Source: Candidatus Rokuibacteriota bacterium (GTDB lineage: Bacteria; Methylomirabilota; Methylomirabilia; Rokubacteriales; DASRDR01). From it: a stretch of 64,000 bases of DNA. Location: NCBI GenBank assembly GCA_044866005.1, contig JBIOTN010000067.1, forward strand, positions 4,899 to 68,898, written 5' to 3'. Both the position numbers and the translations under genes were made by a program. Below, one piece after another: positions 1 to 64,000 of this stretch (the stretch's first letter is position 1; each line of letters opens with the position of its first letter). The notes under the pieces were generated by a model. That model did not search any database. It saw only the letters and a program-made list of their open reading frames with translations, and was not told the DNA's origin.

Positions 1-160
1 CATCCTCGACGTACAACCGCGTACGCCTGCGGTGGGCGCGGCCCTGCGTCCTGGGGCTGCTCGCGTCTCGGCCCGGCGCGGCGACTAGCGCCGTGCCGCC
101 CCCCTCCGACGGCCCTCCCGCCGAAGCCGGGCCGGTCGCTGGTCGGCGAACGGCTCGGGC

Positions 161-889
161 TTGCCTCCTCCCCGTGCCGGGGCGCGCGCGGGTTGTGGCG
201 GGCGTGGCCAGGCGCCGCCGTTGAGGCGACGAGCGCGCATCGCGCTGAAGCTCGGGGTCTGGGCGATCTGCCTGACGCCGCTCCTGACCCTCGTCTACCA
301 GGTCTTCACCACCGACCTGGGCGCGAACCCGATCAGCTACGTCACGAACACGCTGGGGGACTGGACGTTCCGCCTGCTGCTCGCCAGCCTCGCGATGACG
401 CCGCTCCGCATCCTCTTCGGGCTCTCGTGGCCGGTGACGCTGCGGCGGCTGCTGGGACTGTTCGCCTTCTCGTACGCCTGCCTCCACTTCGCGGTCTGGC
501 TCGTGGTCGATCACTTCTTCGACTGGCCGGAGATGGCGACCGACATCGTCAAGCGCCCCTACATCACTGCCGGCATGGGGGCGCTCCTCATGCTGATCCC
601 GCTGGCCATCACCTCGACCGGCGGCATGGTCAAGCGGCTCGGCGGCGCGGCCTGGCGACGACTCCACCGGCTCGTCTACCTCGCCGGGATCCTGGCCGCG
701 CTCCACTTCCTGTGGCTCGCGAAGGTCGGGCGGGTGGAGCCCTACGTCTACGGGGCCATCCTGACCCTCCTGCTCGGGATCCGCCTCTGGGATGCGGCCC
801 GGCGCTCGGCCCGCGCCCGTCGCCGCCGGGCGGCGGCCGGTCAGGCCGTGTCGGGCGGCCGTCCCTCGGCGCCCGCGGCCAGGATCTGA
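161..889 (+). CDS. msrQ: MsrQ/YedZ-family heme-binding membrane subunit of methionine-sulfoxide reductase. The true start is probably near 239.
   Basis: Translation matches the YedZ ferric-reductase-like membrane domain (conserved His in TM helices, about 200 aa core). The N-terminal 25 aa of the ORF are Arg/Gly-rich junk. Confidence 0.6.
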   Translation: MPPPRAGARAGCGGRGQAPPLRRRARIALKLGVWAICLTPLLTLVYQVFTTDLGANPISYVTNTLGDWTFRLLLASLAMTPLRILFGLSWPVTLRRLLGLFAFSYACLHFAVWLVVDHFFDWPEMATDIVKRPYITAGMGALLMLIPLAITSTGGMVKRLGGAAWRRLHRLVYLAGILAALHFLWLAKVGRVEPYVYGAILTLLLGIRLWDAARRSARARRRRAAAGQAVSGGRPSAPAARI

Positions 890-1029
890 GCAGCCGGACC
901 GGCCAGGCGGAGAGGATTTGACCAGCTTCCCGGGGATCGACCGAGCCGCCTGCGTGTAACCCCGCGCCGCCTCGACCCCGGCCCGGACCGCCCGCCGTGG
1001 CACGGTCTGTGCTCGTCTCGCCCCCGCGT

Positions 1030-1401
1030 ATGCCGGAGACGCCTCGCTATCTCGTGATCGTGCGCCGGGGCGAGAAAACGCTCTTCGAGGCATTGCAGGC
1101 GCAATTCGGCCAGGGCGCCGCCGAGGTGATCTGGGACCGCCGGATCCGCGACCGGCGCGTGATCATCCAGGACGTCGAGGCGAGCACCGAGCGCCGCCGC
1201 GGCGAGCGGCGCGCTCCGCTCGACGCGACCATGTGGAACGACCGTGGCTTCATCGTGGCGCGCGCGGGCGCGTTGCGTAATGGTGGCGCAGGTGCGGGTC
1301 CGGGGCGCTGGGCGACGGCCTGGTCTCGCGTCGCGGGGGTGCCCGTCCGCGGGCACACGACGGGCCGACCCGCGACGGGCCGACCCGAGCTTCCTCTCTG
1401 A
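1030..1401 (+). CDS. Hypothetical small protein (PRYLVIV...DRRxRDRR motif)
   Basis: ORF 997-1401; an ATG at 1030 begins directly at a conserved-looking core. No recognised domain. Confidence 0.35.
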   Translation: MPETPRYLVIVRRGEKTLFEALQAQFGQGAAEVIWDRRIRDRRVIIQDVEASTERRRGERRAPLDATMWNDRGFIVARAGALRNGGAGAGPGRWATAWSRVAGVPVRGHTTGRPATGRPELPL

Positions 1402-1454
1402 GCCGCCGCGCCCTCGCCGCTGCCGGCTCACGCCTCCGAGCCCCGACGCCGGCG

Positions 1455-2048
1455 TCAGGATAGCTCGCGCCAGCAGCAGAGCTCGATCCGGGTGACGGGG
1501 TGGACCTCCCAGGGGGTCGAGCGGCCGCCGTCGCCGTTGTGCGGCGAGTCGTAGAGAAGCCAGCCGGTGACGCGAATCTCCGTCTCGCTCCCGCAGAGCG
1601 CGCGAAGCGCGTCCAGGGTATACGCGGGCTTGCGGGCCCGGATGCCCGGGGTCAGCTCGGTGATCAGCTGATCGGTCGTGTCCTGGCCGAGGCAGCGGCC
1701 GATGGCCGTCTCGGTGATCTGGACGTGATAGTCACCGTCGTCCTTGGGGAGGATCCGGGCCACGAAGCCCCTGACCTGGACGCCCCGGGCCTCCAGCCCG
1801 GCGATCTGCGCGAGATCGCCGCGTGAGTAGGCCCGCGGAATGGTCGGCAGGGCGATGATCTCGGACGCGCCCATCGGGACGACGCGGGGCGGGTCCTGGG
1901 TGCGATCCTTCTGCGACTGCAGATGCTCGGCTCGCTCCGCCGCCGGCACCGCGTCCGGCCCGGTGGGGCTCGAGCCGTGACCGCAGGCGGAGGCGGCGAG
2001 CGACAGGGCGGCGGAGACGGCGCACCCGGCGAGCCGCCGCGCGATCAA
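1455..2048 (-). CDS. Hypothetical lipoprotein
   Basis: The TTG start at 2048 overlaps the TGA stop of the upstream gene (TTGA overlap). Lipobox-like LAASAC signal, 197 aa. Confidence 0.55.
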   Translation of the reverse strand: MIARRLAGCAVSAALSLAASACGHGSSPTGPDAVPAAERAEHLQSQKDRTQDPPRVVPMGASEIIALPTIPRAYSRGDLAQIAGLEARGVQVRGFVARILPKDDGDYHVQITETAIGRCLGQDTTDQLITELTPGIRARKPAYTLDALRALCGSETEIRVTGWLLYDSPHNGDGGRSTPWEVHPVTRIELCCWRELS

Positions 2049-3604
2049 CGGTCGGCCGCCGGCGAGGCCAGATCCTGGAGGATCGCGTGCGCCGCGTTGT
2101 GTCCGGGGGCGCCGGTCACCTCGCCGCCGGGGTGCGTGCCGGCGCCGCAGAGGTAGAGTCCTGGCAACGGTGTCCCGTAGCGCGCCCAGCCGGGGAGCGG
2201 GCGCCGGGCGAAGAGCTGTCCCGGCACGATGTCGAGGTGGCGGATGTTCCCGTCGGTGAGCCCGACGCGGGCTTCGAGGTCCGCGGGCGTGAAGAGCCTC
2301 CAGTCCACCAGCGCCCGCCGGAAGTTCGGCGCATAGGCGGTGAGGACGTCGATGAGGTGCTCGCCGACCCCCCGCCGCGCCGTCTCCCACGACCCCGCGG
2401 CGAGCCGCACCGGCGCCCAGAGCGCCCAGACGGACACGACGTGATGGCCGGGCGGGGCGAGCGTGGGATCGTAGACGGAGGGGATCTGCACCTCCATGAG
2501 CGGCGTCCGCGCGGGCCGGCCGGCCTGAGCGTCCTGCCAGGCCCCCAGGAAGGCCTCCACCGAGGGGCAGATCTTCACCTGGGCGAGGCAGCGCGGGTCG
2601 AACGCCGGCCCCAGGTAGGCGGAGAAGTCGGGCAACTCGCGAAGCGCGGCGTGGAATTTCAGGTACGCGGCGCGCGTGCCCAGGCCCGCCACCCGCGCGC
2701 GGAAGTCGGCGGGGAGGGCGTCGGGGGGGACCAGGCGGAGGAAGGTGCGCTTGGGGTCCGCGTTCGAGACGGTGAGCGCGGCGTCCACGGTCTCGCCGTC
2801 GGCGAGGATCACGCCCGCGGCGCGCCCCGCCTCCACGCGGACCCGTGCGACGGGTGCGCCGGTCCGGATCTCGACCCCGGCCTCGCGGGCGGCGCGCGCC
2901 ATCGCCTGCGTGATCGCGCCCATGCCGCCCTTGACGATGCCGACGGTCCCGGGCGCCGAGCGGAGGTTCACCTTGATGTACGCGTAGCAGAGGGCACTGC
3001 CCGGCGCTCGCGGGTCGCCGATGTCCTGCGCGTTGAGCGCGTGGGCCCGCATCCAGGGAGACTCGAAGTGCTCGTGGGCGAGGTCCCACATCGGCCGCGT
3101 GAGGAGGGTTTCCCAGACCGCTTCGTCCTCGCTGCCGCGGACGCGGGCGGCGATCTCGGCATAGGTCGGCGCGGGCGCGAGAAAGTAGGGATGGAGGAGT
3201 CGCGCGGCCTGCTCCCAGAACTCCATCCAGCGGAGATAGGCGGCCGCGTCGTGCGCGGAGTACGGCTCGATCCCCGCGGCGGTCCGGGCGTGGTCGTCCC
3301 ACACGAAGAGCGCGCGCCCGTCGGGGAAGGGATGGAACCGCGCCGGCTCGAGCGGGTAAACTTCGAACCCGTGCCGGCCGAGCTCGAGGTCGACGATGAC
3401 CTTCTCCTGCAGGAGATGGCAGATGTAGGAGCAGGACGACAGCCGATAGCCGGGGAAGAGCTCCTCGGTGACGCACGCGCCGCCGACGAGCTCCCGGCGC
3501 TCGAGGACGAGCACCCGGAGCCCGCCGCGGGCCAGGTAGGTGGCGGCGACCAGGCCGTTGTGGCCGGCACCGATCACGATCGCGTCATAACGCTCGGCCA
3601 TCAC
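2045..3604 (-). CDS. Phytoene-desaturase (CrtI)-family FAD/NAD(P)-dependent oxidoreductase
   Basis: N-terminal YDAIVIGAGHNGL dinucleotide-binding motif. Full-length 519 aa amine-oxidase/CrtI-like fold. Confidence 0.85.
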   Translation of the reverse strand: MMAERYDAIVIGAGHNGLVAATYLARGGLRVLVLERRELVGGACVTEELFPGYRLSSCSYICHLLQEKVIVDLELGRHGFEVYPLEPARFHPFPDGRALFVWDDHARTAAGIEPYSAHDAAAYLRWMEFWEQAARLLHPYFLAPAPTYAEIAARVRGSEDEAVWETLLTRPMWDLAHEHFESPWMRAHALNAQDIGDPRAPGSALCYAYIKVNLRSAPGTVGIVKGGMGAITQAMARAAREAGVEIRTGAPVARVRVEAGRAAGVILADGETVDAALTVSNADPKRTFLRLVPPDALPADFRARVAGLGTRAAYLKFHAALRELPDFSAYLGPAFDPRCLAQVKICPSVEAFLGAWQDAQAGRPARTPLMEVQIPSVYDPTLAPPGHHVVSVWALWAPVRLAAGSWETARRGVGEHLIDVLTAYAPNFRRALVDWRLFTPADLEARVGLTDGNIRHLDIVPGQLFARRPLPGWARYGTPLPGLYLCGAGTHPGGEVTGAPGHNAAHAILQDLASPAADR

Positions 3605-3781
3605 GCCTGCTCCCCGGCGTCCCGCCGCATGGTCGCGCCGGCGGCCGGCCCTGTCAACCGCCAGCTCCTCGGAGTTGGCCGCCGTGCGTAACTGCCCGCC
3701 GGGTCGAGGCCTCTGCCTCTCTCAAACGGGAGGACCGGAATCCTTGTCCCGCGGCGGCCGTTGCGCTATATAGAGGGAGCC

Positions 3782-4243
3782 GTGACGAAGCCGAGCTTCT
3801 CGGGGTTCCAATCCGTCATCGGGCTGCTGGCCGGGCTCATCTCGATCCTGGGCGGCACCTACTCGGCCGTGCAGCTCTTCGCCAGGCCGGCGCCGAGCTT
3901 CGGCGAGGTGGTGGCCATCGTGCGGGAGGCCCGGACCGAGAAACCGGTGCCCGACGCCACGGTCGAGATCTTCACCACGCAGGACGCGCTCGTCACGACC
4001 GTCACCGCGTACAGCGGCCGCGTCCGGCAACCGCTGAAAGAAGGCGCCTACCGCCTGCGGGTGAGCCACCCCAAGTTCGGACCCGACACGCGGCAGGTCC
4101 AGGTGGTCTCCGGTCAGACGGCGGAGGTGCGCTTCCAGCTGAGCCAGTCCCGCCTGGGGTCCTCGCCGGTCGGCACGGCCACGCGCGCGGTCAGCGAGGG
4201 CGTCGGCGCCGTCAAGCAGTTCATCCGCGGCCTGGGTCTATGA
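3782..4243 (+). CDS. Membrane-anchored hypothetical protein with a carboxypeptidase-regulatory-like beta-sandwich domain
   Basis: GTG start 7 nt after a GAGGGAG RBS; single N-terminal TM segment; motif AYRLRVSHPKFGP...VVSGQTAEVRFQL. Confidence 0.5.
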   Translation: MTKPSFSGFQSVIGLLAGLISILGGTYSAVQLFARPAPSFGEVVAIVREARTEKPVPDATVEIFTTQDALVTTVTAYSGRVRQPLKEGAYRLRVSHPKFGPDTRQVQVVSGQTAEVRFQLSQSRLGSSPVGTATRAVSEGVGAVKQFIRGLGL

Positions 4244-4244
4244 C

Positions 4245-4284
4245 GCTTCGGAGGGGGCCTCGACGGCCCCCTCCGATTCCTCCC
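4245..4284 (+). terminator. Stem-loop immediately after the stop of the 3782-4243 gene
   Basis: Perfect 10-bp GC stem GGAGGGGGCC/GGCCCCCTCC with a 4-5 nt loop; no clear U-tract. Confidence 0.35.
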
Positions 4285-4536
4285 CCCGGGAAGGTTGCGC
4301 CGGCAAAAGCCGGCGCTCGGGCGCTTCGGCCGCCGGGCCCGAACTCGCGAGCGGTCAGCGGCCCCTGCACGGCTCGTCGACTCCGGCCGGGATATACTGA
4401 GGGTGGTCTGCCGGTGCTGCGCCCGCCCGGGCGCCTCGATCTGGCCTCGCCTCCGACGGCTCTTCCGCGGCTCCGGGGCGTGATCCAAAGTTGCGGAAGG
4501 GCGCCCCCCTCCTCGGGGTCGAAAACGGAGGCCCTC

Positions 4537-4881
4537 ATGGCATCCAAGCTCTACGTCGGCGGTCTCGCCTACTCCACCACGTCGGAAAGCCTGCGCGAGT
4601 ACTTCGCGCAGTGCGGGACCGTGGAGTCCGCGACGGTGATCACCGACCGCTACTCCGGCCAGTCCCGTGGCTTCGGCTTCGTGGAGATGGCCACGGAGGC
4701 CGACGCGCAGGCGGCGATCTCCAAGCTCAACGGGCAGTCCTTCGAAGGACGCCGCCTCACGGTGAGCGTCGCGAATTCCGCCGGGGCCGGGCGGCCGGGA
4801 GGCGGCGCCCGAGGCGGCGCCGGGTCGCGGCCAGGCGGCGGCGGCTTCGGCGGAGGGCCGCAGCGCACGCCCCGCTGGTGA
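4537..4881 (+). CDS. RRM-type RNA-binding protein with a Gly/Arg-rich tail
   Basis: RNP motifs LYVGGL and RGFGFVEM; GGAG RBS 7 nt upstream of the ATG. Confidence 0.85.
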   Translation: MASKLYVGGLAYSTTSESLREYFAQCGTVESATVITDRYSGQSRGFGFVEMATEADAQAAISKLNGQSFEGRRLTVSVANSAGAGRPGGGARGGAGSRPGGGGFGGGPQRTPRW

Positions 4882-4919
4882 GCCCCGGACCGTCAGGGGC
4901 GTCGTTTTCGGGGACGCGG

Positions 4920-6911
4920 TCACCAGGGACGGGCGGCCGCCTGGTCGACGATCCGCTGAACGTCCTCCGAGAGGAGATAGCCGCGCTGCTCCAGGGCCGC
5001 GGCCGCCTGGCGGACCCCACCCACGTAGTCGTCCCGGTCCCGGTACCGCTCGGCGAGCGCCGGCCGCGGATCCCCCTTCGCCTCGCGCTCGGCTCGCGTG
5101 CGCGCGAACGGAATGAAGGAGCCGTCCAGGTAGCAGAGCTCGCCCGCCCCGCCGGCGTCGGGGGCGCGCACCGCCCAGCCGGTCGCCGTCCCGACCGGCA
5201 CGGCGATGTCCGGGAGCCGGATGCCGGCGACTTCGTTTCCGTCTGCGTCGACCTTCGGCACCCGGACGCCGTACGCCTCGGCGCGCGGCTCGGGCAACAC
5301 CCGGCCGATGATCCCCCGCTCGTACTCCGCCCCGTAGTCGAGCGGCATGCGGCGACTCGGCCCGGAGGGAAGCGTCACATCCGGGAGTCGGGGGAAGCCG
5401 AGGCCGTCCATCCCGACCAGCGAGCCGTCCGCGATGCGTGGATGCAGGCTGGGCGGCGGTGCGCTGCCGTCCTTCACCCACCGGTCCAGGGCCAGCGCGA
5501 GCGCGCGGAGTGCGGGACGGAGATCGACGGGATTGTGCGGCAGGGCGCAGACGTCCTTCGGCATGGTCGGGAACCCGACGTGCTGCGTGCTGGCCACGAG
5601 GTAGAGCCGAACCGAGTCCGGCGGCGTCCCGTCCCGCTGGCCCAGCGGGTCGGTCGTCGCCAGCGAGCCGCCCGATTGCCAGTGTTCGGTCGAGCTGAGG
5701 GTGTGGATGACCTTCGGGCAGTTGCCGCGCGCCGCGCACCGCGCGAGCAGCCCGTCGACCTTTCCGGTCAGCGGGTCGGTCTGGGTCTCGTACGCGAAGG
5801 GGAAGCTCACGTCCGGGTAGAACATGAAGCCGTGGGCGATGTGGGTCATCCGGTTGGGTTGGGCGAACCGGTGGTTGAGGAACAGCCGCGCCCCGGCGAT
5901 GTGGGGATTGATCCCGTCGAAGACGATGCGGCCGCCCTCGTCTTCGTTGAAGCCGCGGTAGACGAAGTCACGCAGGTAGCGGCCGCTCTGCGAGGTCCCG
6001 TGGGCCAGCGCCCGCTGGATCGCCGGCGCCCCGGCCAGGGCCAGGGGGTTCGGCGCCCCCGCGTCGTCGGACGCCGCCCGACGCAGGAAGGAGACGAGGT
6101 CGCGCGTGGCGGCGAATCCGATGCCGGACACCGGCGGGTCGGCGGCGCGGTAGACGAGCTGGTAGATGGCGCCGATGCGGAACGGGGTGCCGGCGGGCAG
6201 CAGCCGAATCGACTGGGCATCCACGAATTCCCACTGGCTCGGCGCCAGGACGGTGGGGGACGCGGCGTTGCGGTCCCGCACGAGGAGGGTCGCCCGGGCG
6301 GGGTCGGTGCTCGTCGCCCGGAACGTCAGTCGGGCCTGCGTCTCGGTCCGGGTGTTGAAGAGGAACTCGTCCCACACGGTTTCCTCGACGCGCCCGGGCC
6401 CGGCGGTGGCCGCCGGTACGTCGAGCCGGAGGTTGTCGTTCGTCGCCGGCAGGCCCGGGATCCACCCGCTCCACACCACCGTGAAGCCGTGGCGCATCAG
6501 GAAACCGTTCCCCGCATGATCGGCGGTCGTCGGGTCGTTGACGCGCGGCGCGCTGTTGAGCTGTTGGAGGATGATCTTGTTGCCCCGGTTGTTCACGTCG
6601 TAGAAGAGCGCGCCGTTCCCGCGCGCGAGGTCCATCGGCTTGAGGATGTAGAAGTCGGCGGCGTACGCGACCCGTCCGCTCGCGTTCCGGGGCGCGCGGT
6701 CCAGGTCCACGATGTCGCGGTTCAGCGCGTGCGCCGGGTCCAGCTCGCCATGGAAGCGGCCGACGACCTTCTCGTAGGCGCCGGCCGCGCCGAAGACCTG
6801 GCCGGCCGCGAACGGCTCGCGCCGCGTGACCTCGAGTCGGGTCACGCGCGCGTCGGCCTCCATCGCGGCGAGGAGCGTCAGGGCGCAGGCCAGTATCGTG
6901 ATCCGTCTCAC
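4920..6911 (-). CDS. Secreted 663-aa protein of unknown function (possibly the alpha/beta-hydrolase-domain family)
   Basis: Signal peptide; long uninterrupted ORF; first gene downstream of the MBL hydrolase on the same strand. Confidence 0.65.
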   Translation of the reverse strand: MRRITILACALTLLAAMEADARVTRLEVTRREPFAAGQVFGAAGAYEKVVGRFHGELDPAHALNRDIVDLDRAPRNASGRVAYAADFYILKPMDLARGNGALFYDVNNRGNKIILQQLNSAPRVNDPTTADHAGNGFLMRHGFTVVWSGWIPGLPATNDNLRLDVPAATAGPGRVEETVWDEFLFNTRTETQARLTFRATSTDPARATLLVRDRNAASPTVLAPSQWEFVDAQSIRLLPAGTPFRIGAIYQLVYRAADPPVSGIGFAATRDLVSFLRRAASDDAGAPNPLALAGAPAIQRALAHGTSQSGRYLRDFVYRGFNEDEGGRIVFDGINPHIAGARLFLNHRFAQPNRMTHIAHGFMFYPDVSFPFAYETQTDPLTGKVDGLLARCAARGNCPKVIHTLSSTEHWQSGGSLATTDPLGQRDGTPPDSVRLYLVASTQHVGFPTMPKDVCALPHNPVDLRPALRALALALDRWVKDGSAPPPSLHPRIADGSLVGMDGLGFPRLPDVTLPSGPSRRMPLDYGAEYERGIIGRVLPEPRAEAYGVRVPKVDADGNEVAGIRLPDIAVPVGTATGWAVRAPDAGGAGELCYLDGSFIPFARTRAEREAKGDPRPALAERYRDRDDYVGGVRQAAAALEQRGYLLSEDVQRIVDQAAARPW

Positions 6912-6965
6912 GGTCCACCTCCCACTGCCTCGCGCGCCGCTGACTTCGTCGCGAGGACCGCCGTC

Positions 6966-8075
6966 TCAGGCCCCGAAGATGACGCGGGTCCCCGTCGACG
7001 GCATGACGAGCTTCGCCGGCATCTCCCGGTGCACGGCGATGATGGTGTTCAGGCCGGTGCAGTGCATGGGGATGATGTAGTCGGGGTTGATGGCCTTGAA
7101 CGCCGCGACGGTCTTGGCGACGATCTCGTCGGGCGCGGGCGCCAGGTGGAAGCCGCCGACCACGGCGTGGACCTTCTCGAGGCCGGTGACCTTCTGGACG
7201 TGGCGGACCGAGTTGATGACGCCGGCGTGGCCGCAGGACGTGATGACGACGAGGCCGCGGTCCTTCACGTGGTACGCGGTGGCGTGCTCGCCCTGAAAGG
7301 TGTCGGGAACCAGCTCGCCGGGCTTGGCCTCGACCTTCGTGGCGCCGAAATGGGTCGCCGAGCAGGCGCCGTCCATCGGCCCCGCGACGAGGCGAGCGGT
7401 GGCGGGGGGCTTCTCGAACTCCGAGATCCTCGGGATCTGCCCCGAGGTGATGGCGTGACCGGCCACGACCATCGGCTGCTTGGCCAGAACGACCTTGAGG
7501 CCGCGCGCCTCGAGCCCCTCGCGGTCGAGCTGCCCCTGGTCCACTGCCGTGCCGGCCGGCGTGACCACCGTGCGGTGGCAGAAGGTGTCCTCGCCACCCG
7601 CGTACAGGGTCAACCCCGGTTTCCACTTGCCTTGCGCCACGAGAGCGATATCGGGCAGCGCGCCGTAGTGGTCGAGGTGGCCGTGACTCAGGATGAGCGC
7701 GTCGGCATTCACGGGCTCCACCTTGAGTACCGCATAGTTGTGCGTGAGGGTCGGCATCCGGTACGCGAAGTCGAGCAGGACCTCGCGCCGCTCGGCGCCG
7801 CGGATCGATTCGAGATGGTAGGCGAGACCGTGCTCGGCCAGGAGCGGACGGCCACCCGGGGGAGGCGTGCGCTGGACGGTGATCGTGTCGAGCTTGCCGC
7901 CCCTGGCGAAGATGTCGTAGATGTTGTCCACGACGTTGGTCATGACGAGGCGGTCCACGATCGGCACGGCGCTCGTCTGCGCGACCGCGACCCCGCCGCG
8001 CCAGCGGCTGACGCCGCCGAGCGCGAGCGTCCCGCCGGCGACCGCGCCGAGCCTGAGGAGTTCCCGTCGAGTCAT
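6966..8075 (-). CDS. MBL-fold metallo-hydrolase with a Tat signal
   Basis: RRELLRLGA twin-arginine motif; SHGHLDHYG metallo-beta-lactamase motif. Confidence 0.8.
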   Translation of the reverse strand: MTRRELLRLGAVAGGTLALGGVSRWRGGVAVAQTSAVPIVDRLVMTNVVDNIYDIFARGGKLDTITVQRTPPPGGRPLLAEHGLAYHLESIRGAERREVLLDFAYRMPTLTHNYAVLKVEPVNADALILSHGHLDHYGALPDIALVAQGKWKPGLTLYAGGEDTFCHRTVVTPAGTAVDQGQLDREGLEARGLKVVLAKQPMVVAGHAITSGQIPRISEFEKPPATARLVAGPMDGACSATHFGATKVEAKPGELVPDTFQGEHATAYHVKDRGLVVITSCGHAGVINSVRHVQKVTGLEKVHAVVGGFHLAPAPDEIVAKTVAAFKAINPDYIIPMHCTGLNTIIAVHREMPAKLVMPSTGTRVIFGA

Positions 8076-8096
8076 GGTCTTTCCTCCTTGCACGCG

Positions 8097-9674
8097 CTAG
8101 TTCGACCCCAGGAACGCCTTCGCCTCGCGGAGCGCCGGCCGCTCGGTGTCGGCCGCGCTCGCCAGGGCCGTGAGCTTCTCGTAGAACGCGCGGGCCGCTG
8201 TCCGGTCGCCGGCCAGCTCGGCGGCCTTCGCGGCGCCGGCCAGCGCGCCGAAGCGCTGAGGCGAGGCCCGGAGGGCGCTCTCGAACTCGCGGAGCGCCTG
8301 TGCCGGCTCGCCCTGCTCCAGGAGGAGCTCGCCGAGCAGCTCGCGCGCGGGGACGATGGGCCCCGGCGTGACCGGGTGCTTCTCCGTCGAGTCCTCGAGG
8401 TCGGCCGCGGCACGCATGAGCCGGCGCGCCTCGTCGTTCTTCCCCTCCGCGCGCGCGACCCACGCGACGGCCGCGAGGCGCTGGATCTCCACCTGCTCCG
8501 CCCAGTACGTCTGCTTGGCCTGCGTGAGGCCGTCGCGCAGCGACCCGAGCCGTTCCGCCGCGGCGCGGGCGCCCGGCAGGTCGCCCCCGCGCGCGGCGCC
8601 GAGCGCGCGCGCGAAGTGCGTGAGCGCCTCGGCGTAGGTGTAGCGACTCGGGGCGGGCGCGAGCGAGGCGGCCTCGCGCCACTGCCGCCGCTCGAGCGCG
8701 TAACGGGCCGGGATGGCCGCTGCCGCATACGCGGTGGCGAAGGTTTCTTCCCGCTCGGAAACGCCGGCCCTGGAGACGTCGTCGACCAGGCGGGCCGCCG
8801 TCGCGTCCTGCGCCCGCTGGAGGTAGGCATAGGCCATGTAGTCGAGCGCGTGGAAGCGGCCCTGCCCGTCGCCGTGCTGCCGCGCGGCGGTCACGGAGTC
8901 GCGGTTCGTGTCGATCGTCTCCTGCCAGAGCCCGAGGCGGACGAAGATGTGCGAGGGCATGTGGAGGGCGTGAGGCGCCGAGGGCGCGATCCGGGCGTAG
9001 CGCCGCGCCGCGTCCAGGGCGCGCCCGCCGAGCGGCGGGTAATCGTAGCTGTGGATGATGTAGTGCGCGATCCCGGGGTGGTCGGGCTGCTCGGCGAAGA
9101 CCCGCTCCAGCATCTCGCCGGCCTTCCGCTGCTTCTCGTAGCCCTTGTCGGTCGGGAGCACGGTCGCGTTCAGCGCGAGCGCGTAGAAGATGGTCGCCTC
9201 CCGATCAGACGAATAGCGGCGCGCCAGCGCCTCCATCGCGCTCTCGTAGGCGAGCGCGCGCGTCCGGTGGTCCAGCCGGTCCGCGTCGCGGTAGAAGGCC
9301 TCGATGGCGGCGATGTAGTCGCGCTCGCGGTCGTTCGTGCCGCCGAGCGCCTTCGCTTTCTCGACCGCGGCGCGCCCCGCGGCGAGCGCCGCGGTCGACG
9401 GGGGCGCCCAGAGCGGGTACCAGTGACTCATGGCGACGCCCCAGTACGCCATGGCGCAGCCGGGATCCTGCTCTGCCACGCCGGTGAAGGCGCGGACGGC
9501 GTCGCGGTACTCGAAGGAGTGGAGGAGCGCGACGGCGCGGTCGAAGGGCTGCTGAACGGCGGGGGCGCACCCGATGGGGAAGTGGACGCGGCCGAGCGTC
9601 TCCTGGGCGGAGACCGCGGCGCCACCGGCCAGCAGCAGCGCGACGAGAACGGATCCGAGCGTTCGTGACCTCAT
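8097..9674 (-). CDS. Secreted TPR-like repeat protein
   Basis: Signal peptide; helical repeat composition; 525 aa; upstream of the MBL gene in the same orientation. Confidence 0.65.
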   Translation of the reverse strand: MRSRTLGSVLVALLLAGGAAVSAQETLGRVHFPIGCAPAVQQPFDRAVALLHSFEYRDAVRAFTGVAEQDPGCAMAYWGVAMSHWYPLWAPPSTAALAAGRAAVEKAKALGGTNDRERDYIAAIEAFYRDADRLDHRTRALAYESAMEALARRYSSDREATIFYALALNATVLPTDKGYEKQRKAGEMLERVFAEQPDHPGIAHYIIHSYDYPPLGGRALDAARRYARIAPSAPHALHMPSHIFVRLGLWQETIDTNRDSVTAARQHGDGQGRFHALDYMAYAYLQRAQDATAARLVDDVSRAGVSEREETFATAYAAAAIPARYALERRQWREAASLAPAPSRYTYAEALTHFARALGAARGGDLPGARAAAERLGSLRDGLTQAKQTYWAEQVEIQRLAAVAWVARAEGKNDEARRLMRAAADLEDSTEKHPVTPGPIVPARELLGELLLEQGEPAQALREFESALRASPQRFGALAGAAKAAELAGDRTAARAFYEKLTALASAADTERPALREAKAFLGSN

Positions 9675-9847
9675 GACGCACCTCCCGGTCGGCTCGAGGG
9701 CGGGAAGAGGGACGGGAACGACTCTAGGCCCCGCGGCTCCGGCGTGTCAAGCGGCTCGGGGGGAAGCACGGCTGACTCGCCACCGGCTCGGCGCGGGAAC
9801 CCGCCGGCGCCGTTTCTGCAACCCCTTCGCCCTTCCCCTGCGCCCTT

Positions 9848-9882
9848 GTTGACCCTGGCCGGCGCCGCGCCTAAGATGGGCC
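9848..9882 (+). promoter_or_regulatory. Candidate sigma70 promoter for the cyclase gene
   Basis: TTGACC, 17-nt spacer, TAAGAT, about 30 nt upstream of the ATG. Confidence 0.3.
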
Positions 9883-9913
9883 GACTTCGCGTTCCCGTCG
9901 CTGGAGCGCCGGC

Positions 9914-12900
9914 ATGCAGTGTGCCCGCTGTCACGTCGAAAACCGCGAGGGCCGCCGCTTCTGTGCCGAGTGCGGCGCGCCGCTTTCGCTCGCCTGCCCC
10001 GCGTGCGGCTTCACGAACGAAGCGGGCGAGAAGTTCTGTGGCGGCTGCGGCCAGCGCCTGGCCGCGCCCGCCGTCGGCGAGCCCACCGCCGCCCCGGGCC
10101 GCGCCGTTTCCCGCGACGACCACCAGCGGCGCATCACCTCCTACACGCCGAAGCACCTCGCCGAGAAGATCCTGAAGGCGCGCTCGGCCCTGGAAGGTGA
10201 ACGCCGCCACGTGAGCGTCCTGTTCGCCGACCTGGCGGGCTTCACGACGCTCGCGGAGCGGCTGGATCCGGAAGACGTACACCAGATCATCGACCGCTGC
10301 TTCGAGTCGATCACCGCGGAGGTGCACCGCTTCGAAGGGACGATCAACCAGTACACGGGGGACGGGGTGATGGCGCTCTTCGGCGCACCCATCGCCCACG
10401 AGGACGGCCCGCGGCGCGCGGTCCACGCGGCGCTGGCAATCCAGCGCGCCGTGCGGGAGGAGAGCCGGAAACTGCAGGCGGAGCGAGGGCTCACGCTCGA
10501 CCTGCGCGTGGGAGTCCACACGGGGCCGGTGGTCGTCGGTCGCATCGGGGACGACCTGCGCATGGACTACACGGCGGTCGGCGACACGACCAACCTGGCC
10601 GCCCGGCTCCAACAACTCGCGCGCCCGGGAAGCGTGGTGGTGAGCGAGGCCACCCATCGGCTGGTCGGCGGCTTCTTCGAGACGCGGGACCTCGGCGACG
10701 TGGCGGTGAAGGGGCACGACCCGGTCCGCGCGTTCGAGGTCCTGCGGCCGCGGGGCCGGCGAACCCGACTCGACGTGGCCGTCGAGCGCGGCCTCACACC
10801 GCTCGTCGGCCGATCGCGCGAGCTGGCCATTCTCCTCGACCGGTTCGGGGAGGTCAAGGCGGGGCGGGGGCAGGTCGTCTTCGTCGCCGGCGAGGCCGGG
10901 ATCGGGAAGTCCAGACTCGTGCTGGAGTTCCGGCGGGCGCTGGCTCAAGCGGGAGCCGGCGTGACCTGGCTCGAAGGGCGGTGCGTCTCCTTCGGGCAGT
11001 CGATCCCCTTTCTGCCCTTGATCGATCAGCTCCGCGAGAACTTCAGAATCGAAGAGTTCGACGGCGAGCCCGAGATCATCGCCAAGGTCGAGCACGGAAT
11101 GCGCCGGATGGGCGAGCTGGAGGCGCACATCCCGTACGTGCGGTATCTGCTCGCGGTGGACCCGGGCGACCCGGCGATCTCCGCCATGGACGCCGCGGCG
11201 CGGCGGAAGAGGATGTTCGACGCCTGCCGTGCGCTCGCCATCCGTGGCGCGGCGCTCCGGCCCGTCGTCTTCGTCTTCGAGGACCTCCACTGGATCGACA
11301 CGAGCACCGAGGAGTACCTCGGCTCGCTGATGGACTCGGTGGCGGGCGTCCCACTGCTGCTGATCCTCACCTATCGGGTCGGGTACACGCCGCCGTTCGG
11401 CGGCCGGAGCTTCCACACGCCCCTCACCCTCCACAGCCTCTCCGAGACCGAGAGCCTGACGTTGGCCGGGCGGGTCCTCGGCAGCGACGACTTCCCCGAC
11501 GAGCTCAAGACCGCGCTGATGGAGAAGGCCGAAGGGGTGCCGCTCTTCGTCGAAGAGGTCACGAAGACACTCCTCGATCTCGGCGTGCTGCGTCGCGAGG
11601 ACGGCGAGTACCGCATGGTGAAGGGCGTATCCGAGGTGAGCGTTCCGGACACCATTCAGGGGATCATCATGGCCCGGTTGGATCGGCTCGGGGAGGACGG
11701 GAAACGGGCGGTCCAGCTCGCGTCGGTCATCGGGCGGCAGTTCCTGGTCCGGCTTCTGGAGCGGATCGCCGGCCTGAGCGGGCGGCTGGAGGGCCTGCTG
11801 GCGGAGCTCAAAGCGCTGGAGATCATCTACGAGCATGCGCTCTTCCCCGAGCCGGCGTACATCTTCAAGCACGCGGTGATCCAGGACGTCGCCTACAACA
11901 GCCTCCTGGTTCAGCGCCGCAAGGAACTCCACAAGGCCGTCGGGTACGCCATCGAGGAGCTGTACGCCGACCGCCTCGCCGAGCACCACGAGGAGCTGGC
12001 GCACCACTTCGCCCAGGGGGAGGAGTGGCGGAAGGCGATGGAGTACAGCCTGGTGGCCGGGGACAGGGCCGCCCAGAAGTTCGCGAACGCGGAAGCGGCG
12101 AAGCACTACACCCGGACACTGCAGGCGGCCTATGCCGTCTCGCCGGTACCGGAGCCCGAGGTCCTGGCGGGGTTACACGTCAAACACGCGGCGGTGCGCA
12201 CGCTCCTGGCCGACTACGAAGGGGCGGTATCGCAGTACGGCGCGGCCCGGGCCCTGATCCAGCAGACCGGCAACCGGAAGCAGGAAGTCGAGATCCTGAT
12301 GGGGCTCGGCTTCGCCTACAGCTTTTATCACAAGCCGGAGCCGGCCTTGGAGGCCGTGGACGAGGCCCTCGCCATCGCGCGGGAGATCGACGACCGCAGC
12401 TCGCAGGCCGCCTGCCTCGTCACGCGTGCCGAGGCGGTCGCCTCCGGCTACGGGCGGGTCATCGAGGCGGCGTCGAACATCGAGGAAGCGGTCCGGCTGT
12501 CCGAAGAGATCCCGAACCCGCTCCTGCGGGCGCGGGTGCTCGTCTTCACGGGCCGGATCGTCCAGTGGCGGGGGGAATTCGACCGCGCGATCATGGTGCT
12601 GGAGGAAGGGACCGAGTTCGCGCGCCGCGAGCACTTGGGATTCCTCTTCGGGCTCGGTCTCTTCACGCTCGGACACGCCCACCTGGCGAAGGGCGATTTC
12701 GAAGCGGCCCTTCGGCGCTACCACGAGCTCCGCCACTATGCCGAGGGGGCCGGGGACAAGCTCTACATCGTGCGCGCCCCGAACTGTCTCGCGGGCGCCC
12801 ACCTGGAACTCTACGACCTGGACGAGGCGATCCGTCTGAACGAAGAGGGGGACGACGTGGCGAAGCGGCTCTGGCCCTGGCCGGAGCCGCGCGGCCACTC

Positions 12901-13468
12901 GCTGGTGAAGCTCGGACTGGCCCATCTCTGGCGAGGCGACCACGGCCGCGCGCAACAGGCGTTCCAGCAGGCGTGGGGACTGCTGGAGGACGATCCGTGG
13001 GCCCGCTGGCGCTGGCACGTCCCGCTCCTGGCGGCGCTCGGCGAGATGGCGCTCACCGAGCACCGGCTCGAGGAGGCCTGGGGGCATGCCACTCGTTCCC
13101 TGGAGCTGGCCACCGAGTCGGACTCGCGCAAGCACGTGACCCGGGCTCAGCGTCTTCGAGGCCAGATCCTGGCGGCGCAGGGACGGCTCGAGGACGGGGC
13201 ACGCGCGCTCGAGGTGTCGGTCACGCTGGCCGAAGCCCTGGGGACGCCGCGCGAGGTGTGGATGGGGAAAGCGGCGCTCGCGGACGTGCTGGCGCGACTG
13301 GGCCGGGACAGGGACGCCGAGCGGCTCCTCGCCCAGGCCGCCGGAACGATCGACTCGATCGCGGAAAAGCTCACCACGCCGGGCCTGCGCCGGAGCTTCC
13401 TCGGCGGCGGCCCGGTCCTGGACGTCTACCGAGCGCTGGGGCGCCGCCCGCCTCCGAACGCGCCATGA
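9914..13468 (+). CDS. Class III adenylate/guanylate cyclase with N-terminal double zinc-ribbon and C-terminal AAA-ATPase/TPR regulatory region
   Basis: CxxC-x-CxxC ribbons; cyclase catalytic motifs (VLFADLAGFT..GDGVMALFG); Walker A GEAGIGKS; 1184 aa. Confidence 0.9.
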   Translation: MQCARCHVENREGRRFCAECGAPLSLACPACGFTNEAGEKFCGGCGQRLAAPAVGEPTAAPGRAVSRDDHQRRITSYTPKHLAEKILKARSALEGERRHVSVLFADLAGFTTLAERLDPEDVHQIIDRCFESITAEVHRFEGTINQYTGDGVMALFGAPIAHEDGPRRAVHAALAIQRAVREESRKLQAERGLTLDLRVGVHTGPVVVGRIGDDLRMDYTAVGDTTNLAARLQQLARPGSVVVSEATHRLVGGFFETRDLGDVAVKGHDPVRAFEVLRPRGRRTRLDVAVERGLTPLVGRSRELAILLDRFGEVKAGRGQVVFVAGEAGIGKSRLVLEFRRALAQAGAGVTWLEGRCVSFGQSIPFLPLIDQLRENFRIEEFDGEPEIIAKVEHGMRRMGELEAHIPYVRYLLAVDPGDPAISAMDAAARRKRMFDACRALAIRGAALRPVVFVFEDLHWIDTSTEEYLGSLMDSVAGVPLLLILTYRVGYTPPFGGRSFHTPLTLHSLSETESLTLAGRVLGSDDFPDELKTALMEKAEGVPLFVEEVTKTLLDLGVLRREDGEYRMVKGVSEVSVPDTIQGIIMARLDRLGEDGKRAVQLASVIGRQFLVRLLERIAGLSGRLEGLLAELKALEIIYEHALFPEPAYIFKHAVIQDVAYNSLLVQRRKELHKAVGYAIEELYADRLAEHHEELAHHFAQGEEWRKAMEYSLVAGDRAAQKFANAEAAKHYTRTLQAAYAVSPVPEPEVLAGLHVKHAAVRTLLADYEGAVSQYGAARALIQQTGNRKQEVEILMGLGFAYSFYHKPEPALEAVDEALAIAREIDDRSSQAACLVTRAEAVASGYGRVIEAASNIEEAVRLSEEIPNPLLRARVLVFTGRIVQWRGEFDRAIMVLEEGTEFARREHLGFLFGLGLFTLGHAHLAKGDFEAALRRYHELRHYAEGAGDKLYIVRAPNCLAGAHLELYDLDEAIRLNEEGDDVAKRLWPWPEPRGHSLVKLGLAHLWRGDHGRAQQAFQQAWGLLEDDPWARWRWHVPLLAALGEMALTEHRLEEAWGHATRSLELATESDSRKHVTRAQRLRGQILAAQGRLEDGARALEVSVTLAEALGTPREVWMGKAALADVLARLGRDRDAERLLAQAAGTIDSIAEKLTTPGLRRSFLGGGPVLDVYRALGRRPPPNAP

Positions 13469-13686
13469 TCCTCCCGCGGGGAGACCCAGAACAGATCGCC
13501 GGTCCGAGAAGCGAGCAGCCCCAGGCGAAAGGGAAGAGGCTCACCGCAGCGGGAGCGAGCCGGGCCGAGACCCGAGCAGATCAAGGACGCAGGACCGAGC
13601 GCGGCCGAGGCGTATGCCGCATACGTTGAGGCCGCGCGAAGGCCGAGGACGCCGAGATGCGACGGGTATCGGCCCGGCTGGCCCGG

Positions 13687-15534
13687 CTACGCCATGAAGC
13701 GGTCGTAGCGGCCGTAGTCCCGCGCCGCATCCATGAACCACTGGACGATCTCGGGCCGGGAGCGCGGCGGGATCTCGCACGACGTCGACAGGATGAACGC
13801 GGAGTGGCGCGCGGCCGTGTCCACGCAGCGGCGCACCTCGGCCTCGATCTCGGCCCGGGTGGCGCGCTCGAAGAGCGTCGCGTCCACGTTGCCGATCGCC
13901 ACGACGCGCTTCTTCGCCACGTCCATGAACCGGGCGAGCTGGTCGACCTTGAGGGCGGGGTCCCCCTGCTGGTCGAGGTCGAAGGAGATCGTCGTGAAGC
14001 CGCACTGGATCAGGTCGTCGTAGATCGGGTACGTGGTGCCGCAGATGTGGGTCGTGAGCCCGACCTTCTTCGCCTTGAAGTGCTCGACCAGCTCCTTGTG
14101 GTACGGGGCGATGAACTCGCGGTAGTTGTCCGGCGAGATCAGGCTGATGGAGGCGGTGGGCTCCGAGAACGAGAGCCCGATCTTGCTCTGCACGATCTCG
14201 TCGCCCCACCGCTTGCAGAACTCCGTGGTGAAGCGCATCAGCTCGTGGATGAAGCCCGGGTCCTCGAACGTGTCGAGGAGCATCACCTCCGGGTTCCGCA
14301 TCAGCATGGCGATCGTCCACGGGCCGACCGCGACCGCCCCGACGGCCGTGGGGAGCTTCGCCGCCATCAGGCCCTCGCAGACCTCGAGGAAGGCCGGGAG
14401 GCGTCCGTCCCGCCGCGGGTCCGGGATCTCGAGCGTCGCCAGCTTCGCCTTGTCCTCCTGCAGCACGTGGGTCTCGATCGACGGCACGACGTAGTCGGAG
14501 TACTTGACCCGGCAGCCGGTCGCCTCGGCCTCCTTGGCCAGGTCGTTGTAGGCGAGCACGACGTCGGGCTGGTGGCGCTCGTAGTAGTTGAGCATCGCCT
14601 GCACGGCCTTGCCCGGCGTGGTGCAGAACTCTTCGATGGAGAGCCCGTCCAGCGTCCCCGCGTACGAGGCCACGATCGGGTAGACGGGCACGCGGTCGGC
14701 GAACGAGCGCTTGTAGGCGGCGACGACCCGGTCGCGCCCCGTGTACTGCGCCTTGCCCTTCTCCACGTCCCAGAGCTTGTTGACCTCCATGTACTTCGGG
14801 GGAAGCTTCGCCTCGTACTCCATGAACTGGGTGATGGGATAGCGGATCCCGCCCTTGTGGGTGCCTTCCAGCCCCTCGACGATCTCGCCCATCTTCGCCC
14901 ACGGGATGGTGAAGGCCATCTCGTGGTCCTGCGTCTGCCCGAAGATCCGGTCGCCGGAGCAGGGGAGGATCACCTGCGGCTCGCCGGTCTGCATGGTCGT
15001 GACGATGATGTCGGCGCAGACGATCCGGCCCTGGAACGACGAGGCGAGCCGGCCGCCGCGCTTCCACAGCGCCGCCTGCGTGAGCCGCATGACCTGGGCC
15101 GGGTTCGCGTAGACGACGACCAGGTCCGGCTCGAACGTCGTGCGGTCGAGCGGGCTGACGAGGAGACAGCTGTACTCGCCCGGCGCGAACTTGTCCACGG
15201 CCGCTTCGGACCGCGCGCCCGCCTCCTTCGTCTCCGTGTACATTCCCTCGCAGAGCGTGCCCGAGGTGTAGAGGTGGGTCGGTTTCTCGAAGCCGAGCGC
15301 GGTGATCCCGAGCGAGCAGATGTGGTCCTCGCGGGTCAGCGCGATCGTCCAGCCGTAGCGCCGCGCCATGTCGATGACCTGGCAGTTCATGGAGAGCTTG
15401 CCGAAGTCGCGGGCGGGTCGCTTCGCCTTCTCGGGGATCGGCTCGCCCGGGCGCAGCATCCGGACCGCGACCGGGAAGGTCTGCGGCCGGAGGTAGGTCT
15501 GCAGGGCCTGGTCGGCGCTCTTGGGGTCCACCAT
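13687..15534 (-). CDS. Fusion protein: N-terminal DUF169 plus C-terminal uroporphyrinogen-decarboxylase (URO-D/MtaA)-family domain
   Basis: Both halves are recognisable by sequence; 615 aa. Confidence 0.75.
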   Translation of the reverse strand: MVDPKSADQALQTYLRPQTFPVAVRMLRPGEPIPEKAKRPARDFGKLSMNCQVIDMARRYGWTIALTREDHICSLGITALGFEKPTHLYTSGTLCEGMYTETKEAGARSEAAVDKFAPGEYSCLLVSPLDRTTFEPDLVVVYANPAQVMRLTQAALWKRGGRLASSFQGRIVCADIIVTTMQTGEPQVILPCSGDRIFGQTQDHEMAFTIPWAKMGEIVEGLEGTHKGGIRYPITQFMEYEAKLPPKYMEVNKLWDVEKGKAQYTGRDRVVAAYKRSFADRVPVYPIVASYAGTLDGLSIEEFCTTPGKAVQAMLNYYERHQPDVVLAYNDLAKEAEATGCRVKYSDYVVPSIETHVLQEDKAKLATLEIPDPRRDGRLPAFLEVCEGLMAAKLPTAVGAVAVGPWTIAMLMRNPEVMLLDTFEDPGFIHELMRFTTEFCKRWGDEIVQSKIGLSFSEPTASISLISPDNYREFIAPYHKELVEHFKAKKVGLTTHICGTTYPIYDDLIQCGFTTISFDLDQQGDPALKVDQLARFMDVAKKRVVAIGNVDATLFERATRAEIEAEVRRCVDTAARHSAFILSTSCEIPPRSRPEIVQWFMDAARDYGRYDRFMA

Positions 15535-15729
15535 CGACTCTCCTTCGCTTCGCCGCGGCGTCGTTCAAACGCGCGAAATTTCGACTCCGAGCGTACTCGT
15601 CGGCCTCTGCGGTGTCAACCGCGCGCCGCGCTCGAGGCCGCGCACCCGCGCCGGGGAGACCGGTATACTGGGGCGGGGGCGGCCAAGACATCCCGTGCCC
15701 GTTTGCGCGAGCCGGAGAGGAGGAGCGCG

Positions 15730-16197
15730 ATGGCCGAGCTGATCCACGTCTCCCGGGTCAGGATCGTGAAGGACAAGGGGCCGGTGCGGCGCGCCTACAT
15801 CGAGCAGTTCCCGGACCCGGTGCGCTACGGCGTCCACGGCGGCATCAAAGACTTCTACGGGGTGGACCCGGTGGAGGAGCTGCCCACCACCCTCGACCAC
15901 GTGATCGCGGCGGTCGCAGGGTGAATGACCGGGACGCTAGCCGGGGCGCTAGCGGCGCGGAAGATCCCGACCCAGCCCGATCGCCTCTCCTCCGAGGTCG
16001 AGGGATTCATCGAGAACGTGGACGGCAAGCCCTTGATCACCCGGATCAAGGTCCACTACAAGCTCCGGGTCCCTCCGGGCAAGCGCGCAGAAGCGCTGCG
16101 GGCGATCGAGGTGCATGAGCAGGGCTGCCCGGCGTCCCAATCAGTCAGGCGCGGCATCGCGATCGAGTGGGACGGCGACGTGCACGAGGAGGCTTGA
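15730..16197 (+). CDS. OsmC/Ohr-family peroxiredoxin with in-frame TGA (15922-15924) at the peroxidatic Cys position; candidate selenoprotein
   Basis: The two ORFs 15730-15924 and 15925-16197 are in frame. The motif HVIAAVAG-[TGA]-MTGTLAGALAAR matches OsmC AAHAAC-FSMALS, and the second Cys GCPASQS is conserved. A hairpin lies 10 nt after the TGA. GAGGAGGAG RBS. Confidence 0.65.
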
Positions 16198-16314
16198 GCG
16201 CCACTCGGCCCGTCGCCGGCTCGCGGCCGCGCGCGCAGTGTTATCATTGAAGCGTCGAGGAGGCGTCGGGCCGCGTCGCGGGCCCGCAAACCAGTGGTTG
16301 CCCGGAGGTCCGAG

Positions 16315-17196
16315 ATGGACATCGGCACGTTGCGGTTGAAGGTCGGCTTCGCGGAGATGTTGAAGGGCGGCGTCGTCATGGACGTGACGACCGCCGAGCA
16401 GGCCCGGATCGCGGAGGACGCCGGCGCCTGCGCGGTGATGGCGCTGGAGCGGGTCCCCGCCGACATCCGCCGGGAGGGCGGGGTCGCCCGGATGGCCAGC
16501 GTCCGGAAGGTCCGCGAGATCATCGACGCCGTCTCCATCCCCGTCATGGCGAAGTGCCGCATCGGGCACTTCGTCGAGGCCCAGATCCTCCAGGCGCTCG
16601 GCGTGGACTACATCGACGAGTCCGAGGTCCTGACCCCCGCGGACGAGCACTTCCACGTGGACAAGTTCGCCTTCACCGTGCCCTTCGTGTGCGGCGCGCG
16701 GGACCTCGGCGAGGCCCTCCGCCGGATCGGGGAAGGGGCGGCGATGATCCGCACCAAGGGCGAGGCGGGCTCGGGGAACATCGTGGAGGCCGTGCGGCAC
16801 ATCCGAAAGGTCATCGGCCACATCAAGCGGCTCACGACGCTGGGCCCGGAGGAGCTGATGGCCGAGGCCAAGGAGCTCGGGGCGCCCTACGAGCTCGTCC
16901 GGTGGGTCGCGCGCGAGGGCCGGCTGCCGGTGCCGAACTTCGCGGCGGGCGGCGTGGCGACCCCCGCCGACGCGGCGCTCATGATGCAGCTCGGCGCCGA
17001 GGCGATCTTCGTCGGCTCGGGCGTCTTCAAGTCCGCCGACCCCGCCGCGCGCGCCCGCGCCATCGTCCAGGCGACGACCCACTACCGCGACCCGGACGTC
17101 CTGGCGAAGGTCTCGGAGGCGCTCGGCGAGGCGATGCCGGGCATCGAGACCTCCAAGCTGCCGGCGTCCGAACGGCTCGAGACGCGCGGCTGGTGA
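16315..17196 (+). CDS. pdxS: Pyridoxal 5'-phosphate synthase, lyase subunit
   Basis: Highly conserved PdxS sequence. Confidence 0.95.
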
Positions 17197-17279
17197 CCCC
17201 GGGCGCGGGCCCCGCGGCCGACGTCCCGGTCGAGGTGGACCCGGCCGGCCGGCCGTCGCGGGCGCCGGGTCGAGAGGGG

Positions 17280-17867
17280 ATGCGGATCGGGGTCCTGGCG
17301 CTCCAGGGGGACTTCGCCGCGCACACGCGGGCGCTCGGTCGCCTGGGCATCGAGGCGCCGGAAGTCCGGAAACCCGCCGAGCTCGCGCGCCTCGACGGCC
17401 TCGTCCTCCCCGGCGGCGAGAGCACGACCCTGCTCACGCTGATGGGCGAGGAGTTCCCGCCGGCGCTCCGCGCCTTCCACGCGGCCGGCAAGCCGCTCTA
17501 CGGGACCTGCGCGGGATTGATCGTGCTCGCCCGGGAGGTGCTCGGCCCGCGCCAGCCCTCCGTCGGGCTGATCGACCTCACGGTCGAGCGCAACGCGTAC
17601 GGCCGCCAGCGCGAGTCCTTCGAAGCGGAGGGCGAGGCGCGGCTCGGCGGCGCGCCCGCGCCGCTGCGCATGGTCTTCATCCGCGCCCCGCGTATCGTCC
17701 GCGCGGGGCCCGGCGTGACGACGCTCGCCACGTGGAAGGACGAGCCCGTGCTGGTCCGGGAGGGGCCGGTCCTGGCGAGCACGTTCCACCCCGAGTTGAC
17801 GGACGAGCTCGCCATCCACCGGTACCTGGCGCAGATGGTCGTGGCGGCCGGCCGGCCGTCGGGCTGA
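17280..17867 (+). CDS. pdxT: Pyridoxal 5'-phosphate synthase, glutaminase subunit
   Basis: Conserved PdxT with GTCAG catalytic Cys. Confidence 0.95.
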   Translation: MRIGVLALQGDFAAHTRALGRLGIEAPEVRKPAELARLDGLVLPGGESTTLLTLMGEEFPPALRAFHAAGKPLYGTCAGLIVLAREVLGPRQPSVGLIDLTVERNAYGRQRESFEAEGEARLGGAPAPLRMVFIRAPRIVRAGPGVTTLATWKDEPVLVREGPVLASTFHPELTDELAIHRYLAQMVVAAGRPSG

Positions 17868-17908
17868 CCGCCGCCACCTCGGTCCGTGCGAGGGCTCGGG
17901 AGGTGGCC

Positions 17909-19651
17909 GTGAGCCGATCGGGCAAGGCGGCGCGCGGGGCGCGGCGGCGACCGCGGGCGGCCCGGTCCCGGGCCGCGCGGCGGGGCAAGCCGCTCGAGCG
18001 GGGTCTCGCGCGGGGCGCGGCCAACTACGTCCCGCTCACGCCGATCTCGTTCCTCGCCCGCGCCGCCGGCATCTATCCGACCAAGGCGGCGGTGATCCAC
18101 GGCGAGCGGACGTACAGCTATGCCGAGCTCTTCGCCCGCTGCCGCCGGCTCGCCTCGGCCCTCGTCCGGCGCGGCATCGGCCGGGGGGACACCGTCGCGA
18201 TCATGGCCCCGAACGTCCCGGCCATGCTCGAGGCGCACTACGGCGTGCCGATGGCCGGGGCGGTGCTGAACGCGCTGAACTACCGCCTCGACGCCCGATC
18301 CATCGCCTTCATGCTCGAGCACGGCCGGGCCAGGCTCCTGATCACGGACACGGAGTTCTCGGCCACGATCGGCCCGGCGCTCGCCCTGGTGAAGCGTCCG
18401 CTGCCCGTCATCGACATCGACGACCCGCTCGGCGGCGAGGACCGGGCCGGGAAGTTGCTCGGGGAGACGGACTACGAGGCCTTCCTGCGGGAGGGCGATC
18501 CCGAGTTCGCCTGGCCGGCCCCCGCCGACGAGTGGCAGGCGATCTGCCTCCTCTACACCTCGGGGACGACGGGGGACCCCAAAGGCGTCGTCTACCACCA
18601 TCGCGGCGCCTACCTGAACGCCCTCGGCAACGCGCTCGCGTTCGGCCTGTCGCCGCGCACCGTCTATCTCTGGACCCTGCCGATGTTCCACTGTAGCGGC
18701 TGGACCTACACCTGGGCCGTCACGGCGGTCGGCGGGACGCACGTCTGCCTCCGCCGCGTGGATCCGGCGCGGGTCTTCCAGGCGATCCAGGCCCACGGCG
18801 TCACGCACATGTGCGGGGCCCCCGTCGTCATGACCATGCTCGTCCACGCGCCCGCCGAGGCGAAGGTGACATTCGACCACGTCGTGGAGATCGCGACCGG
18901 CGGCGCGGCCCCGCCGTCGGCCGTCATCCGGGCGATGGAGGCGATGGGCTTCCGGGTCACGCACCTCTACGGCCTCACCGAGACCTACGGGCCGGCCACG
19001 CTCTGCGCCTGGCAGGCGGGCTGGGACGGCCTCGGGCTCGCGGAGCGCGCCGCCCTCATGGCGCGCCAGGGGGTGGCCTACCCGACGCTCGGCGCGGTCA
19101 CGGTCGCCGAGCCCCGGACGCTGCGCCCGGTGCCGCGCGACGGCCAGACGATCGGCGAGGTGATGATCCGCGGCAACACCGTGATGAAGGGCTACCTCGG
19201 GAACCCGCGCGCCACGACCGAGGCGTTCCGGGGCGGGTGGTTCCACACCGGCGACCTGGCCGTCTGGCATCCCGACGGCTACATCGAGATCAAGGACCGG
19301 TCGAAGGACATCATCATCTCCGGCGGCGAGAACATCTCCTCGCTGGAGGTCGAGGAGGTCCTCTACCGCCATCCCGCGGTGATGGAGGCCGCCGTCGTCG
19401 CGAAGCCGGACGAGAAGTGGGGAGAGACGCCCTGCGCCTTCGTCACGCCGAAGCCCGGCGCCGGCGAGGTCACCGCCCGGGAGATCGTCGACTGGTGCCG
19501 CGCGAACCTGGCCCGGTTCAAGGTGCCGCGGCACGTCGTGTTCGGGCCGCTCCCCAAGACCTCGACCGGGAAGATCCAGAAGTTCGTCCTGCGCGAGCGG
19601 GCGAAGACGGGGCTCCCGTCGGAGAGCGGAGGCGGCGGGCGCGCGGAGTGA
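17909..19651 (+). CDS. AMP-dependent acyl-CoA synthetase/ligase
   Basis: AMP-binding motifs YTSGTTGDPKG and GWFHTGD; GTG start after GGAGGTGG. The start is uncertain. Confidence 0.85.
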   Translation: MSRSGKAARGARRRPRAARSRAARRGKPLERGLARGAANYVPLTPISFLARAAGIYPTKAAVIHGERTYSYAELFARCRRLASALVRRGIGRGDTVAIMAPNVPAMLEAHYGVPMAGAVLNALNYRLDARSIAFMLEHGRARLLITDTEFSATIGPALALVKRPLPVIDIDDPLGGEDRAGKLLGETDYEAFLREGDPEFAWPAPADEWQAICLLYTSGTTGDPKGVVYHHRGAYLNALGNALAFGLSPRTVYLWTLPMFHCSGWTYTWAVTAVGGTHVCLRRVDPARVFQAIQAHGVTHMCGAPVVMTMLVHAPAEAKVTFDHVVEIATGGAAPPSAVIRAMEAMGFRVTHLYGLTETYGPATLCAWQAGWDGLGLAERAALMARQGVAYPTLGAVTVAEPRTLRPVPRDGQTIGEVMIRGNTVMKGYLGNPRATTEAFRGGWFHTGDLAVWHPDGYIEIKDRSKDIIISGGENISSLEVEEVLYRHPAVMEAAVVAKPDEKWGETPCAFVTPKPGAGEVTAREIVDWCRANLARFKVPRHVVFGPLPKTSTGKIQKFVLRERAKTGLPSESGGGGRAE

Positions 19652-19680
19652 TGCCGCGCCGGCCGGGGGAAGGCCGAGCG

Positions 19681-20550
19681 TCAGGACGGCAGCCCGAACA
19701 GCGAGCTGACCCGCTGCGCCTCGACCATCGCCGCCATCTCCGCGTCGGGAGGACGGCGGCGGACGCGGCTCGCGGCCTCCAGGACCCGGGGAAGCAAGGC
19801 CAGGTCTGCCGGCGTGTCGAGGAAGACATCGGGCAGGCCGAGCGCCCAGTGCACCGCCCGGTCGATGTCGGCCGGCTCCTCGAGCGGCTGGTACCAGGTG
19901 GTGCGCGTCCGGTCTGCCGTGGCCCAGGGCCCGCGCGCGATGGCCTTGATGACCTGGACCGCGACCTGCCGCTCGCGGCAGATGCTCAGCAGTGCCTCGA
20001 CGTCCGCGCGGTAGCGCTCGCTCTGGGCCATCAAGAAGTTATACGGCAGCAGCACCGTGTCGAAGTCGAAGCGCGCGAGGCTGCGCTTGTGCATGGCGGG
20101 GATCGTCCAGCCGTGACCGGTCACCCCGATAAAGCGCGCGAGCCCCTGCTCGCGGGCCTCGATCGCCGCCTCCAGGGCGCCGCCCGGTCCCATGGCCTGC
20201 TCCCACTCGTCGGGGTGGCCCAGCGAGTGCAGCTGGATCAGGTCGACGTGGTCCACCCGGAGCCGGTCGAGCGAGCGGTGAAGCTCCTCGCGGGCGCCGT
20301 CGCGGGTGCGCATGGCGGTCTTCGTCGCGAGGAAGAACTCCTTCCGGTGCCCGGCCATCCACGGGCCGATGCGGAGCTCGGAGTCCCCGTACCGCGCCGC
20401 GGTGTCGATGTGGTTGACGCCGTGCCGCAAGAGCAGGTCCAGGGCGCGGTCGGCCTCCGCCTGCGGGCACCGGGCGAGGGCGGCCGCCCCGAAGATGGTC
20501 ACCGTGCTGAGGTGACCGGTGCGTCCGAAGGGTCGCCGTTCGATCATCAC
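19681..20550 (-). CDS. Aldo/keto reductase
   Basis: AKR-family sequence; 16 nt downstream of copA on the same strand. Confidence 0.85.
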
Positions 20551-20566
20551 GCGGCTCCTCGCGGCC

Positions 20567-23014
20567 CTAGAGCGCCAGCTTCCGCAGGCGGAGGGCGTTG
20601 CCGACGACGGAGACGGAGCTGACGCTCATCGCCGCGCTGGCGACCACCGGGCTCAAGAGCAGACCGAAGACGGGGTAGAGGACGCCGGCGGCGAGCGGGA
20701 CGCCGAGCGAGTTGTAGACGAAGGCGAAGAAGAGGTTCTGCCGGATGTTCCGCATCGTGGCCCGGCTCAGCCGGCGGGCCCGCACGATGCCCCGCAGGTC
20801 GCCCTTGACCAGGGTCACCGCGGCGCTCTCCATGGCGACGTCCGTCCCCGTCCCCATCGCGATCCCCACGTCGGCCTGGGCCAGCGCCGGCGCGTCGTTG
20901 ATGCCGTCACCCGCCATCGCCACCCGCCGGCCCTCGGCCTGGAGGCGCCGGACGACCTCGCCCTTCGCCGCCGGCAGGACCTCCGCCTCGACGCGGTCGA
21001 TCCCGAGCGCGCGGGCGACGGCCTCGGCGGTCGTCCGGCTGTCGCCGGTGAGCATGACGACCTGGAGGCCCTCCTCGCGGAGCAGGCGGATCGCCTCGGC
21101 GCTGGACGGCTTGATGGGGTCGGCGACGCCGAGCAGGCCGGCCGCCCGGCCCTCCACGACGACGAACACGACGGTCTGCCCGTCCTGGCGGAGCTTCTCC
21201 GCCTGACCGGCCAGGACCCCGGGCGCGACGGCCAGCTCGTCCAGCAGCCGCGCGTTCCCGAGCGCCACCGCCCGGCCGTCCACGCGGCCCACCACGCCCT
21301 TGCCGGTGAGCGACCGGAACTCGGTCAGCTCGCCGAGCGCGAGGCCGCGCGCGGTGGCCCCCGCGACGATCGCCGCGGCGAGCGGGTGCTCGCTCCCCCG
21401 CTCGAGCGTCGCGCCGAGGCGCAGGAGCTCCCCGTCGGCGAGGGGCGGCAGGACCACGATGGAAGTCAGGCGCGGCTTGCCCTCCGTGAGGGTGCCGGTC
21501 TTGTCCACCACCACCGTGTCCACCCGCTCCATGATCTCCAGGGCCTCGGCGTGCTTGACGAGCACGCCCGCCGTCGCGCCCCGGCCCGTGGCGACCATGA
21601 TGGACATCGGCGTGGCCAGGCCGAGCGCGCACGGGCAGGCGATGATCAGCACGGCCACCGCGTTCACGAGCGCGTAGGCCAGGCGCGGCTCGGGCCCGAC
21701 GAGCGCCCACGCGGCGAAGGTCAGCCCCGCGATCGCCACGACCGCCGGCACGAAGTACGAGGAGACCACGTCGGCCAGACGCTGGATCGGCGCGCGCGTG
21801 CGCTGGGCTTCGCCGACCATGCGCACGATCTGGGCGAGGAGCGTGTCGCTGCCGACCCGCTCGGCCCGCATGACGAAGCTCCCCGTGCCGTTCACGGTTC
21901 CGCCGGTCACCCGGCTCCCCGGCGTCTTCTCCACGGGGACGGGCTCGCCCGTCAGCATGGACTCGTCGACGGCGCTCGCGCCCTCGAGCACGACGCCGTC
22001 CACGGGGACGCGCTCGCCCGGGCGGACGCGGAGCCGGTCGCCGGGGGCCACCTGCTCGAGCGGCACGTCTTCCTCCGCCCCGGCCTCGCCGAGGCGTCGC
22101 GCCGTCTTCGGCGCCAGCCCCAGCAGCGCGCGGATCGCGCTGCTGGTCCGGCTGCGGGCGCGGAGCTCGAGGACCTGCCCCAGCAGCACCAGCACCGTGA
22201 TGATCGCCGCCGGCTCGAAGTAGACGGGAACCTCGCCGCCGTGGCCGCGGAAGGCGGGCGGGATGAGCCCGGGCGCGAGCGTCGCCGCGACGCTGTACCC
22301 GTACGCCATGCCGATCCCGAGCGCGATGAGCGTGAACATGTTCAGGCTGCGGTTCACGATCGAGGCATAGCCGCGCTGGAAGAGCGGCCAGCCGCCCCAG
22401 AGGACCACCGGCGTGGCGAGGGCCAGCTCGAGCCAGGTCACCGCGCGCATCGACAGCGCGCGCTGGACCGGCTGCCCGGGCCACATGTCCGACATCGCGA
22501 GGACCAGGATGGGGACGGAGAGGAGCAGGCTCACCCGGAAGCGGCGGGACATGTCCACGAGCTCCGGGCTCACCTCGGCCTCGGCCGTCACCGTCCGGGG
22601 CTCGAGCGCCATCCCGCAGATCGGGCAGAGGCCCGGCTCGGGCCGGACGATCTCCGGGTGCATCGGGCAGAAGTACTCGGTCCGGAATGCGGGTGCCGCG
22701 GCGACCGGCGGCTCGAGCGCCATCCCGCACTTCGGGCACGCGCCGGGTCGGGGCTCGCGGACCTCGGGGTCCATCGGGCACGTGTAGCCGCCGGCCGTCG
22801 CCTCCGCCGCCGCGGCGCTCCGGCGCTCGCCGGAGGGCGCCACGTAGCGCCCGGGGTCTGCGCGGAACCGCTCGAGGCAGGAGGGGTGACAGAAGAGGTA
22901 CGTCCGGCCGCCGTAGGCGTGGCGTCCGGCGGCCTCGGCCGGCTCCACCGTCATCCCGCAGACGGGGTCCGTCGCCGCCTGTCCGATCGCCTGCGCCCGC
23001 TCGTCCCCTGTCAT
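20567..23014 (-). CDS. copA: Cu(I)-translocating P1B-type ATPase with N-terminal YHS/TRASH-type metal-binding domains
   Basis: CPC, DKTGT and GDGINDAP motifs; the N-terminus has CGM...FC YHS-like motifs rather than a classical HMA domain; RBS GAGGTGA. Confidence 0.9.
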
Positions 23015-23187
23015 GGCGTCACCTCTACAGAGGGTATACCCGGGCCCGGAGATGCGGGAGCCCCGCGCGGGGGCCGCGCCCGGCCGGCGGAGTGCAAGAC
23101 GCTGCCGGCGCCGGGCGCCGGATGTAGAATGAGCGGGTCCGCGGCGACTGCTGTACTCCGCCTTCGGAGTCTTGGAGGACCACGCGC

Positions 23188-24636
23188 ATGACGACCGCAC
23201 CCAGCGCCAGCTACAGCATGACGATGCGGCTCGAGATCCGGAACCGCCCGGGGATGCTCGGGAAGATCGCCTCCGCGATCGGGAAGGCGGGCGGGGACAT
23301 CGGCGCCGTGGACCTGGTCCAGGTGGGCGCGGGCGTGCTCACGCGCGACATCACGTTCAACGCGCGGGACGAGGAGCACGGCCAGTCGGTCGTCGGGGCG
23401 GTGCGCCGGGTCGCCGGGGTTCGGGTCGTCGCGGTGTCGGACCGCACGTTCCTCATGCACCTGGGCGGCAAGATCGAGGTGCGGGGGAAGGTGCCGGTGA
23501 AGACGCGCGACGACCTGTCGATGGCGTACACGCCGGGGGTGGCGCGCGTCTGCCTGGCCATCCGCGACGAGCCGCAGACGGCCTACGCGCTGACCATCAA
23601 GCAGAACACGGTCGCCGTCGTCACCGACGGCACCGCGGTGCTGGGGCTGGGCGACATCGGGCCGAAGGCCGCCATGCCCGTGATGGAAGGCAAGGCGCTC
23701 CTGTTCAAGGAGTTCGCCGGCGTGGATGCCTTCCCCCTCTGCCTGGCGACCAAGGACGTGGACGAGATCGTCGCGATCGTCCGCGCGGTGTCGCCGGTCT
23801 TCGGGGGCATCAACCTGGAGGACATCGCCGCCCCGCGCTGCTTCGAGATCGAGGAGCGGCTCCGCAAGGAGCTCGACATCCCGGTCTTCCACGACGACCA
23901 GCACGGGACCGCGGTCGTGGTCCTGGCCGCGCTGATCAACGCGCTCAAGGTGGTCAAGAAGAGGCTCGCGGACGTGCGCGTCGTCTTCTCCGGCGCGGGC
24001 GCCTCGGGGATCGCGACGGCGAAGCTCCTCATGGCGGTCGGCTGCCGGCACATCATCGGCTGTGACCGCTCGGGCACGCTCTACCGGGGTCGCCGCGAGA
24101 ACATGAATCCGGTCAAGGCGTGGTTCGCCGAGCACACGAACGAAAAGCGCGTGCGGGGCAGCTGCGGCGACGCCCTCCGCGGCGCCGATGTCTACATCGG
24201 GCTGTCCGGGCCCGGGGTGGTGACGCCGCGGGAGGTGCGGCGGATGGCGCGCCACGCGGTCGTCTTCGCCATGGCGAACCCGGTGCCCGAGATCATGCCG
24301 GAGGACGTCCAGGGGATGGTCCGCGTCATGGCCACGGGCCGGTCGGACTACGCGAACCAGATCAACAACGTGCTCTGCTTCCCGGGCTTCTTCCGCGGCC
24401 TGCTGGACGTGCGGGCGCGGCTGGTGAACGACGAGATGAAGATCGCGGCCGCCCGCGGCATCGCCTCCATCATCGCGGCGAGCGAGCTGGGCGAGGAGTA
24501 CATCATCCCCTCGGTCTTCGACAAGCGCGTGGTCGAGGCGGTGGCGGACGGGGTCGCCCGCGCCGCCGTGCAGACCGGGGTGGCGCGTCGCCGCCGTCGG
24601 CTCCCCGCGGGGGGCGCCGGCCGGAACGGCGCGTAG
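23188..24636 (+). CDS. NAD(P)-dependent malic enzyme with N-terminal ACT domain
   Basis: Malic-enzyme NAD-binding domain; ACT-like N-terminus. Confidence 0.9.
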
Positions 24637-24679
24637 CCGCCCCCGCGGGCGGAGCCGGGCCGGCCGGCGAGGCCACGGG

Positions 24680-25252
24680 ATGCGCCGGCTCGCGGGACCG
24701 TCGATCGTGGCGCTCGCGCTCCTGGCCGGCGTCCCCCGGAGCGGGCCGGCCGCCCCACCGGGCCTCCCGCGACTCGGGGCCGCCCCGAACTTCGCCCTGA
24801 CGACCCACCTGAATGACCGCGTCTGGCTCACCCAGCTCCGCGGCCGCGCCGTCGTCCTCACGTTTACCTGCGCGACATGTGGAGCGTGTCCCACCGTCGT
24901 GCCGACCCTCGCCGAGGTGGCGCGCGGGCTGGGCGAGGCGGCGGGCGGACGGGTCTTCTTCGTCGCGGTGACGGTCGACCCGCGCCATGACAGCGCCGCC
25001 GTCCTCCGGGACTTCGCCCGGGCGCACGGTCTGAGCCCGCTGGCGTGGCTTCTCCTCACCGGGACGCCGGCCGAGGTGGAGGTGGTGGCCCGGCGCTTCG
25101 GCGTGGAGGCCCGGGCCGACGCCTTGTCCGAGGCCGCCTGCCCGGTGGTGCTGATCGACCGCACCGGCACGATCCGCGTGCGCTACCGGGGCCCGGAGCT
25201 CGGCCGCCTCCGCTTCGACCTGGTGCAGCTTCTCGCCGAGCCTGCCGGCTAG
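24680..25252 (+). CDS. SCO1/SenC-family copper chaperone (thioredoxin fold)
   Basis: CxxxC motif FTCATCGAC; signal/anchor sequence. Confidence 0.8.
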   Translation: MRRLAGPSIVALALLAGVPRSGPAAPPGLPRLGAAPNFALTTHLNDRVWLTQLRGRAVVLTFTCATCGACPTVVPTLAEVARGLGEAAGGRVFFVAVTVDPRHDSAAVLRDFARAHGLSPLAWLLLTGTPAEVEVVARRFGVEARADALSEAACPVVLIDRTGTIRVRYRGPELGRLRFDLVQLLAEPAG

Positions 25253-25275
25253 CCGGTCAAAAGACTTGACCTTCC
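25203..25275. repeat. Direct repeat copy 1 (about 73 bp). Covers the 3' end of the SCO1 gene and a TTGACC box.
   Basis: About 92% identical to 25993-26066. Confidence 0.8.
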
Positions 25276-25387
25276 GGTCCTCACAGCACAGAGCTCCAGC
25301 CTTCCTTGGCGCTTGCGGGCGCAAAAGGAAGGGACTGCCGCATGGCGGCGTGGTAGGATATTTCATCATACCCGGGAAGGTTGCCAC

Positions 25388-25630
25388 GTGCCGAAGACCA
25401 AGGTCGCCATCACGCTCGATGCCGAGCTGCTTGATCGGGTCGATGAACTGGTCGCCCGACGAGAGTTCCGCAATCGGAGCCAGGCCATCGAGGCCGCGCT
25501 CGCCGAGAAGCTGGCAAGGGCCCGACGGACGCGCCTGGCGCGGGAGTGCGCAAAGCTCGACCCCGAGGAGGAGAAAGCCCTCGCCGAGGAAGGCCTCGCC
25601 GGGAGCTCTGACTCGTGGCCCGAATACTGA
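25388..25630 (+). CDS. Ribbon-helix-helix (CopG-family) antitoxin
   Basis: GTG start after GGGAAGG; KVAITLDAELLDRVDEL RHH motif; overlaps the mazF start. Confidence 0.7.
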   Translation: MPKTKVAITLDAELLDRVDELVARREFRNRSQAIEAALAEKLARARRTRLARECAKLDPEEEKALAEEGLAGSSDSWPEY

Positions 25631-25950
25631 GGGGCGAGATCCGCTGGGCCGACCTCAATCCAGTTCGCGGCCGGGAACAGGCTGGGCTCCGACCCATTCT
25701 GGTCCTGAGCCATGACGTGTTCAATGAGCGCTCCGCGACGGTCATTGCCGTCGCCCTGACCAGTCGAGAGCCCCGCGCTGGGTTTCCGCTCACGCTCGAG
25801 AGTAACGCCCGGGGTTTGCCGAAGCGATCGTGGATCCGGATCAGCCAAGTCCGGACACTTTCCGTGGAGAGGATCGGGCGGCGTCTGGCGCGCGCCTCTG
25901 AGGAAGAGGTTGATCGCGTCGTGGAGGGCCTCAGCGAGATAATCGGCTGA
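25615..25950 (+). CDS. mazF: MazF/PemK-family toxin endoribonuclease
   Basis: RGEIRWADLNP..GREQAGLRPILVLS motif typical of MazF. Confidence 0.8.
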   Translation: MARILRGEIRWADLNPVRGREQAGLRPILVLSHDVFNERSATVIAVALTSREPRAGFPLTLESNARGLPKRSWIRISQVRTLSVERIGRRLARASEEEVDRVVEGLSEIIG

Positions 25951-25992
25951 CGGCGTGATCCACGGCGGTTCGCGTTGCCCGCACAGTCCGGG

Positions 25993-26066
25993 CCCGCCTC
26001 CGCTTCGACTTGATCCAGCTTCTCGCCGAGCTCGCCGGCTAGCGGGTCAAAAGACTTGACCTTCCC
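25993..26066. repeat. Direct repeat copy 2 (about 73 bp), continuous with the CueR-box promoter
   Basis: About 92% identical to 25203-25275. Confidence 0.8.
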
Positions 26067-26085
26067 CTTCCTGGAAGCCGCACCG
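26055..26085 (+). promoter_or_regulatory. MerR/CueR-type promoter: TTGACC, 19-bp spacer containing CCTTCC-N7-GGAAGC
   Basis: Near-identical to the E. coli copA CueR operator (TTGACCTTCCCCTTGCTGGAAGG). Confidence 0.5.
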
Positions 26086-26167
26086 TGGCATCAATACGTC
26101 GGAGGAGAGGGTGGAGTACCGGGAAGAACACGAGACAGTGGAAACCGGGGGGGCGGAGGGATCGGCT

Positions 26168-26520
26168 ATGGCAGTGGCCAGCCGAGAGCTCATCGAGCGC
26201 TGTGTCGAAGAGTGTCTGAATTGCCTCAAGCTCGCGTCACGTTGCGTGGACTCGTGCCTGGCGGACGACCAGGCCAAGGCGATGGCGCGCTGCATCGGCT
26301 CTGCCTGGACTGCGCGGACCTCTGCCAGGCCTGTATCGCCACGCTCGGCCGGAACTCGGAACACGCGCGCGAGCTCTGCCGGGTGTTGGCGGACGTCTGC
26401 GAGGCGTGCGCGACGGAGTGCGAGAAGTTCGGCGACGGCATCATGCGCCAGTGCGCGGAAGCGTGCCGGCAGTGCGCCGAGGCCTGCCGCCAGGTGGCAC
26501 GGGTGCGGGCCGCCGCCTGA
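26168..26520 (+). pseudogene. Four-helix-bundle copper-binding protein (DUF326/Csp-like, Cys-rich) with a -1 frameshift near 26296
   Basis: The N-terminal half is in the 26111 frame and the C-terminal half in the 26056 frame. Restoring one C in tgcatc(c)ggctc gives ARCIRLCLDCADLC. Confidence 0.6.
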
Positions 26521-26617
26521 GGCCGGCTCCGCGGGGCGGGGCGGTGCGGCGTGCCGTGCCGTCCCGCCGCGCGTTCAGCGCCGGCCGCGCGAAAGCCGAC
26601 CGGCGCAAGGCCGGGGC

Positions 26618-26648
26618 TTGACATTCCAGTTAACTGGAAGGATTACCC
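26618..26648 (+). promoter_or_regulatory. MerR-type promoter: TTGACA, 19-bp spacer with perfect palindrome TTCCAGTTAACTGGAA
   Basis: Upstream of the merR-family gene at 26685. Confidence 0.5.
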
Positions 26649-26684
26649 TGTCTGTGTGAGCGATTCGACCAGGGAGAGCCGAGA

Positions 26685-27122
26685 GTGAGCACGCCCCTGA
26701 AGATCGGCGAGCTGGCCGCCAAGAGCGGGGTCGCGGCGAAGACCATCCGCTTCTATGAAGGGGCGGGCGTGCTTCCGGCCCCCAGCCGGGGGGCGAACGG
26801 CTACCGCCTCTACGGCGCCGACGCCCTGGATCTCCTGCGCTTCGTTCGGCAGGCGCGAGGCCTCGGTCTCACCCTCGGGGAGATCAAGGAGCTGGTCGCG
26901 ATCCGCCGGCGCGGGGAGATCCCCTGCCGGCACGTCTATCGGCTGATCGAGGAGAAGGCCGCGGAGTTCGAGCGCAAGCTGAAGGACCTCGCCGAGCTTC
27001 GGGCGGTCCTTCGCCGGAGCCTCCGGTCGGCGCCGCGGCCGTTCCCCCGCGCCGCCGTCTGTCCCCATATCGAGGCTGGGAGCCAGGGGGCTTTCGCCGT
27101 CTCCCGCCCCCGGAAGGCGTAG
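26685..27122 (+). CDS. MerR-family metal-responsive regulator (CueR-like)
   Basis: HTH KIGELAAKSGVAAKTIRFYE; its stop abuts the start of the ATPase gene. Confidence 0.8.
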   Translation: MSTPLKIGELAAKSGVAAKTIRFYEGAGVLPAPSRGANGYRLYGADALDLLRFVRQARGLGLTLGEIKELVAIRRRGEIPCRHVYRLIEEKAAEFERKLKDLAELRAVLRRSLRSAPRPFPRAAVCPHIEAGSQGAFAVSRPRKA

Positions 27123-29537
27123 ATGGCCCTGGCCAAGCTCCAGCTCAAGATTGGCGGGATGGCGTGCTCCTTCTGTGTCGAGACCATCAAGAAAGGCCTC
27201 GGCCGGATCGATGGGGTGGCCGAGGTCGACGTCAGCCTCGCCCACGAGGAGGCGCTGATCGCCTACGACCCCGCCCGGGTGCCGCCGACGCTCGTCCGCG
27301 ATACGCTCCGCAGCCTCGGCTACACGGTTCGGGACCCCACCAAGGTCCGCACGTTCGAGGACGAAGAGGCCGAGCTGGCCCGTGAGCGGGACCGCCTCAT
27401 CCTGGCGGGGGCGGCTGCATGGTCGGCGTTCATGGCCATGCTGCTCATGTGGGTGGGCCGGCACCACCCCGCGGTCCACTGGTTCATGGCCGCGCTCGGC
27501 GCGGGGATGGTCTTCGGGCCCGGCCTCTACATCCTGAAGATGGCGTGGGCCTCCGCTCGCCGGCGGATCCTCAACCAGCACGTCCTTATGGAGGTCTCGG
27601 CGTTCGGCGGCCTCGCCGGCGGGATCATGGGGCTCGTGAAGCCGGTGTTCCCGAGCTACGAGTTCTTCGGCGTCGCCGTCTTCGTCACGGCCTACCACAT
27701 TCTCGGTGGTTACACCTCGCTGCTCGTTCGGACACGCGCCTCCCAGGCGGTGAAGAAGCTGCTCTCGCTCCAACCGCTGACCGCGCGGGTCGTGCGCGAC
27801 GGCGCGGAGGTCGATGTCCCCATGGCCGAGGTCCGGAAGGGCGACCTCGTGCGGGTGCGGCCGGGCGAGCAGGTGCCAGTCGACGGGACCGTTGTGGAAG
27901 GCGCCTCGGCCGTGAACGAGAGCCTGGTCACTGGCGAGCCCCTGCCGCGCGAGAAGCTACCCGGCCAGGAGGTGATCGGCGGCTCGCTCAACACGTCGGG
28001 GACGCTGCTCGTCCGCGTCACCCGGGTCGGCGAGGAGAGCTTCCTCGAGCAGGTGGCGCGCCACATTCAGGAGGCGCGCGCGCTGAAGCCGGGCATCCTG
28101 CTGCTGCTGGACCGGATCCTGAGGTATTTCGTCCCCGGCGTGCTCGCCGTCGGCCTGGCGGCGTTCGGCTTCTGGTCGCTCGGCGCCTGGACGCTCTGGG
28201 GCGCGCCCGACTGGGACCGTGCCGCGTTCGCGGCGCTGGCGGTGTTCGTGATGGGCTATCCCTGCGCGCTCGGGATGGCCATGCCCCTGGCGATGATCCG
28301 CGGGGGCGGCGAAGCCGCCCGCCAGGGGATCCTCATGCGGAGCGCGGCGTCGTTCCAGGCCTTCAAGGACGTCTCGGTCGTCGTGCTCGACAAGACGGGA
28401 ACCATCACGCATGGCCAGCCTCGCGTCGTGGACATCGTCCCGGCCGGCGGTTGGGAGCCGGACGGCGTACTCCGGCTGGCCGCGGCCGCCGAGCAGCCCT
28501 CCGAGCACCCGCTCGGCCAGGCGGTGGTGAAGGCCGCGGAGGCGCGCGGTCTCCAGGTTCCTCAGGCGGCGGACTTCCAGGCGGTGGCCGGCCACGGTGT
28601 CCGGGCCACGACCGACGGCAAGCGGCTCCTCCTCGGGACGCTCCGCTTTCTCGCCGAAGCCGGCGTCCGGACGGACGGACTTGCTGCCGCCGCCGAGGCC
28701 CAGGAGGCCGGAGCCCGGACCGTGATCGCCCTGGCCGCCGACGGCCACCTCGCCGGCCTCATCGCCCTGGCAGATACCGTCAAGCCGGACGCGGCCGAGG
28801 CAGTCGCCCGCTTCCGCGCGGCCGCGATCGAGCCGGTGATGATCACCGGCGACAACCCGCGGACCGCCCGAGCGGTGGCCGAGCAGGTCGGGATCCGGCA
28901 AGTGCTCGCCCAGGTGCTGCCGCAGGACAAGGCGGCCCGGGTTCGGGAGCTCCAGCGCCAGGGCAAGCGGGTGGCCATGGTCGGGGACGGCATCAACGAC
29001 GCTCCGGCGCTCATGCAGGCCGACGTCGGGCTCGCGATCGGCGCCGGCACTGACATCGCCATCGAGTCGGCCGACGTGGTGCTGGTCGGCGAGCGGCTGA
29101 CCGCGGCGGTCGATGCCTACCACGTCGCGCGCCGGACGTACCGGAAGACGGTCCAGAACCTGACCCTCGCCTTCTCCTTCAACGGGGTCGGCGTCCCGCT
29201 GGCGACTACCGGGCTGTTGGCCCCGGTCTGGGCGATGGCCGCCATGGCGGCGAGCGTGACGGTGGTCCTGCTCAACTCCTTCCTCGGCCGCCTCGTGCCG
29301 CAGTGGCGGAGGCGGCAGCCGGAGGTGCAGCAGTTCGCCTTGACGGTCCCGAGCATCCACTGCGACGGCTGCGTGACGATGATTCGCGAGGAGCTGGTCA
29401 AGCTGCCGATGGTCGTGTCCGTGGACGGCGACCCGGTGTCGAAGCAGGTCGTCGTCACGACGCGCGACGGTCAGGGGCAGCTCGCCGCGGTCGAGGAGGC
29501 GATCGCGCGCCTCGGCCACGTGGTGGGGGAACGCTGA
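27123..29537 (+). CDS. P1B-type heavy-metal ATPase with N-terminal HMA (GMACSFC), atypical YPC TM motif and a C-terminal HMA-like domain (HCDGC)
   Basis: [13 protein letters not shown]; 804 aa. Confidence 0.9.
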   Translation: MALAKLQLKIGGMACSFCVETIKKGLGRIDGVAEVDVSLAHEEALIAYDPARVPPTLVRDTLRSLGYTVRDPTKVRTFEDEEAELARERDRLILAGAAAWSAFMAMLLMWVGRHHPAVHWFMAALGAGMVFGPGLYILKMAWASARRRILNQHVLMEVSAFGGLAGGIMGLVKPVFPSYEFFGVAVFVTAYHILGGYTSLLVRTRASQAVKKLLSLQPLTARVVRDGAEVDVPMAEVRKGDLVRVRPGEQVPVDGTVVEGASAVNESLVTGEPLPREKLPGQEVIGGSLNTSGTLLVRVTRVGEESFLEQVARHIQEARALKPGILLLLDRILRYFVPGVLAVGLAAFGFWSLGAWTLWGAPDWDRAAFAALAVFVMGYPCALGMAMPLAMIRGGGEAARQGILMRSAASFQAFKDVSVVVLDKTGTITHGQPRVVDIVPAGGWEPDGVLRLAAAAEQPSEHPLGQAVVKAAEARGLQVPQAADFQAVAGHGVRATTDGKRLLLGTLRFLAEAGVRTDGLAAAAEAQEAGARTVIALAADGHLAGLIALADTVKPDAAEAVARFRAAAIEPVMITGDNPRTARAVAEQVGIRQVLAQVLPQDKAARVRELQRQGKRVAMVGDGINDAPALMQADVGLAIGAGTDIAIESADVVLVGERLTAAVDAYHVARRTYRKTVQNLTLAFSFNGVGVPLATTGLLAPVWAMAAMAASVTVVLLNSFLGRLVPQWRRRQPEVQQFALTVPSIHCDGCVTMIREELVKLPMVVSVDGDPVSKQVVVTTRDGQGQLAAVEEAIARLGHVVGER

Positions 29538-29538
29538 G

Positions 29539-30045
29539 ATGCGGAAATGGGTATGGGTCGCGGTCCTCGCCGCGGCGCTCGTGACCGGGTACGCCGTCGG
29601 GTACTTCTTCAACCCCGCCGGCGTCCCGCCGGTCAAGGGCTACCTGGACGGGCGCGAGGTCAAGTTCCTCCACACCGAGGCCTCGGACCCGAAGGTGGCC
29701 GCGCTCCTGACGGAGATGATGCGCTCGCCCGTCCTGGTCGTCCCGGCGCTCGCCCGGGCCCCCGAGGCCATGGTGGCGCCCGTCTACGTGTTCACGAACG
29801 GCGTGAGGAAGGGGGAGGGGCCGTTCAGGTATCAGTCCGACGTCTTCGAGCGGCCGCCGGGCCAGGATGGCTACAGCCCGCTGCGCGCGGTCCACCTCGT
29901 GAAGTGGAAGAACGAGGGCGCCGCCCGTGAGCTCCGATCGGCCGGGGAAGTGAAAGAGGCGGAGGCGAAGGGCGAGCTGACGATCGAGCGGCCGGGCGTC
30001 GTCGTCAACATGCCGTTCCTCACGTGGCCCGGCGGACGGCGGTGA
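29539..30045 (+). CDS. Membrane-anchored hypothetical protein
   Basis: ATG overlaps the ATPase stop; N-terminal TM segment; no recognised domain. Confidence 0.5.
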   Translation: MRKWVWVAVLAAALVTGYAVGYFFNPAGVPPVKGYLDGREVKFLHTEASDPKVAALLTEMMRSPVLVVPALARAPEAMVAPVYVFTNGVRKGEGPFRYQSDVFERPPGQDGYSPLRAVHLVKWKNEGAARELRSAGEVKEAEAKGELTIERPGVVVNMPFLTWPGGRR

Positions 30046-30085
30046 CGATCAGGGGCGTGAACCGAAAGGAGCTTCACGGAGAGAG

Positions 30086-30292
30086 ATGACCACGGTGCGG
30101 TTGAGGGTCCCTACGATCAAGTGCGAAGGATGCGTCGAGAGGATCAGGAGCACGCTCGTCACGAGGGCGGGAGTCCACCGGGTCGAAGGCGACCCGGAGC
30201 GGAAGGAGCTCAGCGTGACGTTCAACCCTGAGCAGTTGAGCGATCAAGACATCCGAGCCGCGGTGTGGAATGCCGGGTTCATGGTCGGCTGA
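30086..30292 (+). CDS. Small HMA-like metallochaperone with CEGC motif
   Basis: LRVPTIKCEGCVERI; resembles the ATPase C-terminal domain. Confidence 0.6.
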   Translation: MTTVRLRVPTIKCEGCVERIRSTLVTRAGVHRVEGDPERKELSVTFNPEQLSDQDIRAAVWNAGFMVG

Positions 30293-30346
30293 GGCGCTGT
30301 CACAGCTCATGACGGGCTCAACCGGACGCACGGAGACGGCCGTGGA

Positions 30347-31546
30347 ATGCCGATGGGCGCGATCCAGCGGGGCGTGAGGAATCCGTTCCGAAACGTGGCC
30401 AGGACCCTGGTCGCCGTCTGCCTCCTGGCCCTGGTCCTGGGACTCCTCGCGCTCATGGTCCAGGCGGCGCGGCTCAGCCGCGAGCAGCTCGGGAGGCTGG
30501 AGGCCCGGGTCCGGACGCTGATCGAGCTGCGGGAGGCGGGCGCGTTCGGCACCGGCGGCTTTGGCGGCGACAAGCCGGTGGGTGAGGCGGACTTCTCCGT
30601 CGACACGCTGGACAAGGTCAGGCAGATCCCCCACGCCCGCCACATCGTCCGGATCGAGGAGTACATCTACACCCCTCACATCGATCCGAGCCGGGGCAAC
30701 GCCTACGCCATGATCATCGGCCTCCCTCCCGGAGCGGCGATGCGCGCGATCGGGGAGGTCGATTACGAAAACGCCCGGCTCATCGCGGGGCGGCCGCTCG
30801 GGCCGGACGACACCGAGGCCCCGGTGGCCGTGGTCGGCAAGCTCTACGCGAAGGAGCGGCTGGCTCTGCCGACTCCGACCGAGGCCGCCCTGGCCGGCCG
30901 GGCGCTCGTCCTGAACGGCCGGCCGTTCCGGATCGCCGGCGTCTACACCACGGACAACGACTTCGGCGACAACCACGTCTTCGTCCCGCTCGAGGCGTTC
31001 CGGGCGACGTTTCGTCCCGGGAGAAAGCTCGGGAAGATCTTCGTCTCCGTAGACTCGGTGGCGAACGTCGATGCCGTCGTCCAGGACCTCAAGCGCATCC
31101 CGGAGACGGACGTGGTCACGACGCCCGAGGCCGTCTCGACCGCGCGCAGGACGCTCAGCGCGATGGCGGCGACGAGCGGGGTGGGCTCCATCGTGCTCTT
31201 CGCGGTCGGCGGTGTCCTGGTCGCCTTCGTCATGGTGCTCGTGACCAAGGAGCGGGTCCGAGAGATCGGGACCCTGAAGGCGATCGGCGCCGGCGACAGC
31301 GAGGTCCTCGGCCAGTTCCTGGCCGAGGTCTTTGCCCTCACGCTGATGGGAGCTCTCCTGGCCGTCCCGCTCGCCTACCTGGGCACGCCCGTGCTCCGCC
31401 ACGCCCTCGGCGTGACCCTCGAGGTCGACCGGACGGTCTTTCTCCTCATCCTGGCGGGCGGCTTGCTGTTCGGGGCGCTGGGCAGCCTGTACCCGATCGT
31501 GAAGGGCCTCCGACTGAGCCCGGTCGAGGCCACGACGAAGGCCTGA
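30347..31546 (+). CDS. FtsX-family ABC transporter permease (LolC/E- or MacB-like)
   Basis: N-terminal TM segment, periplasmic domain, 3 C-terminal TM segments, TKERVREIGTLKAIGA motif. Confidence 0.8.
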   Translation: MPMGAIQRGVRNPFRNVARTLVAVCLLALVLGLLALMVQAARLSREQLGRLEARVRTLIELREAGAFGTGGFGGDKPVGEADFSVDTLDKVRQIPHARHIVRIEEYIYTPHIDPSRGNAYAMIIGLPPGAAMRAIGEVDYENARLIAGRPLGPDDTEAPVAVVGKLYAKERLALPTPTEAALAGRALVLNGRPFRIAGVYTTDNDFGDNHVFVPLEAFRATFRPGRKLGKIFVSVDSVANVDAVVQDLKRIPETDVVTTPEAVSTARRTLSAMAATSGVGSIVLFAVGGVLVAFVMVLVTKERVREIGTLKAIGAGDSEVLGQFLAEVFALTLMGALLAVPLAYLGTPVLRHALGVTLEVDRTVFLLILAGGLLFGALGSLYPIVKGLRLSPVEATTKA

Positions 31547-31557
31547 GGATACCCGGC

Positions 31558-32815
31558 ATGCGCATGGTCGTCCTCGGCGTCCGCAACCTCGGCCGGAACA
31601 AGCTCCGGCTGGCCCTCGGCGCCGGGCTGATCGGCGTGCCCGTCTTCCTGCTGCTCGTGTTCCAGGCGATGGGGGCGGCCGTGCGGGCGCAGACGGAGCT
31701 GCTCAAGCAGGGCGTCGACACGCACCTCCAGCTCCGGGCGAAAGGCTCGATGGGCCACGTGAACATGGTGGGCAGCTCCCGGCTGCTGCCCGGAGAGGCC
31801 CTCCAAAGGGCGCGCGGGATCGAGCGCGTGGCGAAGGTCGAGCCGTACCTGCTCGCCATGAATCCGACCGAGGGCCACAACTTCGCGATGCACGTCGGCC
31901 TGCAGGTCGGGGACGCCAAGCGGCTGGAGTCCCATGGGGAAGCCGGGAATCCCCGGATCGTTGCCGGGCGCGACCTGACGGCGGCCGACGCCGGCCGGGA
32001 TGTCGCCCTGATCGGCCAGGGCTATGCCCGGTGGGCGGGCCTCACACCGGACCGGCTCCCCGCGCCGTTCGTGGTCGACCCCGCCCGGTCGAACCCCGTG
32101 ATCTTCCGCCTCGACCGGCCACGCCACGAGCTGACGGTCGTGGGCATCTACGCGAGCGGCTATGTCTTCGGGGATCTGCAGCTCTTCATGCCGATCGAGA
32201 CCTTCCGCCGCATCTACGGCGCGGACCAGGGCTTCTCCTGGCTGTTCGTCACGGTCGAGTCGGTCGACCACGTGGCGGCCGTGGAACGGCGACTCCGCGA
32301 GGCGCTGGGGGGCGTGGCCGACATCATCGCGCCCACGGCAGCGGCCGCCTTCGCCAGCACGGCCACGCACGCCGTGGAGCGGGTGACTGGCGCGGTGACG
32401 CTGTTCGCGGCCGCGCTGATGGTCGTGGTCGTCTTCTTCGTCATGCTGGTGATCGTCCGCGAGCGCGCTCGCGAGATCGGGACGCTGAAAGCGATCGGCG
32501 CCTCCGACGGGGACCTCGTCCTCGAGTTCCTGTCCGAGGCCGTCGCGCTCACCGCGACGGGCGGTCTCCTCGGGCTCCTGCTCTTTCAGGCGCTCGGCGG
32601 GGTCCTGGCTGGGCGGCTGTTCGCCCTCGGTGTCGCCCCGTTCCTGCCGGCCCCGTACAGGGAGACGCTCTTCGACGCGCTGGGCGGCGTCGGCGCCGCC
32701 ATGACCCCCGCCACCGTCGGCCTCGTCGGGCTGATCGCCCTCGTCGTCGCGTCGGTGGGCAGCGGCTACGGCGTCTGGCAGGTCACGCGGCTCTCCCCCG
32801 TAGAGGCGATGCGCC

Positions 32816-32823
<8 letters not shown>
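31558..32823 (+). CDS. FtsX-family ABC transporter permease (paralogue)
   Basis: Same architecture; VRERAREIGTLKAIGA. Confidence 0.8.
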
Positions 32824-33493
<670 letters not shown>

Positions 33494-33510
33494 CGATTGG
33501 GGGGCTTCCC

Positions 33511-34194
33511 GTGCTGAGAGGCCGAGCCTGCAGGCTCCTGCTCATCGCGGCCGTGGTCCTCGCGGGCCCGGCGCCCGGCGGGGGCCAGCCCATGCCGGCG
33601 TCCACCGCGCCCACGGAGGCGGTCATTTCCGTTCGGGCCGCGGCCGGCGGGACCCTGCCGCAAGTGACCCGCGACCGGATCCGCGCCGTGCCGAACATCA
33701 CGGCCATCGAGCCGTTCCTCGAAGGCAAGACGGCCGACGGGGTGAGGGTGATCGGGGTGGAACCCGCGCCGGCCCTCCACCTCCGGTCGGGCACCGGCAT
33801 ACGGCCCATCGGCATCGTCCAGGGCCGCGGCATCGAGGCCGGCGACGCGCCGGAGGCGATCGTCGTCGGGAGGACGTTTTCGCAGAAGAACAAGACGGCG
33901 CTGGGGCTGAGCATCCCGGCCATGCTGACGAAGGATCATTTTCCCCCGCTCCTCGTCGGCGGCCAGGGCTTCGCGATCATCGGGATCTACACGACCGGCG
34001 ACGCCGCGACCGACGACCAGGTGCTCGTGCTGCTGCCGACCGCCCAGAAGCTCCTCAACCAACCCGGCCGGCTGAGCGGGCTCTATGTCACGGTCACGCC
34101 GGCGTCGCCCCGCACGGTCGAAGACGTCGCCGGCAGGCTGCGCCGCGCGCTCGGGGGCTCCGCCGAGGTGGTGGCGCTGCCGGGCCCGCGCTGA
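33511..34194 (+). CDS. Secreted protein resembling a stand-alone MacB/FtsX periplasmic core domain
   Basis: GTG start; signal peptide; FAIIGIYTTGDAATDDQVLV parallels the periplasmic loops of the two permeases. Confidence 0.55.
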   Translation: MLRGRACRLLLIAAVVLAGPAPGGGQPMPASTAPTEAVISVRAAAGGTLPQVTRDRIRAVPNITAIEPFLEGKTADGVRVIGVEPAPALHLRSGTGIRPIGIVQGRGIEAGDAPEAIVVGRTFSQKNKTALGLSIPAMLTKDHFPPLLVGGQGFAIIGIYTTGDAATDDQVLVLLPTAQKLLNQPGRLSGLYVTVTPASPRTVEDVAGRLRRALGGSAEVVALPGPR

Positions 34195-34219
34195 GCGACG
34201 TCATGCACGGGAGCACGTC

Positions 34220-35083
34220 GTGAGGGACTCTCGAGGCGCGGCTCGGGAGGGACGCGTCGTCGAGGACGCGGCCGCGACGAAACCGGGCGGCACCCTCTCG
34301 CCCCTTCGCGGTCTGTGGGTGCCGAGCCTCGCCCTTCTCGGGGTCGCGCTCGTCGGCTGGACGGCCTGGACCTACGGCGCCTTGAGGGGCCTCGAGTCCG
34401 CTGGCTTCGATGCGCCGTGGGCGCTCGCGGGCCTCGGATTCCTCGCCGGGGTCGGCGCCTTCTTCGCCCCGTGCGCGTTCGCGCTGTTCCCAGCCTATGT
34501 CTCGTACTACCTGAGCCTATCCGGCGAAGGCCGCACCGTCGGCCGGTCGCTCGGCCTGGGGCTCGCCTGCGCCGCGGGCAGTGCGCTGTTCTTCGGGCTG
34601 GTGGGGGGCGTGATTGCGCTGGCCGGCGGGGCGATCTCCACCTACTTGATCGCCGCGAAGCCCTTCGTGGCCCTCGGGGTTGTCGTGCTCGGTGCCGTGC
34701 AGCTTGCTGACGTCCGGATGCCGTCCCTGGCCCTGCCTTTTCCCCTGGACACCGGAGGCGCTCGCTCGGCGGGGGTCGCCGTGTTCCTCTACGGCTTCGG
34801 GTACGCGCTCGCGTCCACCGGCTGCACCTTGCCGATCTACGTCTCGATCACCGTCCTGCCGCTCACGACCGGCTTCTCCGGGTCGGCTCTCTTGACCTTT
34901 ACGGCCTTCGCCGTCGCGATGGCGAGCTTGATGCTCGTCACCACCGTCTTGGTGGGGCTCGCCAAGCGGAGGATCCTGGCCGCGCTTCAAGGGTCCACGG
35001 TCTGGATCAAGCGCGCTAGCGGCATCGTGCTCATCGCCGCGGGCCTCTACCTCGGCTACTACTACGTGAGAGCCGGAATGTGA
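34220..35083 (+). CDS. CcdA/DsbD-like transmembrane thiol-disulfide transporter (two conserved Cys). The start is uncertain.
   Basis: Polytopic; Cys in FFAPCAF and ASTGCTLP helices. Confidence 0.65.
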   Translation: MRDSRGAAREGRVVEDAAATKPGGTLSPLRGLWVPSLALLGVALVGWTAWTYGALRGLESAGFDAPWALAGLGFLAGVGAFFAPCAFALFPAYVSYYLSLSGEGRTVGRSLGLGLACAAGSALFFGLVGGVIALAGGAISTYLIAAKPFVALGVVVLGAVQLADVRMPSLALPFPLDTGGARSAGVAVFLYGFGYALASTGCTLPIYVSITVLPLTTGFSGSALLTFTAFAVAMASLMLVTTVLVGLAKRRILAALQGSTVWIKRASGIVLIAAGLYLGYYYVRAGM

Positions 35084-35105
35084 GCCGCCTCACAGGGAGA
35101 CGACG

Positions 35106-35410
35106 CATGCGACGTGTCGCCGGACTCATGGCGGTGCTGCTTCTGATGGCGTGGCTCACCGTGCCTGTCACCGCCTTCGCGGCGACCAAGGTCGCCGTGA
35201 TCGAGGTCAAGGGGATGGTCTGTCAGGCCTGACCCTTCTCGGTCAAGACAGCCTTGGAGAGGCTGCCGGGGGTGAGCCGAGCTGACGTGAGCCTCGAGAA
35301 GGCGGAGGCTCGGGTCGAGTTCGACGACGCGAAGATCTCGGCCGACAAGCTGGCCGCGGCCGTCGACCGGCTGGGCTTCCGCGCTCGGGTGCTCGCCGTC
35401 GAGCCAGGGG
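35106..35410 (+). CDS. MerP/CopZ-like periplasmic HMA-domain protein with GMVCQA-[TGA]-P (CxxU). The signal peptide is in a different frame (+1 indel near 35160). Candidate selenoprotein or pseudogene.
   Basis: ATG 35106 with AGGGAGA RBS encodes MRRVAGLMAVLLLMAWLT. The HMA domain is in the next frame from 35161. TGA at 35230-35232; hairpin 16 nt downstream. Confidence 0.5.
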
Positions 35411-35416
35411 GGTAGC

Positions 35417-35683
35417 GTGCCGGTCGAGATCGAGCTCTTGACCGCGCCCGGCTGAGGGAAATGCGAGGCCGCCAAGGCGTTGGCGCTCGACGTGATCGAC
35501 TCGGTCCGAGCGGAGTGCCATGATGTGTGGCTCACGGTCGTCGACGTCACGGAGCAGCCTGCCGTGGCGGTGAAGTACCGCGTGACGGCGACGCCCGCCA
35601 TCGCGATCGACGGAGTCCTCGCCTTCCGCGGCGTCCCCCCAGCCCACGTCCTCCGCGACCGAATCTTGCAGGCGAAGGCGTGA
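35417..35683 (+). CDS. Small thioredoxin-fold protein with G-[TGA]-GKC (UxxC); candidate selenoprotein
   Basis: GTG start after AGGGGGG; the C-terminal TATPAIAIDG..FRGVPP motif matches small Trx/Grx-like proteins. TGA at 35453-35455; hairpin 14 nt downstream. Confidence 0.55.
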
Positions 35684-35737
35684 CTCGGTCTCGAAGAGCG
35701 GAGCCACAGCCCCCCTTTGGCTTGGCCACGATTTCAC

Positions 35738-35768
35738 TTGACTCTCCTCCCAGGAGGAGGGTTTAGCC
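35738..35768 (+). promoter_or_regulatory. MerR-type promoter: TTGACT, 19-bp spacer with dyad CTCCTCC-CA-GGAGGAG
   Basis: 20 nt upstream of the merR-family ATG. Confidence 0.45.
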
Positions 35769-35787
35769 TCGGGTCAGGACGGGACAC

Positions 35788-36249
35788 ATGAGCGAGTTGA
35801 AGATCGGGGCGCTGGCCCGGCTCGCGGGCTGCACGGTCAAGGCCATTCGATTCTACGAGGCGAACGGCCTCCTTTTCGCCGCTGCGCGCAGCCCGGCCCG
35901 GTACCGGCTCTATACCGAGCGCGACCTCAGACAACTCCAATTCATCCAGCGTGCGAAGCTGATCGGGCTCCCGCTCACCAAGATCAAGAGTCTGGTCGTT
36001 CACGTGAGCGAGGAGCAGTGCGGGTGTCCCACGATCCGGCCTCAGCTGGAGCAGCTGATCCGCGAGCAGCTCAAGGAAGTGGGGGACAAGCTCGACCAGC
36101 TGGCGCTCCTCAAGCACGAGCTGGAGGGCTTGCTGGCAAAGATGCGTGGCGCCGTGCGACCACTTCCCCAAGAGCTCTGCGTGTGCGGCGCACAGCATCA
36201 CTCGGGGTTTGTCGGACTCGTGAAGCTCAAGCAAGGAGGACGGCGATGA
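35788..36249 (+). CDS. MerR-family heavy-metal-responsive regulator (Cys-rich effector domain)
   Basis: HTH IGALARLAGCTVKAIRFYE; C-terminal CGC and CVC. Confidence 0.8.
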   Translation: MSELKIGALARLAGCTVKAIRFYEANGLLFAAARSPARYRLYTERDLRQLQFIQRAKLIGLPLTKIKSLVVHVSEEQCGCPTIRPQLEQLIREQLKEVGDKLDQLALLKHELEGLLAKMRGAVRPLPQELCVCGAQHHSGFVGLVKLKQGGRR

Positions 36250-36581
36250 ACAAGAGTCGGAAGTCACCGGGCCTGCCGGTCCTGCCCGCCCCGCGCACCG
36301 ACTGCGGGGACGGCAGCTGCGGCTGTGGCTGCGGGATTCCGCTGGCCACGCCCAAGCCCACAAAGACCGGCAAGCAACGTACACGCCCGACCGGGGAAGG
36401 AGGAGCGAACATGGAGCCGGTGAGAATGTCGCTGTGCCATGAAGGTGCGGAGTGTCCGGAGGTGGTCGTCGAGCGAGACGAGGTTCGCATCGGCGAAGCC
36501 GGCAACCTGGCCGTGCTCAAGAAGGACGAGTGGAACATCCTCGTCGAGCTGATCCGATCGGGACAGCTGACGCAGCTGTAG
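36246..36581 (+). CDS. Cys-rich hypothetical protein (CGDGSCGCGCG N-terminus)
   Basis: ATGA overlap with the merR stop; 111 aa. Confidence 0.5.
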   Translation: MNKSRKSPGLPVLPAPRTDCGDGSCGCGCGIPLATPKPTKTGKQRTRPTGEGGANMEPVRMSLCHEGAECPEVVVERDEVRIGEAGNLAVLKKDEWNILVELIRSGQLTQL

Positions 36582-36603
36582 AGTCGCGCGACGGAGAGCT
36601 CTC

Positions 36604-36747
36604 ATGGCACTGAAGAAGGGAGAGCGCTACCGCTGCCCGGATCCGAAGTGCGGCTGCGAGATCGAGGTCACCAAGGGCGCCGCGCCGGGCCAGGGCGGCG
36701 ATCTGAACCCGCGTTGCTGCTGCGGCAAGGAGATGCAGCGCGTGTGA
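36604..36747 (+). CDS. Small (47 aa) Cys-rich metallothionein-like peptide
   Basis: CPDPKCGCEIE...NPRCCCGKEM; the ATG follows the previous gene. Confidence 0.35.
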   Translation: MALKKGERYRCPDPKCGCEIEVTKGAAPGQGGDLNPRCCCGKEMQRV

Positions 36748-36807
36748 CGGGACGGGGTGCGGGACAATGGCCCCGCCCCCCGGTGCTCCGGGCAGAGGGA
36801 CGCAGCA

Positions 36808-38250
36808 TCAGCGTCGTACGCGCCTCGTAGGCAGCAGGGCCCGACTCAGGTGGCGATTCCAGCTCCCGTAGCGCTCTCGGATCGCGCCCCGGGGGAGCGC
36901 CAGGAGGATCACGGCGGCGCCGATGATCATGTCGTTCGACGTCGCACCGACATTCGAGCCGGCGAGCACCCAGGGCGCGACGACGAGCCAGGCCCCGACA
37001 ACGACGTTGACGAGGCGCAAGGGGCGGGCCACTTCCGCCGTCACGATGATGGCCAAAGTCAGGATCAACGCCCCTCCGATGTGGTCGCTGTCCGCAGCCG
37101 GGCCCTCGGCCTGGACCACGGCGGGCGCCGCCATCAGCCAGACGCCAAGCGCCGCGCTGACCAGGAGAGTCCAGGGAGCGCCGATCCCCCACAGCATGGC
37201 CGGGACGATCCGGGAGATCGGTGACCCGTAGCGCGGGGTTCGGAGATCCTTGCCCTCGCGCTCGGTCGTGCCGCCCACCCAGAACGTCCACCAGAAGGGC
37301 TTCCCCTCCCGGACACTCTGGGCGAGGAACTGTCCCATCGCGACGACCTCGTCGAGCGTCAGGGGAATCATCAACAACATGAGGAAGGCCGCCGCCAGAC
37401 AGAGGGTGCACCACTGACCGACGATGACGGGCTGGAGAATGACCAGCACGATGTGGGTGATGCCGAGCGGGACGACGAGGATCCCGAAGAACGTCACCAT
37501 CCATGGCATCGTGCGCCACCGAGTCTGGCCGCCCATGTAGCCCATGAGGGCTTCGAACGTATAGGCCGCCGCGCCCAGCCCCGCGTCCGAGATCGGCCAG
37601 GCACGCGAGACCTCCGAGTGGAGGACGCGCATGGTGCCTTCACCGAAGAACGGTTCCCAGGCGACGTCGACATAGCCGAGCTGGACGGCGGCCAGATAGC
37701 GGGAGATGAACCAGCCGGCGAAGGCGAGCGCGATGATGGGCGTCCGCTGGAGCCAGGAAGACGGATTGTACGTCCATCCGGGCGGGATCTCCGGGCCGGG
37801 CTTCATCATGACCAGATGATGGGCCGCGCCCGGCATCATGGGCACGAGCACCGAGAAGGTGATTGCCAGCGCCCCGACCAGGGTATCGTTGACGTAGGCG
37901 ACCGGGCGTGGCGCCCAGAAGAGGAGCGGCGCAAACTGCAGCCACACGCCGACGAGACACACCGCCCAGCGCCCCGCGAAATCCAGGCGCGGCAAGAGCG
38001 ACAGCGCGCCGAAGCACGCGAGCAGCGCCCCGCTGATCGTGTCGCTCCACGCGGTCGCCGCGCTTTCGTAGCCGAACGTGGCGGGACTACCGATCAGCCA
38101 TACGCCCAGCACCGCGTTCGTCACGTTGGTCCAGAGCCATTTCGCGCGCTGCTGCCGGATCATCTCCAGATGGTCTCGAGCGTGTTCCTGCACCCCGTCC
38201 CGCGGGAGTGGCGCGGCAGGGGCGGCGTGCTCGGGACCTCGCCGGCTCAT
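36808..38250 (-). CDS. Vitamin K epoxide reductase (VKOR)-family membrane protein
   Basis: Polytopic; GQWCTLCLAAAF CxxC in a TM helix. Confidence 0.65.
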   Translation of the reverse strand: MSRRGPEHAAPAAPLPRDGVQEHARDHLEMIRQQRAKWLWTNVTNAVLGVWLIGSPATFGYESAATAWSDTISGALLACFGALSLLPRLDFAGRWAVCLVGVWLQFAPLLFWAPRPVAYVNDTLVGALAITFSVLVPMMPGAAHHLVMMKPGPEIPPGWTYNPSSWLQRTPIIALAFAGWFISRYLAAVQLGYVDVAWEPFFGEGTMRVLHSEVSRAWPISDAGLGAAAYTFEALMGYMGGQTRWRTMPWMVTFFGILVVPLGITHIVLVILQPVIVGQWCTLCLAAAFLMLLMIPLTLDEVVAMGQFLAQSVREGKPFWWTFWVGGTTEREGKDLRTPRYGSPISRIVPAMLWGIGAPWTLLVSAALGVWLMAAPAVVQAEGPAADSDHIGGALILTLAIIVTAEVARPLRLVNVVVGAWLVVAPWVLAGSNVGATSNDMIIGAAVILLALPRGAIRERYGSWNRHLSRALLPTRRVRR

Positions 38251-38265
38251 CGGGCTCTCGCGGCT

Positions 38266-39345
38266 CTAAGCGGCCGTCCGGTCGAGCGATGACGGCGGCT
38301 CGAGCTTGTTCGCGCGATACCAGCCGAGGGGGTCGGCCTCGAGCGCGGCGATCATCTTGGGGAGCGTGCCTCCGAGCGAACGCTTCGGCTCCCAGCCGAG
38401 CAGGGTGCGCGCCCGGGTGATGTCGAGGGCGTAATGGTCGTCGGCGAGGTCGATCATCCACGGCTTGATGAACGGCTCGTCGCCCAGGGGCATCTGATCC
38501 TGGACCCAGGCGCCGGCCTTGGCCAGGGCCTTCGGGATCTCGCGCGTCTCCCACTCTTCCCCGTGGATCAGCCGACCGAGCGTGTGTTGCAGCTCGTCGT
38601 AGCTGAGCGTCGCCGGCTCTCCCACGAGCAGCGGCAGCTCCGGCGGCAGCTCGGCCCGGCGCTCGACGACCCTGAGGAAGGCCTCCACCAGATCCTCGAG
38701 GTGGACGAACGCCTGTCCGTGCGAGATGGCGCCGGGAAAGACGCGACTCGTGACCCGGCGCTCGTAGATCCGCTGAATCTGGCGCGCGAGCGGGATCGAG
38801 TGGCACCGGTCATCGTAGACGCCGGCGATCCGCAGGAGCACCGCGGGGATGTCACCGCGCTCGGCGCGGATGAGTCGCTCGGTCGTGACTTTCGACTCGG
38901 GGTAGTCCCACTTGGGCTCGAGCGGCCAATCTTCGTTGATGCGCTGACCGGGTGCGCAAGGCGCATGGACGAGCATGGTGCTGGAGAACACGAACTGCTC
39001 GACCTGGAAGCGCTTGACGGCCCGAAGCAGCCGCTCGGTTCCTCGGATCGTAATCTCCTCGTATTTCGGGCTCGGCTCGCCGGAGAAGTCGTAGTACGCG
39101 GCGAGGTGGATGATCGAGGCGACGCGCTCGCCGTGGCGGGCGCGGACGCCGGCGAGGGCGCGGTCGACGCTCTCGTCCGAGGTGAGGTCGACGCGCACGC
39201 AGCCGGCGGTAGGTGGCGGCTCGGGCGGGTCGTCACGGTCGAAGCCCACGGTCGTGACGCGTTCGGTGAGCCTCTTGGCCGCCGCATAGCCGATGAGTCC
39301 GCTGCTCCCCGTGACGATCACGACCCCCGGCGATCGCGAGTCCAT
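38266..39345 (-). CDS. NAD-dependent epimerase/dehydratase (SDR family)
   Basis: VVIVTGSSGLIGY Rossmann motif. Confidence 0.85.
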   Translation of the reverse strand: MDSRSPGVVIVTGSSGLIGYAAAKRLTERVTTVGFDRDDPPEPPPTAGCVRVDLTSDESVDRALAGVRARHGERVASIIHLAAYYDFSGEPSPKYEEITIRGTERLLRAVKRFQVEQFVFSSTMLVHAPCAPGQRINEDWPLEPKWDYPESKVTTERLIRAERGDIPAVLLRIAGVYDDRCHSIPLARQIQRIYERRVTSRVFPGAISHGQAFVHLEDLVEAFLRVVERRAELPPELPLLVGEPATLSYDELQHTLGRLIHGEEWETREIPKALAKAGAWVQDQMPLGDEPFIKPWMIDLADDHYALDITRARTLLGWEPKRSLGGTLPKMIAALEADPLGWYRANKLEPPSSLDRTAA

Positions 39346-39370
39346 GTGGCCTCCACCCGCTGACGGATGG

Positions 39371-39712
39371 CTACGGTTTGGGCGGCTGCTTGCCCGGGCT
39401 CATCATTCCGCCCGTCATGCCCCCCGAGCCCATGCGGCCCATCATCTCCATCATCCGGGTCATGCCGGCCATGACGTCGCCGTTTCCCATCTGGCGGGCC
39501 ATGCGCATCATCCCGTCCATCAGCTTGGCCGCGCGGCCGGACTGCAAGAGGTCCTGCATGGCGCGCCGGCCTTCCTCGCTCATGCCCCCGCCCTGCATCA
39601 TCTCGACGCAGGCCGCCTGGGGGTCGGCCGGCGCCTGTTGAGCGCGAGCGGTGGGGACGGCGAGCAGGGCCAGGAGCGCGGGTCCCAGGATCGTCACTGT
39701 CCGCAGTGTCAT
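39371..39712 (-). CDS. Secreted Met-rich protein (MxxM/MM repeats), likely a periplasmic Cu(I)/Ag(I) binder
   Basis: Signal peptide; 23 Met in 113 aa. Confidence 0.6.
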   Translation of the reverse strand: MTLRTVTILGPALLALLAVPTARAQQAPADPQAACVEMMQGGGMSEEGRRAMQDLLQSGRAAKLMDGMMRMARQMGNGDVMAGMTRMMEMMGRMGSGGMTGGMMSPGKQPPKP

Positions 39713-39826
39713 GGTCGATCCTCCTGTCGACGCCGGTGCGTGCGGTCCGTAACCCTGCAAAGCGGGTACCGCCGATCGCCCGGTTTGCGTGCGCCGGGAC
39801 GCGAAGGATGGTAAGCTACCGGCCAG

Positions 39827-40156
39827 ATGGGGAAGCGGAGTCACCCCGCCGTTCCGATGACCCCGGCTCTCGCCGCCGTGCTGGCGGTCGTGGTCGCCGG
39901 CTTCTGCCTCGCCATCGAGGCCGGGACGGCCCACGCCGCAGGCGACGGGTGTCCGGCCTCGGAGTCCTCGCCCCGGTTCTGCGCGCAGGCCGGTCCCGGC
40001 GATCAGGCGGTTCCGGGGCTGACCGTGGCGGCACTGGTGCCGCCGCCGGGGCCCGAGCTGGGCGACTGGCTGCCCGTCTCGGCCGCGCCGCCGCCGGCCG
40101 TCCGCTTCCACGCGGACGTCTCCCGCCCCCGCGCGCCCCCGCTCCTTCCCGCCTAG
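39827..40156 (+). CDS. Hypothetical secreted protein
   Basis: Signal peptide and two Cys; the opposite strand carries only a composition-driven ORF. Confidence 0.3.
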   Translation: MGKRSHPAVPMTPALAAVLAVVVAGFCLAIEAGTAHAAGDGCPASESSPRFCAQAGPGDQAVPGLTVAALVPPPGPELGDWLPVSAAPPPAVRFHADVSRPRAPPLLPA

Positions 40157-40271
40157 TCGCTCGATCTCGCTCGTTGGGATACCGGCCGCCGCGGACGGCG
40201 GCCAGGCTCGAGACTCGTCGCTCGACGTCATCGGACGACGTGTCCGTGGGCGCGTGGCGGAGGCGTGAACT

Positions 40272-40820
40272 GTGCGCGTGCAGCGGATTGCAGGCGGTCG
40301 GCCACACGTGGGGCTCGTCCTCGCGTTGCTCGTCTCCGTCTCGCCCGCGACGGTGTCGGATGCGACCGACGTCCGGCCGGCCGTCGGGCATCGCGCGCCC
40401 GATTTCGTCCTCCGCGATCCGGACGGCCAGCCGGTCGAGCTCTCCCGGATCCTCGGCGAGCACGCCGTCCTCCTCAACTTCTGGGCGACCTGGTGTCCGC
40501 CGTGCCGCGAGGAGATGCCGACGATGGAGCGGGCGTACCGCGACTACAAGGCGCGCGGGCTCACGGTCCTGGCCGTGAGCATCGACGCCGGCAGTGAAGC
40601 ATCCGTCAGGGCGAAAGTGAAGGCGTTCATGAAGGAGCTGAAGCTCACGTTCCCGGCCGTGCTGGACGTCGAGGGCGAGGTCGTGCGCCGCTACCGGCTG
40701 CGCGGCCTCCCCACGACGTTCCTGATCGACCGGACGGGCATGATTCGATCGGAGGAGCTCGGGTTCCGGGACTGGAGCGATGCCGCGGCGCGAAGGAAGC
40801 TGGACGCCCTGCTGAAATGA
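40272..40820 (+). CDS. TlpA/ResA-family periplasmic thiol:disulfide oxidoreductase (Cys form, WCPPC)
   Basis: GTG start; signal/anchor; [13 protein letters not shown]. Confidence 0.8.
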   Translation: [182 protein letters not shown]

Positions 40821-40830
40821 GTCCCCGCCC

Positions 40831-41598
40831 ATGGCGCTGATTCACGAGCTGATGCGGAGCTGGTACCTGGTGCTGAGCCGGTTGAGCGCCGCGCTCACCG
40901 TCCCGGTGAGCGACCTCGCCGACCGGATCGAGCTCCCGCTCCTCACGGTGCTGCTCTTCGGCGTGGTCGGCGCGATGGCGCCCTGTCAGCTCACGACGAA
41001 CCTCTCGGCGATGGCCTACGTCGGGAGCCGCGCCGGCGAGGGCCGGCCCTGGCGCGAGACGCTCGCCTACCTCGCGGGGAAGGCCCTCGTCTACACGCTG
41101 GTCGGCGCCGCCGTCTTCGCGGTCGGCCGGGAGCTCCAGGCGGCGGCCATTCCCGTGGCCATGGCGGCGCGAAAGGCGCTCGGGCCCCTCATGATCCTCA
41201 TCGGCCTGGGGCTGCTGGGGCTCTACCGGCTGCGCGGCTCGCTCGGCGGTCGGCTCTCCGCCTGGCTGCGGACCCGGGCACCGCAGCGCGGCGCGTGGGG
41301 CGCCTTCCTGCTCGGCGTGGCCTTTGCCGGGAGCTTCTGTCCCACGCTCTTCTGGCTCTTCTTCGGCCTGACGATCCCGCTGGCCCTGCGGAGCGCGGCC
41401 GGGTGGAGCTTCCCGGCGGTCTTCGCGGCCGGCACCACGCTGCCCCTCGTCGCGTTCGCCGGGCTGCTCGCGCTGGGGCGCGAGGCCGGCGGGCTGGTCG
41501 AGCGCCTCCAGCGCTCCCACGGGCTCGTGCACCGGATGGCGGGGGTGGTGATCATCCTGGCGGGGATCAACGACACGCTGACGTACTGGGCGCTCTGA
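40831..41598 (+). CDS. CcdA/DsbD-family transmembrane electron transporter
   Basis: Two conserved Cys (MAPCQL, SFCPT). Confidence 0.8.
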   Translation: MALIHELMRSWYLVLSRLSAALTVPVSDLADRIELPLLTVLLFGVVGAMAPCQLTTNLSAMAYVGSRAGEGRPWRETLAYLAGKALVYTLVGAAVFAVGRELQAAAIPVAMAARKALGPLMILIGLGLLGLYRLRGSLGGRLSAWLRTRAPQRGAWGAFLLGVAFAGSFCPTLFWLFFGLTIPLALRSAAGWSFPAVFAAGTTLPLVAFAGLLALGREAGGLVERLQRSHGLVHRMAGVVIILAGINDTLTYWAL

Positions 41599-41628
41599 GA
41601 CACGGCACGCTGAAACGGAGGATCTGAC

Positions 41629-42132
41629 ATGTCGAGGATCGAGCGAGAGCGAATCGGGGCGGCGGGCGGGGAGAACGGCGCGGGGACGGCCGGCCCGGGT
41701 GGCGGCGCGCGCTACTGTGCCGTGTGCGGGACGGCGGTGGGCGGCGAGAGTCCCCCGATCGAGCGCTTCGGCGAGCCGTTCTGCTCCGAGGCGCACGCGG
41801 CGGAGTTCGTCGACCGGGTGCGGGGCGCCCGGGTCCAGGCCGCGGCGAGGCCGCCGGCCGCGGGCAGCGCGTGTGCCATGGGTGCAGGCGACGCCGCCGC
41901 GCCGGGACAGCGCGGGAAGGCGACCCTCGGGCGGGCGCTCTGCTGGGGCGCGCCGCTCCTGGTCCTCGGCGTGCTGCTGGTCGGCGGCACCGGCGCGCTG
42001 GCGGGGGCGGCCGGCGCCCTCCTGCCCGCGCTCGCGATCCTGGCCTGCCCGCTCGGGATGTACCTGATGATGCGCTCGATGTCGAAGATGGGCCACCAGG
42101 ACGACCGCGGCGACACGGATGGCCGGAAGTAG
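41629..42132 (+). CDS. YHS-like metal-binding domain protein with C-terminal Met-rich TM segment (DUF2933-like)
   Basis: YCAVCG...EPFCSEAHAAEF; C-terminal ACPLGMYLMMRSM. Confidence 0.5.
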   Translation: MSRIERERIGAAGGENGAGTAGPGGGARYCAVCGTAVGGESPPIERFGEPFCSEAHAAEFVDRVRGARVQAAARPPAAGSACAMGAGDAAAPGQRGKATLGRALCWGAPLLVLGVLLVGGTGALAGAAGALLPALAILACPLGMYLMMRSMSKMGHQDDRGDTDGRK

Positions 42133-42199
42133 CGCCGGCCGTGCGCCGGGCGCGAGCGCTCGCCCTGACGGCACGGTCGAGTAAAAAGGGGCGCGACGC

Positions 42200-42820
42200 G
42201 TGAAGCTCTACGAGCGGTACGTGTTGCCGTGGCTGATCCACCTGGCCATGCAGACCCGCGTGCACACCGCGGAGCGGGCGCGGTTCGTCCCCATCGCCAC
42301 CGGGCTGGTCCTCGAGGTCGGGGTCGGCTCGGGGCTCAACCTGCCCTTCTATGGCCCGAAGGTCGCGCGGCTCTACGCGCTCGACCCCTCACGAGAGCTC
42401 TGGCGGCTGGCGCGCCGGCGGCTGCGAGCGGTCGCGTTCCCGGTCGACTATCTCGCGGCCTCGGCGGAGCAGATTCCCCTGGACGACGGGAGCGTGGACT
42501 CCGTCGTGAGCACGTGGACCCTCTGCACGATCCCGGATCCCGCCAGCGCGCTCGGCGAGATCAAGCGCGTCCTGAAGCCGGACGGGCGCTTCGTCTTCGT
42601 CGAGCACGGACGGGCGCCCGAGCCGGGCGTGCGCCGCTGGCAGCAGCGGCTCGACCGGGTCTGGCCGCGGATCGCGGGGGGCTGCCACCTCGGCCGCCAG
42701 ATCGACGACGTGATCGCCGGAGCCGGGTTCCGCGTGGCGCAGATCGAGCGCGGGTACACGCCGGGCTTGCCCCGGCCGTTCGGATACCGGTTCAAGGGGC
42801 TCGCCCAGCGCCCCGACTGA
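42200..42820 (+). CDS. Class I SAM-dependent methyltransferase
   Basis: VLEVGVGSG motif; paralogue at 50453. Confidence 0.8.
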   Translation: MKLYERYVLPWLIHLAMQTRVHTAERARFVPIATGLVLEVGVGSGLNLPFYGPKVARLYALDPSRELWRLARRRLRAVAFPVDYLAASAEQIPLDDGSVDSVVSTWTLCTIPDPASALGEIKRVLKPDGRFVFVEHGRAPEPGVRRWQQRLDRVWPRIAGGCHLGRQIDDVIAGAGFRVAQIERGYTPGLPRPFGYRFKGLAQRPD

Positions 42821-42836
42821 CCAACGGGAGGAAGAC

Positions 42837-43739
42837 GTGCGAAGACGCATACTGAGCTGGTTTCGGGTCGTAGGAGCGGGGGCGGCGCTGCTCGGGGCGA
42901 CAGGGCTTGCGTCCGCCGCCTCGCAGCATCCTGGCACGGCGAGCTCGACGTTCGAGCATGTCCACGCCCTGGCGATGGACGCCGAGGGCCGGACGCTCTG
43001 GCTCGGGACTCACGCCGGGCTCTTCCGGACCGAAGGCGGGGGACGGTCGTGGGAGCCGGTGGCGCTGCCTGTGCCGGCGGGCCACGCCGACATCATGACG
43101 GTGACCACCGACCCGGGCGATTCCCGGGTGCTCTACGCCGCCACGCACGATGCCGGGGTCTTCAAGAGCGTGGACGGCGGGGCGACGTGGAAAGCCGTGA
43201 ACGCCGGCCTCGGCGGGCTGGACGTCCACGGGCTCGCCGTCGACCCGAACACGCCGTCGAAGCTCCACGCCGCCGTGCGGGACAAGGGCGAGGGGATCTA
43301 TCGGAGCACCGATGGCGGCGGCAAGTGGACGCGCGTGGACGATGGACCCGGCGGCGAGGTCAAGGTCCTGGCCTCGGTCAACATGCCGACGGGGATGGGC
43401 GGCATCTGGCTGTACGCGGGCACGGCCGAGGGGCTTCAGCGGAACCCCGACTGTTTCTGAGGGTGGAAGCTCATGGCGGGCGGTCTGCCCGCCGGAAAGA
43501 CGGTGAACGGCTTCGCGGTGGATCCCACCAATCCGCGCCTGATGTACGTCGCGATGCGGGACGGCCTCTTCCGCAGCACGGATGGCGGCGAGAGCTGGAA
43601 GCCGGTAGGTAAGGGGCTCCGGGACATGGCGGTCGTGGTCGTGAACCCGAAGCGGCCGGCCGAGGTCTACGCGGCGACGACCGATGGGATGATCTACCGG
43701 AGCGCCGACGGAGGAACCACGTGGGAACGCCGGAAGTGA
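42837..43739 (+). CDS. Secreted BNR/Ycf48-like beta-propeller protein interrupted by an in-frame TGA (43458-43460)
   Basis: ORFs 42837-43460 and 43473-43739 are in the same frame. SxDGGxxW repeats lie on both sides of the TGA, and a 7-bp hairpin with a GGUCU loop sits 15 nt after it. Confidence 0.5.
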
Positions 43740-45265
43740 CGACGCTGTCGCGGCGGGACTTCCTCCGCCTGTCGGGCGGGGCCGGGGTCGGCGCCGTGGC
43801 CTTCTCGCTCGGCGGCGGCGTGCTCTCCCGCGCGGGCGCCGCGCCGGCCGGCGGGCGGGGCGTCCGGGAGATCCGGCTCGAGGCGAGCGACCTCACGTGG
43901 GAGCTCGCACCGGGGAAGCGCGTCAAGGCCATGGCCTACGGCGGCCAGGTCCCGGGGCCGGAGCTGCGGGTCAAGGAAGGCGAGCGCGTGCGCGTCATCC
44001 TGACGAACCGCCTCGCCGAGCCGACGACGATCCACTGGCACGGGGTGGACGTCCCGAACGCCATGGATGGCGTGCCGGCGGTCACGCAGAAGCCGGTGCC
44101 GCCCGGCGAGAGCTTCGTCTACGAGTTCGAGGCGCGGCCCGCCGGGACGCGCTGGTACCACACGCACGCCGACGAGCATCGGCAGCTGGACCTCGGTCTC
44201 GCGGCGCCGTTGATCATCGAGCCGGCGACCGCCGAGCCCTTCCCCTTCGACCGCGAGTACACGCTCGTCCTCGACGACTGGGCGACCGGGACGGGTCCGG
44301 CATTGCCGCCGACGCGCGAGGGGATCGCCGGCGCGCGCGGCGGCATGGGCGGGATGATGGGCCGAATGGGCGGCGGCATGGGCCGCATGATGGAAGGGAT
44401 GATGGGCCGGGGCGGCATGGGCGGGATGATGGGCGGCCAGATGTCGGGACGCGGGCACGAGCCGGCCTACGACACGATGACGATCAACGGCAAGGCCTAC
44501 CCGGCGACGACCCCGCTCACCGTGCGGAAGGGCGAGCGGGTCCGCCTGCGGCTGATCAACGCCAGCGCCGACCACACGCACGTGATCCGGCTCGCCGGCC
44601 ACCGCCTCCGGGTCACCCACACCGACGGCAATCCGCTCGTCCAGCCGGTCGAGGTGGACGCGATCCCGATCGCGCCCAGCGAGCGCTACGACGTCCTGTT
44701 CGTGGCCGATCGGCCGGGCGCGTGGTTCCTCCACTGTGTGCAGACCGGTCACCCGGGCGCGGGCGAGCAGGTCGCCGTGGTGTACGAGGGGCACGAGGGC
44801 GAGAGACCCGACCCGCCGGCCGGGGGCGTGGCCGGGCTCGACCTCTGGCAGTACGGGCTCGGCCGGGGCCGGGACGTGCTGCCGCGCGCGTGGGGGGGCG
44901 AGCGCGCGTTCGACCTCCTGCTGAGCGGCGGCATGATGGGCTCGGACGCCTGGACGATCAACGGCAAGCAGTACCCGCGCACGGATCCACTGCGCGTCCG
45001 GAAGGGCGACCGGGTCCGCGTCCGGTTCGAGAACCACAGCATGGAGGCGCACCCGATGCACCTCCACGGGCAGTCGTTCAAGGTCCTCGCCGTCAACGGC
45101 GCCCGGTACGCGGCCCCCATCGTGAAGGACAGCGTGGACGTGGACGCTCACATGGGCTCGGTCGTCGTCGAGTTCACCGCCCACAACCCCGGCGACTGGT
45201 TCCTCCACTGCCACAAGCCCATGCACATGGAGGGCGGCATGATCACCCTCGCCCAGATCGCCTGA
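43721..45265 (+). CDS. Multicopper oxidase (CopA/CueO-like) with Tat signal and Met/Gly-rich insert
   Basis: RRDFL; HWHG, HTH, HCH..H copper ligands. Confidence 0.9.
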   Translation: MGTPEVTTLSRRDFLRLSGGAGVGAVAFSLGGGVLSRAGAAPAGGRGVREIRLEASDLTWELAPGKRVKAMAYGGQVPGPELRVKEGERVRVILTNRLAEPTTIHWHGVDVPNAMDGVPAVTQKPVPPGESFVYEFEARPAGTRWYHTHADEHRQLDLGLAAPLIIEPATAEPFPFDREYTLVLDDWATGTGPALPPTREGIAGARGGMGGMMGRMGGGMGRMMEGMMGRGGMGGMMGGQMSGRGHEPAYDTMTINGKAYPATTPLTVRKGERVRLRLINASADHTHVIRLAGHRLRVTHTDGNPLVQPVEVDAIPIAPSERYDVLFVADRPGAWFLHCVQTGHPGAGEQVAVVYEGHEGERPDPPAGGVAGLDLWQYGLGRGRDVLPRAWGGERAFDLLLSGGMMGSDAWTINGKQYPRTDPLRVRKGDRVRVRFENHSMEAHPMHLHGQSFKVLAVNGARYAAPIVKDSVDVDAHMGSVVVEFTAHNPGDWFLHCHKPMHMEGGMITLAQIA

Positions 45266-45338
45266 CGATGTCGGACGGACGGCGAGGAGGCGAGGGCGGG
45301 AAGTCGCCGCATGGGCCGCTCGGGAGGAGGCCGACACC

Positions 45339-45914
45339 GTGAACCTGTCACGCTGGGGTTGGGGTTCCCGCGCCTCCCGGCTCGGATTGTTGGTGCTGGT
45401 GGGCCTGGCGGCGCCGGCGCTCGCGGCCTCGGGGCCCGGCGACGCGCCCAGGGACCCCTTCGACACCATGGGCGTGCACCGTCCGGCGGAGCCGGCGCCG
45501 GCTCCGGATCTGGCCTTCCGGTCGCTGGACGGTCGCGAGGCGCGCCTGCGCGACCTCCGGGGCAAGGTGGTCCTCCTCGGTTTGTTCCGGACCGACTGAC
45601 CCAACTGCCGGCGGGAGGCTCCCGCCAAGGCGGCGCTGTATCGGGCGTTCCGGGCAAAGGGACTGGAAGTCGTGGGACTCGACCTGGGGGAATCGGCGGA
45701 GATGGTCCGAGCCTTCGCGAGAGAGTTCCAGGTGACGTTCCCCATGTGGCTCGACCCCGCGGGCCAGAGTCCGGCGGCCCTCGGCGTCTACGGGCATCCC
45801 AACACGATCGTCATCGACCGCGAGGGCCGCATCGTCGGCCGCGTCCGGGGCGAGCGTGACTGGGGCACCGACGACGCCCGACGTCTGGTCGAGGTCCTGT
45901 TGAGCCGCCGATGA
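45339..45914 (+). CDS. TlpA/redoxin-family periplasmic oxidoreductase with D-[TGA]-PNC (UxxC); candidate selenoprotein
   Basis: ORFs 45339-45599 and 45672-45914 are in the same frame. GKVVLLGLFRTD-U-PNCRREAP aligns with [21 protein letters not shown] of the Cys paralogue at 40272. Hairpin 10 nt after the TGA. Confidence 0.6.
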
Positions 45915-46651
45915 CCCGGAAAACGGGGCTGGCCAGAATGCCGCGAGCGGCGTGGCTCGCCGGCCTCGTCGTCCTGCACGCCGCCGTCGCCGCCGTGGCG
46001 ACGTGGATGGCGGTCACCGGGCAATGGCCCCGCGCGCTGGGGCTCGGAGCGGCCGGCGAGTCCACGCCGGCGACCCTGGAGACGCTCGGCCGGTACGGCG
46101 AACTGCCGGACTTCCGGCTGACCGAGCGGAGCGGCGACAGTGTGAGCCGGGCCGACCTGCTCGGGAAGGTCTGGGTGGCGAACTTCGTCTACACGCAGTG
46201 CACCGAGACGTGCCCGCTGCAGACGGCCGAGATCGCGCGACTCCAGGCCGAGTTCGTGGGGGAGGCGGACTTCCGGCTCGTCTCGATCACCGTGGACCCC
46301 GAGCGGGATGACACGGCGGCCCTGTCGCGCTACGCGGAGCGCTACGGAGCGGACAGGCAGCGCTGGCTGTTCCTCACCGGGGACAAACGCGCGATCTACC
46401 GCCTCGCCAAGGACGGCTTCCGCCTGGGCGTCGTCGATCCCGACGACCCCGGAGCGAGCCAGACGAGCCTTCTCCACTCCTTCTCACCGGCCGCGGCGTG
46501 GGCGACCCACGGCTCCCAGGGCCTGATCATGCACAGCTCCCGGTTGGTGGTCGTGGACCGGACCGCGACGATCCGCGCCTATCACCTCCCCGACGACCCG
46601 CAATCGCTCGCTCGTCTCCGGCGGAACGTGCGGAGCGTGCTCCACCCGTGA
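45911..46651 (+). CDS. SCO1/SenC-family copper chaperone
   Basis: YTQCTETCP CxxxC; ATGA overlap with the previous gene. Confidence 0.8.
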   Translation: MTRKTGLARMPRAAWLAGLVVLHAAVAAVATWMAVTGQWPRALGLGAAGESTPATLETLGRYGELPDFRLTERSGDSVSRADLLGKVWVANFVYTQCTETCPLQTAEIARLQAEFVGEADFRLVSITVDPERDDTAALSRYAERYGADRQRWLFLTGDKRAIYRLAKDGFRLGVVDPDDPGASQTSLLHSFSPAAAWATHGSQGLIMHSSRLVVVDRTATIRAYHLPDDPQSLARLRRNVRSVLHP

Positions 46652-46784
46652 ACCAGCTCTGGAGGCTCGGCCGCTGGGCGGCCGCTGGCCTGGTCGTCGC
46701 CGTCGTGGCCAAGGTCAGCCTGGAGATCATGCGCGGCGGCCCGGGCCGCCACAACGTCGAGGCGGTGCGCGACGCGCGCGGCGG

Positions 46785-47369
46785 ATGAGGTCGCCGATGC
46801 CTCGCCTCGGAAAGTACGCCATGGTGCTCGTCCCGGCCGTCGGCCTGATCGGGCTCCTCGCCTATGGCTTTAGCCGGGACCCCCGCGACATCCGCTCGCC
46901 GCTCCTCGGGCGCCCCGCCCCGCCGCTGTCGCTGACGCTCTTCGACGGCAGCCGGTTCGTCCTGGCCCAGCAGGCGGACAAGGTCGTCGTCGTGAACTTC
47001 TGGGCGTCCTGGTGCCTGCCGTGCCGGGACGAGGCGCCGCTCCTCGAGGCCGCCTGGGTCGCCTACCGGGAGCGCGGGGTCGTCGTGGTCGGGGTAAACT
47101 TTCAGGACGCGGAGCCCGCCGCGCGCGCCTTCCTCGGTGAGTTCGGCCTGACGTACCCGAACGGGCCCGACGCCGGTGGGCGGATCGCGATCGGCTACGG
47201 CGTCTACGGGATCCCCGAGCTGTTCGTCATCGGGCGGGACGGGCGGATCGCGTACAAGCACATCGGCGCGATCGGGGGGACTGTGCTCGTGGCGAAGGTC
47301 GAAGAGGCCCTCCGCGGCACGGTCAGCGCGAGCGAGGGGCGGAGCGGGCGCTATCAACCGATCCGGTGA
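46785..47369 (+). CDS. DsbE/CcmG-like thiol:disulfide oxidoreductase
   Basis: NFWASWCLPCRDE. Confidence 0.8.
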   Translation: MRSPMPRLGKYAMVLVPAVGLIGLLAYGFSRDPRDIRSPLLGRPAPPLSLTLFDGSRFVLAQQADKVVVVNFWASWCLPCRDEAPLLEAAWVAYRERGVVVVGVNFQDAEPAARAFLGEFGLTYPNGPDAGGRIAIGYGVYGIPELFVIGRDGRIAYKHIGAIGGTVLVAKVEEALRGTVSASEGRSGRYQPIR

Positions 47370-47386
47370 CCGAAAGGAGCCACTCG

Positions 47387-47875
47387 GTGTCGCAGGACGA
47401 TCGGAACGTCGAGCGATCGCGCATCACGCTGCTGGCCGGAGGCCTCGCCCTGGCGCTCACCCTGGCGACCCGGCGGGAATCTCGCGCGGCGCCAACGCCC
47501 TTTCCCGAGGTCATGGTCTACAAGACCCCGACCTGACGCTGCTGCGACGCGTGGGTGGGGCACCTGCGCCAGCACGGGTTTTCGGTGACGGTCGAGAATC
47601 GCACGGACCTCCGGCCGATCAAGGCGAAGCACGCGGTGCCGGCCGAGCTCCAGACCTGTCACACGGCGCTCGTCGGCGGCTACGTCGTGGAAGGGCACGT
47701 GCCGGCCGACCTGATCGTCCGCCTGCTCCGCGAGCGGTCGCCGGTGGCCGGCCTCGCCGTCCCCGGGATGCCGGTCGGGTCGCCCGGGATGGAAGTGCCG
47801 GGGAGCCCGGCGGCCAAATATCAGGTCTTCAGCTTCGACCGGAGCGGCAAGACGACGGTGTTCGCGAGCCGGTGA
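47387..47875 (+). CDS. DUF411/CopG-family periplasmic copper-binding protein with T-[TGA]-RCC (UxCC in place of CxCC); candidate selenoprotein
   Basis: GTG start after AAAGGAG. Signal peptide, then MVYKTPT-U-RCCDAW. The C-terminal half (ORF 47555-47875) is in frame. A 9-bp hairpin lies 12 nt after the TGA. Confidence 0.6.
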
Positions 47876-47881
47876 GACGGC

Positions 47882-48235
47882 ATGGCGGGAGCCGGTCGCC
47901 GCGGCGTGCTGGTCGGTTTCGGTCTCGCGGCCCAGGTCCTGGGCGCGGTGGGCCCCGCCGGGGCGACGCCGCTCCAGAACCTGGCCGACGACCAGGTCGT
48001 CCGGACGATCCGCTACTGCCGCGGCGAGTACCGGCTCACCATGGCGAGCGGCGCGCGCCGGCGCTTCCCCGAGTTCAACCTGCGCTTCAAGACCGATGGC
48101 AGCCGGGAAGGCCCGGAGCGCGGCCGGCCGGTGTTACTGCCGGCCGGGATGCAAGGGGACCGCGGGCAGGTGATCTTCAGCGGCCCGGAGGAGCTCAGGC
48201 GCTTCCTCGTCGAGGGGTGTGACGGCACGCCGTAG
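47882..48235 (+). CDS. Hypothetical secreted protein
   Basis: Signal peptide; compact spacing in the operon. Confidence 0.4.
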   Translation: MAGAGRRGVLVGFGLAAQVLGAVGPAGATPLQNLADDQVVRTIRYCRGEYRLTMASGARRRFPEFNLRFKTDGSREGPERGRPVLLPAGMQGDRGQVIFSGPEELRRFLVEGCDGTP

Positions 48236-49127
48236 CGGGGGTGCCGCGGCCCTTCTCATCCTTCTGCTGGCCTCCGCGCCGCCGGCGCCGTCCCACGAAC
48301 TGCCGACCTTCCCGCGGGTCCGCCTCCTCTCGGCCTCGCCGCATCGGTGGGACCCTGGGATTCGCATCGTGACCGTCGAGGTGCGCGACCCGAGCGGGCG
48401 CGAGCCGGTGGCGGGCGCGGAGGTGGTCGTCTCGGGGCTCGAGCGGGAGCGTGGCTCGGCCGTCCGCCTGCGCGACCACTGGCTCGCGCCGACCCCGCAG
48501 GCCGGCGTCTACCAGGGAGCCGTGGAGTTCCCGGGACCCGGCCTGTGGGACTTGACGGTCACCGTGAAAGGTCGCTACGTCGGCGAGGCGCACTTCACGC
48601 TCGAGGTCACCGGCGCCGGGCCGCGGGCGGCCTCGCGAGGCGGTCAGCCGGAGCTTGCCTTCGGCTGGCAGGGCTGGCGGTTGCTCGTGCTGAACTGGGG
48701 CCACCTCCTCGGCTTTGGTCTCTGGCTCGGCATCACGGCGCTCGCGCTCGCGCGGCGGGACCCCGCGCCCCGGGCGACGGTGCGCCTGACCTGGCTTGCG
48801 CTCGCCATCGGCGTCGCCACCGGCTTCAACAAGATGGAATACGGGACTCCGTTTCCCCGCGGCCTGCGCCTCCTCGACTGGGACGTGCCGCGGATCTTCT
48901 TCGGCCGGGAGTACCTCTACACCCTGACGGCGAAGCATCTCTTGATCGTCGCGGCCTTCGCCGTGACGGCCTGGATGACGCGCCTCGTCTGGCGCGCCGA
49001 GCCGAGCGCCGCGGGTGGCCGGCGGTTCCGGCAGCTCCTCCTCGTGAACCTGCTGCTCGCCCTGGCCATCGGCGGCGCAGCCGCGATCCTCGGACTGCTC
49101 CACGCGATCGTTCTCCACTTCGCCTGA
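48219..49127 (+). CDS. Membrane protein with a periplasmic Ig-like N-domain and four or more C-terminal TM helices (CopC/CopD-like?)
   Basis: Signal peptide, then a hydrophobic C-terminal half. Confidence 0.5.
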   Translation: MTARRSGGAAALLILLLASAPPAPSHELPTFPRVRLLSASPHRWDPGIRIVTVEVRDPSGREPVAGAEVVVSGLERERGSAVRLRDHWLAPTPQAGVYQGAVEFPGPGLWDLTVTVKGRYVGEAHFTLEVTGAGPRAASRGGQPELAFGWQGWRLLVLNWGHLLGFGLWLGITALALARRDPAPRATVRLTWLALAIGVATGFNKMEYGTPFPRGLRLLDWDVPRIFFGREYLYTLTAKHLLIVAAFAVTAWMTRLVWRAEPSAAGGRRFRQLLLVNLLLALAIGGAAAILGLLHAIVLHFA

Positions 49128-49154
49128 GCCGGCCGGCACGGCGGAATGAATCCT

Positions 49155-49197
49155 CTTGACAGGAGTAGACTGGCAGTCTTTTAATGACCCGAAGTCA
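49155..49197 (+). promoter_or_regulatory. AT-rich sigma70-like promoter (TTGACA-N17-TTTTAAT) with embedded palindrome AGACTGGCAGTCT, a candidate TetR operator
   Basis: Stands out as AT-rich in a GC-rich context, immediately upstream of the TetR gene. Confidence 0.45.
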
Positions 49198-49827
49198 GTG
49201 GGTACGAGAGAGCGCCGGGCCCGTGAGAGAATCGCCCGTCGAGAGACGATCCTCGACGCGGCCCGGGCGATCTTCGCCGATCGGGGCTTGCTGGCGAGCA
49301 CGATCGACGAGATCGCCGAGCGCGCGGAAGTCGCCAAGGGGACGATCTACCTCTACTTCAAGTCCAAGGAGGAGATGCTGATGGCTCTCCTCGAGGAGGC
49401 CGCCACACTGCTCGCCCATCGGATGACGAAGGCCACCGACCTCGCCCGTCCCGCCGACGAGAATCTGCGGCGGATCGCCGAGGTCTACTGCCGCTTTGCC
49501 CGTGAGGAGCCCCAGTACTTCAAGCTCGTCGCTCTCTTCTGCCAGAGCGAGATCAAAGCGAAGGTCGGCGGCGGAGCCATGGCTCCAGGCGGAACGTGCC
49601 TCGAGGGGCTCGCATCGCTCATCGAGAAGGGCATCCACGAAGGGACCTTCGCTCCGTCGACCGATCCCTGGAAAGCCGCCGCCGTGGGATGGGCCTCCAC
49701 GAATGGGATCCTGCTGCTCTTCGAGCAGCATCCCGAGCAAGGCGAGAGGCTACCGGTTGCCGTCGATGATCTCCTGCGGGAGTCGACCGAGCTCTTCATC
49801 CGCGGGTTGAAGGCGGGCAAAGTCTAA
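49198..49827 (+). CDS. TetR/AcrR-family transcriptional regulator
   Basis: N-terminal HTH ILDAARAIFADRGLLASTIDEIAERAEVAKGTIYLYF. Confidence 0.8.
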   Translation: MGTRERRARERIARRETILDAARAIFADRGLLASTIDEIAERAEVAKGTIYLYFKSKEEMLMALLEEAATLLAHRMTKATDLARPADENLRRIAEVYCRFAREEPQYFKLVALFCQSEIKAKVGGGAMAPGGTCLEGLASLIEKGIHEGTFAPSTDPWKAAAVGWASTNGILLLFEQHPEQGERLPVAVDDLLRESTELFIRGLKAGKV

Positions 49828-49893
49828 ATTTTTTTCCAAGTCGCTGACCGCCGGTCATCGAATGACGAACGGGCCACCGGGGGAGGACGGCGC

Positions 49894-50456
49894 ATGCGAC
49901 AGCTGACCTTCATCAGGCCGGGCACGCTCGAGTGGCGCGAGGTCGCCGAGCCTGGACTGGAGGGGCCTCAGGAGGCGATCGTGCGGCCGATCGCGGTCGG
50001 GCGCTGCGACCTGGATGGTGCGATCGTCGGAGGACGCGCCCCCTTCGAGGGCCCCTTTGCAATCGGTCACGAGTTTGTGGCCGAGATCGTCGCGCTCGGA
50101 GAGGGCGTCGCTGGCTTCCAGCCCGGCCAGCGCGTCATCGTCCCGTACCACATTTGCTGCGGGCGCTGCCCGCGCTTCGCTCGCTGGAGCCGGGCGGCGT
50201 CTGCACGAGCGTCGGGATCTACTTCGGTCGCCACGTACGGGTTCCGCTCCTCGAGATGTACGACACCGGGGTGACCTTCAAGACCGGTCGTGCCCACGCG
50301 CGCACGATCGTTCCTCGGGTCCTGGATCTGGTCAGGAGCCGGCGCCTGCAGCCCGACCGTCTGGTGACGCGATGGGCGAGCTGGGACGACGCCCCTGAGG
50401 CCCTCGGCGACCCTTCCGCGAAAGTCGTCGTCCTCGCATCGGAGCCTGACGCATGA
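49894..50456 (+). pseudogene. Zn-dependent alcohol dehydrogenase remnant (internal deletion plus frame change)
   Basis: N-terminal catalytic-domain start (GHEFVAE...CGRCPR) joined directly to the C-terminal tail (SLEPGG...KVVVL) in another frame. The Rossmann domain is missing. Confidence 0.55.
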
Positions 50457-51070
50457 GCCTCTACGCGCGCTACGTCCTGCCCCGCCTCACCGACCTCGTC
50501 ATGCGGAACCGGGCCGACGCGGAGGAGCGGGCCAAGCTGCTGCCGCTCGCCACCGGCGTCGTCGTCGAGGTGGGAATCGGCTCCGCGCTCAACCTTCCCT
50601 GCTACGGGCCGGCCGTCGAGGCGCTCTACGGGGTCGACCCGTCGGTCGCGCTCTGGCGGATCGGGCGGCGCCGGGTGGCGGCCGCGCGGTTCCCCGTCCA
50701 GTTCGTGGCCGGCTCGGCGGAGCGTATCCCGCTCCCGGCGGCGCTCGCCGACACGGTGGTCAGCACGTGGACCTTGTGCACCATTCCCGACCCGCGCGCG
50801 GCGCTGGCGGAGATGCGGCGGGTCCTGAAGCCGGACGGACGCCTGCTCTTCATCGAGCACGGCCGCGCGCCCGACCCCGGCGTCCGGGCCTGGCAGGATC
50901 GTCTCACGCCGGTCTGGAAGCGGGTGGCGGGGGGCTGCCACATGAATCGGCCGATCGACGCGCTGATCGGCGGCGCCGGCTTCGAGTTCGCGAAGATCGA
51001 GGTCGGCTACGCGAGCGGGCCGAAGGTGCTGGCCTATCTCTACCGGGGCGTGGCATGGCGCACGGCATGA
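50453..51070 (+). CDS. Class I SAM-dependent methyltransferase (paralogue of 42200-42820)
   Basis: Nearly collinear with the other copy. Confidence 0.8.
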   Translation: MSLYARYVLPRLTDLVMRNRADAEERAKLLPLATGVVVEVGIGSALNLPCYGPAVEALYGVDPSVALWRIGRRRVAAARFPVQFVAGSAERIPLPAALADTVVSTWTLCTIPDPRAALAEMRRVLKPDGRLLFIEHGRAPDPGVRAWQDRLTPVWKRVAGGCHMNRPIDALIGGAGFEFAKIEVGYASGPKVLAYLYRGVAWRTA

Positions 51071-51086
51071 GGAGGAGGAGGGGGCC

Positions 51087-52190
51087 ATGACTGTCGCGAC
51101 GGCTGTCGAGACCCCGAGAGACCGGGCGCTGACCGCGAGCCGACTCCTGTGGCTGACCCTCGGGCTCGCCCTGATGTCGGACATCGGCGCGCACGTGGAC
51201 GCCTGGTACCACGTGCGTTGGGGGTTCGCGGTCGAGTCGTTCTTCACGTGGCCGCACGCGCTCTTCTATGCCGGGCGACTCGGCTTCGGGCTCGCCGCCG
51301 CGCTCGCCTTCGCCGAGGGTCGCCGAGCCGGCGTCCCCACTCGACGCACGCTGTTCGGCGGCTATGGCCTCGTCCTGGGCGGCTCGGTCCTCTTCCTCCT
51401 GGGAGGCATGTTCGACTTCGCGTGGCATGACTGGTTCGGGTTCGAGGCCAACCTGGAGGCGCTCCTGAGCCCCTCGCACCTGTGGCTCGTGACGGCGGAT
51501 CTCGTCTCGTACGTGGGGTTGCTCCAGGTTGCCGCGGAGCATCGTGCGCTCGATTCGCCGCGCTACCGGCTCCGCGGAAGCGACCTGCCCGTTCTCCTCG
51601 CGTTCAGCCTCCTCCTCCGTCTGGCGCTGTGGAGCCTTGCCTACGCCGATCCGCTCGCCGTCGATTACGCCTCCCGCGGGATCACGGTCAGCCGGCTCGC
51701 CAGCGGCGCGGGTGCCGCCTGGCCGAGCGCGGCGACGGAGGTGGCCGGGACGACGGGCATCGTCCTGCACGCGGTCCTCCTGGCTCTCTTCCTCGTCGGC
51801 CCGCTTCGACAGCTACGCCTGCCGGTGGGCGCGGTGGCGGGCATGATGCTGTGGAACGCCTGGCTCACGGCCGCCGTCAGCGGCATGTGGCTCTACCTCC
51901 CCGCCGCGGTGAGCGGCGCGGCCGTGGGCGAGCTGCTCTGGCTGTCGCTGTGGCGGGGCGGTCTGGGCGGCCTGAACGCGGAGCGGGGCTACTGGATGCT
52001 CGCTGCCGTCGTGCCCCTCGTGCAGTTCGCCGTGTATTTCGGCCTCATGGCGGCCTTCGGCGGCGGCATCGCCTGGACGACCCACCTCTGGGCCGGGGCG
52101 CCGATCATGGCCGGGTTCTTCGGCCTGATCACGGGGCTGCTCGCCGTGCCGCCGCGGTTCTGCCGGGCGCCCGTCGGCGCGGCGCGATGA
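51087..52190 (+). CDS. Polytopic integral membrane protein of unknown function
   Basis: 367 aa, 8-10 hydrophobic segments. Confidence 0.55.
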   Translation: MTVATAVETPRDRALTASRLLWLTLGLALMSDIGAHVDAWYHVRWGFAVESFFTWPHALFYAGRLGFGLAAALAFAEGRRAGVPTRRTLFGGYGLVLGGSVLFLLGGMFDFAWHDWFGFEANLEALLSPSHLWLVTADLVSYVGLLQVAAEHRALDSPRYRLRGSDLPVLLAFSLLLRLALWSLAYADPLAVDYASRGITVSRLASGAGAAWPSAATEVAGTTGIVLHAVLLALFLVGPLRQLRLPVGAVAGMMLWNAWLTAAVSGMWLYLPAAVSGAAVGELLWLSLWRGGLGGLNAERGYWMLAAVVPLVQFAVYFGLMAAFGGGIAWTTHLWAGAPIMAGFFGLITGLLAVPPRFCRAPVGAAR

Positions 52191-52292
52191 CGCGGCGTGA
52201 ACGCGCCTCATCCCCGCGTCACCGCCACGGTCACGTCGGCGCCGTCGGCCTCGCGGGCAGGTCGGCGGCGCGCGATTCCCTGGCAGACGCGC

Positions 52293-52577
52293 TCAGACCA
52301 GCTCGCGCACCTTGTCGCCGAGGACCGTGAGCGCGATCTGCCCGCGGTTCGGCTCGCCCCGGGCCAGCGATTCGGCGAACTTCGCGCTCTGGCTCAGCGT
52401 GACCTTCGGCGGCATGGGCGGGGTGAACGGGTCCACGACCGCCTCCACCACGACGGGGCCCGGGGTGGCCAGCGCCTCGTCGAGGACGCGGCCGCCGTGG
52501 CGAACTCGGCCATGAGCATGGAGAAGCCGCCGTCGCCGACGAACGCCACGCACTGGCGGTCGGGGTAGGCGATCTGC
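52293..52577 (-). pseudogene. C-terminal fragment of a thiamine-pyrophosphate enzyme (acetolactate synthase/pyruvate oxidase family), frameshifted
   Basis: YPDRQCVAFVGDGGFSM (TPP-binding) and the C-terminal tail are in two frames; there is no N-terminal part. Confidence 0.45.
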
Positions 52578-52601
52578 GCGCCGTCGCTCCTTCGTCTCCG
52601 C

Positions 52602-53588
52602 TCACGCGGCGCGCGCCGCCGGCGTGGCCGGGTCGCGGAACTTCGGAATGATCTCCCGCTCGTAGAACCGAAAGAAGCCGTCCTGATCGGGCCCCACCTG
52701 GTGGATCCAGACGTGGTCGTACCCGGCGTCGGCGTACCGGCGGATGGCGGCGAGGTGCCGCTCGGGGTCCGGCCCGCAGGCCACGGCCTGCGCGACGTCC
52801 TCTTCGCCGACCATCCGGCCGGCCTGCTCGAAGTGCGCCGGGAGGCGGAGCTCGGCGGGCAGCTCGCCCGGCATCGCCGCGAGCGACCACCACTCGTGCG
52901 CGGTCCGCCGCGCCTCCGCCTCGCTCGCCGCCCAGCAGACCGTCGCCTCGCCGTAGCACGGCTTTCCCGCCCCCCCGGCGATCTGGAACGCCCGCACGAG
53001 CCCGGCATCCGGCGTCACGCCGATCAGCCCGTCCCCGATCCGGCCGGCGAGCTCGGCGGCACGGCGCCCGCTCGCCGCCACCAGGATCGGCGGCAACGCC
53101 TCCGGCAGCGTGTAGATGCGCGCCTTCTCCACCGTGTAGTGCCGGCCGCGGTGGCTGTGAACCCCGCCCCGCCAGAGCAGCCGGATGACCGCGATCGCCT
53201 CCTCGAGCATCTCCCGCCGCACCTCGGCGGGCGGCCAGTGCTGCCCCAGGATGTGCTCGTTCAGGTTCTCGCCCGCGCCCACTCCGAAGAGGAACCGCCC
53301 CGGCAACATGGCCGCCGCCGTGGCCGCGGCCTGGGCCGCGAGGGCCGGGTGGAGCCGCATCGTCGGGCAGGTCACCCCGGTGCCGATGCCGAGGCGCCGC
53401 GTGGCCTGGGCCACCGCGCCGATCACGGGCCACACGAACGGACTGTGGCCCTGCCGGTCCACCCAGGGATGGTAGTGGTCGGAGACCATCGCGAAGGCGA
53501 AGCCGACCTCTTCGGCCCGCTGCGCGTGGCGGACCAGGTCGGTCGGGCCGTGCTCTTCGCTCGAGAGCTTGTAGCCGAGCGCGATCAT
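52602..53588 (-). CDS. LLM-class F420-dependent oxidoreductase (G6PDH-like subfamily)
   Basis: N-terminal MIALGYKLSSEEHGPTDL; luciferase-like fold. Confidence 0.8.
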   Translation of the reverse strand: MIALGYKLSSEEHGPTDLVRHAQRAEEVGFAFAMVSDHYHPWVDRQGHSPFVWPVIGAVAQATRRLGIGTGVTCPTMRLHPALAAQAAATAAAMLPGRFLFGVGAGENLNEHILGQHWPPAEVRREMLEEAIAVIRLLWRGGVHSHRGRHYTVEKARIYTLPEALPPILVAASGRRAAELAGRIGDGLIGVTPDAGLVRAFQIAGGAGKPCYGEATVCWAASEAEARRTAHEWWSLAAMPGELPAELRLPAHFEQAGRMVGEEDVAQAVACGPDPERHLAAIRRYADAGYDHVWIHQVGPDQDGFFRFYEREIIPKFRDPATPAARAA

Positions 53589-53764
53589 CAGAAAGACGAA
53601 AGACCACGCGGTCTTCCCGGGCCCGGGGGTGCAAGGTGGATGCCGGACCCTCGCAGGCGCGAGACGGAGCGCGCTCACCGCGGCCGGGGGAGCGGGGCCG
53701 GGCGGCGGGAGCCGTCGGCTGGGCGGCGGCACGATTGCATGCCCCGAGCGGCAGGAGGTGGACC

Positions 53765-54610
53765 ATGCGACAGAGCGCACACGGCCTCTTGAGCTACACG
53801 ATCGGCGCCACCGACGGCGACATCGGCGGCGTCTACGACCTCTACTTCGACGATCAGCGGTGGACGATCCGCTACCTCGTGGTCGACACCGGCACCTGGC
53901 TGCCGGGACGCCGCGTGCTGATCTCACCGATGGCCGTGCGCGAGCCGAGCTGGAGTGCGCAGCGGCTCGCCGTCGCGCTGACGAAGGCGCAGGTCGAGGG
54001 GAGCCCGTCCTTCGACGCGGCGAAGCCCGTCTCGCGGCAGCACGAGATCGAGTTCGCCGGCTACTACGGCTATCCGCTCTACTGGGCCGGCCCGTACCTC
54101 TGGGGCCCGGTGCCTTACCCGATGCCGGTCGCGGGCCGCGAGGTCGAGCCGGAGACCGCCGAGGCGCTCCGCCGCGAAGGCTGGGCGCAGGTCGGCCCGG
54201 AACACCGGGAGCGCGGCTCCCTGGCCTCGGGGCGGGTCGAGCGGGAGGAGGGCGACCCGCACCTCCGGAGCGTCCGCGAGGTCCTGGGCTACGCCATCCA
54301 GGCGGCGGACGGCGAGATCGGCCACGTGGAGGACTTCATCCTCGACGACGAGACCTGGACCGTCCGCTATCTGGTCGTGGACACGCGGAACTGGTGGCCG
54401 GGGAAGAAGGTGCTCGTCTCACCCGAGTGGATCGACTACGTGAGCTGGGCCGACTCGAAGGTCCACGTGAACCTCACGCGCCACGAGATCCGGGACGCGC
54501 CCGAGTACGACCCGGCCCGGCCCATCGAGCGGGCGGACGAGAGCCGGCTCTACGAGCATTACCAGCGGCCGAAGTACTGGGAGGCCGGAGACCGCGACCG
54601 CGCCGCCTGA
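53765..54610 (+). CDS. Tandem PRC-barrel domain protein
   Basis: Two repeats of GxVxDxxxDDxTWTVRYLVVD. Confidence 0.75.
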   Translation: MRQSAHGLLSYTIGATDGDIGGVYDLYFDDQRWTIRYLVVDTGTWLPGRRVLISPMAVREPSWSAQRLAVALTKAQVEGSPSFDAAKPVSRQHEIEFAGYYGYPLYWAGPYLWGPVPYPMPVAGREVEPETAEALRREGWAQVGPEHRERGSLASGRVEREEGDPHLRSVREVLGYAIQAADGEIGHVEDFILDDETWTVRYLVVDTRNWWPGKKVLVSPEWIDYVSWADSKVHVNLTRHEIRDAPEYDPARPIERADESRLYEHYQRPKYWEAGDRDRAA

Positions 54611-54717
54611 CTGCCGGGCCGATAAGCGTCGCATCTCGGCGTCCGGCATCACGGCCAGGACGCGATCTGCTCGCTTCTCGGCCCGGCCAAGCGGCGAGAT
54701 CGGCCTGCGACGGGCGC

Positions 54718-55368
54718 TCAGGCTGCGGGGCGGACCGCGGCCTCTTCGTGGAGCCGCCGCTCCACCATCTGCCAGTCGATGTTCCGGAAGAACGCCTGGA
54801 TGTACTTGCCGCGCTCCGTCGCCTTGTAGTCCCGCATGAACGCGTGCTCCCAGACGTCCATGACGAGGATCGGCTTGAACCCGGCCGGCACCCCGTCCTG
54901 GTGGAGCGTGATCCAGTGGTCGGTGAGCCGGTCGGTGGCGGGGTCCTGGAAGAGGATCACCCAGCCGACACCGCGCATCTCGCCGATGGCCTGGAAATCC
55001 GCCTTCCACTGCTCCACGGAGGCGAAGGACTGGGTGAGGGCCTGCGCGAGTCCGGACCCCGACGGGGGCTGCGGCTCCGCGGCCGAGCGGAGGTTTTCGA
55101 AGTAGTACTCGTGCAGGATCATCCCGTTGTACTCGAAGCCGAGCCGGCGCGTGAGCTCGGCGAACTCCGGGCTCTTGCCGGAGGCCTGGCCCCGGCCTAT
55201 TAGCCCCGCCAGCTCCTCGTTGAGCAGGTTGACCTGCTTCACGTACCCCGCGTAGAGGGCGAGGTGCTCCGCGATCTGTGGGTCGGAGATGCCGTCGAGT
55301 TCCTTCAGGTCGAACTCTTGCGCCTTGTAGCTCTTCGGCTTGTAGGACTTCGCCTGGTACGTCGCCAC
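54718..55368 (-). CDS. Fe/Mn-family superoxide dismutase
   Basis: C-terminal DVWEHAFMRDY and NIDW; GTG start after AAAGGAG. Confidence 0.8.
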   Translation of the reverse strand: MATYQAKSYKPKSYKAQEFDLKELDGISDPQIAEHLALYAGYVKQVNLLNEELAGLIGRGQASGKSPEFAELTRRLGFEYNGMILHEYYFENLRSAAEPQPPSGSGLAQALTQSFASVEQWKADFQAIGEMRGVGWVILFQDPATDRLTDHWITLHQDGVPAGFKPILVMDVWEHAFMRDYKATERGKYIQAFFRNIDWQMVERRLHEEAAVRPAA

Positions 55369-55441
55369 GGCGGAGACTCCTTTCTGCCCTCCTCTCCTCA
55401 GTGTATCCCAATCTCGGTCGGCGGACGCCGTCCGCCGAGCG

Positions 55442-55470
55442 CGCGGTTGAAAATCGGTCGGGCCGAGCCC
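55442..55470 (+). promoter_or_regulatory. Candidate sigma70 promoter TTGAAA-N17-CATAAT for the gcv operon
   Basis: About 75 nt upstream of gcvT. Confidence 0.35.
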
Positions 55471-55547
55471 ATAATAGCGCTCGCTGCGCGCCCCGCGGCG
55501 CGCGCCCGCAACGCGACGTCCCCCCCGAGCGACGAGGAGCACGCAGG

Positions 55548-56666
55548 ATGGCCGAGTCGGCGACGCCCAGTCTGAAGCGGACGCCCCTCTACGCCGCGCA
55601 CGTGCGGCGGGGGGCGCGGCTGATCGGGTTCGGGGGCTGGGAGATGCCGGTGCAGTACACGGGGATCGTGGAGGAGCACCGAACCGTGCGCTCGGCCGTC
55701 GGCTGCTTCGACGTGAGCCACATGGGCGAGTTCGAGTTCCGCGGCCGTGACGCGACCCGCGCGCTCCAGCGGCTGACCACCAACGACGTCGCCGCGCTCG
55801 AGGTCGGCCAGGTCCAGTACTCGCTGCTCTGCTACGAGGACGGCGGGATCGTCGACGACCTCACCCTCTACCGGCTCGGCGACGACCACTACATGATGAC
55901 CGTGAACGCCGCCAACATCGACAAGGACTGGGCGTGGGTCACGCAGCACCTGGACGGCCAGGTCGAGGCGAAGAACGCGAGCGCGGAGACCGGGCTCATC
56001 GCCGTGCAAGGGCCGCGGGCCGAGGCCCTCGTGGGCCGACTCGCGGACGTCGACGTGACAGGCATCGCCTACTACCGATGTGTGCGCGGGCGCGTGGCAG
56101 GCCGGCGCGCGCTGATCTCCCGGACGGGGTACACGGGGGAGGACGGCTTCGAGCTCTACCTGGCAGCGGGCGACACCGAGGCGGTGTGGGAGGCGCTCCT
56201 CGCCGAGGGCACGCGGGAGGGCGCCGCGCCGATCGGGCTCGGCGCGCGCGATACCCTGCGGCTGGAGATGAAGTACGCGCTCTACGGCAACGACATCGAC
56301 CAGAGCACGAACCCCCTCGAGGCGGGGCTGGGGTGGGTGGTGAAGCCCGGCAAGGGGGAGTTCATCGGAAAGCCGGCCGTCGAGCGCGTCAAGGCCGAGG
56401 GCGCCAGGCGCCGGCTGATCGGCTTCGAGATGGTGGACCGGGCGGTGGCGCGCCACGGCTACCGGGTGCTCCACGGGGGCCGGGTCGTGGGCCAGGTGAC
56501 GTCGGGCTCGTACGGCCCCTCCGTCGATCGGTACATCGGGATGGCCTACGTGGAGGCGCCGCTCGCCGGCGTCGGCTCCGAGATCGACGTGGACGTGCGG
56601 GAGCGACCCCAGCGGGCGCGGGTCGTCAAGACGCCCTTTCAGCCGCCGCGGGTGAAAAAGTCCTAG
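55548..56666 (+). CDS. gcvT: Glycine cleavage system T protein (aminomethyltransferase)
   Basis: Conserved GcvT sequence. Confidence 0.9.
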   Translation: MAESATPSLKRTPLYAAHVRRGARLIGFGGWEMPVQYTGIVEEHRTVRSAVGCFDVSHMGEFEFRGRDATRALQRLTTNDVAALEVGQVQYSLLCYEDGGIVDDLTLYRLGDDHYMMTVNAANIDKDWAWVTQHLDGQVEAKNASAETGLIAVQGPRAEALVGRLADVDVTGIAYYRCVRGRVAGRRALISRTGYTGEDGFELYLAAGDTEAVWEALLAEGTREGAAPIGLGARDTLRLEMKYALYGNDIDQSTNPLEAGLGWVVKPGKGEFIGKPAVERVKAEGARRRLIGFEMVDRAVARHGYRVLHGGRVVGQVTSGSYGPSVDRYIGMAYVEAPLAGVGSEIDVDVRERPQRARVVKTPFQPPRVKKS

Positions 56667-56737
56667 GGGCTGCGAGGGAGGCGCTCTCGAGCGCGGCGGA
56701 ATTCGAGGCGTATCTGAAGACGACGGAGGCGACTGAC

Positions 56738-58099
56738 GTGCAGCCCGTGGGACCGATGCGGTACCTGCCGACGACCCCGGCGCAGCGGGCGGCGATGCTC
56801 GAGACGATCGGGGTGGGGGAGCTGGAGGCGCTGCTCACAGGGATTCCGGCGAAGGCGCGGCTGGACCGGGGGCTCGAGCTGCCGTCGGCGTTGGCGGAGG
56901 CCGAGCTGGTGGCGGCGCTCCGATCGCTCGCGGCCGAGAACGCCCACGCGGCCGACTACGTCTCGTTTCTCGGCGCCGGGGCCTACGACCGCTACATCCC
57001 GAGCGTGATCAATCATCTCCTCCTGCGCGCGGAGTTCTTCACGGCGTATACCCCGTATCAGCCGGAGGCGAGCCAGGGGACGCTGCGGACGATCTACGAG
57101 TACCAGACGATGCTGTGCGAGCTGACGGGGATGGACGTCGCGAACGCCTCGCTCTACGACGGGGGCTCGGCGCTGGCGGAGGCGGCCCTGATGGCGCATG
57201 GGGTGACGGACCGGGAGGAGGTCGTCATCTCGGGGGCGGTGTCGCCGCTGGGGCGGCGGGTCGTCGCGACGTACTGCGCGGGGCCCCGGCTGCCGCTCAA
57301 GGCGGTGCCGTGGGTGGACGGGGTGACGGATCTCGAGGCCCTCCGGAAGGCCGTCACCGACAAGACGGCGGCGGTCATGGTCCAGTACCCGAACTTCTTC
57401 GGCTGCCTGGAGGACCTCGAGGCGGTGGCGGCGATCGCGCACGGGCGGGGGGCGCTGCTGGTGGTGTCCGTGGACCCGGTCGCGCTCGGACTCCTGCGGC
57501 CGCCCGGGGAGGCGGGGGCGGACATCGTGGTGGGCGAGGGGCAGGGGCTCGGGAACCCGCTGAATGGGGGGGGGCCGTACCTGGGCCTGTTCGCGTGCCG
57601 GCAGGCCCTGGTGCGTCGGATGCCGGGGCGGCTGGTGGGGGCGACCCTCGACACCAAGGGCCGCCGCGGGTTTGTCCTCACCCTGCAGACGCGGGAGCAG
57701 CACATTCGGCGGGAGAAGGCGACCTCGAACATCTGCACGAACGTGGCACTGGTAGCGCTGGGGGCGACGATGTACCTGGCGCTGATGGGGCCGGAGGGGT
57801 TGCGGCGAGTGGCGAGCCTGTCCACCGCGAAGGCCCACTACGCAGCGGAGGTGCTCGGCCGGGTCCCCGGGGTCAGCCGCCGCTTCGCGGCGCCGTTTTT
57901 CCACGAGTTCGTCCTCCGGCTGCCGAAGTCACCGGAGCGCGTCCTCCGGGCGCTGCGGAAGCGCCGGATCCTGGGCGGCGTCGCGCTGGGCGGGTTCGAC
58001 CGCGCTCTCAAGGACTGCGTCATGGTGGCGGTGACAGAGCGGCGGACGCGGGCGGAGATCGACGGCTACGCCGCGGCGCTGGCGGCGGTGGTGGCATGA
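56738..58099 (+). CDS. gcvPA: Glycine dehydrogenase (decarboxylating) subunit 1
   Basis: Conserved GcvPA; GTG start after GGAGG (an ATG at 56756 is the alternative). Confidence 0.9.
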
Positions 58100-58109
58100 G
58101 AGGCCGGGC

Positions 58110-59600
58110 ATGCACGACTACGACCAGCTGATCTTCGAGCTATCCGTACCGGGGCGGGTGGGCTATTCGCTGGCGGAGCCGGACGTCCCCGAGGCGGACC
58201 CCGGGCGACTCTTGCCGGCGCCGCACCTGCGGCGGCGGCCCCCGGCGCTGCCGGAGGTCAGCGAGTTCGACGTGGTGCGCCACTACACGCGCCTCTCCCG
58301 GATGAACTACGCGGTGGACACGCACTTCTATCCGCTTGGCTCGTGCACGATGAAGTACAACCCCAAGATCAACGAGGACATGGCGCGGCTGCCGGGCTTT
58401 GCCCACCTCCACCCCCTGACGCCGGACGAGGCGATGCCCGGGCTGCTGAAGCTGATGGTCCGGCTCGGGGAGGCGCTCGCCGAGATCGTGGGGATGGACG
58501 CGGTCTCGCTCCAGCCCGCGGCGGGGGCACAGGGGGAGCTGGCAGGGATCCTGATGATCCGGGCGTACCACCTCGACCGGGAGGGGCGGGCACGCACGAA
58601 GGTGCTGGTGCCCGATTCGGCCCACGGGACGAACCCGGCGTCGACGACGATCGCGGGGTACCAGACGATCCAGCTGAAGTCGGACGCGCAGGGGGAGGTG
58701 GACCTGCTCGACCTCGAGCGCCACCTCGACGAGGACGTCGCGGCCTTCATGATCACGGTGCCGAACACGCTGGGGCTCTTCGAGTCGAAGATTCTCGAGA
58801 TCACGGAGATGTGCCACGCCAAAGGGGTGCAGGTGTACATGGACGGGGCGAACCTGAACGCCCTGCTGGGGCTCACCCGGCCGGGCGACCTGGGGTTCGA
58901 CGTGGTGCACATGAACCTGCACAAGACCTTCACGACGCCACACGGGGGCGGGGGCCCGGGGGCGGGGCCGGTGGCGGTGAAGGCGCACCTGGCGCCCTTC
59001 CTGCCGGTGCCCCTGCCCGTGCGGGAGGCTGACCGGTATCGCCTGGACTGGAAGCGGCCCAAGTCGATCGGGAAGCTGCAGGCGTTCTGGGGGAACGTCG
59101 GGATGCTGGTGCGCGCGTACACGTACATCCGGACGATGGGCCCCGATGGCCTCCGAGCCGTCTCCGAGGACGCCATCCTCAACGCGAACTACATCAAGGC
59201 GCGGCTCGGGCCTGCCTACGACCTGCCGTACCCCGGCCCCTCGATGCACGAGGTGGTCTTCTCCGCGCGGCGGCAGAAGCGGCAGGGGGTGACGGCGACG
59301 GATATCGCCAAGCGACTCCTGGATCTCGGGTTCTACGCCCCCTCCATCTACTTTCCGCTGGTCGTCGAGGAGGCGCTGATGATCGAGCCGACGGAGACGG
59401 AGTCGAAGGAGACGCTCGACGAGTTCTGCGACGCCATGCTCCAGATCGCGCGGGAGGCGGAGACGGAGCCGGCGACGGTGCAGGGGGCGCCGGTGACGAC
59501 GCCGGTCGGGCGATTGGACCAGACGCGGGCCGCGCGGCAGCCGAACCTCCGCTGGCCACACAGCGCGAGCCCGGGGCCGGAGACGCCGCGCGGCCAGTAG
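58110..59600 (+). CDS. gcvPB: Glycine dehydrogenase (decarboxylating) subunit 2
   Basis: Conserved GcvPB, PLP-binding region. Confidence 0.9.
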
Positions 59601-59769
59601 CACCCGCCCGGGACCTCGGACTCCCCTCCCAGGACGTCACGCCGGCGGAGCACGGCGTCCCGCCACCACACCTCCTCGACGGCGTCCGCGGCAGGAGCAG
59701 GCGGAGCCAACCCTTGGGCCTTGACGGCCTCCGCCGGCCCCGCATAGACTGACCGCCATTCAGCGCTGC

Positions 59770-59890
59770 CGAGAAGCGCGAGATCGGTCCGGGCGCTCGT
59801 GACCGGACACGCGGGGGCGTTGCGGGGTACCATGGTGGCGCCCCTGCGGGACACGACGCCGAGCGATTGCCTCCGGGTGACGACAGGAGA
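59770..59890 (+). ncRNA. Candidate ZTP (pfl) riboswitch-like leader upstream of glyA
   Basis: Segments UCGUGACCGGAC and GCCUCCGGGUG resemble the conserved 5' (UCGUGACUGGCG) and 3' (CCGCCUGGGCA) blocks of pfl. The match is weak. Confidence 0.2.
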
Positions 59891-59901
59891 GGCGGACGGC
59901 G

Positions 59902-61230
59902 ATGAGACTGCGTGAATCCGATCCCGACGTATCCCGCATCCTCGAGCGGGAACGCGAACGCCAGCGCGAAGGCGTGGAGTTGATCCCCTCCGAGAACTAT
60001 GTGTCCGAGCCCGTGTTGGAGGCGATGGGGAGCATCTTCACGAACAAGTACTCGGAGGGATACCCCGGCCGGCGGTACTACGGCGGCAACGAGAACGTCG
60101 ATGACGTCGAGCGGCTGGCGCAGGAACGGGCGAAGACCCTCTTCGGCGTGCCCCACGCCAACGTGCAGCCCTACTCCGGGAGCCCCGCGAACCTCGCCGT
60201 GTACCTCGCGACCTGCCAGCCCGGGGACCCGATCATGGGGCAGAACCTCCCCGACGGTGGGCATCTCACGCACGGCTGGAAGGTGAGCGTCACGGGGATC
60301 TACTACCGCAGCGTCCCCTACCACGTGACGAAGGAAGGTTACATCGATTTCGACGAGGTCTGGCGGCTCGCCCGCGAGCACCGGCCGCGGCTCATCTGGT
60401 GCGGCGCGACGGCCTACGTGCGGGAGTTCCCGTTCGAGAAGTTCGCCGAGGTGGCTCAGGAAGTCGGCGCTTTCTTCGCCGCGGACATCGCGCACATCGC
60501 GGGGCTCGTGGTCGCCGAGGCGCACAAGAGCCCGGTGCCGTACGCGGACGTGATCACCACCACCACCCACAAGACGCTGCGCGGGCCGCGTGGGGCGATG
60601 ATCATGGTCACGCAGAAGGGGCTCAAGAAGGACCCGGAGCTCGCCGACCGGATCGACCGGGCGATCTTCCCGGGGCTGCAGGGCGGCCCGCACGACCACA
60701 CGACGGCCGGGATCGCGGCGGCGCTGGGCGAAGCGTCGCAGCCGTCGTTCCGGGAGTACGGCCGGCAGATCGTCGCGAATGCCAAGGTCCTCGCCGCCGG
60801 GCTGCTCCAGCGGGGCGTCCGGCTGGTGACCGGCGGGACGGACAACCACATGATCCTGATCGATCTCACCCCGGACGGACCGGGCCGCGGCGTGTTCCTG
60901 CAGGAGGCCCTCGATCGGATCGGGATCACGGTCAACAAGAACACGATCCCCGGCGAGCCGTCCTCGGCGTTCTACCCGTCGGGCGTCAGGCTCGGCACGC
61001 CGGCGGCGACGACGCGCGGCATGCGCGAGGCGGAGATGGATCAGATCGCGGCCTGGATCGCCGCGGTGGCGGACGAGATCAAGGCGTTTCAGCTGCCGGA
61101 GGGACGCGAGGAGCGGACGGCCCGGTTCCAACTGTTCCGTCGGGCGATCGAGGAGAATGCCCGGCTGGCGGCGTTGCGAGAGGCCGTGCGGAAGTTCTGT
61201 CTGAAGTTCCCGGTTCCCGGCACGACGTGA
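59902..61230 (+). CDS. glyA: Serine hydroxymethyltransferase
   Basis: Conserved SHMT sequence, TTTTHKTLRGPRG. Confidence 0.95.
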   Translation: MRLRESDPDVSRILERERERQREGVELIPSENYVSEPVLEAMGSIFTNKYSEGYPGRRYYGGNENVDDVERLAQERAKTLFGVPHANVQPYSGSPANLAVYLATCQPGDPIMGQNLPDGGHLTHGWKVSVTGIYYRSVPYHVTKEGYIDFDEVWRLAREHRPRLIWCGATAYVREFPFEKFAEVAQEVGAFFAADIAHIAGLVVAEAHKSPVPYADVITTTTHKTLRGPRGAMIMVTQKGLKKDPELADRIDRAIFPGLQGGPHDHTTAGIAAALGEASQPSFREYGRQIVANAKVLAAGLLQRGVRLVTGGTDNHMILIDLTPDGPGRGVFLQEALDRIGITVNKNTIPGEPSSAFYPSGVRLGTPAATTRGMREAEMDQIAAWIAAVADEIKAFQLPEGREERTARFQLFRRAIEENARLAALREAVRKFCLKFPVPGTT

Positions 61231-61268
61231 GCACGGTGGAGCCGACGGGACAGCCTAGGGAGGCACCG

Positions 61269-62381
61269 ATGACGACGGAGCTGCTGTCGCCCGGGGGGTC
61301 GATGGAGATGGTCCGGGACGCCCTGCAGGCCGGGACGAACGCGGTCTACGTGGGTCCCCTGGGGTGGAGCCGCCGTGAGGCGAGCTACGAGTTGCGGCAC
61401 GACCAGATCGGGGAGGCGGTGGAGCGGGCCCACGATCGGGGGGCGAAGCTGCGGGTGGCGCTGAACACGGACATCGACCCCGCCGACCATGCAGAACTGA
61501 TGCGGAAGGTCGAGTGCTACGCGGGGTGGGGGGTGGACGGCTTCATCGTCAAGTCACCCCAGGCCATGCGCGAGATCCACGCGCGCTTTCCGGAGATCAC
61601 GATTCACGCGAGCGTGGCCTGCAACATCCGCGACCGGGCGTCGATGGAGCGGGCCAAGGCGGCGGGGGCGAGCCAGTTCGTCGCGTCCACGGCGTTGAGC
61701 ACCTACGAGCGCATCGCCGCGCTGAAGCAGACGGCGGACGAGGTGGGGCTCGGCGTAGAGCTGCTGATCCACTCGAACCGGTGCGTGACGGGGGTGGGAG
61801 GGTGCCGGCTCTACGATTACTTCGCGCCGTACTTCGAGGCACAGGCGGTGGAGGACGTGGACGGCAGCCGGCGGACGAAGCTGGTCGGGAACCCGGACAA
61901 GGGGGGGGTGTGCTACCGGCCGTGCCTGGGGACCGGGGTGCCGGCGATCGCGGCGAAGTTTCCGGGGCGGGTGCTCGAGTACCTGGCGCGGTCGAACAAC
62001 GAGATCTACCACCTGCTGGAGGACGTGCCGCGCTACATGGCGCTGGGGGTGAAGACGCTGAAGATCCAGGGGCGGGAGTATCCGGCGGGGCTGATCGGGG
62101 AACTGACGCGGATCTACCGGCGGCTGATGGATCAGACGGCGGGCGGGGGGACAGCGGACGTGGCGGGGGCGCGCACGGCCCTGGAGCCGGTGCTGGCGGC
62201 GCGGGACGACTGCCGGCGGGCGAAGACGGAAAGCCTGCACCAGCGACTGCTGGCGCGGATGGGGGAGGCGCAGCCGGGGCCCACGACCGACTGGGACCCG
62301 GGCACCGAGGAAGCGCGGCTACGAGGAGCCGAGCGGCCCCTCGAGCTCCCCGGAGGGCCACCGCCGCACGGAGGGGCTTGA
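61269..62381 (+). CDS. Peptidase U32-family protein
   Basis: N-terminal ELLSPGGSMEMVRDALQAGTNAVYVG typical of the U32 family; GGGAGG RBS. Confidence 0.8.
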   Translation: MTTELLSPGGSMEMVRDALQAGTNAVYVGPLGWSRREASYELRHDQIGEAVERAHDRGAKLRVALNTDIDPADHAELMRKVECYAGWGVDGFIVKSPQAMREIHARFPEITIHASVACNIRDRASMERAKAAGASQFVASTALSTYERIAALKQTADEVGLGVELLIHSNRCVTGVGGCRLYDYFAPYFEAQAVEDVDGSRRTKLVGNPDKGGVCYRPCLGTGVPAIAAKFPGRVLEYLARSNNEIYHLLEDVPRYMALGVKTLKIQGREYPAGLIGELTRIYRRLMDQTAGGGTADVAGARTALEPVLAARDDCRRAKTESLHQRLLARMGEAQPGPTTDWDPGTEEARLRGAERPLELPGGPPPHGGA

Positions 62382-62705
62382 CAACCCTTCGACGCGCGTG
62401 CTATGCGATACACTCGGGTTACGCATCGCTCGACGAGCAACCCCGCACTAGATAGCTGAAATCAGCGATCTCCCGTAGCGTCCGTCCCGCCGGGCGAAGG
62501 AGGCGAGACAGGCCCAACAACATCGATTCCCTTCCGCGGCTCGGGCCACCCCGATTCCCGGGGACGTCGGACGCCGCGAATGCGATAGCCCGAACGGCGC
62601 TTCAGTCGAGCCCCTATTCCAGGTCGCGAGGAGGCGACGCGAGAGCAGAGGACGTCCCGCCCAGAGATTCAACGGCTCTGGTCTAGTGCAGAGAGGGAGG
62701 TCAGC

Positions 62706-64000
62706 ATGGCGAAAACCTATCCGGTGTTGTCCTGGCCCGCCGTACCGACGCCGACCCCCGACGACGTCTACAAGGGGGAGAGCGACAAGGCGAAGGAGTA
62801 CGCCCTGTGGCTGGAGGACAACCTCCGCCAGAGCAAGAACTTCGAGAAGCCCGAGGCGCTCAACAACATCCGCGTCCTGGACTGCACTTCCACGATGATC
62901 ATCGGCCACTGGTGCTCGTCGCTCTTCGCCGAGCTGGGGGCCGAGGTGATCATGGTCGAGCCGCCCGGTGGGGATCCTCTCCGCAAGCTCACCCCCTTCG
63001 GCCGGAAGGAGTACATGTTCAAGGACACCGCCAGCGGTGAGGAGGTGGGTGCGCGCTTCCTCGCGGAGGCCCGCAGCAAGCAGTCGATCACGCTGGACGT
63101 GGCCAAGCCAGACGGGCGCGAGATCCTCAAGAAGCTCGCCGCCCACGCCGACGTGATCATCGAGAACGCGCCCCCGGGGCAGTGGGACGAGTGGGGGATC
63201 GGTTATCGCCAGCTTTCCCAGATCAACCCCCGCCTGGTCTACTGCTGGGTCGGGCAGCTCGGCCAGTGGGGGCCGCTGAAGGACAAGCCCGGCAATCTCG
63301 ACCCCACCGCCCAGGCCGCCTGCGGCTTCGTTCACGGGACCGGCGCGCCCGTCGCGTTCGGGGGCACCCCCACCCGCTCCGGCTGGTGGATGTGCGACCA
63401 GGTCGGCGGAACCGGCGCGGCGATCGGGATCATGACCGCGCTCAACTACCGGGAGAAGGTCTCGGGCCGCGGCCAGTTCGTCGAGGCGACCGGCGCCGCG
63501 GGCGTCATCCGCATCCTGGACTACAACTGGGGCTGGTACGGGATCGACGGCAGCATCCGGCCCCGGTACGGCAACTGGGACCTCGCCATCTGCATCTACG
63601 CCGTGAACCCCTGCAAGGACGGCCAGATCATGGTGGGCGGCGGCCATGACCGGCTCTGGTATCGGATCTGGCGGACGGCGGGGAAGGATCGGCCGGAGAT
63701 CGAGCAGCACATCGTCGAAGACCCGAAGATGAAAGAGGTGACCAACCGGCTGCCGCACTACGCGCAAGTGGAGACCTACACCTCGCTCTGCGAGTGGATG
63801 AAGGACAACACCCGGTCCGAGGCCGAGACCAAGCTCCAGGCCGAAGAGGTGGCGTCGGGCGGCGTGTCCTTCATCGACGAGGTCTCCGAGTTTCCCCACT
63901 ACAAGTACCGGGGCCACCTGGAGGTCATCGACGACGTCTTCTACGGGAAGGTTCTGATCGGGGCCTCTGCCTTCATCGGCCAGCGGACGCCGGGCCGGGT
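62706..64000 (+). CDS. CoA-transferase family III (CaiB/BaiF-like), 3'-partial at the window end
   Basis: IRVLDCTSTMIIGHWCSSLFAELGAEVIMVEPPGGD motif. Confidence 0.75.
   Translation, partial: MAKTYPVLSWPAVPTPTPDDVYKGESDKAKEYALWLEDNLRQSKNFEKPEALNNIRVLDCTSTMIIGHWCSSLFAELGAEVIMVEPPGGDPLRKLTPFGRKEYMFKDTASGEEVGARFLAEARSKQSITLDVAKPDGREILKKLAAHADVIIENAPPGQWDEWGIGYRQLSQINPRLVYCWVGQLGQWGPLKDKPGNLDPTAQAACGFVHGTGAPVAFGGTPTRSGWWMCDQVGGTGAAIGIMTALNYREKVSGRGQFVEATGAAGVIRILDYNWGWYGIDGSIRPRYGNWDLAICIYAVNPCKDGQIMVGGGHDRLWYRIWRTAGKDRPEIEQHIVEDPKMKEVTNRLPHYAQVETYTSLCEWMKDNTRSEAETKLQAEEVASGGVSFIDEVSEFPHYKYRGHLEVIDDVFYGKVLIGASAFIGQRTPGR

What the first reader, a model, noticed from the sequence alone, without database searches (positions are those of the whole stretch)
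34220..35683. Putative operon CcdA-like, HMA(CxxU), Trx(UxxC): a transmembrane reductant relay feeding selenoprotein partners
The gene order places a DsbD/CcdA-type membrane electron conduit immediately upstream of two tiny periplasmic or soluble selenoprotein candidates.

By analogy with CcdA-ResA and DsbD-DsbC/CcmG, this suggests a dedicated pathway that keeps a Sec-containing metal chaperone and Sec-thioredoxin reduced. A Sec/Cys HMA site would also have altered Cu(I)/Hg(II) affinity.

This looks like a functional module rather than isolated genes. It is embedded between a LolCDE-like exporter and a second MerR regulon.
Basis: inference. Interest (0 to 1): 0.7.

Follow-up and report, generated by a model that had tools for sequence, protein, structure and literature searches.

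The report
Selenoprotein redox relay for metal chaperone
Three adjacent genes in a soil Rokubacteria-like genome encode a membrane electron conduit (CcdA-like) and two unannotated selenocysteine proteins, a cytoplasmic mini-thioredoxin and a periplasmic metal-binding protein. The set recurs in about 100 related loci inside metal-resistance operons, so it is a real, mostly undescribed variant of a known kind of redox relay.

Summary
Window 34220-35683 holds three tightly packed same-strand genes: a CcdA/DsbD-type membrane protein, a signal-peptide HMA/MerP-like protein with in-frame TGA in GMVCQA-U, and an 88-aa thioredoxin-fold protein with TGA in APG-U-GKC.

Both TGAs are genuine Sec codons by comparative evidence. 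In 100 related loci the HMA motif is CxxU (71), UxxC (22), UxxU (4) or CxxC (2). A hairpin built from rare codons follows the TGA in all 98 TGA-bearing homologs. It is absent from the two Cys homologs. The Trx TGA is followed by a 9-bp hairpin with compensatory changes.

The CcdA-like gene lies directly upstream of the HMA gene in 81 of 86 testable loci. The Sec-Trx is usually present too, but often upstream of CcdA.

The Trx has no signal peptide, so it is most likely the cytoplasmic electron donor, not a recipient. The likely path is Trx(UxxC) to CcdA-like to periplasmic HMA(CxxU).

The context is a MerR-controlled copper/heavy-metal island. HMA selenoproteins and CcdA relays are each known. 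I found no description of this Sec-at-both-ends module with an HMA acceptor. Public annotations show only truncated fragments. Function is inferred, not shown.

The parts
34220..35083 (+). CcdA/DsbD-family membrane protein. It has an extra N-terminal TM helix plus a six-TM core and two intramembrane catalytic Cys: C85 in 'APCAF' and C202 in 'STGCTLP'.
   Evidence: Pfam DsbD_TM scores 28.2 against a cut-off of 27.1. C85 and C202 are invariant in 20 homologs. The A1 profile aligns end to end with T. thermophilus CcdA 5VKV, with both Cys matched, E=0.023. Distant homologs are fused to TlpA/Redoxin domains.
35107..35415 (+). Periplasmic HMA (MerP/CopZ-like) selenoprotein, 102 aa, with a Sec-type signal peptide (cleavage AFA/A) and metal site GMVC-QA-U.
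   Evidence: Translation. Pfam HMA scores 48.8. Best NCBIfam hit is NF041115, 'metal-binding (seleno)protein', at 85.6 bits against a cut-off of 95. 100 homologous loci were found.
35230..35232 (+). Sec-UGA codon of the HMA gene, at the second Cys position of the CxxC motif.
   Evidence: Across 100 loci the motif is CxxU 71, UxxC 22, UxxU 4, CxxC 2.
35249..35265 (+). SECIS-like hairpin CAGCCU-UGGAG-AGGCUG, starting 16 nt after the UGA.
   Evidence: It is built from rare codons: ACA/GCA at 1.5-2%, TTG at 3.6% of Leu, AGG at 3.6% of Arg. These are kept in 98/98 TGA-bearing homologs. The two Cys homologs encode the same residues with common codons and have no hairpin. There is one compensatory C-G to U-A change.
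35417..35683 (+). Cytoplasmic 88-aa thioredoxin-fold selenoprotein (Thioredoxin_3 type) with active site APG-U-GKC, no signal peptide and cis-Pro 'TP'.
   Evidence: Translation. Pfam Thioredoxin_3 scores 41.7. Homologs with UxxC were found in about 36 loci.
35453..35455 (+). Sec-UGA codon of the Trx-like gene, at the N-terminal nucleophile position of CxxC.
35467..35488 (+). SECIS-like 9-bp hairpin, starting 11 nt after the UGA, with a G-rich loop.
   Evidence: 91.7% of cells are paired and 4 pairs carry compensatory changes, while slid controls give 20-55% paired. RNAalifold finds the same helix. The pattern holds in 26 unique sequences.
26618..26649 (+). MerR-type promoter that could drive a long operon reaching the trio. 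It reads TTGACA, then a 20-nt spacer holding the perfect dyad TTCCAGTT/AACTGGAA, then TACCCT. It precedes merR1 and a run of same-strand genes up to the trio.
   Evidence: All genes from 26685 to 35683 lie on the + strand with short gaps. Co-transcription is inferred.
26685..34194 (+). Upstream same-strand genes: merR1, a P1B ATPase (27123-29537), DUF7482, a CopZ-like CxxC HMA (30086-30292), two FtsX/MacB permeases, an ABC ATPase, and an unknown 227-aa periplasmic protein.
   Evidence: The same neighbours recur in related loci.
35738..35768 (+). Second MerR-type promoter, TTGACT-19 nt-TTAGCC, with the dyad ACTCTCCTCC/GGAGGAGGGT. It starts the next unit (merR2 plus Cys-rich ORFs) and so marks the 3' boundary of the module's unit.

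Best explanation
The block encodes a three-component thiol/selenol relay across the cytoplasmic membrane that serves a periplasmic metallochaperone.

**Proposed path.**
- The cytoplasmic mini-thioredoxin (active site UxxC) is the dedicated reductant donor.
- In some relatives it is probably recharged by an adjacent NAD(P)H-dependent FAD disulfide reductase.
- It reduces the two intramembrane cysteines of the CcdA-like conduit.
- The conduit then reduces the CxxU metal site of the secreted HMA protein. This happens either directly or through a TlpA-like UxxC protein that is encoded next door in some loci and elsewhere in this window.

**Purpose.** The reduced selenolate/thiolate pair can then bind a soft metal in an oxidising periplasm, as part of a MerR-regulated efflux and resistance operon. 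Context points to Cu(I); Hg(II), Ag(I) and Cd(II) are not excluded.

**Shown.**
- The genes exist and both small genes carry Sec codons with SECIS-like hairpins.
- The module is conserved across about 100 loci.
- CcdA hallmarks are present.
- The Trx has no signal peptide and the HMA has one.
- The genomic context is metal handling.

**Inferred.** The direction of electron flow, HMA as the CcdA client, and the metal's identity.
For: **Sec coding.**
- The TGA falls at Cys-equivalent positions, with conserved sequence on both sides.
- The HMA hairpin is made of rare codons. It is present in 98/98 TGA forms and absent in the 2 Cys forms, and it shows one compensatory pair.
- The Trx hairpin has 4 covarying pairs and 91.7% pairing, against 20-55% in slid controls.

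**Linkage.**
- CcdA-like lies directly upstream of HMA in 81/86 loci that have at least 400 nt of upstream sequence.
- The distance from the CcdA stop to the HMA metal motif is 107-148 nt in 90 loci.
- The Sec-Trx is adjacent in at least 37 loci.
- L100 keeps UxxC in the Trx even though its HMA is CxxC.

**Conduit identity.**
- Both catalytic Cys are invariant and align with those of CcdA 5VKV.
- K/R counts in the loops, by my reading of the sequence, fit a cytoplasmic N-terminus and a periplasmic start of TM1.
- Distant homologs are fused to TlpA/Redoxin domains.
- The archaeal relative L025 encodes TlpA-like, CcdA-like, a cytoplasmic Grx-like CPYC protein and a thioredoxin-reductase-like protein in one row.

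**Compartments.**
- HMA homologs all carry signal peptides.
- The Trx begins 12 residues before the Sec, and in several loci a stop codon lies just upstream.

**Extra relay parts in relatives.**
- A TlpA-like UxxC protein follows HMA in 14 loci.
- An FAD disulfide reductase follows HMA in L015, L017 and L018.

**Metal context.**
- In the window: two MerR genes, two P1B ATPases, a CopZ-like protein, a multicopper oxidase, two SCO1-like proteins, DUF411 and a YtkA-like protein.
- In L013 and L018 the trio sits inside the merR-ATPase unit.

**Precedents (my knowledge plus PMC10907172).** CcdA-TlpA-ScoI, and ScsB-ScsC with CueP.
Against: - No electron transfer or metal binding was measured.
- All known CcdA/DsbD clients are thioredoxin-fold or DsbD-alpha domains. 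An HMA (ferredoxin-like) client has no precedent.
- The 10 domain fusions I inspected pair CcdA with TlpA-like domains, never with HMA.
- A selenenylsulfide may be harder to reduce than a disulfide, so thermodynamics could oppose direct reduction by a Cys-Cys conduit.
- Sec occupies either or both HMA positions. That fits a ligand role, but says nothing about redox cycling.
- The window holds no Sec machinery (no tRNA; no SelA/B/D among the ORFs scanned). Sec decoding by this organism therefore rests on comparative evidence alone.
- Single-sequence folding energies of both hairpins match shuffled controls in this 71% GC sequence.
- The loci are not independent samples, and the peptide patterns used for the scan may favour Sec forms.
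Confidence: 0.6

Rival explanations
1. A Mer-like inward metal relay. The periplasmic Sec-HMA acts like MerP and captures Hg(II) or another soft metal. It hands the metal to the intramembrane Cys pair of the CcdA-like protein, which acts like MerT. The metal then passes to the cytoplasmic UxxC protein and, in some loci, to a MerA-like flavoenzyme. The chain would move metal inward by ligand exchange rather than moving electrons outward.
For: - MerP is the second-best NCBIfam hit for the HMA, at 71.8 bits.
- The layout is periplasmic binder, then membrane Cys pair, then cytoplasmic dithiol/selenol, which mirrors MerP-MerT-NmerA.
- The FAD disulfide reductase directly after HMA in L015/L017/L018 scores 278 bits on the MerA model.
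- MerR1 has Cys at the position that marks divalent-metal sensors (my reading, from knowledge of CueR/MerR structures).
- MerT and MerP selenoproteins exist (PMC2398784; NF045683).
Against: - The MerP and MerA models score below their cut-offs (71.8 < 92.55; 278 < 454).
- The flavoenzyme lacks the NmerA domain and the C-terminal Cys pair of MerA.
- No MerT or MerA homolog was found among the window ORFs scanned.
- Neighbouring genes are exporters and copper-handling proteins, not a mer operon.
- This CcdA clade is fused or adjacent to TlpA-type oxidoreductases and to a Grx plus thioredoxin-reductase pair in relatives. That argues for electron transfer.
Confidence: 0.12
2. Co-located but not a direct relay. 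The CcdA-like conduit supplies reductant to TlpA-like, Sco or other envelope proteins under metal stress. The Sec-HMA is simply a periplasmic chaperone that works with the P1B ATPase or MacB-type exporter. The Sec-Trx is a general cytoplasmic redox protein. The genes share regulation but do not exchange electrons with each other.
For: - Known CcdA clients are Trx-fold proteins.
- TlpA-like genes, one of them with UxxC, and SCO1 genes lie elsewhere in the window.
- TlpA-like UxxC genes follow HMA in 14 loci.
- The fusions found are CcdA-TlpA, not CcdA-HMA.
- The third gene varies among loci.
Against: - The CcdA-HMA adjacency is nearly invariant (81/86) with very short gaps. That is tighter than for any other neighbour.
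- Many loci have no TlpA-like gene nearby.
- The window has a separate TlpA + DsbD_2 pair at 40272-41598 that could serve general needs.
Confidence: 0.2
3. The in-frame TGAs are ordinary stops. On this reading the small ORFs are split or decayed genes, or assembly errors, and there are no selenoproteins.
For: - Public gene calls split the genes into fragments of 41, 47 and 52-67 aa.
- No Sec machinery was seen in the window.
- No Rfam SECIS hit was found.
Against: - The TGA recurs at the same motif position in about 98 HMA and about 36 Trx homologs of 45-80% identity. Coding conservation continues downstream and hairpins are conserved.
- Identical sequence appears in several independent assemblies.
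Confidence: 0.01

Closest known systems
CcdA (or DsbD/ScsB) to TlpA/ResA/CcmG reductant pathways, including TlpA reduction of the copper chaperone ScoI (Bradyrhizobium; my knowledge)
   Same: - A cytoplasmic thioredoxin feeds a DsbD-family conduit with two intramembrane Cys, which reduces an extracytoplasmic CxxC protein.
- The purpose can be to keep a copper chaperone's cysteines reduced.
- The same-clade archaeal operon L025 and the TlpA-CcdA fusions show that the classical arrangement occurs in this clade.
   Different: - Here the donor is a dedicated operon-encoded selenoprotein (UxxC) rather than housekeeping TrxA.
- The conserved neighbour on the outside is an HMA-fold selenoprotein rather than a Trx-fold protein.
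- The conduit has an extra N-terminal TM helix.
- It only marginally passes the Pfam threshold.
Salmonella Scs system (ScsB/ScsC/ScsD) with CueP (PMC10907172)
   Same: - It is a copper-induced, DsbD-like membrane reductase system.
- It is linked to a periplasmic Cu(I)-binding protein and to envelope copper tolerance.
   Different: - ScsB is a large DsbD-type protein with periplasmic domains.
- Its partners are Trx-fold, with no selenocysteine.
- CueP is not an HMA protein and is encoded elsewhere.
MerP-MerT-MerA mercury uptake and reduction
   Same: - The periplasmic protein is a signal-peptide HMA with a paired soft-ligand site.
- A membrane protein with paired Cys and a cytoplasmic paired-ligand acceptor follow.
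- The regulator is MerR-family.
   Different: - There is no MerT or MerA.
- The membrane protein belongs to the DsbD family.
- The MerP and MerA models score below their cut-offs.
Known HMA-type selenoproteins: GOS 'MerP' and 'putative mercuric transport protein', the Olavius symbiont UxxU 'putative mercuric reductase' = NCBIfam NF041115, and the MerT/CopZ fusion selenoprotein NF045683 (PMC2398784, PMC9312934, PMC13188914)
   Same: - They have an HMA fold with Sec in the CxxC metal site.
- UxxU forms also occur in this clade (L019, L093, L096, L097).
   Different: - Window and relatives score 72-86 bits on NF041115, below its cut-off of 95. They are a sister group that NCBI models do not capture.
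- The dominant motif is CxxU.
- They carry signal peptides.
- They show an obligatory CcdA-like neighbour, which the reviews I could read do not report.
Multi-selenoprotein operons SAO and Tso (Haft and co-workers; described in PMC13188914 and bioRxiv 10.1101/2022.07.06.499078)
   Same: - Several selenoproteins, including a thioredoxin-like UxxC protein, are co-encoded with transport proteins and thought to handle soft metals.
- TsoB is a rhodanese/DsbD fusion-like selenoprotein.
   Different: - The protein families, lineages (Firmicutes and others) and architecture differ.
- Here the DsbD-family member itself has no Sec.
- I could not read the 2025 Tso paper, so I cannot exclude that it mentions a related neighbourhood.

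Membership tests
Bacterial selenoprotein gene (Sec-UGA plus bSECIS) | In-frame UGA aligned with Cys in homologs, with coding conservation on both sides | tested here: met
   - HMA: the TGA aligns to Cys of the Pfam HMA motif and to the CxxC homologs L100 and L105.
- Trx: the TGA sits at the first Cys of CxxC.
-.
Bacterial selenoprotein gene (Sec-UGA plus bSECIS) | Stem-loop shortly downstream of the UGA, conserved beyond what the coding sequence requires | tested here: met
   - HMA: a rare-codon hairpin occurs in 98/98 TGA forms and is absent in the 2 Cys forms.
- Trx: 4 covarying pairs, and slid controls are low.
- Single-sequence energy is not significant.
- Rfam gave no hit.
Bacterial selenoprotein gene (Sec-UGA plus bSECIS) | Genome encodes selA, selB, selD and tRNA-Sec | not testable with these tools
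   - The window has no tRNA.
- There were no Sel protein hits among the scanned ORFs.
- The rest of the genome was not available.
CcdA/DsbD family (PF02683) | Profile match above the curated threshold | tested here: met
   The score is 28.2 against a cut-off of 27.1 and covers only the first half, so the pass is marginal. The A1 profile against PDB finds CcdA 5VKV full length at E=0.023.
CcdA/DsbD family (PF02683) | Two conserved redox Cys, one in TM1 and one in TM4, with nearby Pro | tested here: met
   C85 (APCAFALFP) and C202 (GCTLP) are invariant in 20 homologs and align with the two Cys of 5VKV.
CcdA/DsbD family (PF02683) | Six-TM inverted-repeat fold | tested here: inconclusive
   - The AF2 model has pLDDT 62 and seven long helices.
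CcdA/DsbD family (PF02683) | Transfers electrons from cytoplasmic thioredoxin to an extracytoplasmic thiol-disulfide oxidoreductase | not testable with these tools
   Only contextual support exists: TlpA fusions and the L025 operon TlpA-CcdA-Grx-TrxR.
HMA domain (PF00403) | Profile match and GMxCxxC metal site | tested here: met
   48.8 bits against a cut-off of 24.8. The motif is GMVCQA-U.
NCBIfam NF041115 UxxU metal-binding (seleno)protein | Score at or above the curated cut-off (95 bits) | tested here: not met
   The window scores 85.6. Relatives with UxxU, UxxC and CxxU score 75.1, 77.2 and 72.2. It is the best hit but below the cut-off.
MerP (TIGR02052) | Score at or above the curated cut-off (92.55 bits) and a mer operon context (MerT, MerA) | tested here: not met
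   - The score is 71.8 bits.
- No MerT or MerA was found in the window.
- The flavoenzyme in relatives scores below the MerA cut-off and lacks NmerA and the C-terminal CC.
Thioredoxin fold, Thioredoxin_3 (PF13192) | Profile match, CxxC-type active site at the start of helix 1, cis-Pro | tested here: met
   - 41.7 bits against a cut-off of 24.8.
- The active site is U-G-K-C.
- 'ATPAI' supplies the Thr-Pro.
-.
- The equivalog models MJ0307 (46.5 < 92.75) and MTH895/ArsE (31.9 < 62) are not met.

The most novel reading that the evidence does not exclude
A DsbD/CcdA-family protein has been recruited as the membrane step of a selenocysteine-based ligand-exchange wire. This wire would carry a soft metal (Hg, Cu, Ag or Au) across the membrane between a periplasmic Sec-HMA and a cytoplasmic Sec-thioredoxin-fold acceptor. 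It would be a MerT-independent, Sec-dependent metal translocation system rather than an electron relay.
Probability: 0.12. Interest if true: 0.85.

Novelty: new variant of a known kind. Interest (0 to 1): 0.6.

Why it matters
**If the relay reading is right.**
- This would be the first DsbD-family pathway with selenocysteine at both its cytoplasmic entry and its periplasmic exit.
- It would also be the first pathway whose conserved client is a metal-binding HMA protein rather than a thioredoxin-fold enzyme.

**A family that is almost always Sec.** 98 of 100 loci found carry Sec; the scan patterns may favour Sec forms. This is unusual among selenoproteins and gives a handle on why Sec is retained. 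Possible reasons are soft-metal affinity or resistance to over-oxidation in the periplasm.

**Annotation consequence.** Both selenoproteins are split into fragments labelled 'CopZ' or left unnamed across Rokubacteria/Methylomirabilota assemblies. Selenium use and metal-resistance capacity of this abundant soil phylum are therefore under-counted.

**Testability.** The module is small enough for direct biochemical tests with U-to-C variants.

Tried and rejected
- **Rfam.** An E-value-mode search of 33000-37500 gave only spurious miRNA/psaA hits and no SECIS family.
- **Single-sequence folding.** Folding downstream of each TGA gave z-scores near 0. Thermodynamics alone cannot support a SECIS in 71% GC DNA, so I relied on codon-usage and covariation evidence.
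- **Promoter and terminator scan.** It found nothing between the genes.
- **Structure.**
  - The AF2 model of the CcdA-like protein was low confidence (pLDDT 62).
- **MerA test.** I tested whether the flavoenzyme next to HMA in L015/17/18 is MerA. It is not: it scores below the cut-off, and has no NmerA and no C-terminal Cys pair.
- **Family membership.** I tested membership in NF041115, MerP, and the MJ0307 and MTH895 thioredoxin equivalogs. All score below their cut-offs.
- **Close Cys homologs.** A search of the 5.8-billion-protein set for full-length Cys homologs of the HMA found only truncated fragments.
- **Metal specificity.**
  - MerR1 and MerR2 have non-canonical Cys patterns.
  - The P1B ATPase has YPC instead of CPC.
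- **Literature.**
  - I found no paper on a CcdA + Sec-HMA + Sec-Trx module.
  - Haft and Tolstoy 2025 (mSystems) is not held, so prior description there cannot be excluded.
- **Notebook correction.** The correct ones are 35249-35265.
Full report
**1. What is in the sequence**

The window is 71% GC. Its closest relatives are MAGs of Candidatus Rokuibacteriota/Methylomirabilota. At the reported coordinates there are three same-strand genes.
- A 287-aa membrane protein at 34220-35083.
- A 102-aa protein at 35107-35415 with in-frame TGA at 35230-35232.
- An 88-aa protein at 35417-35683 with in-frame TGA at 35453-35455.

The gaps between them are 23 nt and 1 nt, and each start has a purine-rich Shine-Dalgarno-like stretch upstream. 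With Cys substituted for the stop, Pfam assigns DsbD_TM (28.2 bits, cut-off 27.1), HMA (48.8) and Thioredoxin_3 (41.7). No promoter-like site and no intergenic terminator-like site was found.

**2. Are the TGAs selenocysteine codons?**

TGA is a normal stop in this block, since it ends both the CcdA-like and the Trx-like genes. A recoded genetic code is therefore excluded.

I collected 23 loci from one-genome-per-species contigs, using the CcdA-like protein as query. I collected 80 more from JGI metagenomes using an HMA alignment.

*HMA gene.*
- In 100 loci with a readable motif, the HMA site is CxxU in 71, UxxC in 22, UxxU in 4 and CxxC in 2.
- The downstream residues T/A-A-L-E-R-L are encoded in every TGA-bearing homolog by ACA/GCA-GCC-TTG-GAR-AGG-CTG.
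- This forms the hairpin CAGCCU-UGGAR-AGGCUG, at window 35249-35265, 16 nt after the UGA.
- In this genome ACA/GCA, TTG and AGG make up only 1.5-2%, 3.6% and 3.6% of their codon families.
- The two Cys-containing homologs encode the same residues with CTG/CTC and CGC/CGG and have no hairpin.
- Two loci carry a compensatory C-G to U-A change (GTC...AGA).
- This internal control ties the hairpin to the UGA.

*Trx gene.*
- A 9-bp hairpin at 35467-35488 starts 11 nt after the UGA.
- It is 91.7% paired across 12 homologs, with four pairs showing changes on both sides.
- Sliding the partner columns drops pairing to 20-55%, and RNAalifold predicts the same helix.
- The pattern holds in 26 unique sequences.

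*Caveats.* Single-sequence folding energies are not better than shuffles. Rfam has no hit. The window contains no tRNA-Sec or Sel genes (and the Pfam scans). I judge Sec coding very likely on comparative grounds.

**3. Is the trio a module?**

- The CcdA-like gene lies immediately upstream of the HMA gene in 81 of the 86 loci that have at least 400 nt upstream.
- One exception, L080, is an IS insertion that left the CcdA C-terminal tail in place.
- The distance from the CcdA stop to the HMA metal motif is 107-148 nt in 90 loci. Since that span includes the signal peptide, the intergenic gap is always small.
- The Sec-Trx (APG-U-xxC) was found in at least 37 loci. It usually lies upstream of CcdA, sometimes with a YtkA-like periplasmic protein in between. 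It lies downstream of HMA in the window, L003, L026, L029 and L100.
- L100 has a CxxC HMA but still a UxxC Trx.
- L017 has CGA in place of TGA within a locus that looks decayed.
- Additional neighbours vary.
  - A TlpA/ResA-like periplasmic protein with W-U-PDC directly follows HMA in 14 loci.
  - A Grx/NrdH-like protein with PG-U-xxC occurs in 13 loci.
  - A class-I FAD disulfide reductase occurs in L015, L017 and L018.
- The module is often embedded in a merR / P1B-ATPase / DUF7482 unit or follows a MacB/LolCDE-type ABC exporter, as it does in the window.

**4. What each part is**

*The membrane protein.*
- It has the two hallmark cysteines of CcdA/DsbD: C85 in APCAFALFP and C202 in GCTLP, both invariant in 20 homologs.
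- A profile of the family aligns over the whole six-TM core of Thermus thermophilus CcdA (5VKV), with both Cys matched. The E-value is weak at 0.023.
- It has an extra N-terminal helix.
- The distribution of Lys/Arg in the loops, by my reading of the sequence, puts the N-terminus in the cytoplasm and the start of TM1 in the periplasm. This is the canonical orientation.
- An exhaustive profile search found 2154 relatives. Among the 10 longer relatives I inspected, 7 are fusions of this domain with TlpA/Redoxin domains.
- The Woesearchaeota relative L025 encodes, in a row, a TlpA-like lipoprotein, the CcdA-like protein, a cytoplasmic CPYC glutaredoxin-like protein and a thioredoxin-reductase-like protein.
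- These two observations place the clade firmly among thiol-disulfide electron conduits. They also show that a dedicated cytoplasmic donor next to the conduit is a recurring design.

*The HMA protein.*
- It has a typical Sec-type signal peptide in all homologs, so it is periplasmic.
- Its best NCBIfam hit is NF041115, 'metal-binding (seleno)protein' (UxxU), at 85.6 bits against a cut-off of 95. MerP is next, also below its cut-off.

*The Trx-like protein.* It starts 12 residues before the Sec, often just after an upstream stop codon. It is therefore cytoplasmic.

**5. Most likely mechanism**

Electrons would flow from NAD(P)H, via an FAD disulfide reductase where one is encoded, to the Sec-thioredoxin. 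They would pass through the Cys pair of the CcdA-like conduit to the periplasmic CxxU site of the HMA protein. That last step could be direct or go through a TlpA-like UxxC protein. The result would be a selenolate/thiolate pair kept ready to bind a soft metal.

The surrounding 20-49 kb is a copper/heavy-metal island. It contains:
- two MerR-family regulators with classic long-spacer dyad promoters
- two P1B ATPases
- a CopZ-like protein
- a multicopper oxidase
- two SCO1-like proteins
- DUF411 and a YtkA-like protein
- a second TlpA + DsbD_2 pair
- a further TlpA-like selenoprotein candidate

Copper is therefore the leading candidate. However, MerR1 carries Cys at the position that distinguishes divalent-metal sensors (my knowledge of CueR/MerR structures). 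The nearby ATPase has YPC instead of CPC. The metal thus remains open.

Everything about electron flow and metal binding is inference. I put this explanation at about 0.6.

**6. Rivals**

*A Mer-like inward metal relay (0.12).* It fits the compartment layout and the MerP/MerA-like similarities. It is weakened by sub-threshold scores, a flavoenzyme without MerA's extra cysteines or NmerA domain, exporter-rich context, and the clade's links to TlpA, Grx and thioredoxin reductase.

*Shared regulation without direct exchange (0.2).* Known CcdA clients are all Trx-fold, so this cannot be dismissed. The near-invariant, tightly spaced CcdA-HMA pair argues against it.

*Split or decayed genes (0.01).* The comparative data exclude this reading.

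**7. Comparison with what is known**

- HMA-type selenoproteins have been listed since 2007-2008: MerP, a MerT-like transporter, and a UxxU 'putative mercuric reductase' (PMC2398784, PMC9312934, PMC13188914). Thioredoxin-like UxxC selenoproteins are common.
- CcdA/DsbD/ScsB relays are well established, including ones tied to copper chaperones (PMC10907172; my knowledge of TlpA-ScoI).
- The combination appears to be new.
  - A dedicated Sec donor and a Sec-HMA neighbour flank a CcdA-like conduit.
  - The set is conserved across a phylum.
  - Curated selenoprotein models do not capture it.
  - It appears in databases only as fragments of 41-67 aa labelled CopZ, HMA-domain protein, or unnamed.
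- I found no paper describing it. One relevant paper (Haft and Tolstoy 2025) could not be read.

**8. Verdict**

- Novelty: a new variant of a known kind.
- Interest: 0.6. This is a clear, testable, phylum-wide selenoprotein module with an unusual client, but built from familiar parts and so far supported only by sequence analysis.

Noticed in passing
window 45339-45914 (+), TGA at 45597-45599: Another selenoprotein candidate: a TlpA/ResA-like periplasmic oxidoreductase with active site FRTD-U-PNC and a hairpin right after the TGA. It lies between a multicopper oxidase (43721-45265) and SCO1/SenC (45911-46651).
   Followed up: partly
window 40272-41598 (+): A separate all-Cys reductant pair: TlpA-like (WATWCPPC, 40272-40820) followed by a DsbD_2-family conduit (APCQ / FCPT, 40831-41598). 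The genome therefore has a second, conventional conduit close by.
   Followed up: partly
window 27123-29537 (+): - A P1B-type ATPase with HMA domains at both ends.
- Its TM6 motif is GYPCALG (YPC instead of the usual CPC).
- FN and MAASV replace the Cu-type YN and MxxSS residues.
- Metal specificity is unclear.
- Orthologs (76-80% identity) accompany the module in L013, L014, L018 and L022.
   Followed up: partly
window 26618-26649 and 35738-35768: Two MerR-type promoters with 19-20 nt spacers that contain dyads (TTCCAGTT/AACTGGAA and ACTCTCCTCC/GGAGGAGGGT). They lie in front of merR1 and merR2. Both regulators have non-canonical Cys patterns.
   Followed up: partly
window 36246-36581 and 36604-36747 (+): Two small Cys-rich ORFs lie downstream of merR2: a 111-aa ORF with CGDGSCGCGCG and a 47-aa ORF with CPDPKCGC...CCC. 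Neither has a family hit. They may be metal-binding peptides.
   Followed up: no
window 26056-26520 (+), two frames: A Cys-rich gene that looks like a four-helix-bundle copper-binding protein. It is split between two reading frames around 26290, which points to a frameshift or an assembly error.
   Followed up: no
window 36808-38250 (-): A VKOR domain flanked by SPW repeat domains (480 aa). This is a disulfide-forming enzyme encoded right beside the reductive module, on the opposite strand.
   Followed up: no
window 20567-25950: - A second P1B ATPase with YHS and HMBD domains (20567-23200, minus strand).
- An SCO1-like protein (24680-25252).
- A RHH/PemK toxin-antitoxin pair (25313-25950).
- All lie inside the metal island.
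   Followed up: no
L004 4593-4823; L007 5277-5504 and 11 other loci: A Grx/NrdH-like 75-aa gene with in-frame TGA (SQPG-U-xxC) lies downstream of the Sec-HMA. Its best NCBIfam hits are YruB/NrdH and Uxx-star families, below their cut-offs.
   Followed up: partly
L010 2250-2804, L012 5094-5648 and 12 other loci: A TlpA/ResA-like gene with in-frame TGA (FWATW-U-PDC) and a membrane anchor directly follows the UxxC form of the HMA gene.
   Followed up: partly
L005, L016, L021, L022, L023, L100: In these loci the Sec-HMA is fused to a second HMA-like domain that lacks the cysteines (about 172 aa in total).
   Followed up: no
L025 87-2612: A Woesearchaeota operon with TlpA-like lipoprotein, CcdA-like, CPYC glutaredoxin-like and thioredoxin-reductase-like genes. 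It is a complete all-Cys relay in one row.
   Followed up: yes
L080 209-1518: An IS (DDE transposase) insertion has removed most of the CcdA-like gene. Only its C-terminal tail (...LAYYYVAAGM) remains in front of an intact Sec-HMA gene.
   Followed up: partly
L006 about 1770-2170, L007 about 3560-3930 and others: A small YtkA-like (FixH-like) periplasmic protein with a Met-rich motif (RMADGMSV) is inserted between the Sec-Trx and CcdA-like genes in several loci.
   Followed up: partly

What the first reader, a model, noticed from the sequence alone, without database searches (positions are those of the whole stretch)
35106..35410. MerP/CopZ-like HMA protein with CxxU metal-binding motif, plus an apparent +1 frameshift between signal peptide and domain
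The HMA fold is clear: KVAVIEVKGMVCQA-[TGA]-PFSVKTALERLPGV...RVEFDD. The canonical GMxCxxC has its second Cys replaced by TGA, which would give a Cys-Sec metal site.

A 5-bp stem with loop UUGGAGA (35249-35265) lies 16 nt downstream of the TGA.

The signal peptide MRRVAGLMAVLLLMAWLT, which has a strong RBS, is in frame 0. The mature domain (VPVTAFA|ATK...) is in frame +1. One extra G in caccgGtgcc near 35160 separates them. This is either an assembly error or a recently inactivated gene.

The gene sits between a CcdA-like membrane protein and the Trx-like UxxC gene.
Basis: partly seen in the sequence, partly recalled or inferred. Interest (0 to 1): 0.72.

Follow-up and report, generated by a model that had tools for sequence, protein, structure and literature searches.

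The report
Selenocysteine metal-binding protein, no frameshift
This is an intact gene for a small exported metal-binding protein whose second metal-holding cysteine is very probably selenocysteine; it is a variant of a selenoprotein type already catalogued, and the reported frameshift does not exist.

Summary
Window 35107-35415 (+) is one uninterrupted reading frame. It encodes a signal peptide and an HMA (MerP/CopZ-type) domain, with TGA (35230-35232) in place of the second Cys of GMxCxxC. The reported "+1 frameshift / extra G" is a misreading. The same 577 bases occur unchanged in one NCBI assembly and four independent Logan assemblies.

The TGA is very probably selenocysteine:
- Seven other distinct Methylomirabilota/Rokubacteria loci keep C-x-x-TGA.
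- Sister loci have TGA-x-x-C, and one has TGA-x-x-TGA.
- Codons after the TGA are under purifying selection (dN/dS 0.15-0.30 for most pairs, up to 0.58).
- A 7-bp hairpin with a GGA loop, 16 nt downstream, fits the bacterial SECIS model. It is invariant at synonymous sites and is built from rare codons.

The gene is the last or middle member of a conserved module: a cytoplasmic Trx-like selenoprotein (U-G-K-C), a CcdA-like membrane thiol transporter, and this periplasmic HMA protein. The module lies inside a metal-resistance island.

HMA selenoproteins are already catalogued (NF041115 UxxU, MerP, P-type ATPase UxxC). This one is a sister clade below the curated cut-offs, with a CxxU motif and a CcdA-like partner instead of MerT. 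It is a real gene of modest novelty. The selenocysteine machinery and the bound metal could not be tested.

The parts
35094..35098 (+). Shine-Dalgarno-like GGGAG, 8 nt before the ATG
   Evidence: Read directly from the sequence.
35107..35415 (+). Complete gene for a 102-residue HMA-domain selenoprotein precursor, in a single frame with TGA read as residue 42
   Evidence: Translation. Pfam HMA 48.8 bits. NCBIfam best hit NF041115, 85.6 bits. Solved MerP 1AFI, E = 1e-14 over 69 residues.
35107..35181 (+). Predicted signal peptide MRRVAGLMAVLLLMAWLTVPVTAFA, with cleavage after AFA
   Evidence: Judged by eye (basic n-region, hydrophobic core, AxA site); no predictor was run. All relatives have an equivalent N-terminal segment.
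35221..35223 (+). TGT, Cys39, the first metal ligand of G-M-V-C-Q-A-U
   Evidence: Sister loci have TGA at this position.
35230..35232 (+). In-frame TGA, probable selenocysteine 42, the second metal ligand
   Evidence: Conserved as TGA in 7 other distinct loci. Aligns with Cys in UxxC sister loci and in CxxC homologues. Downstream dN/dS is 0.15-0.30 for most pairs.
35249..35265 (+). Putative bacterial SECIS hairpin CAGCCUU-GGA-GAGGCUG (-8.4 kcal/mol), with 23 nt from UGA to the apical loop
   Evidence: Codons GCC-TTG-GAR-AGG-CTG are invariant in 13/13 relatives. TTG is 3.4% of Leu codons and AGG is 3.8% of Arg codons in this window. One compensatory U-A to C-G change occurs in L042.
34220..35083 (+). 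CcdA-like membrane thiol:disulfide transporter, the conserved upstream partner, with Cys in ...FFAPCAF... and ...STGCTLP...
   Evidence: Pfam DsbD_TM 28.2 bits against a cut-off of 27.1. 340 homologues, named CcdA / cytochrome c biogenesis protein, from Rokubacteria/NC10/Methylomirabilota. Lies immediately upstream of the HMA gene in every Rokubacteria-type locus with enough flank.
35417..35683 (+). Thioredoxin_3-type small protein with in-frame TGA at 35453-35455 (P-G-U-G-K-C) and no signal peptide
   Evidence: The same PG-TGA-xKC gene lies in L001, L015, L016, L017, L035, L036, L037 and L038, next to the CcdA-like/HMA pair.
35470..35485 (+). Putative SECIS hairpin of the Trx-like gene, CGCCAA-GGCG-UUGGCG, 14 nt after its TGA
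   Evidence: Kept in L035 with loop GGUC and in L037 with loop GGCG.
35788..36249 (+). MerR-family metal-sensing regulator downstream, with Cys at CGCP and CVCG
   Evidence: Pfam MerR_1, MerR and MerR-DNA-bind. NCBIfam ZntR, CueR, CadR and MerR all score below their cut-offs.

Best explanation
Window 35107-35415 is an intact, expressed-type gene for a small exported metal-binding protein of the HMA fold (MerP/CopZ type).

Decoding. The metal-binding loop reads G-M-V-Cys39-Q-A-UGA42. The UGA is most likely decoded as selenocysteine. The hairpin CAGCCUU-GGA-GAGGCUG, 16 nt downstream inside the coding sequence, would act as a bacterial SECIS that recruits SelB with Sec-tRNA(Sec).

Metal site. After export and signal-peptide cleavage, the protein would hold a soft, thiophilic metal ion between one thiolate and one selenolate. 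Candidates are Hg(II), Cu(I), Ag(I) or Cd(II); which one was not determined.

Module. The gene belongs to a three-gene module conserved in Methylomirabilota/Rokubacteria:
- a cytoplasmic thioredoxin-like selenoprotein (P-G-U-G-K-C);
- a CcdA-like membrane protein with two transmembrane cysteines;
- this periplasmic HMA selenoprotein.

The most likely role of the module is an electron relay across the membrane (Trx-like to CcdA-like to HMA) that keeps the Cys-Sec pair reduced and able to bind metal in the oxidising periplasm. This is inferred at about 0.45. Here the module is embedded in a probable long operon: MerR-type regulator, P1B-ATPase, DUF7482, a MacB-type ABC system, then the module.

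Status of each step. Shown: the frame, the domain, conservation of the TGA and of the downstream frame, hairpin conservation and gene order. Inferred: Sec rather than another residue, export, the metal, and the direction of the relay.
For: 1. Single frame and HMA domain across the TGA. The closest solved single-domain relative is MerP 1AFI, E = 1e-14.
2. Sequence identical in 5 independent assemblies.
3. TGA is a normal stop in this genome: 19 of 25 sampled genes end in TGA, including the CcdA-like gene 24 nt upstream. There is therefore no genome-wide reassignment.
4. All 43 database homologues are C-terminal fragments that start just after the TGA position, because gene callers split the gene. 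In the DNA, 8 distinct loci read GMVC-x-x-TGA-P (window, L035, L036, L037, L038, L040, L041, L043), 6 read GMV-TGA-SSC, and 1 reads GMT-TGA-GS-TGA.
5. Cys occupies these positions in CxxC homologues L006, L007, L021 and L022.
6. For the 56 codons after the TGA, dN/dS is 0.15-0.30 for nine of eleven pairs, at dS up to about 0.9-1.2. It is 0.48 and 0.58 for the two most divergent relatives, L043 and L042.
7. The hairpin fits the published bSECIS constraints: 3-9 nt loop, G in the first two loop positions, 16-37 nt from UGA to the loop, energy at or below -7.5 kcal/mol (PMC13188914). Here the loop is GGA, the distance is 23 nt and the energy is -8.4 kcal/mol.
8. The hairpin codons are invariant in 13/13 loci, while neighbouring conserved residues use 2-4 synonymous codons. 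The hairpin uses the rare codons TTG and AGG.
9. L042 carries a compensatory U-A to C-G pair.
10. Four other in-frame TGAs in the window have GG-containing apical loops at similar spacing: the OsmC-like, Trx-like, BNR-repeat and TlpA-like genes.
11. Methylomirabilota are reported as selenoprotein-rich, with one MAG predicted to carry 63 selenoprotein genes (PMC13188914).
12. Module conservation: the CcdA-like gene is directly upstream in all Rokubacteria-type loci with flank, and the PG-TGA-xKC Trx-like gene is present in 9 loci.
13. There are no terminator-like sites and only 1-25 nt gaps between the CcdA-like, HMA and Trx-like genes.
Against: - No selA, selB, selC or selD gene and no tRNA-Sec is present in the 64-kb window or in the fetched loci. 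No Rfam SECIS family is matched. Sec decoding therefore rests on comparative evidence only.
- Covariation in the hairpin is thin. There is one double change in 13 sequences, and the shuffle control is not significant (38/500). Part of the hairpin's conservation could come from the conserved peptide A-L-E-R-L-P.
- The MFE fold of the 71-nt region is no more stable than shuffles (z = -0.22).
- The known periplasmic clients of CcdA are thioredoxin-fold proteins, not HMA domains. The electron-relay role is therefore an extrapolation.
- In L040/L041 the Trx-like gene is replaced by a flavoprotein disulfide reductase. In L042 the partner is MerT-like, next to MerB.
- The metal is unknown. NCBIfam scores for MerP (71.8) and CopZ (about 61) are both below their cut-offs.
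Confidence: 0.8

Rival explanations
1. Same gene and same hairpin, but the UGA is decoded as cysteine. A SelB-dependent tRNA(ReC)/SelC*-type tRNA would insert Cys, giving an ordinary CxxC MerP-like protein, or a mixture of Cys and Sec forms.
For: tRNA(ReC) decodes UGA as Cys in the presence of a downstream SECIS, and it is enriched in genomes with UxxU motifs (Vargas-Rodriguez 2018, as cited in PMC13582414). This protein family does contain a UxxU member, L042.
Against: No such tRNA is in the window. In the cited survey tRNA(ReC) was reported for Armatimonadota, Desulfobacterota and JAPLJL01, not for Methylomirabilota. Keeping TGA plus a SECIS in five genes of one window merely to insert Cys would be costly.
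Confidence: 0.07
2. One reading: the gene is broken. It would be a frameshifted or nonsense pseudogene, or an assembly error.
For: None remains after checking. It rested on a misread base near 35160.
Against: The frame is single. The sequence is identical in 5 independent assemblies. The TGA is conserved in 8 distinct loci at 60-89% protein identity, with downstream dN/dS of 0.15-0.30 for most pairs.
Confidence: 0.02
3. The UGA is a genuine stop. The locus would make a 41-residue peptide, and separately or not at all a 53-57-residue C-terminal fragment, as public gene calls suggest.
For: Gene callers annotate exactly this. Examples are a 41-aa plus a 57-aa ORF in L035, and the NCBI 58-aa 'heavy metal-associated domain-containing protein' P0005.
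Against: The HMA profile needs both halves (residues 31-91). The fragment lacks the metal-binding loop, a signal peptide and any Shine-Dalgarno sequence. The called start codons differ from locus to locus (V, M or L at different residues). In sister loci the stop sits three codons earlier, and in either case it falls on a metal-ligand position.
Confidence: 0.03
4. Functional rival for the module: a metal relay rather than an electron relay. The periplasmic HMA selenoprotein would capture the metal and pass it to the cysteine pair of the CcdA-like protein, standing in for MerT. That protein would hand it to the cytoplasmic Trx-like selenoprotein or to a flavoprotein reductase, as in MerP to MerT to MerA.
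For: - The gene order CcdA-like then HMA mirrors merT-merP.
- Betaproteobacterial relatives are true MerP proteins (TIGR02052, 111 bits against a cut-off of 92.55) carrying TGA-x-x-C in canonical merR-merT-merP-merA operons.
- L042 (UxxU; NF041115, 112 bits) sits beside a MerT-like gene and MerB.
- L040/L041 have a pyridine-nucleotide disulfide oxidoreductase right after the HMA gene.
Against: - The window has no merA, merT or merB.
- The L040 flavoprotein scores equally as MerA and as glutathione reductase, both far below cut-off, and it lacks the C-terminal Cys pair.
- The surrounding island looks export- and copper-oriented: P1B-ATPase, MacB-type ABC system, multicopper oxidase, SCO1, DUF411.
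Confidence: 0.3

Closest known systems
NCBIfam NF041115 'UxxU_metal_bind', metal-binding (seleno)protein. [quoted passage not shown]
   Same: It is the best-scoring curated family for the window protein (85.6 bits, E = 2e-24). It is also a stand-alone HMA domain with Sec in the metal loop. The relative L042 is a true member (112.4 bits, above the cut-off of 95; GMT-U-GS-U) and shares the same hairpin position.
   Different: The window protein and all CxxU or UxxC Rokubacteria relatives score 72-86 bits, below the cut-off of 95. They have one Sec rather than two. Their conserved partner is a CcdA-like protein rather than a MerT-like one.
MerP, the periplasmic mercury-binding protein (TIGR02052; PDB 1AFI, 1OSD). 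'Mercuric transport protein MerP' is already listed as a selenoprotein family in the GOS survey (PMC2398784, Table 2).
   Same: Signal peptide plus a single HMA domain with a GMxCxxC-type loop. 1AFI aligns over residues 1-69 at E = 1e-14. Betaproteobacterial relatives found here are bona fide MerP proteins with TGA-x-x-C and their own covarying hairpin.
   Different: The window protein scores 71.8 bits against a cut-off of 92.55. There is no merT or merA nearby. Sec is at the second ligand position, not the first.
Cation-transporting P-type ATPase (E1-E2) selenoproteins with UxxC in the N-terminal HMA domain (catalogue in PMC9312934 and PMC13188914)
   Same: An HMA metal-binding loop with Sec as a metal ligand.
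   Different: In those proteins the domain is fused to the pump and is cytoplasmic. The ATPase in this window (27123-29537) has ordinary Cys, in GMACSFC.
UxxU / CxxU / UxxC switching over one conserved SECIS in Group 4 [NiFeSe] hydrogenases (PMC13582414)
   Same: The same evolutionary pattern: the Sec position moves within a C/U-x-x-C/U metal site while the downstream SECIS core stays the same. A single SECIS may serve two UGAs 9 nt apart. Here the UGA-to-stem distance is 16 nt in CxxU loci and 25 nt in UxxC loci, and both UGAs are present in L042.
   Different: A different protein family and metal site.
CcdA/DsbD-type transmembrane electron relays (cytoplasmic thioredoxin to CcdA to periplasmic Trx-fold reductant such as ResA/CcmG)
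   Same: A CcdA-like protein with the two conserved transmembrane Cys, encoded next to a cytoplasmic Trx-like protein and an exported protein with a C/U-x-x-C/U pair.
   Different: The exported partner has an HMA fold, not a Trx fold. Both soluble partners carry Sec. The Pfam match for the CcdA-like protein is marginal and partial (28.2 against 27.1 bits, covering profile positions 5-89 of 219).

Membership tests
Pfam PF00403 HMA (heavy-metal-associated domain) | Profile match above the gathering score over the whole domain | tested here: met
   48.8 bits against 24.8; residues 31-91 cover profile positions 1-61 of 62, with the TGA scored as Cys.
Pfam PF00403 HMA (heavy-metal-associated domain) | GMxCxxC-type metal-binding loop between beta1 and alpha1 | tested here: met
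   G-M-V-C-Q-A-[TGA]. The second ligand position is the TGA. It counts as met only if the UGA is decoded as Sec or Cys.
Pfam PF00403 HMA (heavy-metal-associated domain) | beta-alpha-beta-beta-alpha-beta ferredoxin-like fold | not tested
Only sequence matches to solved HMA domains are available.
NCBIfam NF041115 UxxU metal-binding (seleno)protein | Score at or above the curated cut-off (95 bits) | tested here: not met
   85.6 bits. Close relatives score 72.7-85.1. L042 scores 112.4.
NCBIfam NF041115 UxxU metal-binding (seleno)protein | Two Sec residues in a U-x-x-U motif | tested here: not met
   The window has C-x-x-U.
MerP (TIGR02052) | Score at or above the curated cut-off (92.55 bits) | tested here: not met
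   71.8 bits. Betaproteobacterial TGA-x-x-C relatives score 111.6-111.7.
MerP (TIGR02052) | Encoded in a mer operon with merT and merA | tested here: not met
   No MerT, MerA or MerB match among the window genes scanned.
MerP (TIGR02052) | N-terminal signal peptide (periplasmic location) | tested here: inconclusive
   The signal-peptide-like segment MRRVAGLMAVLLLMAWLTVPVTAFA|A was judged by eye only; no predictor was available.
Bacterial selenoprotein gene | In-frame UGA that aligns with Cys in homologues | tested here: met
   The position is Cys in UxxC sister loci and in CxxC homologues L006, L007, L021 and L022.
Bacterial selenoprotein gene | Protein-level conservation continuing in frame after the UGA | tested here: met
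   dN/dS is 0.15-0.30 over 56 codons against 9 of 11 relatives, and 0.48 and 0.58 against the two most divergent ones. The HMA profile spans the UGA.
Bacterial selenoprotein gene | [quoted passage not shown] | tested here: met
   7-bp stem, GGA loop, 23 nt from UGA to the loop, -8.4 kcal/mol (model from PMC13188914). Synonymous sites are invariant and rare codons are used. Covariation support is weak, and 8.4% of TGAs pass this filter by chance.
Bacterial selenoprotein gene | selA, selB, selC and selD present in the genome | not testable with these tools
   None is in the 64-kb window or the fetched loci. The rest of assembly GCA_044867585.1 could not be read. Only phylum-level literature support exists.
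Bacterial selenoprotein gene | Selenium shown in the protein | not testable with these tools
   Needs 75Se labelling or mass spectrometry.
CcdA/DsbD_TM (neighbour gene 34220-35083) | Profile match, plus one conserved Cys in each of two transmembrane segments | tested here: met
   PF02683 scores 28.2 against 27.1 bits (marginal and partial). The segments ...FFAPCAFALFP... and ...ASTGCTLPIY... are conserved in L038 and L043. Homologues are named CcdA.

The most novel reading that the evidence does not exclude
The trio 'cytoplasmic Sec-thioredoxin-like protein, CcdA-like membrane protein, periplasmic Cys-Sec HMA protein' could be a dedicated, previously undescribed selenoprotein operon of Methylomirabilota. 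In it a CcdA-type transporter would serve a metallochaperone rather than a thioredoxin-fold client. It would act either by reducing the client's selenylsulfide or by passing the metal itself inward, replacing MerT. One SECIS hairpin would tolerate the Sec codon at either ligand position, or at both.
Probability: 0.3. Interest if true: 0.55.

Novelty: new variant of a known kind. Interest (0 to 1): 0.36.

Why it matters
- Annotation. Public gene calls split this gene, and its many Rokubacteria relatives, into a 41-residue and a roughly 57-residue fragment. An example is the NCBI 58-aa 'heavy metal-associated domain-containing protein'. The metal-binding protein is therefore invisible in annotation, and so are at least four other likely selenoprotein genes in this window.
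- Biology. The locus adds a periplasmic Cys-Sec metal site with a conserved CcdA-like/Sec-thioredoxin partner set to the short list of selenoproteins implicated in heavy-metal handling.
- Evolution. It gives a clean natural series (CxxU, UxxC, UxxU, CxxC) over one hairpin. That series could be used to test what selenium contributes to metal affinity, exchange rate and resistance to oxidation in an HMA site.
- Limits. The finding does not overturn anything. HMA selenoproteins, Sec-position switching and selenoprotein-rich Methylomirabilota have all been reported.

Tried and rejected
- Frameshift or extra G near 35160: rejected by direct translation and by identical independent assemblies.
- Rfam scan of the whole window at gathering thresholds: no SECIS or other family.
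- tRNA scan of the window and of 20 related loci: no tRNA-Sec.
- MFE folding of 71 nt after each of the two TGAs: no more stable than shuffles (z = -0.22 and -0.05). Global folding energy is uninformative in 71% G+C sequence.
- Hairpin covariation in the Rokubacteria clade: one compensatory pair, not significant against shuffles. The betaproteobacterial MerP hairpin does better (covariation score exceeded by 1 of 500 shuffles), but it is a different hairpin.
- Searching for sel genes among about 40 window ORFs with Pfam: none found.
- Assigning the metal from the regulators: the MerR-family protein at 35788-36249 scores similarly for ZntR, CueR, CadR and MerR, all below cut-off.
- Calling the L040/L041 flavoprotein a MerA: rejected. 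It ties with glutathione reductase, both far below cut-off, and it has no C-terminal Cys pair.
- Two contig look-ups (P0003, P0040) returned no DNA.
Full report
**1. What is in the sequence**

Window 35107-35415 on the + strand is one open frame interrupted only by TGA at 35230-35232. It reads MRRVAGLMAVLLLMAWLTVPVTAFAATKVAVIEVKGMVCQA[TGA]PFSVKTALERLPGVSRADVSLEKAEARVEFDDAKISADKLAAAVDRLGFRARVLAVEPGG, followed by TAG. The mechanical ORF list already shows the signal peptide and the start of the domain in the same ORF, 35080..35232.

The sequence is ctcaccgtgcctgtc, so the claimed +1 frameshift is a misreading. A GGGAG lies 8 nt before the ATG.

With the TGA scored as Cys, Pfam HMA matches residues 31-91 (profile positions 1-61 of 62; 48.8 bits against a cut-off of 24.8). 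The best single-domain solved relative is MerP 1AFI (E = 1e-14 over 69 residues).

- a CcdA-like membrane protein (34220-35083, DsbD_TM);
- one base after the HMA stop, a Thioredoxin_3-type gene (35417-35683) with its own in-frame TGA, in P-G-TGA-G-K-C.

**2. Not an assembly artefact, not a pseudogene**

The CcdA-like protein is 100% identical to a database protein found on NCBI GCA_044867585.1 and on several Logan assemblies of separate sequencing runs. Window 35107-35683, which includes both TGA codons, is reproduced exactly in the NCBI contig and in four Logan contigs. A fifth contig matches over the part it contains.

TGA is the ordinary stop codon here. Nineteen of 25 sampled genes end in TGA, including the gene immediately upstream. 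Genome-wide reassignment is therefore excluded.

**3. Comparative evidence for recoding**

A protein search with the read-through sequence returned 43 clusters. All are C-terminal fragments that begin just after the TGA position and were called with assorted start codons. Relatives are therefore interrupted at the same place.

Reading the DNA of related loci gives three forms:
- C-x-x-TGA. Eight distinct sequences have G-M-V-C-x-x-TGA-P: the window, L035, L036, L037, L038/L039 (an NCBI Methylomirabilota MAG), L040, L041 and the two-domain L043.
- TGA-x-x-C. Six closely related Rokubacteria loci have G-M-V-TGA-S-S-C.
- TGA-x-x-TGA. L042 has G-M-T-TGA-G-S-TGA.

More distant homologues have plain CxxC (L006, L007, L021, L022). 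The stop codon thus always falls on one or both metal-ligand positions and alternates with Cys. This is the classical signature of selenocysteine.

The 56 codons after the TGA evolve under purifying selection. Against nine of eleven relatives dN/dS is 0.15-0.30, with dS up to about 0.9-1.2. Against the two most divergent relatives, L043 and L042, it is 0.48 and 0.58.

**4. The hairpin**

It satisfies the published bacterial SECIS constraints (PMC13188914, read):
- a 3-nt apical loop beginning GG;
- a 7-bp stem;
- 23 nt from UGA to the loop;
- energy of -8.4 kcal/mol.

On its own this is weak. By the same simplified filter, 8.4% of all TGA trinucleotides in this 71% G+C window pass, and the regional MFE is no better than shuffles.

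The stronger evidence is evolutionary. The codons forming the stem (GCC TTG GAR AGG CTG) are invariant in 13 of 13 sequences, whereas neighbouring equally conserved residues use 2-4 synonymous codons. The stem also depends on TTG and AGG, which make up 3.4% of Leu codons and 3.8% of Arg codons in this window.

L042 carries a compensatory U-A to C-G exchange, TTG/AGG to CTG/GGG, which changes Arg to Gly. The formal covariation test is not significant with so little variation.

The same hairpin sits 16 nt from the UGA in CxxU loci and 25 nt from it in UxxC loci. Both distances are within the model's range. In L042 it follows both UGAs.

Four further in-frame TGAs in the window are each followed by a G+C-rich hairpin with GG in the apical loop at comparable spacing. 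They lie in the OsmC-like gene (15922), the Trx-like gene (35453), the BNR-repeat gene (43458) and the TlpA-like gene (45597).

**5. Gene context**

From about 26.7 kb to 35.7 kb all genes are on the + strand, mostly with short gaps:
- MerR-family regulator (26739-27119);
- P1B-type ATPase with an ordinary Cys HMA domain (27123-29537);
- DUF7482;
- two FtsX/MacB-type permeases, an ABC ATPase and an unassigned protein;
- the CcdA-like gene, the HMA gene and the Trx-like gene.

No terminator-like site separates the last three.

Further downstream are a second MerR-family regulator, small Cys-rich ORFs, a VKOR-SPW protein, TlpA-like redoxins, a DsbD_2 protein, a multicopper oxidase, SCO1, DUF411 and a YtkA-like protein. 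This is a metal-resistance and periplasmic thiol-redox island.

Across relatives, the CcdA-like gene lies directly upstream of the HMA gene in every Rokubacteria-type locus that has flanking sequence. A P-G-TGA-x-K-C Trx-like gene is adjacent or about 1 kb away in L001, L015, L016, L017, L035, L036, L037 and L038, as well as in the window.

Variants exist. L040/L041 have a flavoprotein disulfide reductase after the HMA gene. It is not MerA: it ties with glutathione reductase, both far below cut-off, and has no C-terminal Cys pair. L042 sits next to a MerT-like gene and MerB.

**6. How it most likely works**

- Shown: an intact gene; an HMA domain; a UGA at the second ligand position; a conserved downstream frame and hairpin; a conserved three-gene neighbourhood.
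- Inferred with high confidence (about 0.8-0.85): SECIS-dependent insertion of selenocysteine, giving a Cys39/Sec42 metal site.
- Inferred by eye: export through the signal peptide.
- Inferred with moderate confidence (about 0.45): the Trx-like selenoprotein has no signal peptide and so is cytoplasmic. It would feed electrons through the two-cysteine CcdA-like protein to keep the periplasmic Cys-Sec pair reduced and able to bind metal.
- The main functional rival (about 0.3) is a MerP-MerT-like inward metal relay in which the CcdA-like protein replaces MerT.
- The metal is not determined.

**7. Comparison with what is known**

HMA selenoproteins are not new. The catalogue in PMC13188914 and PMC9312934 lists the following:
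- 'Cation-transporting ATPase E1-E2, UxxC';
- MerT with C/SxxU.

NCBIfam additionally holds a MerT/CopZ fusion selenoprotein model, NF045683. The GOS survey lists 'Mercuric transport protein MerP' among selenoprotein families (PMC2398784).

The window protein's best curated hit is NF041115, at 85.6 bits against a cut-off of 95. MerP scores 71.8 against 92.55. L042 passes NF041115 at 112.4 bits. The betaproteobacterial TGA-x-x-C proteins pass MerP at about 111.6 bits, lie in canonical merR-merT-merP-merA operons, and have a different, covarying hairpin.

Switching among UxxU, CxxU and UxxC over one conserved SECIS has just been described for Group 4 [NiFeSe] hydrogenases. The same paper gives the caveat that tRNA(ReC) can insert Cys at such UGAs (PMC13582414). 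A Methylomirabilota MAG with 63 predicted selenoprotein genes has also been reported.

The window gene is therefore a sister clade of a known selenoprotein kind. It differs in Sec placement (CxxU), in falling below both curated cut-offs, and in its conserved CcdA-like and Sec-Trx partners.

**8. Verdict**

The gene is real and intact, and it is almost certainly a selenoprotein gene that public annotation splits into fragments. Novelty is moderate, a new variant of a known kind. The conserved two-selenoprotein-plus-CcdA module is the part most worth following up. The selenocysteine machinery, selenium incorporation, metal specificity and relay direction remain untested.

Noticed in passing
window 42837-43739 (+), TGA at 43458-43460: A BNR/Ycf48-like repeat protein (nearest NCBIfam F510_1955 family, below cut-off) has an in-frame TGA in NPDCF-[TGA]-GWKL. 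A hairpin GGCGGGC-GGUCU-GCCCGCC follows, and the same repeat type continues downstream. Most of the best 120 of 1612 homologues are about 200-210 aa and cover only the part of the query before the TGA; the two read (P0166, P0172) end exactly at ...NPDCF. Rare full-length homologues have L, R or G there, not Cys. This is a candidate CxU selenoprotein family; my term searches of the 2026 catalogue table, which did not target this family, showed no such entry.
   Followed up: partly
window 35417-35683 (+), TGA at 35453-35455: A Thioredoxin_3 / MJ0307-like small protein with P-G-U-G-K-C and a hairpin CGCCAA-GGCG-UUGGCG at 35470-35485. It is conserved with its TGA in eight related loci next to the CcdA-like/HMA pair.
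   Followed up: yes
window 45311-45914 (+), TGA at 45597-45599: A TlpA/ResA-like redoxin (AhpC-TSA, Redoxin) with the active site F-R-T-D-[TGA]-P-N-C (UxxC) and a hairpin GGCGGGA-GGC-UCCCGCC 10 nt downstream. It is probably a member of the known thiol-disulfide isomerase-like selenoproteins.
   Followed up: partly
window 15730-16197 (+), TGA at 15922-15924: An OsmC-like protein with in-frame TGA (AAVAG-[TGA]-MTGT). The Pfam OsmC match spans the TGA only when it is read through, and a hairpin lies 10 nt downstream. OsmC-like is a known selenoprotein family.
   Followed up: partly
L002-L005, L008-L010, L020, L023-L029 (Betaproteobacteria/Burkholderiales MAGs and metagenome contigs): MerP in these loci is encoded with TGA at the first ligand position (G-M-T-TGA-x-x-C). 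A distinct hairpin GAUCUC-CGUGAA-GAGAUC follows and shows compensatory changes. In the three loci whose flanks were read (L002, L004, L010) the gene sits in a canonical merR-merT-merP-merA operon.
   Followed up: partly
L042 2211-2531: A UxxU member of NF041115 (112 bits) with two TGAs 9 nt apart ahead of a single hairpin. It lies next to a MerT-like gene and MerB. It carries the only compensatory change seen in the Rokubacteria-type hairpin.
   Followed up: partly
window 35741-35762: An inverted repeat ACTCTCCTCC-ca-GGAGGAGGGT overlaps a TTGACT hexamer just upstream of the MerR-family gene at 35788. It looks like a MerR-type operator within a promoter spacer. The strict sigma-70 scan found nothing.
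   Followed up: partly
window 36246-36581 and 36604-36747 (+): Two small Cys-rich ORFs directly after the MerR-family gene (…CGDGSCGCGCG… and …CPDPKCGCE…CCCGKE…), with no Pfam or NCBIfam match. They may be metal-binding peptides.
   Followed up: no
window 36808-38250 (-): A fusion of SPW repeats with a VKOR (vitamin K epoxide reductase) domain. This is a disulfide-forming membrane enzyme sitting next to the reducing CcdA-type module.
   Followed up: no
window 26056-26520 (+) and 26530-26573: A Cys-rich ORF with a DUF326 repeat (21.4 bits, just above cut-off) ends at TGA 26518. A very strong hairpin follows, reported as a 21-nt inverted repeat at 26530-26573 and as a 15-bp stem of -31 kcal/mol in the TGA scan. 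Whether it is a terminator was not examined.
   Followed up: no
public annotation of relatives (e.g. P0005, NCBI Methylomirabilota MAG GCA_035288345.1; JGI 'copper chaperone CopZ' 56-57 aa entries): The HMA selenoprotein gene is systematically called as two ORFs, about 41 aa and about 57 aa. The databases therefore hold only a ligand-less C-terminal fragment.
   Followed up: yes

What the first reader, a model, noticed from the sequence alone, without database searches (positions are those of the whole stretch)
35417..35683. Small thioredoxin-fold protein with UxxC active site
The sequence VEIELLTAPG-[TGA]-GKCEAAKALA...VTATPAIAIDGVLAFRGVPP matches small Trx/Grx-like proteins (MKIEVFTSPGCPHC...TPTIVING), with TGA at the first Cys of CxxC.

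A 6-bp stem CGCCAA/UUGGCG with loop GGCG lies 14 nt downstream of the TGA.

The GTG start has an AGGGGGG RBS and follows the MerP-like gene by 6 nt, so the two are probably co-translated.
Basis: partly seen in the sequence, partly recalled or inferred. Interest (0 to 1): 0.68.

Follow-up and report, generated by a model that had tools for sequence, protein, structure and literature searches.

The report
Selenocysteine thioredoxin in copper-resistance operon
This is a real small thioredoxin-like gene whose in-frame TGA almost certainly encodes selenocysteine at the active site; it belongs to an unannotated clade of such genes that sit in copper/mercury-resistance operons of uncultured soil bacteria, so it is a new member of a well-known kind of selenoprotein.

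Summary
GTG 35417..TGA 35683 encodes an 88-residue Thioredoxin_3 (PF13192) protein, closest to the solved small thioredoxins MJ0307 and MtH895. TGA 35453-35455 aligns with the first Cys of CxxC, giving U-G-K-C.

The TGA is not an error. It is identical in four other assemblies. Five diverged orthologues (about 45-60% identity) carry TGA at the same codon, with the 11-12 upstream codons conserved (..VELLTAPG-U-[GTS]-K-C).

It is conserved in the orthologues, with the loop exactly 20 nt after UGA and three compensatory pairs. It qualifies in only 5 of 99 Cys-form homologues.

Five more in-frame TGAs in the window align with, or (BNR) lie near, redox or metal-binding Cys, each followed by a qualifying hairpin. 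TGA is still the main stop codon.

In public databases 69 of the 120 best-matching clusters are truncated after the active site, which suggests a sizeable mis-annotated selenoprotein clade.

The gene ends a CueR-type copA operon next to a CcdA/DsbD-like membrane protein and a periplasmic CxxU HMA protein. It is probably that relay's cytoplasmic electron donor (inferred).

The Sec machinery could not be checked. One correction: the start lies 1 nt, not 6 nt, after the upstream stop.

The parts
35417..35683 (+). Coding sequence of the Thioredoxin_3-type selenoprotein (88 residues, GTG start, TGA stop at 35681-35683), active site U-G-K-C
   Evidence: Translation. Pfam PF13192 E 1.2e-10. PDB 1FO5/1NHO alignments over residues 1-83. 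The N-terminus VPVEIELLTAPG matches homologue N-termini MPVEIEVFTSPG and MIRVELLTAPG.
35453..35455 (+). In-frame TGA, read as selenocysteine, at the first position of CxxC
   Evidence: Aligns with Cys in all Cys-form homologues. Identical in four other assemblies. TGA sits at the same codon in orthologues L142/L146, L143/L144, L147 and L149.
35461..35493 (+). SECIS-like stem-loop. The core is 35470-35485 (CGCCAA GGCG UUGGCG), extended by a lower stem; the apical loop starts 20 nt after UGA
   Evidence: Core energy is -7.6 kcal/mol and it meets the published bSECIS criteria. The 42-nt minimum-energy fold contains it (-14.7 kcal/mol). It is conserved in 5 orthologues with 91% of cells paired and 3 pairs changed on both sides, against 18-58% in slid controls. 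It is present in only 5 of 99 Cys-form homologues.
35406..35412 (+). Shine-Dalgarno-like AGGGGGG, 4 nt before the GTG start, inside the end of the upstream HMA gene
   Evidence: Read directly from the sequence. The HMA stop TAG at 35413-35415 lies 1 nt before GTG 35417.
35107..35415 (+). Upstream partner gene: periplasmic HMA/MerP-like protein with a signal peptide and in-frame TGA 35230-35232 (GMVCQA-U, i.e. CxxU). Hairpin CAGCC UUGGAGA GGCUG at 35249-35265
   Evidence: Translation. Pfam HMA E 9e-13. NCBIfam NF041115 metal-binding (seleno)protein 85.6 bits and MerP 71.8 bits, both below their cut-offs. The TGA and hairpin are conserved in L142-L149.
34220..35083 (+). CcdA/DsbD-type transmembrane thiol-disulfide transporter (DsbD_TM) with Cys in 'FFAPCAF' and 'STGCTLP'; the start may instead lie upstream at 34085
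   Evidence: Pfam PF02683 E 2.5e-6, 27.4 bits, cut-off 27.1. A DsbD_TM gene accompanies the Trx_3 gene in 116 of 136 Cys-form loci. It is also annotated in every Sec-form operon that covers that region; in L149 the ORF at that position has no Pfam hit.
26619..27122 (+). CueR-type promoter (TTGACA, 19-nt spacer holding the palindrome TTCCAGTTAACTGGAA, then TTACCC) and the first MerR-family regulator gene (26685-27122). This heads the + strand gene string copA ... CcdA-HMA(Sec)-Trx(Sec)
   Evidence: Sequence. Gene order and Pfam annotation of L001. All gaps between genes from 26685 to 35683 are 60 nt or less. The resemblance to E. coli PcopA is from memory.
35738..36249 (+). Second MerR-family regulator (35788-36249) with its own MerR-type promoter: TTGACT, then the dyad CTCCTCC-ca-GGAGGAG within a 19-20 nt spacer. 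It lies immediately downstream of the Trx gene
   Evidence: Sequence. The site is unique in the window. Pfam MerR_1 E 5e-14. NCBIfam ZntR/CueR/CadR-like hits are all below their cut-offs.

Best explanation
The gene encodes a cytoplasmic 88-residue thioredoxin-fold oxidoreductase of the MJ0307/MtH895 (Pfam Thioredoxin_3) type. The first active-site cysteine is replaced by selenocysteine, giving U-G-K-C.

During translation, the UGA at 35453 is decoded by Sec-tRNA(Sec) delivered by SelB. SelB is recruited by the stem-loop whose GG-starting apical loop lies 20 nt downstream. This step is inferred from the standard bacterial mechanism.

The gene is the last cistron of a CueR-type, copper-responsive copA operon. 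It is translationally coupled to a periplasmic HMA/MerP-like CxxU selenoprotein, which follows a CcdA/DsbD-type membrane protein.

The most likely role (inferred from conserved gene linkage) is dedicated cytoplasmic reductant for that membrane thiol-disulfide relay. The relay would keep periplasmic metal-binding and redox thiols/selenols reduced under copper or mercury stress.

Shown here: the Trx family and fold assignment, Cys/Sec pairing, TGA conservation, hairpin conservation and operon linkage. Inferred: actual Sec insertion, the electron-donor role and the responding metal.
For: Family and fold: PF13192 above the gathering score. PDB 1FO5/1NHO alignments put the TGA on the first CxxC Cys.

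Cys/Sec pairing: 99+ distinct Cys-form homologues have C-x-x-C at that place, most often C-G-K-C.

Not an error or a nonsense mutation:
- TGA is identical in NCBI MAG GCA_044870165.1 and three Logan assemblies that differ by SNPs elsewhere.
- TGA is conserved at the same codon in five distinct orthologues with about 45-60% protein identity to the window, with the N-terminal ..VELLTAPG conserved upstream of it.

SECIS:
- The hairpin meets the published bSECIS criteria.
- The loop GGC[G/C/A] lies exactly 20 nt after UGA in all five orthologues.
- In the 9-pair helix, 91% of cells are paired and 3 pairs change on both sides, against 18-58% and 0-1 pairs in slid controls.
- Only 5 of 99 Cys-form homologues (5 of 35 at GC >= 0.62) have a qualifying hairpin.

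Sec trait of the organism:
- Five more in-frame TGAs with coding signal on both sides: HMA CxxU, OsmC-like, TlpA-like UxxC, DUF411/CopG U-x-C-C and a BNR protein.
- Each lies in a reading frame whose read-through product matches a known family. Four align with a conserved Cys of that family; for BNR this was not tested.
- All six TGAs are followed by a qualifying hairpin, against 16.6% of control codons.
- TGA is still the main stop codon: 27 of 35 confident genes.

Size of the clade: 69 of the 120 best database clusters are truncated right after the active site. All five for which upstream DNA was obtainable have the TGA.

Function:
- A DsbD_TM membrane gene is adjacent to the Trx_3 gene in 116 of 136 Cys-form loci. 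A 4-nt overlap was seen in the two loci inspected in detail, L023 and L064.
- A MerR-family regulator is present in 92-94 of those loci, and MerA/MerT/MerP in a subset.
- The Sec-form operons are MerR-CopA-DUF7482-Trx3(Sec)-ABC-YtkA-DsbD_TM-HMA(Sec).
- The protein has no signal peptide, while the HMA protein has one.
Against: - No selA, selB, selD or tRNA-Sec in the 64-kb window or in the related loci held. The rest of the genome could not be searched, so the Sec-decoding trait is inferred, not shown.
- The window's own hairpin is the weakest of the orthologue set: 6 bp, -7.6 kcal/mol, just inside the -7.5 threshold. On its own it is not distinguishable from background.
- The stem is encoded by a conserved A-A-K/R-A-L peptide. 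With only five related sequences, conservation and covariation (26/500 shuffles) are suggestive rather than conclusive.
- No Rfam family matches.
- The protein scores below the curated cut-offs of every NCBIfam thioredoxin or selenoprotein model.
- The electron-donor role rests on gene linkage only. In the window the Trx gene is adjacent to the HMA gene rather than to the DsbD_TM gene, and its operon position varies among relatives.
Confidence: 0.8

Rival explanations
1. The selenoprotein is real but acts mainly as a metal-handling protein, not an electron donor. Its U-x-x-C site would bind Cu(I) or Hg(II) in the cytoplasm, receiving metal passed inward or buffered by the membrane protein and the periplasmic MerP-like protein. 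This is the role NmerA or metallochaperones play in mer and cop systems.
For: The operon is a metal operon with CueR-type promoter, CopA, HMA proteins, YtkA and DUF411/CopG. Cys-form relatives co-occur with MerA (21), MerT (14) and HMA/MerP (34) in 136 loci. Selenolates bind soft metals tightly (general chemistry). NCBIfam names the nearest subfamily 'MTH895/ArsE', which links it to metalloid operons.
Against: The most constant neighbour over large evolutionary distance is a DsbD_TM redox transporter, not a metal transporter. The closest solved relatives are redox-active thioredoxins. The operon already encodes dedicated HMA chaperones.
Confidence: 0.25
2. UGA is recoded here, but to cysteine or another residue rather than selenocysteine. 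This would happen through a SelB-like factor with a Sec-tRNA-like tRNA charged with Cys, or through near-cognate read-through, and would give an ordinary CxxC protein.
For: The Sec biosynthesis genes were not seen. Such UGA-to-Cys systems have been described in some uncultured bacteria (from memory, not checked here). One database relative, P0112, has Arg at the position, so the site tolerates other codons.
Against: The pattern matches classic selenoproteins: TGA at redox or metal-ligand Cys positions, followed by G-loop hairpins at the canonical distance. The neighbouring HMA protein scores 85.6 bits to a curated (seleno)protein model. A Methylomirabilota MAG is reported with 63 predicted selenoproteins (PMC13188914); a relative of this operon is labelled Candidatus Rokubacteria, which by GTDB placement from memory belongs to that phylum.
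Confidence: 0.05
3. The TGA is a true stop: a pseudogene, a nonsense mutation or an assembly error. Only a 12-residue peptide, or a 67-residue C-terminal fragment re-initiated at TTG 35480, would be made. This is how the gene callers annotated it.
For: Public annotations call only 52-67-residue fragments. TGA is the commonest stop codon in the window.
Against: TGA is identical in four further assemblies. The same codon is TGA in five diverged orthologues, and the 11-12 codons upstream of it are conserved at the protein level. A fragment lacking strand 1 and the active site could not fold as a thioredoxin. Five other genes in the window show the same in-frame TGA pattern.
Confidence: 0.03

Closest known systems
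MJ0307 and MtH895 small archaeal thioredoxins (PDB 1FO5, 1NHO; NCBIfam TIGR00411/TIGR00412; Pfam Thioredoxin_3 PF13192)
   Same: Same size (about 85 residues) and same minimal thioredoxin fold. The alignment runs end to end (E 9e-9 and 5e-8). The active site sits after strand 1 (..ELFTSP-CxxC) and the cis-Pro motif is conserved (TPAIAIDG against VPTIVING).
   Different: Sec replaces the first Cys, and the dipeptide is G-K rather than P-H or P-Y. Scores fall below the curated NCBIfam cut-offs (46.5 against 92.75; 31.9 against 62). The gene is bacterial and sits in a metal-resistance operon.
Known UxxC thioredoxin-fold selenoproteins: Sec-thioredoxin (PF00085) and Sec-glutaredoxin (PF00462), as catalogued in PMC13188914
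   Same: Sec lies at the N-terminal position of the CxxC motif of a Trx fold, and Cys-form homologues exist. A bSECIS hairpin lies just downstream.
   Different: A different Pfam family (PF13192). No curated selenoprotein model covers it. It is embedded in a copper/mercury operon together with other selenoproteins.
[quoted passage not shown]
   Same: The same Pfam domain (Thioredoxin_3), and small proteins that are mis-annotated or truncated in NCBI records.
   Different: There the Sec lies in a short N-terminal extension outside the thioredoxin domain, and Sec.1 even lacks the CxxC. Here Sec is the first residue of the CxxC itself. The organisms and gene neighbourhoods differ.
Cys-form Trx_3 + DsbD_TM (about 434 aa) + MerR module of sulfur-oxidising Gamma/Betaproteobacteria (loci L006-L141)
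   Same: Homologous small thioredoxin (33-46% identity) starting M-x-[IV]-x-[VI]-E-[VL]-F..PG-C-G-K-C. It is linked to a DsbD_TM membrane protein and a MerR-family regulator, often within mer gene clusters.
   Different: Cys rather than Sec. No qualifying hairpin in 94 of 99. The membrane partner is a longer, 434-residue protein whose gene overlaps the trx gene in the loci inspected.
Thioredoxin -> DsbD/CcdA/ScsB -> periplasmic partner relays, including the Scs copper-tolerance system (from general knowledge)
   Same: A cytoplasmic Trx-fold protein encoded with a DsbD_TM-type membrane protein and periplasmic thiol proteins, in a copper-stress context.
   Different: Here both soluble partners carry Sec, and the periplasmic partner is an HMA metal-binding domain rather than a Trx-fold protein. 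No biochemical link has been shown.

Membership tests
Pfam Thioredoxin_3 (PF13192) / thioredoxin fold | Score above the Pfam gathering threshold over the whole domain | tested here: met
   41.7 bits against 24.8; residues 4-77 match model positions 2-69 of 76 (U modelled as C).
Pfam Thioredoxin_3 (PF13192) / thioredoxin fold | CxxC redox motif after strand 1, and the cis-Pro loop before strand 3 | tested here: met
   U13-G-K-C16 aligns with CPHC of 1FO5 and CPYC of 1NHO. T59-P60 aligns with their V/A-P. P60 is invariant in alignment A1. The first Cys is Sec.
NCBIfam TIGR00411 (MJ0307 family thioredoxin) and TIGR00412 (MTH895/ArsE family) | Score at or above the curated cut-off | tested here: not met
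   46.5 bits against 92.75, and 31.9 bits against 62. The protein resembles these families but is not a curated member.
Bacterial selenoprotein | In-frame UGA aligned with Cys in homologues (Cys/Sec pair) | tested here: met
Bacterial selenoprotein | UGA conserved in orthologues from other organisms, with coding conservation on both sides | tested here: met
   L142/L146, L143/L144/L145, L147 and L149 all read ..VELLTAPG-TGA-[GTS]KC. The TGA is also identical in four assemblies of the window's own lineage.
Bacterial selenoprotein | [quoted passage not shown] | tested here: met
   6 bp, loop GGCG, 20 nt, -7.6 kcal/mol; 16.6% of control codons also pass. The hairpin is conserved with 3 compensatory pairs in orthologues and qualifies in only 5 of 99 Cys forms.
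Bacterial selenoprotein | Genome encodes selA, selB, selC (tRNA-Sec) and selD | not testable with these tools
   None is present in the 64-kb window or in the related loci held. The rest of the MAG could not be retrieved. Indirect support: six candidate Sec codons in the window.
Bacterial selenoprotein | Selenium shown in the protein (75Se labelling or mass spectrometry) | not testable with these tools
   This needs an experiment.
Brachyspira-type PF13192 selenoproteins (Sec.1/Sec.2) | Sec located in an N-terminal extension preceding the thioredoxin domain | tested here: not met
   Here Sec is residue 13, inside the domain at the CxxC position, and there is no extension.
SaoT, HUIPC-motif and VPGUxxT thioredoxin-like selenoproteins (NCBIfam NF040730, NF047660, NF041383) | A match to the curated model | tested here: not met
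   None of these models appears among the hits at E <= 0.01.

The most novel reading that the evidence does not exclude
The gene is one component of a so far undescribed selenium-dependent metal-stress relay. The relay would run from a cytoplasmic Sec-thioredoxin (UxKC), through a CcdA/DsbD-type membrane protein, to a periplasmic Sec-MerP-like HMA protein (CxxU). It is embedded in CueR/CopA operons, alongside further Sec-substituted copper proteins such as a CopG/DUF411 with U-x-C-C. It would be widespread in uncultured high-GC soil and groundwater bacteria and systematically truncated in databases (about 69 clusters at 90% identity). Selenium would then be a routine ingredient of copper/mercury defence in these mostly aerobic lineages.
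Probability: 0.35. Interest if true: 0.6.

Novelty: new member of a known kind. Interest (0 to 1): 0.42.

Why it matters
Thioredoxin-fold UxxC proteins are the commonest type of bacterial selenoprotein, so the chemistry is not surprising. Three points still matter.

1. This subfamily is a Thioredoxin_3 domain with Sec inside the CxxC. It is not in the 2026 catalogue of prokaryotic selenoproteins, which lists only the Brachyspira type for PF13192. No NCBIfam model covers it. It is truncated in dozens of database clusters, so annotation pipelines miss it.

2. It sits in an operon with a second selenoprotein, an HMA protein with CxxU. The island also holds Sec forms of OsmC, TlpA and CopG/DUF411. 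This points to a coordinated use of selenium in copper/mercury defence.

3. The conserved linkage to a DsbD_TM protein gives a testable hypothesis for a dedicated reductant of a periplasmic metal-stress relay.

Tried and rejected
- Thermodynamic significance of the hairpin. The z-scores of six 60-nt stretches were -0.9 to +0.2. Shuffles are uninformative at 71% GC, so I replaced them with in-window control codons.
- Rfam search at gathering score and at E <= 10: no SECIS family or other match of value.
- tRNA-Sec search: none in the window or in ten related loci.
- Sec machinery: Pfam scans of about 60 ORFs found no SelA/SelB/SelD.
- First homology search with the single protein found only fragments from the same strain plus three Cys forms.
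- Genome and metagenome pattern scans returned only distant Cys forms. The viral scan found nothing.
- The Sec clade appeared only after an exhaustive HMMER search with the C-terminal 75 residues and a profile search.
- Four contig look-ups were wasted. Three used window references: two ATG-start ORFs, for which a different called start or a strain SNP is the likely cause, and one GTG-start ORF that translates with V. The fourth used protein id P0012 and was also not on record. As a result I could not walk beyond the window.
- Cluster look-up gave no names. P0007 (437 aa) is a clustering artefact.
- Taxon. SHMT's nearest named relatives are 'Armatimonadota bacterium' MAGs at 82% identity. An operon relative is labelled 'Candidatus Rokubacteria'. 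I therefore do not assign a phylum.
- Literature search for the MAG or run accessions: nothing. Haft & Tolstoy 2025 (PMC12013261) is not held.
- The sigma-70 and terminator scan was uninformative. I found the MerR-type promoters by eye.
- L005/P0003 is a degenerate relative that lacks the N-terminal half and was not useful.

Full report
**1. What is in the sequence**

The + strand reads GTG(35417) CCG GTC GAG ATC GAG CTC TTG ACC GCG CCC GGC TGA(35453-35455) GGG AAA TGC GAG. It stays open to TGA 35681-35683. The read-through product is (M/V)PVEIELLTAPG-U-GKCEAAKALALDVIDSVRAECHDVWLTVVDVTEQPAVAVKYRVTATPAIAIDGVLAFRGVPPAHVLRDRILQAKA.

With U written as C, the matches are:
- Pfam Thioredoxin_3 (PF13192): E 1.2e-10, 41.7 bits against a gathering score of 24.8.
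- Solved small thioredoxins MJ0307 (1FO5, E 9e-9) and MtH895 (1NHO, E 5e-8), aligned end to end. The TGA falls on the first Cys of CPHC/CPYC, and T-P of TPAIAIDG falls on the cis-proline.
- NCBIfam TIGR00411, TIGR02187 and TIGR00412, all below their curated cut-offs. No curated selenoprotein model claims the protein.

AGGGGGG (35406-35412) precedes the GTG.

One detail is wrong. The upstream gene stops at TAG 35413-35415, so the gap to GTG 35417 is 1 nt, not 6 nt.

**2. Is it more than chance?**

The window is 71.4% GC. Dinucleotide shuffles fold as well as the real sequence, with z = 0.23.

[quoted passage not shown] The hairpin passes with 6 bp, loop GGCG, 20 nt and -7.6 kcal/mol. So do 16.6% of 5,827 in-frame control codons and 17.4% of all TGA trinucleotides in the window. 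The hairpin alone therefore says little.

The TGA itself is solid. It is identical in NCBI MAG GCA_044870165.1 and in three Logan assemblies from different runs. These differ from the window by SNPs nearby but not in this gene.

**3. Comparative evidence**

Early searches found only Cys forms. A single-protein search, a genome scan and a metagenome scan returned relatives of 29-46% identity. Most came from sulfur-oxidising Gamma- and Betaproteobacteria, and all had C-x-x-C (typically PG-C-G-K-C) at the TGA position. That establishes the Cys/Sec pair.

An exhaustive HMMER search with the 75 residues after the TGA then showed a different picture. The nearest relatives (about 40-60% identity) are mostly 59-77-residue ORFs that begin just after the active site. 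A profile search gave 120 best clusters, of which 69 are truncated this way and 44 are full-length Cys forms.

For every truncated protein whose upstream DNA I could fetch, the upstream frame continues through an in-frame TGA:
- MILVELLTAPG-U-GKCH (L142/L146)
- VIRVELLTAPG-U-TKCQ (L143/L144)
- MIRVELLTAPG-U-TKCR (L147)
- MIRVELLTAPG-U-SKCH (L149)

A stop codon kept at one codon across proteins this diverged, with conserved coding sequence on both sides, rules out a nonsense mutation or an assembly error.

**4. The hairpin in the orthologues**

- In all five Sec forms the apical loop GGC[G/C/A] starts exactly 20 nt after UGA, and the stem is 6-9 bp.
- On the alignment, the 9-pair helix has 91% of cells paired and three pairs changed on both sides (for example C-G to G-C, and A-U to G-C). 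Partners slid by 1-3 columns give 18-58% paired and 0-1 such pairs. 26 of 500 column shuffles reach the observed covariation score.
- In a 42-nt context, the minimum-energy fold of the window and of three of the four orthologues contains this hairpin.
- Among 99 distinct Cys-form homologues only 5 have any qualifying hairpin after the first Cys codon, or 5 of 35 in the GC >= 0.62 subset.

Two caveats apply. The stem encodes a conserved A-A-K/R-A-L peptide, and the five sequences are related to each other.

**5. The organism uses this trick repeatedly**

A scan for in-frame TGA with coding-type GC3 on both sides found five further sites:
- HMA/MerP-like GMVCQA-U at 35230
- OsmC-like VAG-U-MTG at 15922
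- TlpA/Redoxin-like RTD-U-PNC at 45597
- DUF411/CopG-like TPT-U-RCC at 47534
- A BNR/Sortilin-like protein, PDCF-U-GWK, at 43458

The read-through products match those families. For DUF411, the U aligns with the first Cys of the CGCC copper-cluster motif of CopG (PDB 6WIS, E 1.4e-29). The HMA, OsmC-like and TlpA-like TGAs also fall on conserved Cys positions; for the BNR protein no alignment to a Cys was tested.

All six TGAs are followed by a qualifying hairpin. The chance of that is 0.166^6, about 2e-5.

TGA nevertheless ends 27 of 35 confident genes, so the codon is not reassigned genome-wide. The HMA TGA and its hairpin CAGCC-UUGGAGA-GGCUG are conserved in all the related operons. These include a MAG that NCBI labels Candidatus Rokubacteria.

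**6. What could not be shown**

There is no tRNA and no SelA/SelB/SelD among about 60 ORFs scanned. I could not reach the rest of the genome.

The taxon is unresolved. The window's SHMT is 82% identical to proteins named 'Armatimonadota bacterium', while an operon relative is labelled Rokubacteria.

The 2026 review notes a Methylomirabilota MAG with 63 predicted selenoproteins (PMC13188914). Large selenoproteomes in such uncultured lineages are therefore on record. That is context, not proof for this genome.

**7. Context and likely function**

The gene string from 26685 to 35683 is all on the + strand with gaps of 60 nt or less. In order it holds:
1. MerR-family regulator
2. CopA-type P-type ATPase
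3. DUF7482
4. CopZ-like HMA
5. MacB/FtsX ABC transporter
6. A 227-residue protein
7. DsbD_TM/CcdA-like membrane protein
8. HMA(CxxU)
9. Trx(UxxC)

It is preceded by TTGACA-(19 nt containing TTCCAGTTAACTGGAA)-TTACCC, a CueR-type promoter (the resemblance to PcopA is from memory). Just downstream lies a second MerR regulator with its own dyad operator, CTCCTCC-ca-GGAGGAG.

The Sec-form relatives sit in the same kind of operon: MerR-CopA-DUF7482-Trx3(Sec)-ABC-YtkA-DsbD_TM-HMA(Sec). In L143/L144 a Sec-glutaredoxin (UFFC) occupies the slot that the window's gene has.

In the distant Cys-form clade:
- The trx gene is followed by a 434-residue DsbD_TM protein in 116 of 136 loci. In the loci I inspected (L023, L064) the two genes overlap by 4 nt.
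- A MerR regulator is present in 92-94 loci.
- mer genes are present in a subset.

The thioredoxin has no signal peptide, while the HMA protein has one.

The best-supported model is that the protein is the cytoplasmic reductant of the CcdA-like relay, which services periplasmic metal-binding and redox proteins under copper or mercury stress. A direct metal-handling role is the main rival. Both are inferences from gene linkage.

**8. Comparison with what is known**

UxxC thioredoxins and glutaredoxins are classic bacterial selenoproteins. [quoted passage not shown] Their Sec lies in an N-terminal extension, not in the CxxC (PMC5330540; PMC13188914).

This gene is therefore a new member of a known kind. 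It represents an apparently uncurated and systematically truncated clade.

**9. Verdict**

I give about 0.8 that it is a genuine Sec-containing thioredoxin-like protein. The residual doubt is mainly the unverified Sec machinery.

Interest is moderate. The chemistry is ordinary. The multi-selenoprotein copper operon and the size of the hidden clade are worth a specialist's note.

Noticed in passing
window 47387-47875 (TGA at 47534-47536): A DUF411/CopG-like periplasmic protein has an in-frame TGA at the first Cys of the CxCC copper-cluster motif (VYKTPT-U-RCC). It aligns to CopG PDB 6WIS at E 1.4e-29, and a 9-bp GGG-loop hairpin follows. PF04214 is not in the 2026 selenoprotein catalogue, so this may be the more novel selenoprotein in the window.
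   Followed up: partly
window 15730-16197 (TGA 15922), 45339-45914 (TGA 45597), 42837-43739 (TGA 43458): Three further candidate selenoproteins: OsmC-like (VAG-U-MTG), TlpA/Redoxin-like (RTD-U-PNC) and a BNR/Sortilin-like or F510_1955-like protein (PDCF-U-GWK). The last has the strongest hairpin, GGCGGGC-GGUCU-GCCCGCC. Whether it is a true Sec site is uncertain.
   Followed up: partly
window 35107-35415; L142-L149: The neighbouring HMA/MerP-like gene has a conserved TGA (C-x-x-U) and a conserved hairpin, CAGCC-UUGGAGA-GGCUG, in all related operons. It scores 85.6 bits to NF041115 'metal-binding (seleno)protein' (UxxU type, cut-off 95) but has CxxU.
   Followed up: partly
L143 7796-8050 and L144 6358-6612: A glutaredoxin-like gene with an in-frame TGA (MAKTIVLYSQPG-U-FFC) occupies the operon slot after HMA(Sec) that the window's Trx_3 gene has. 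No hairpin meeting the bSECIS criteria was found after this TGA.
   Followed up: no
window 36604-36747: A 47-residue Cys-rich ORF (..CPDPKCGCEIEV..PRCCCGKEM..) lies downstream of the second MerR. Assembly L004 differs from the window here by 8 synonymous and 2 non-synonymous codon changes within 75 nt. It is therefore a real gene under purifying selection, or a recombination patch.
   Followed up: no
window 35738-35769 and 26619-26650: Two different MerR-type promoters: TTGACT with the dyad CTCCTCC-ca-GGAGGAG before merR#2, and TTGACA with the palindrome TTCCAGTTAACTGGAA (CueR-like) before merR#1. This suggests two metal regulons side by side.
   Followed up: partly
L006-L141 (e.g. L064 2544-6021, L023 1998-5972): In sulfur-oxidising Gamma/Betaproteobacteria, the Cys-form small thioredoxin forms a conserved module with a 434-residue DsbD_TM protein and a MerR regulator. 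The module is often inside mer clusters (MerA, MerT/MerC, MerP). I found no description of this module in the papers searched.
   Followed up: partly
P0112 (database protein, 94 aa): One relative reads MIRVELLTAPG-R-SKC, with Arg where the others have Sec. This is probably a TGA-to-CGA change or a variant, and would inactivate the nucleophile.
   Followed up: no
L005 1161-1792: A relative (56% identity over the C-terminal half) lacks the strand-1/CxxC region altogether. It follows a small membrane protein with a CC motif (GITCCVGP, MerT/MerF-like). It is possibly a decayed or rearranged copy.
   Followed up: no
window 36808-38250 (- strand): A fusion of SPW repeats with a VKOR (vitamin K epoxide reductase) domain is transcribed convergently toward (on the strand opposite to) the metal operon. 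It is another periplasmic disulfide-forming component in the island.
   Followed up: no
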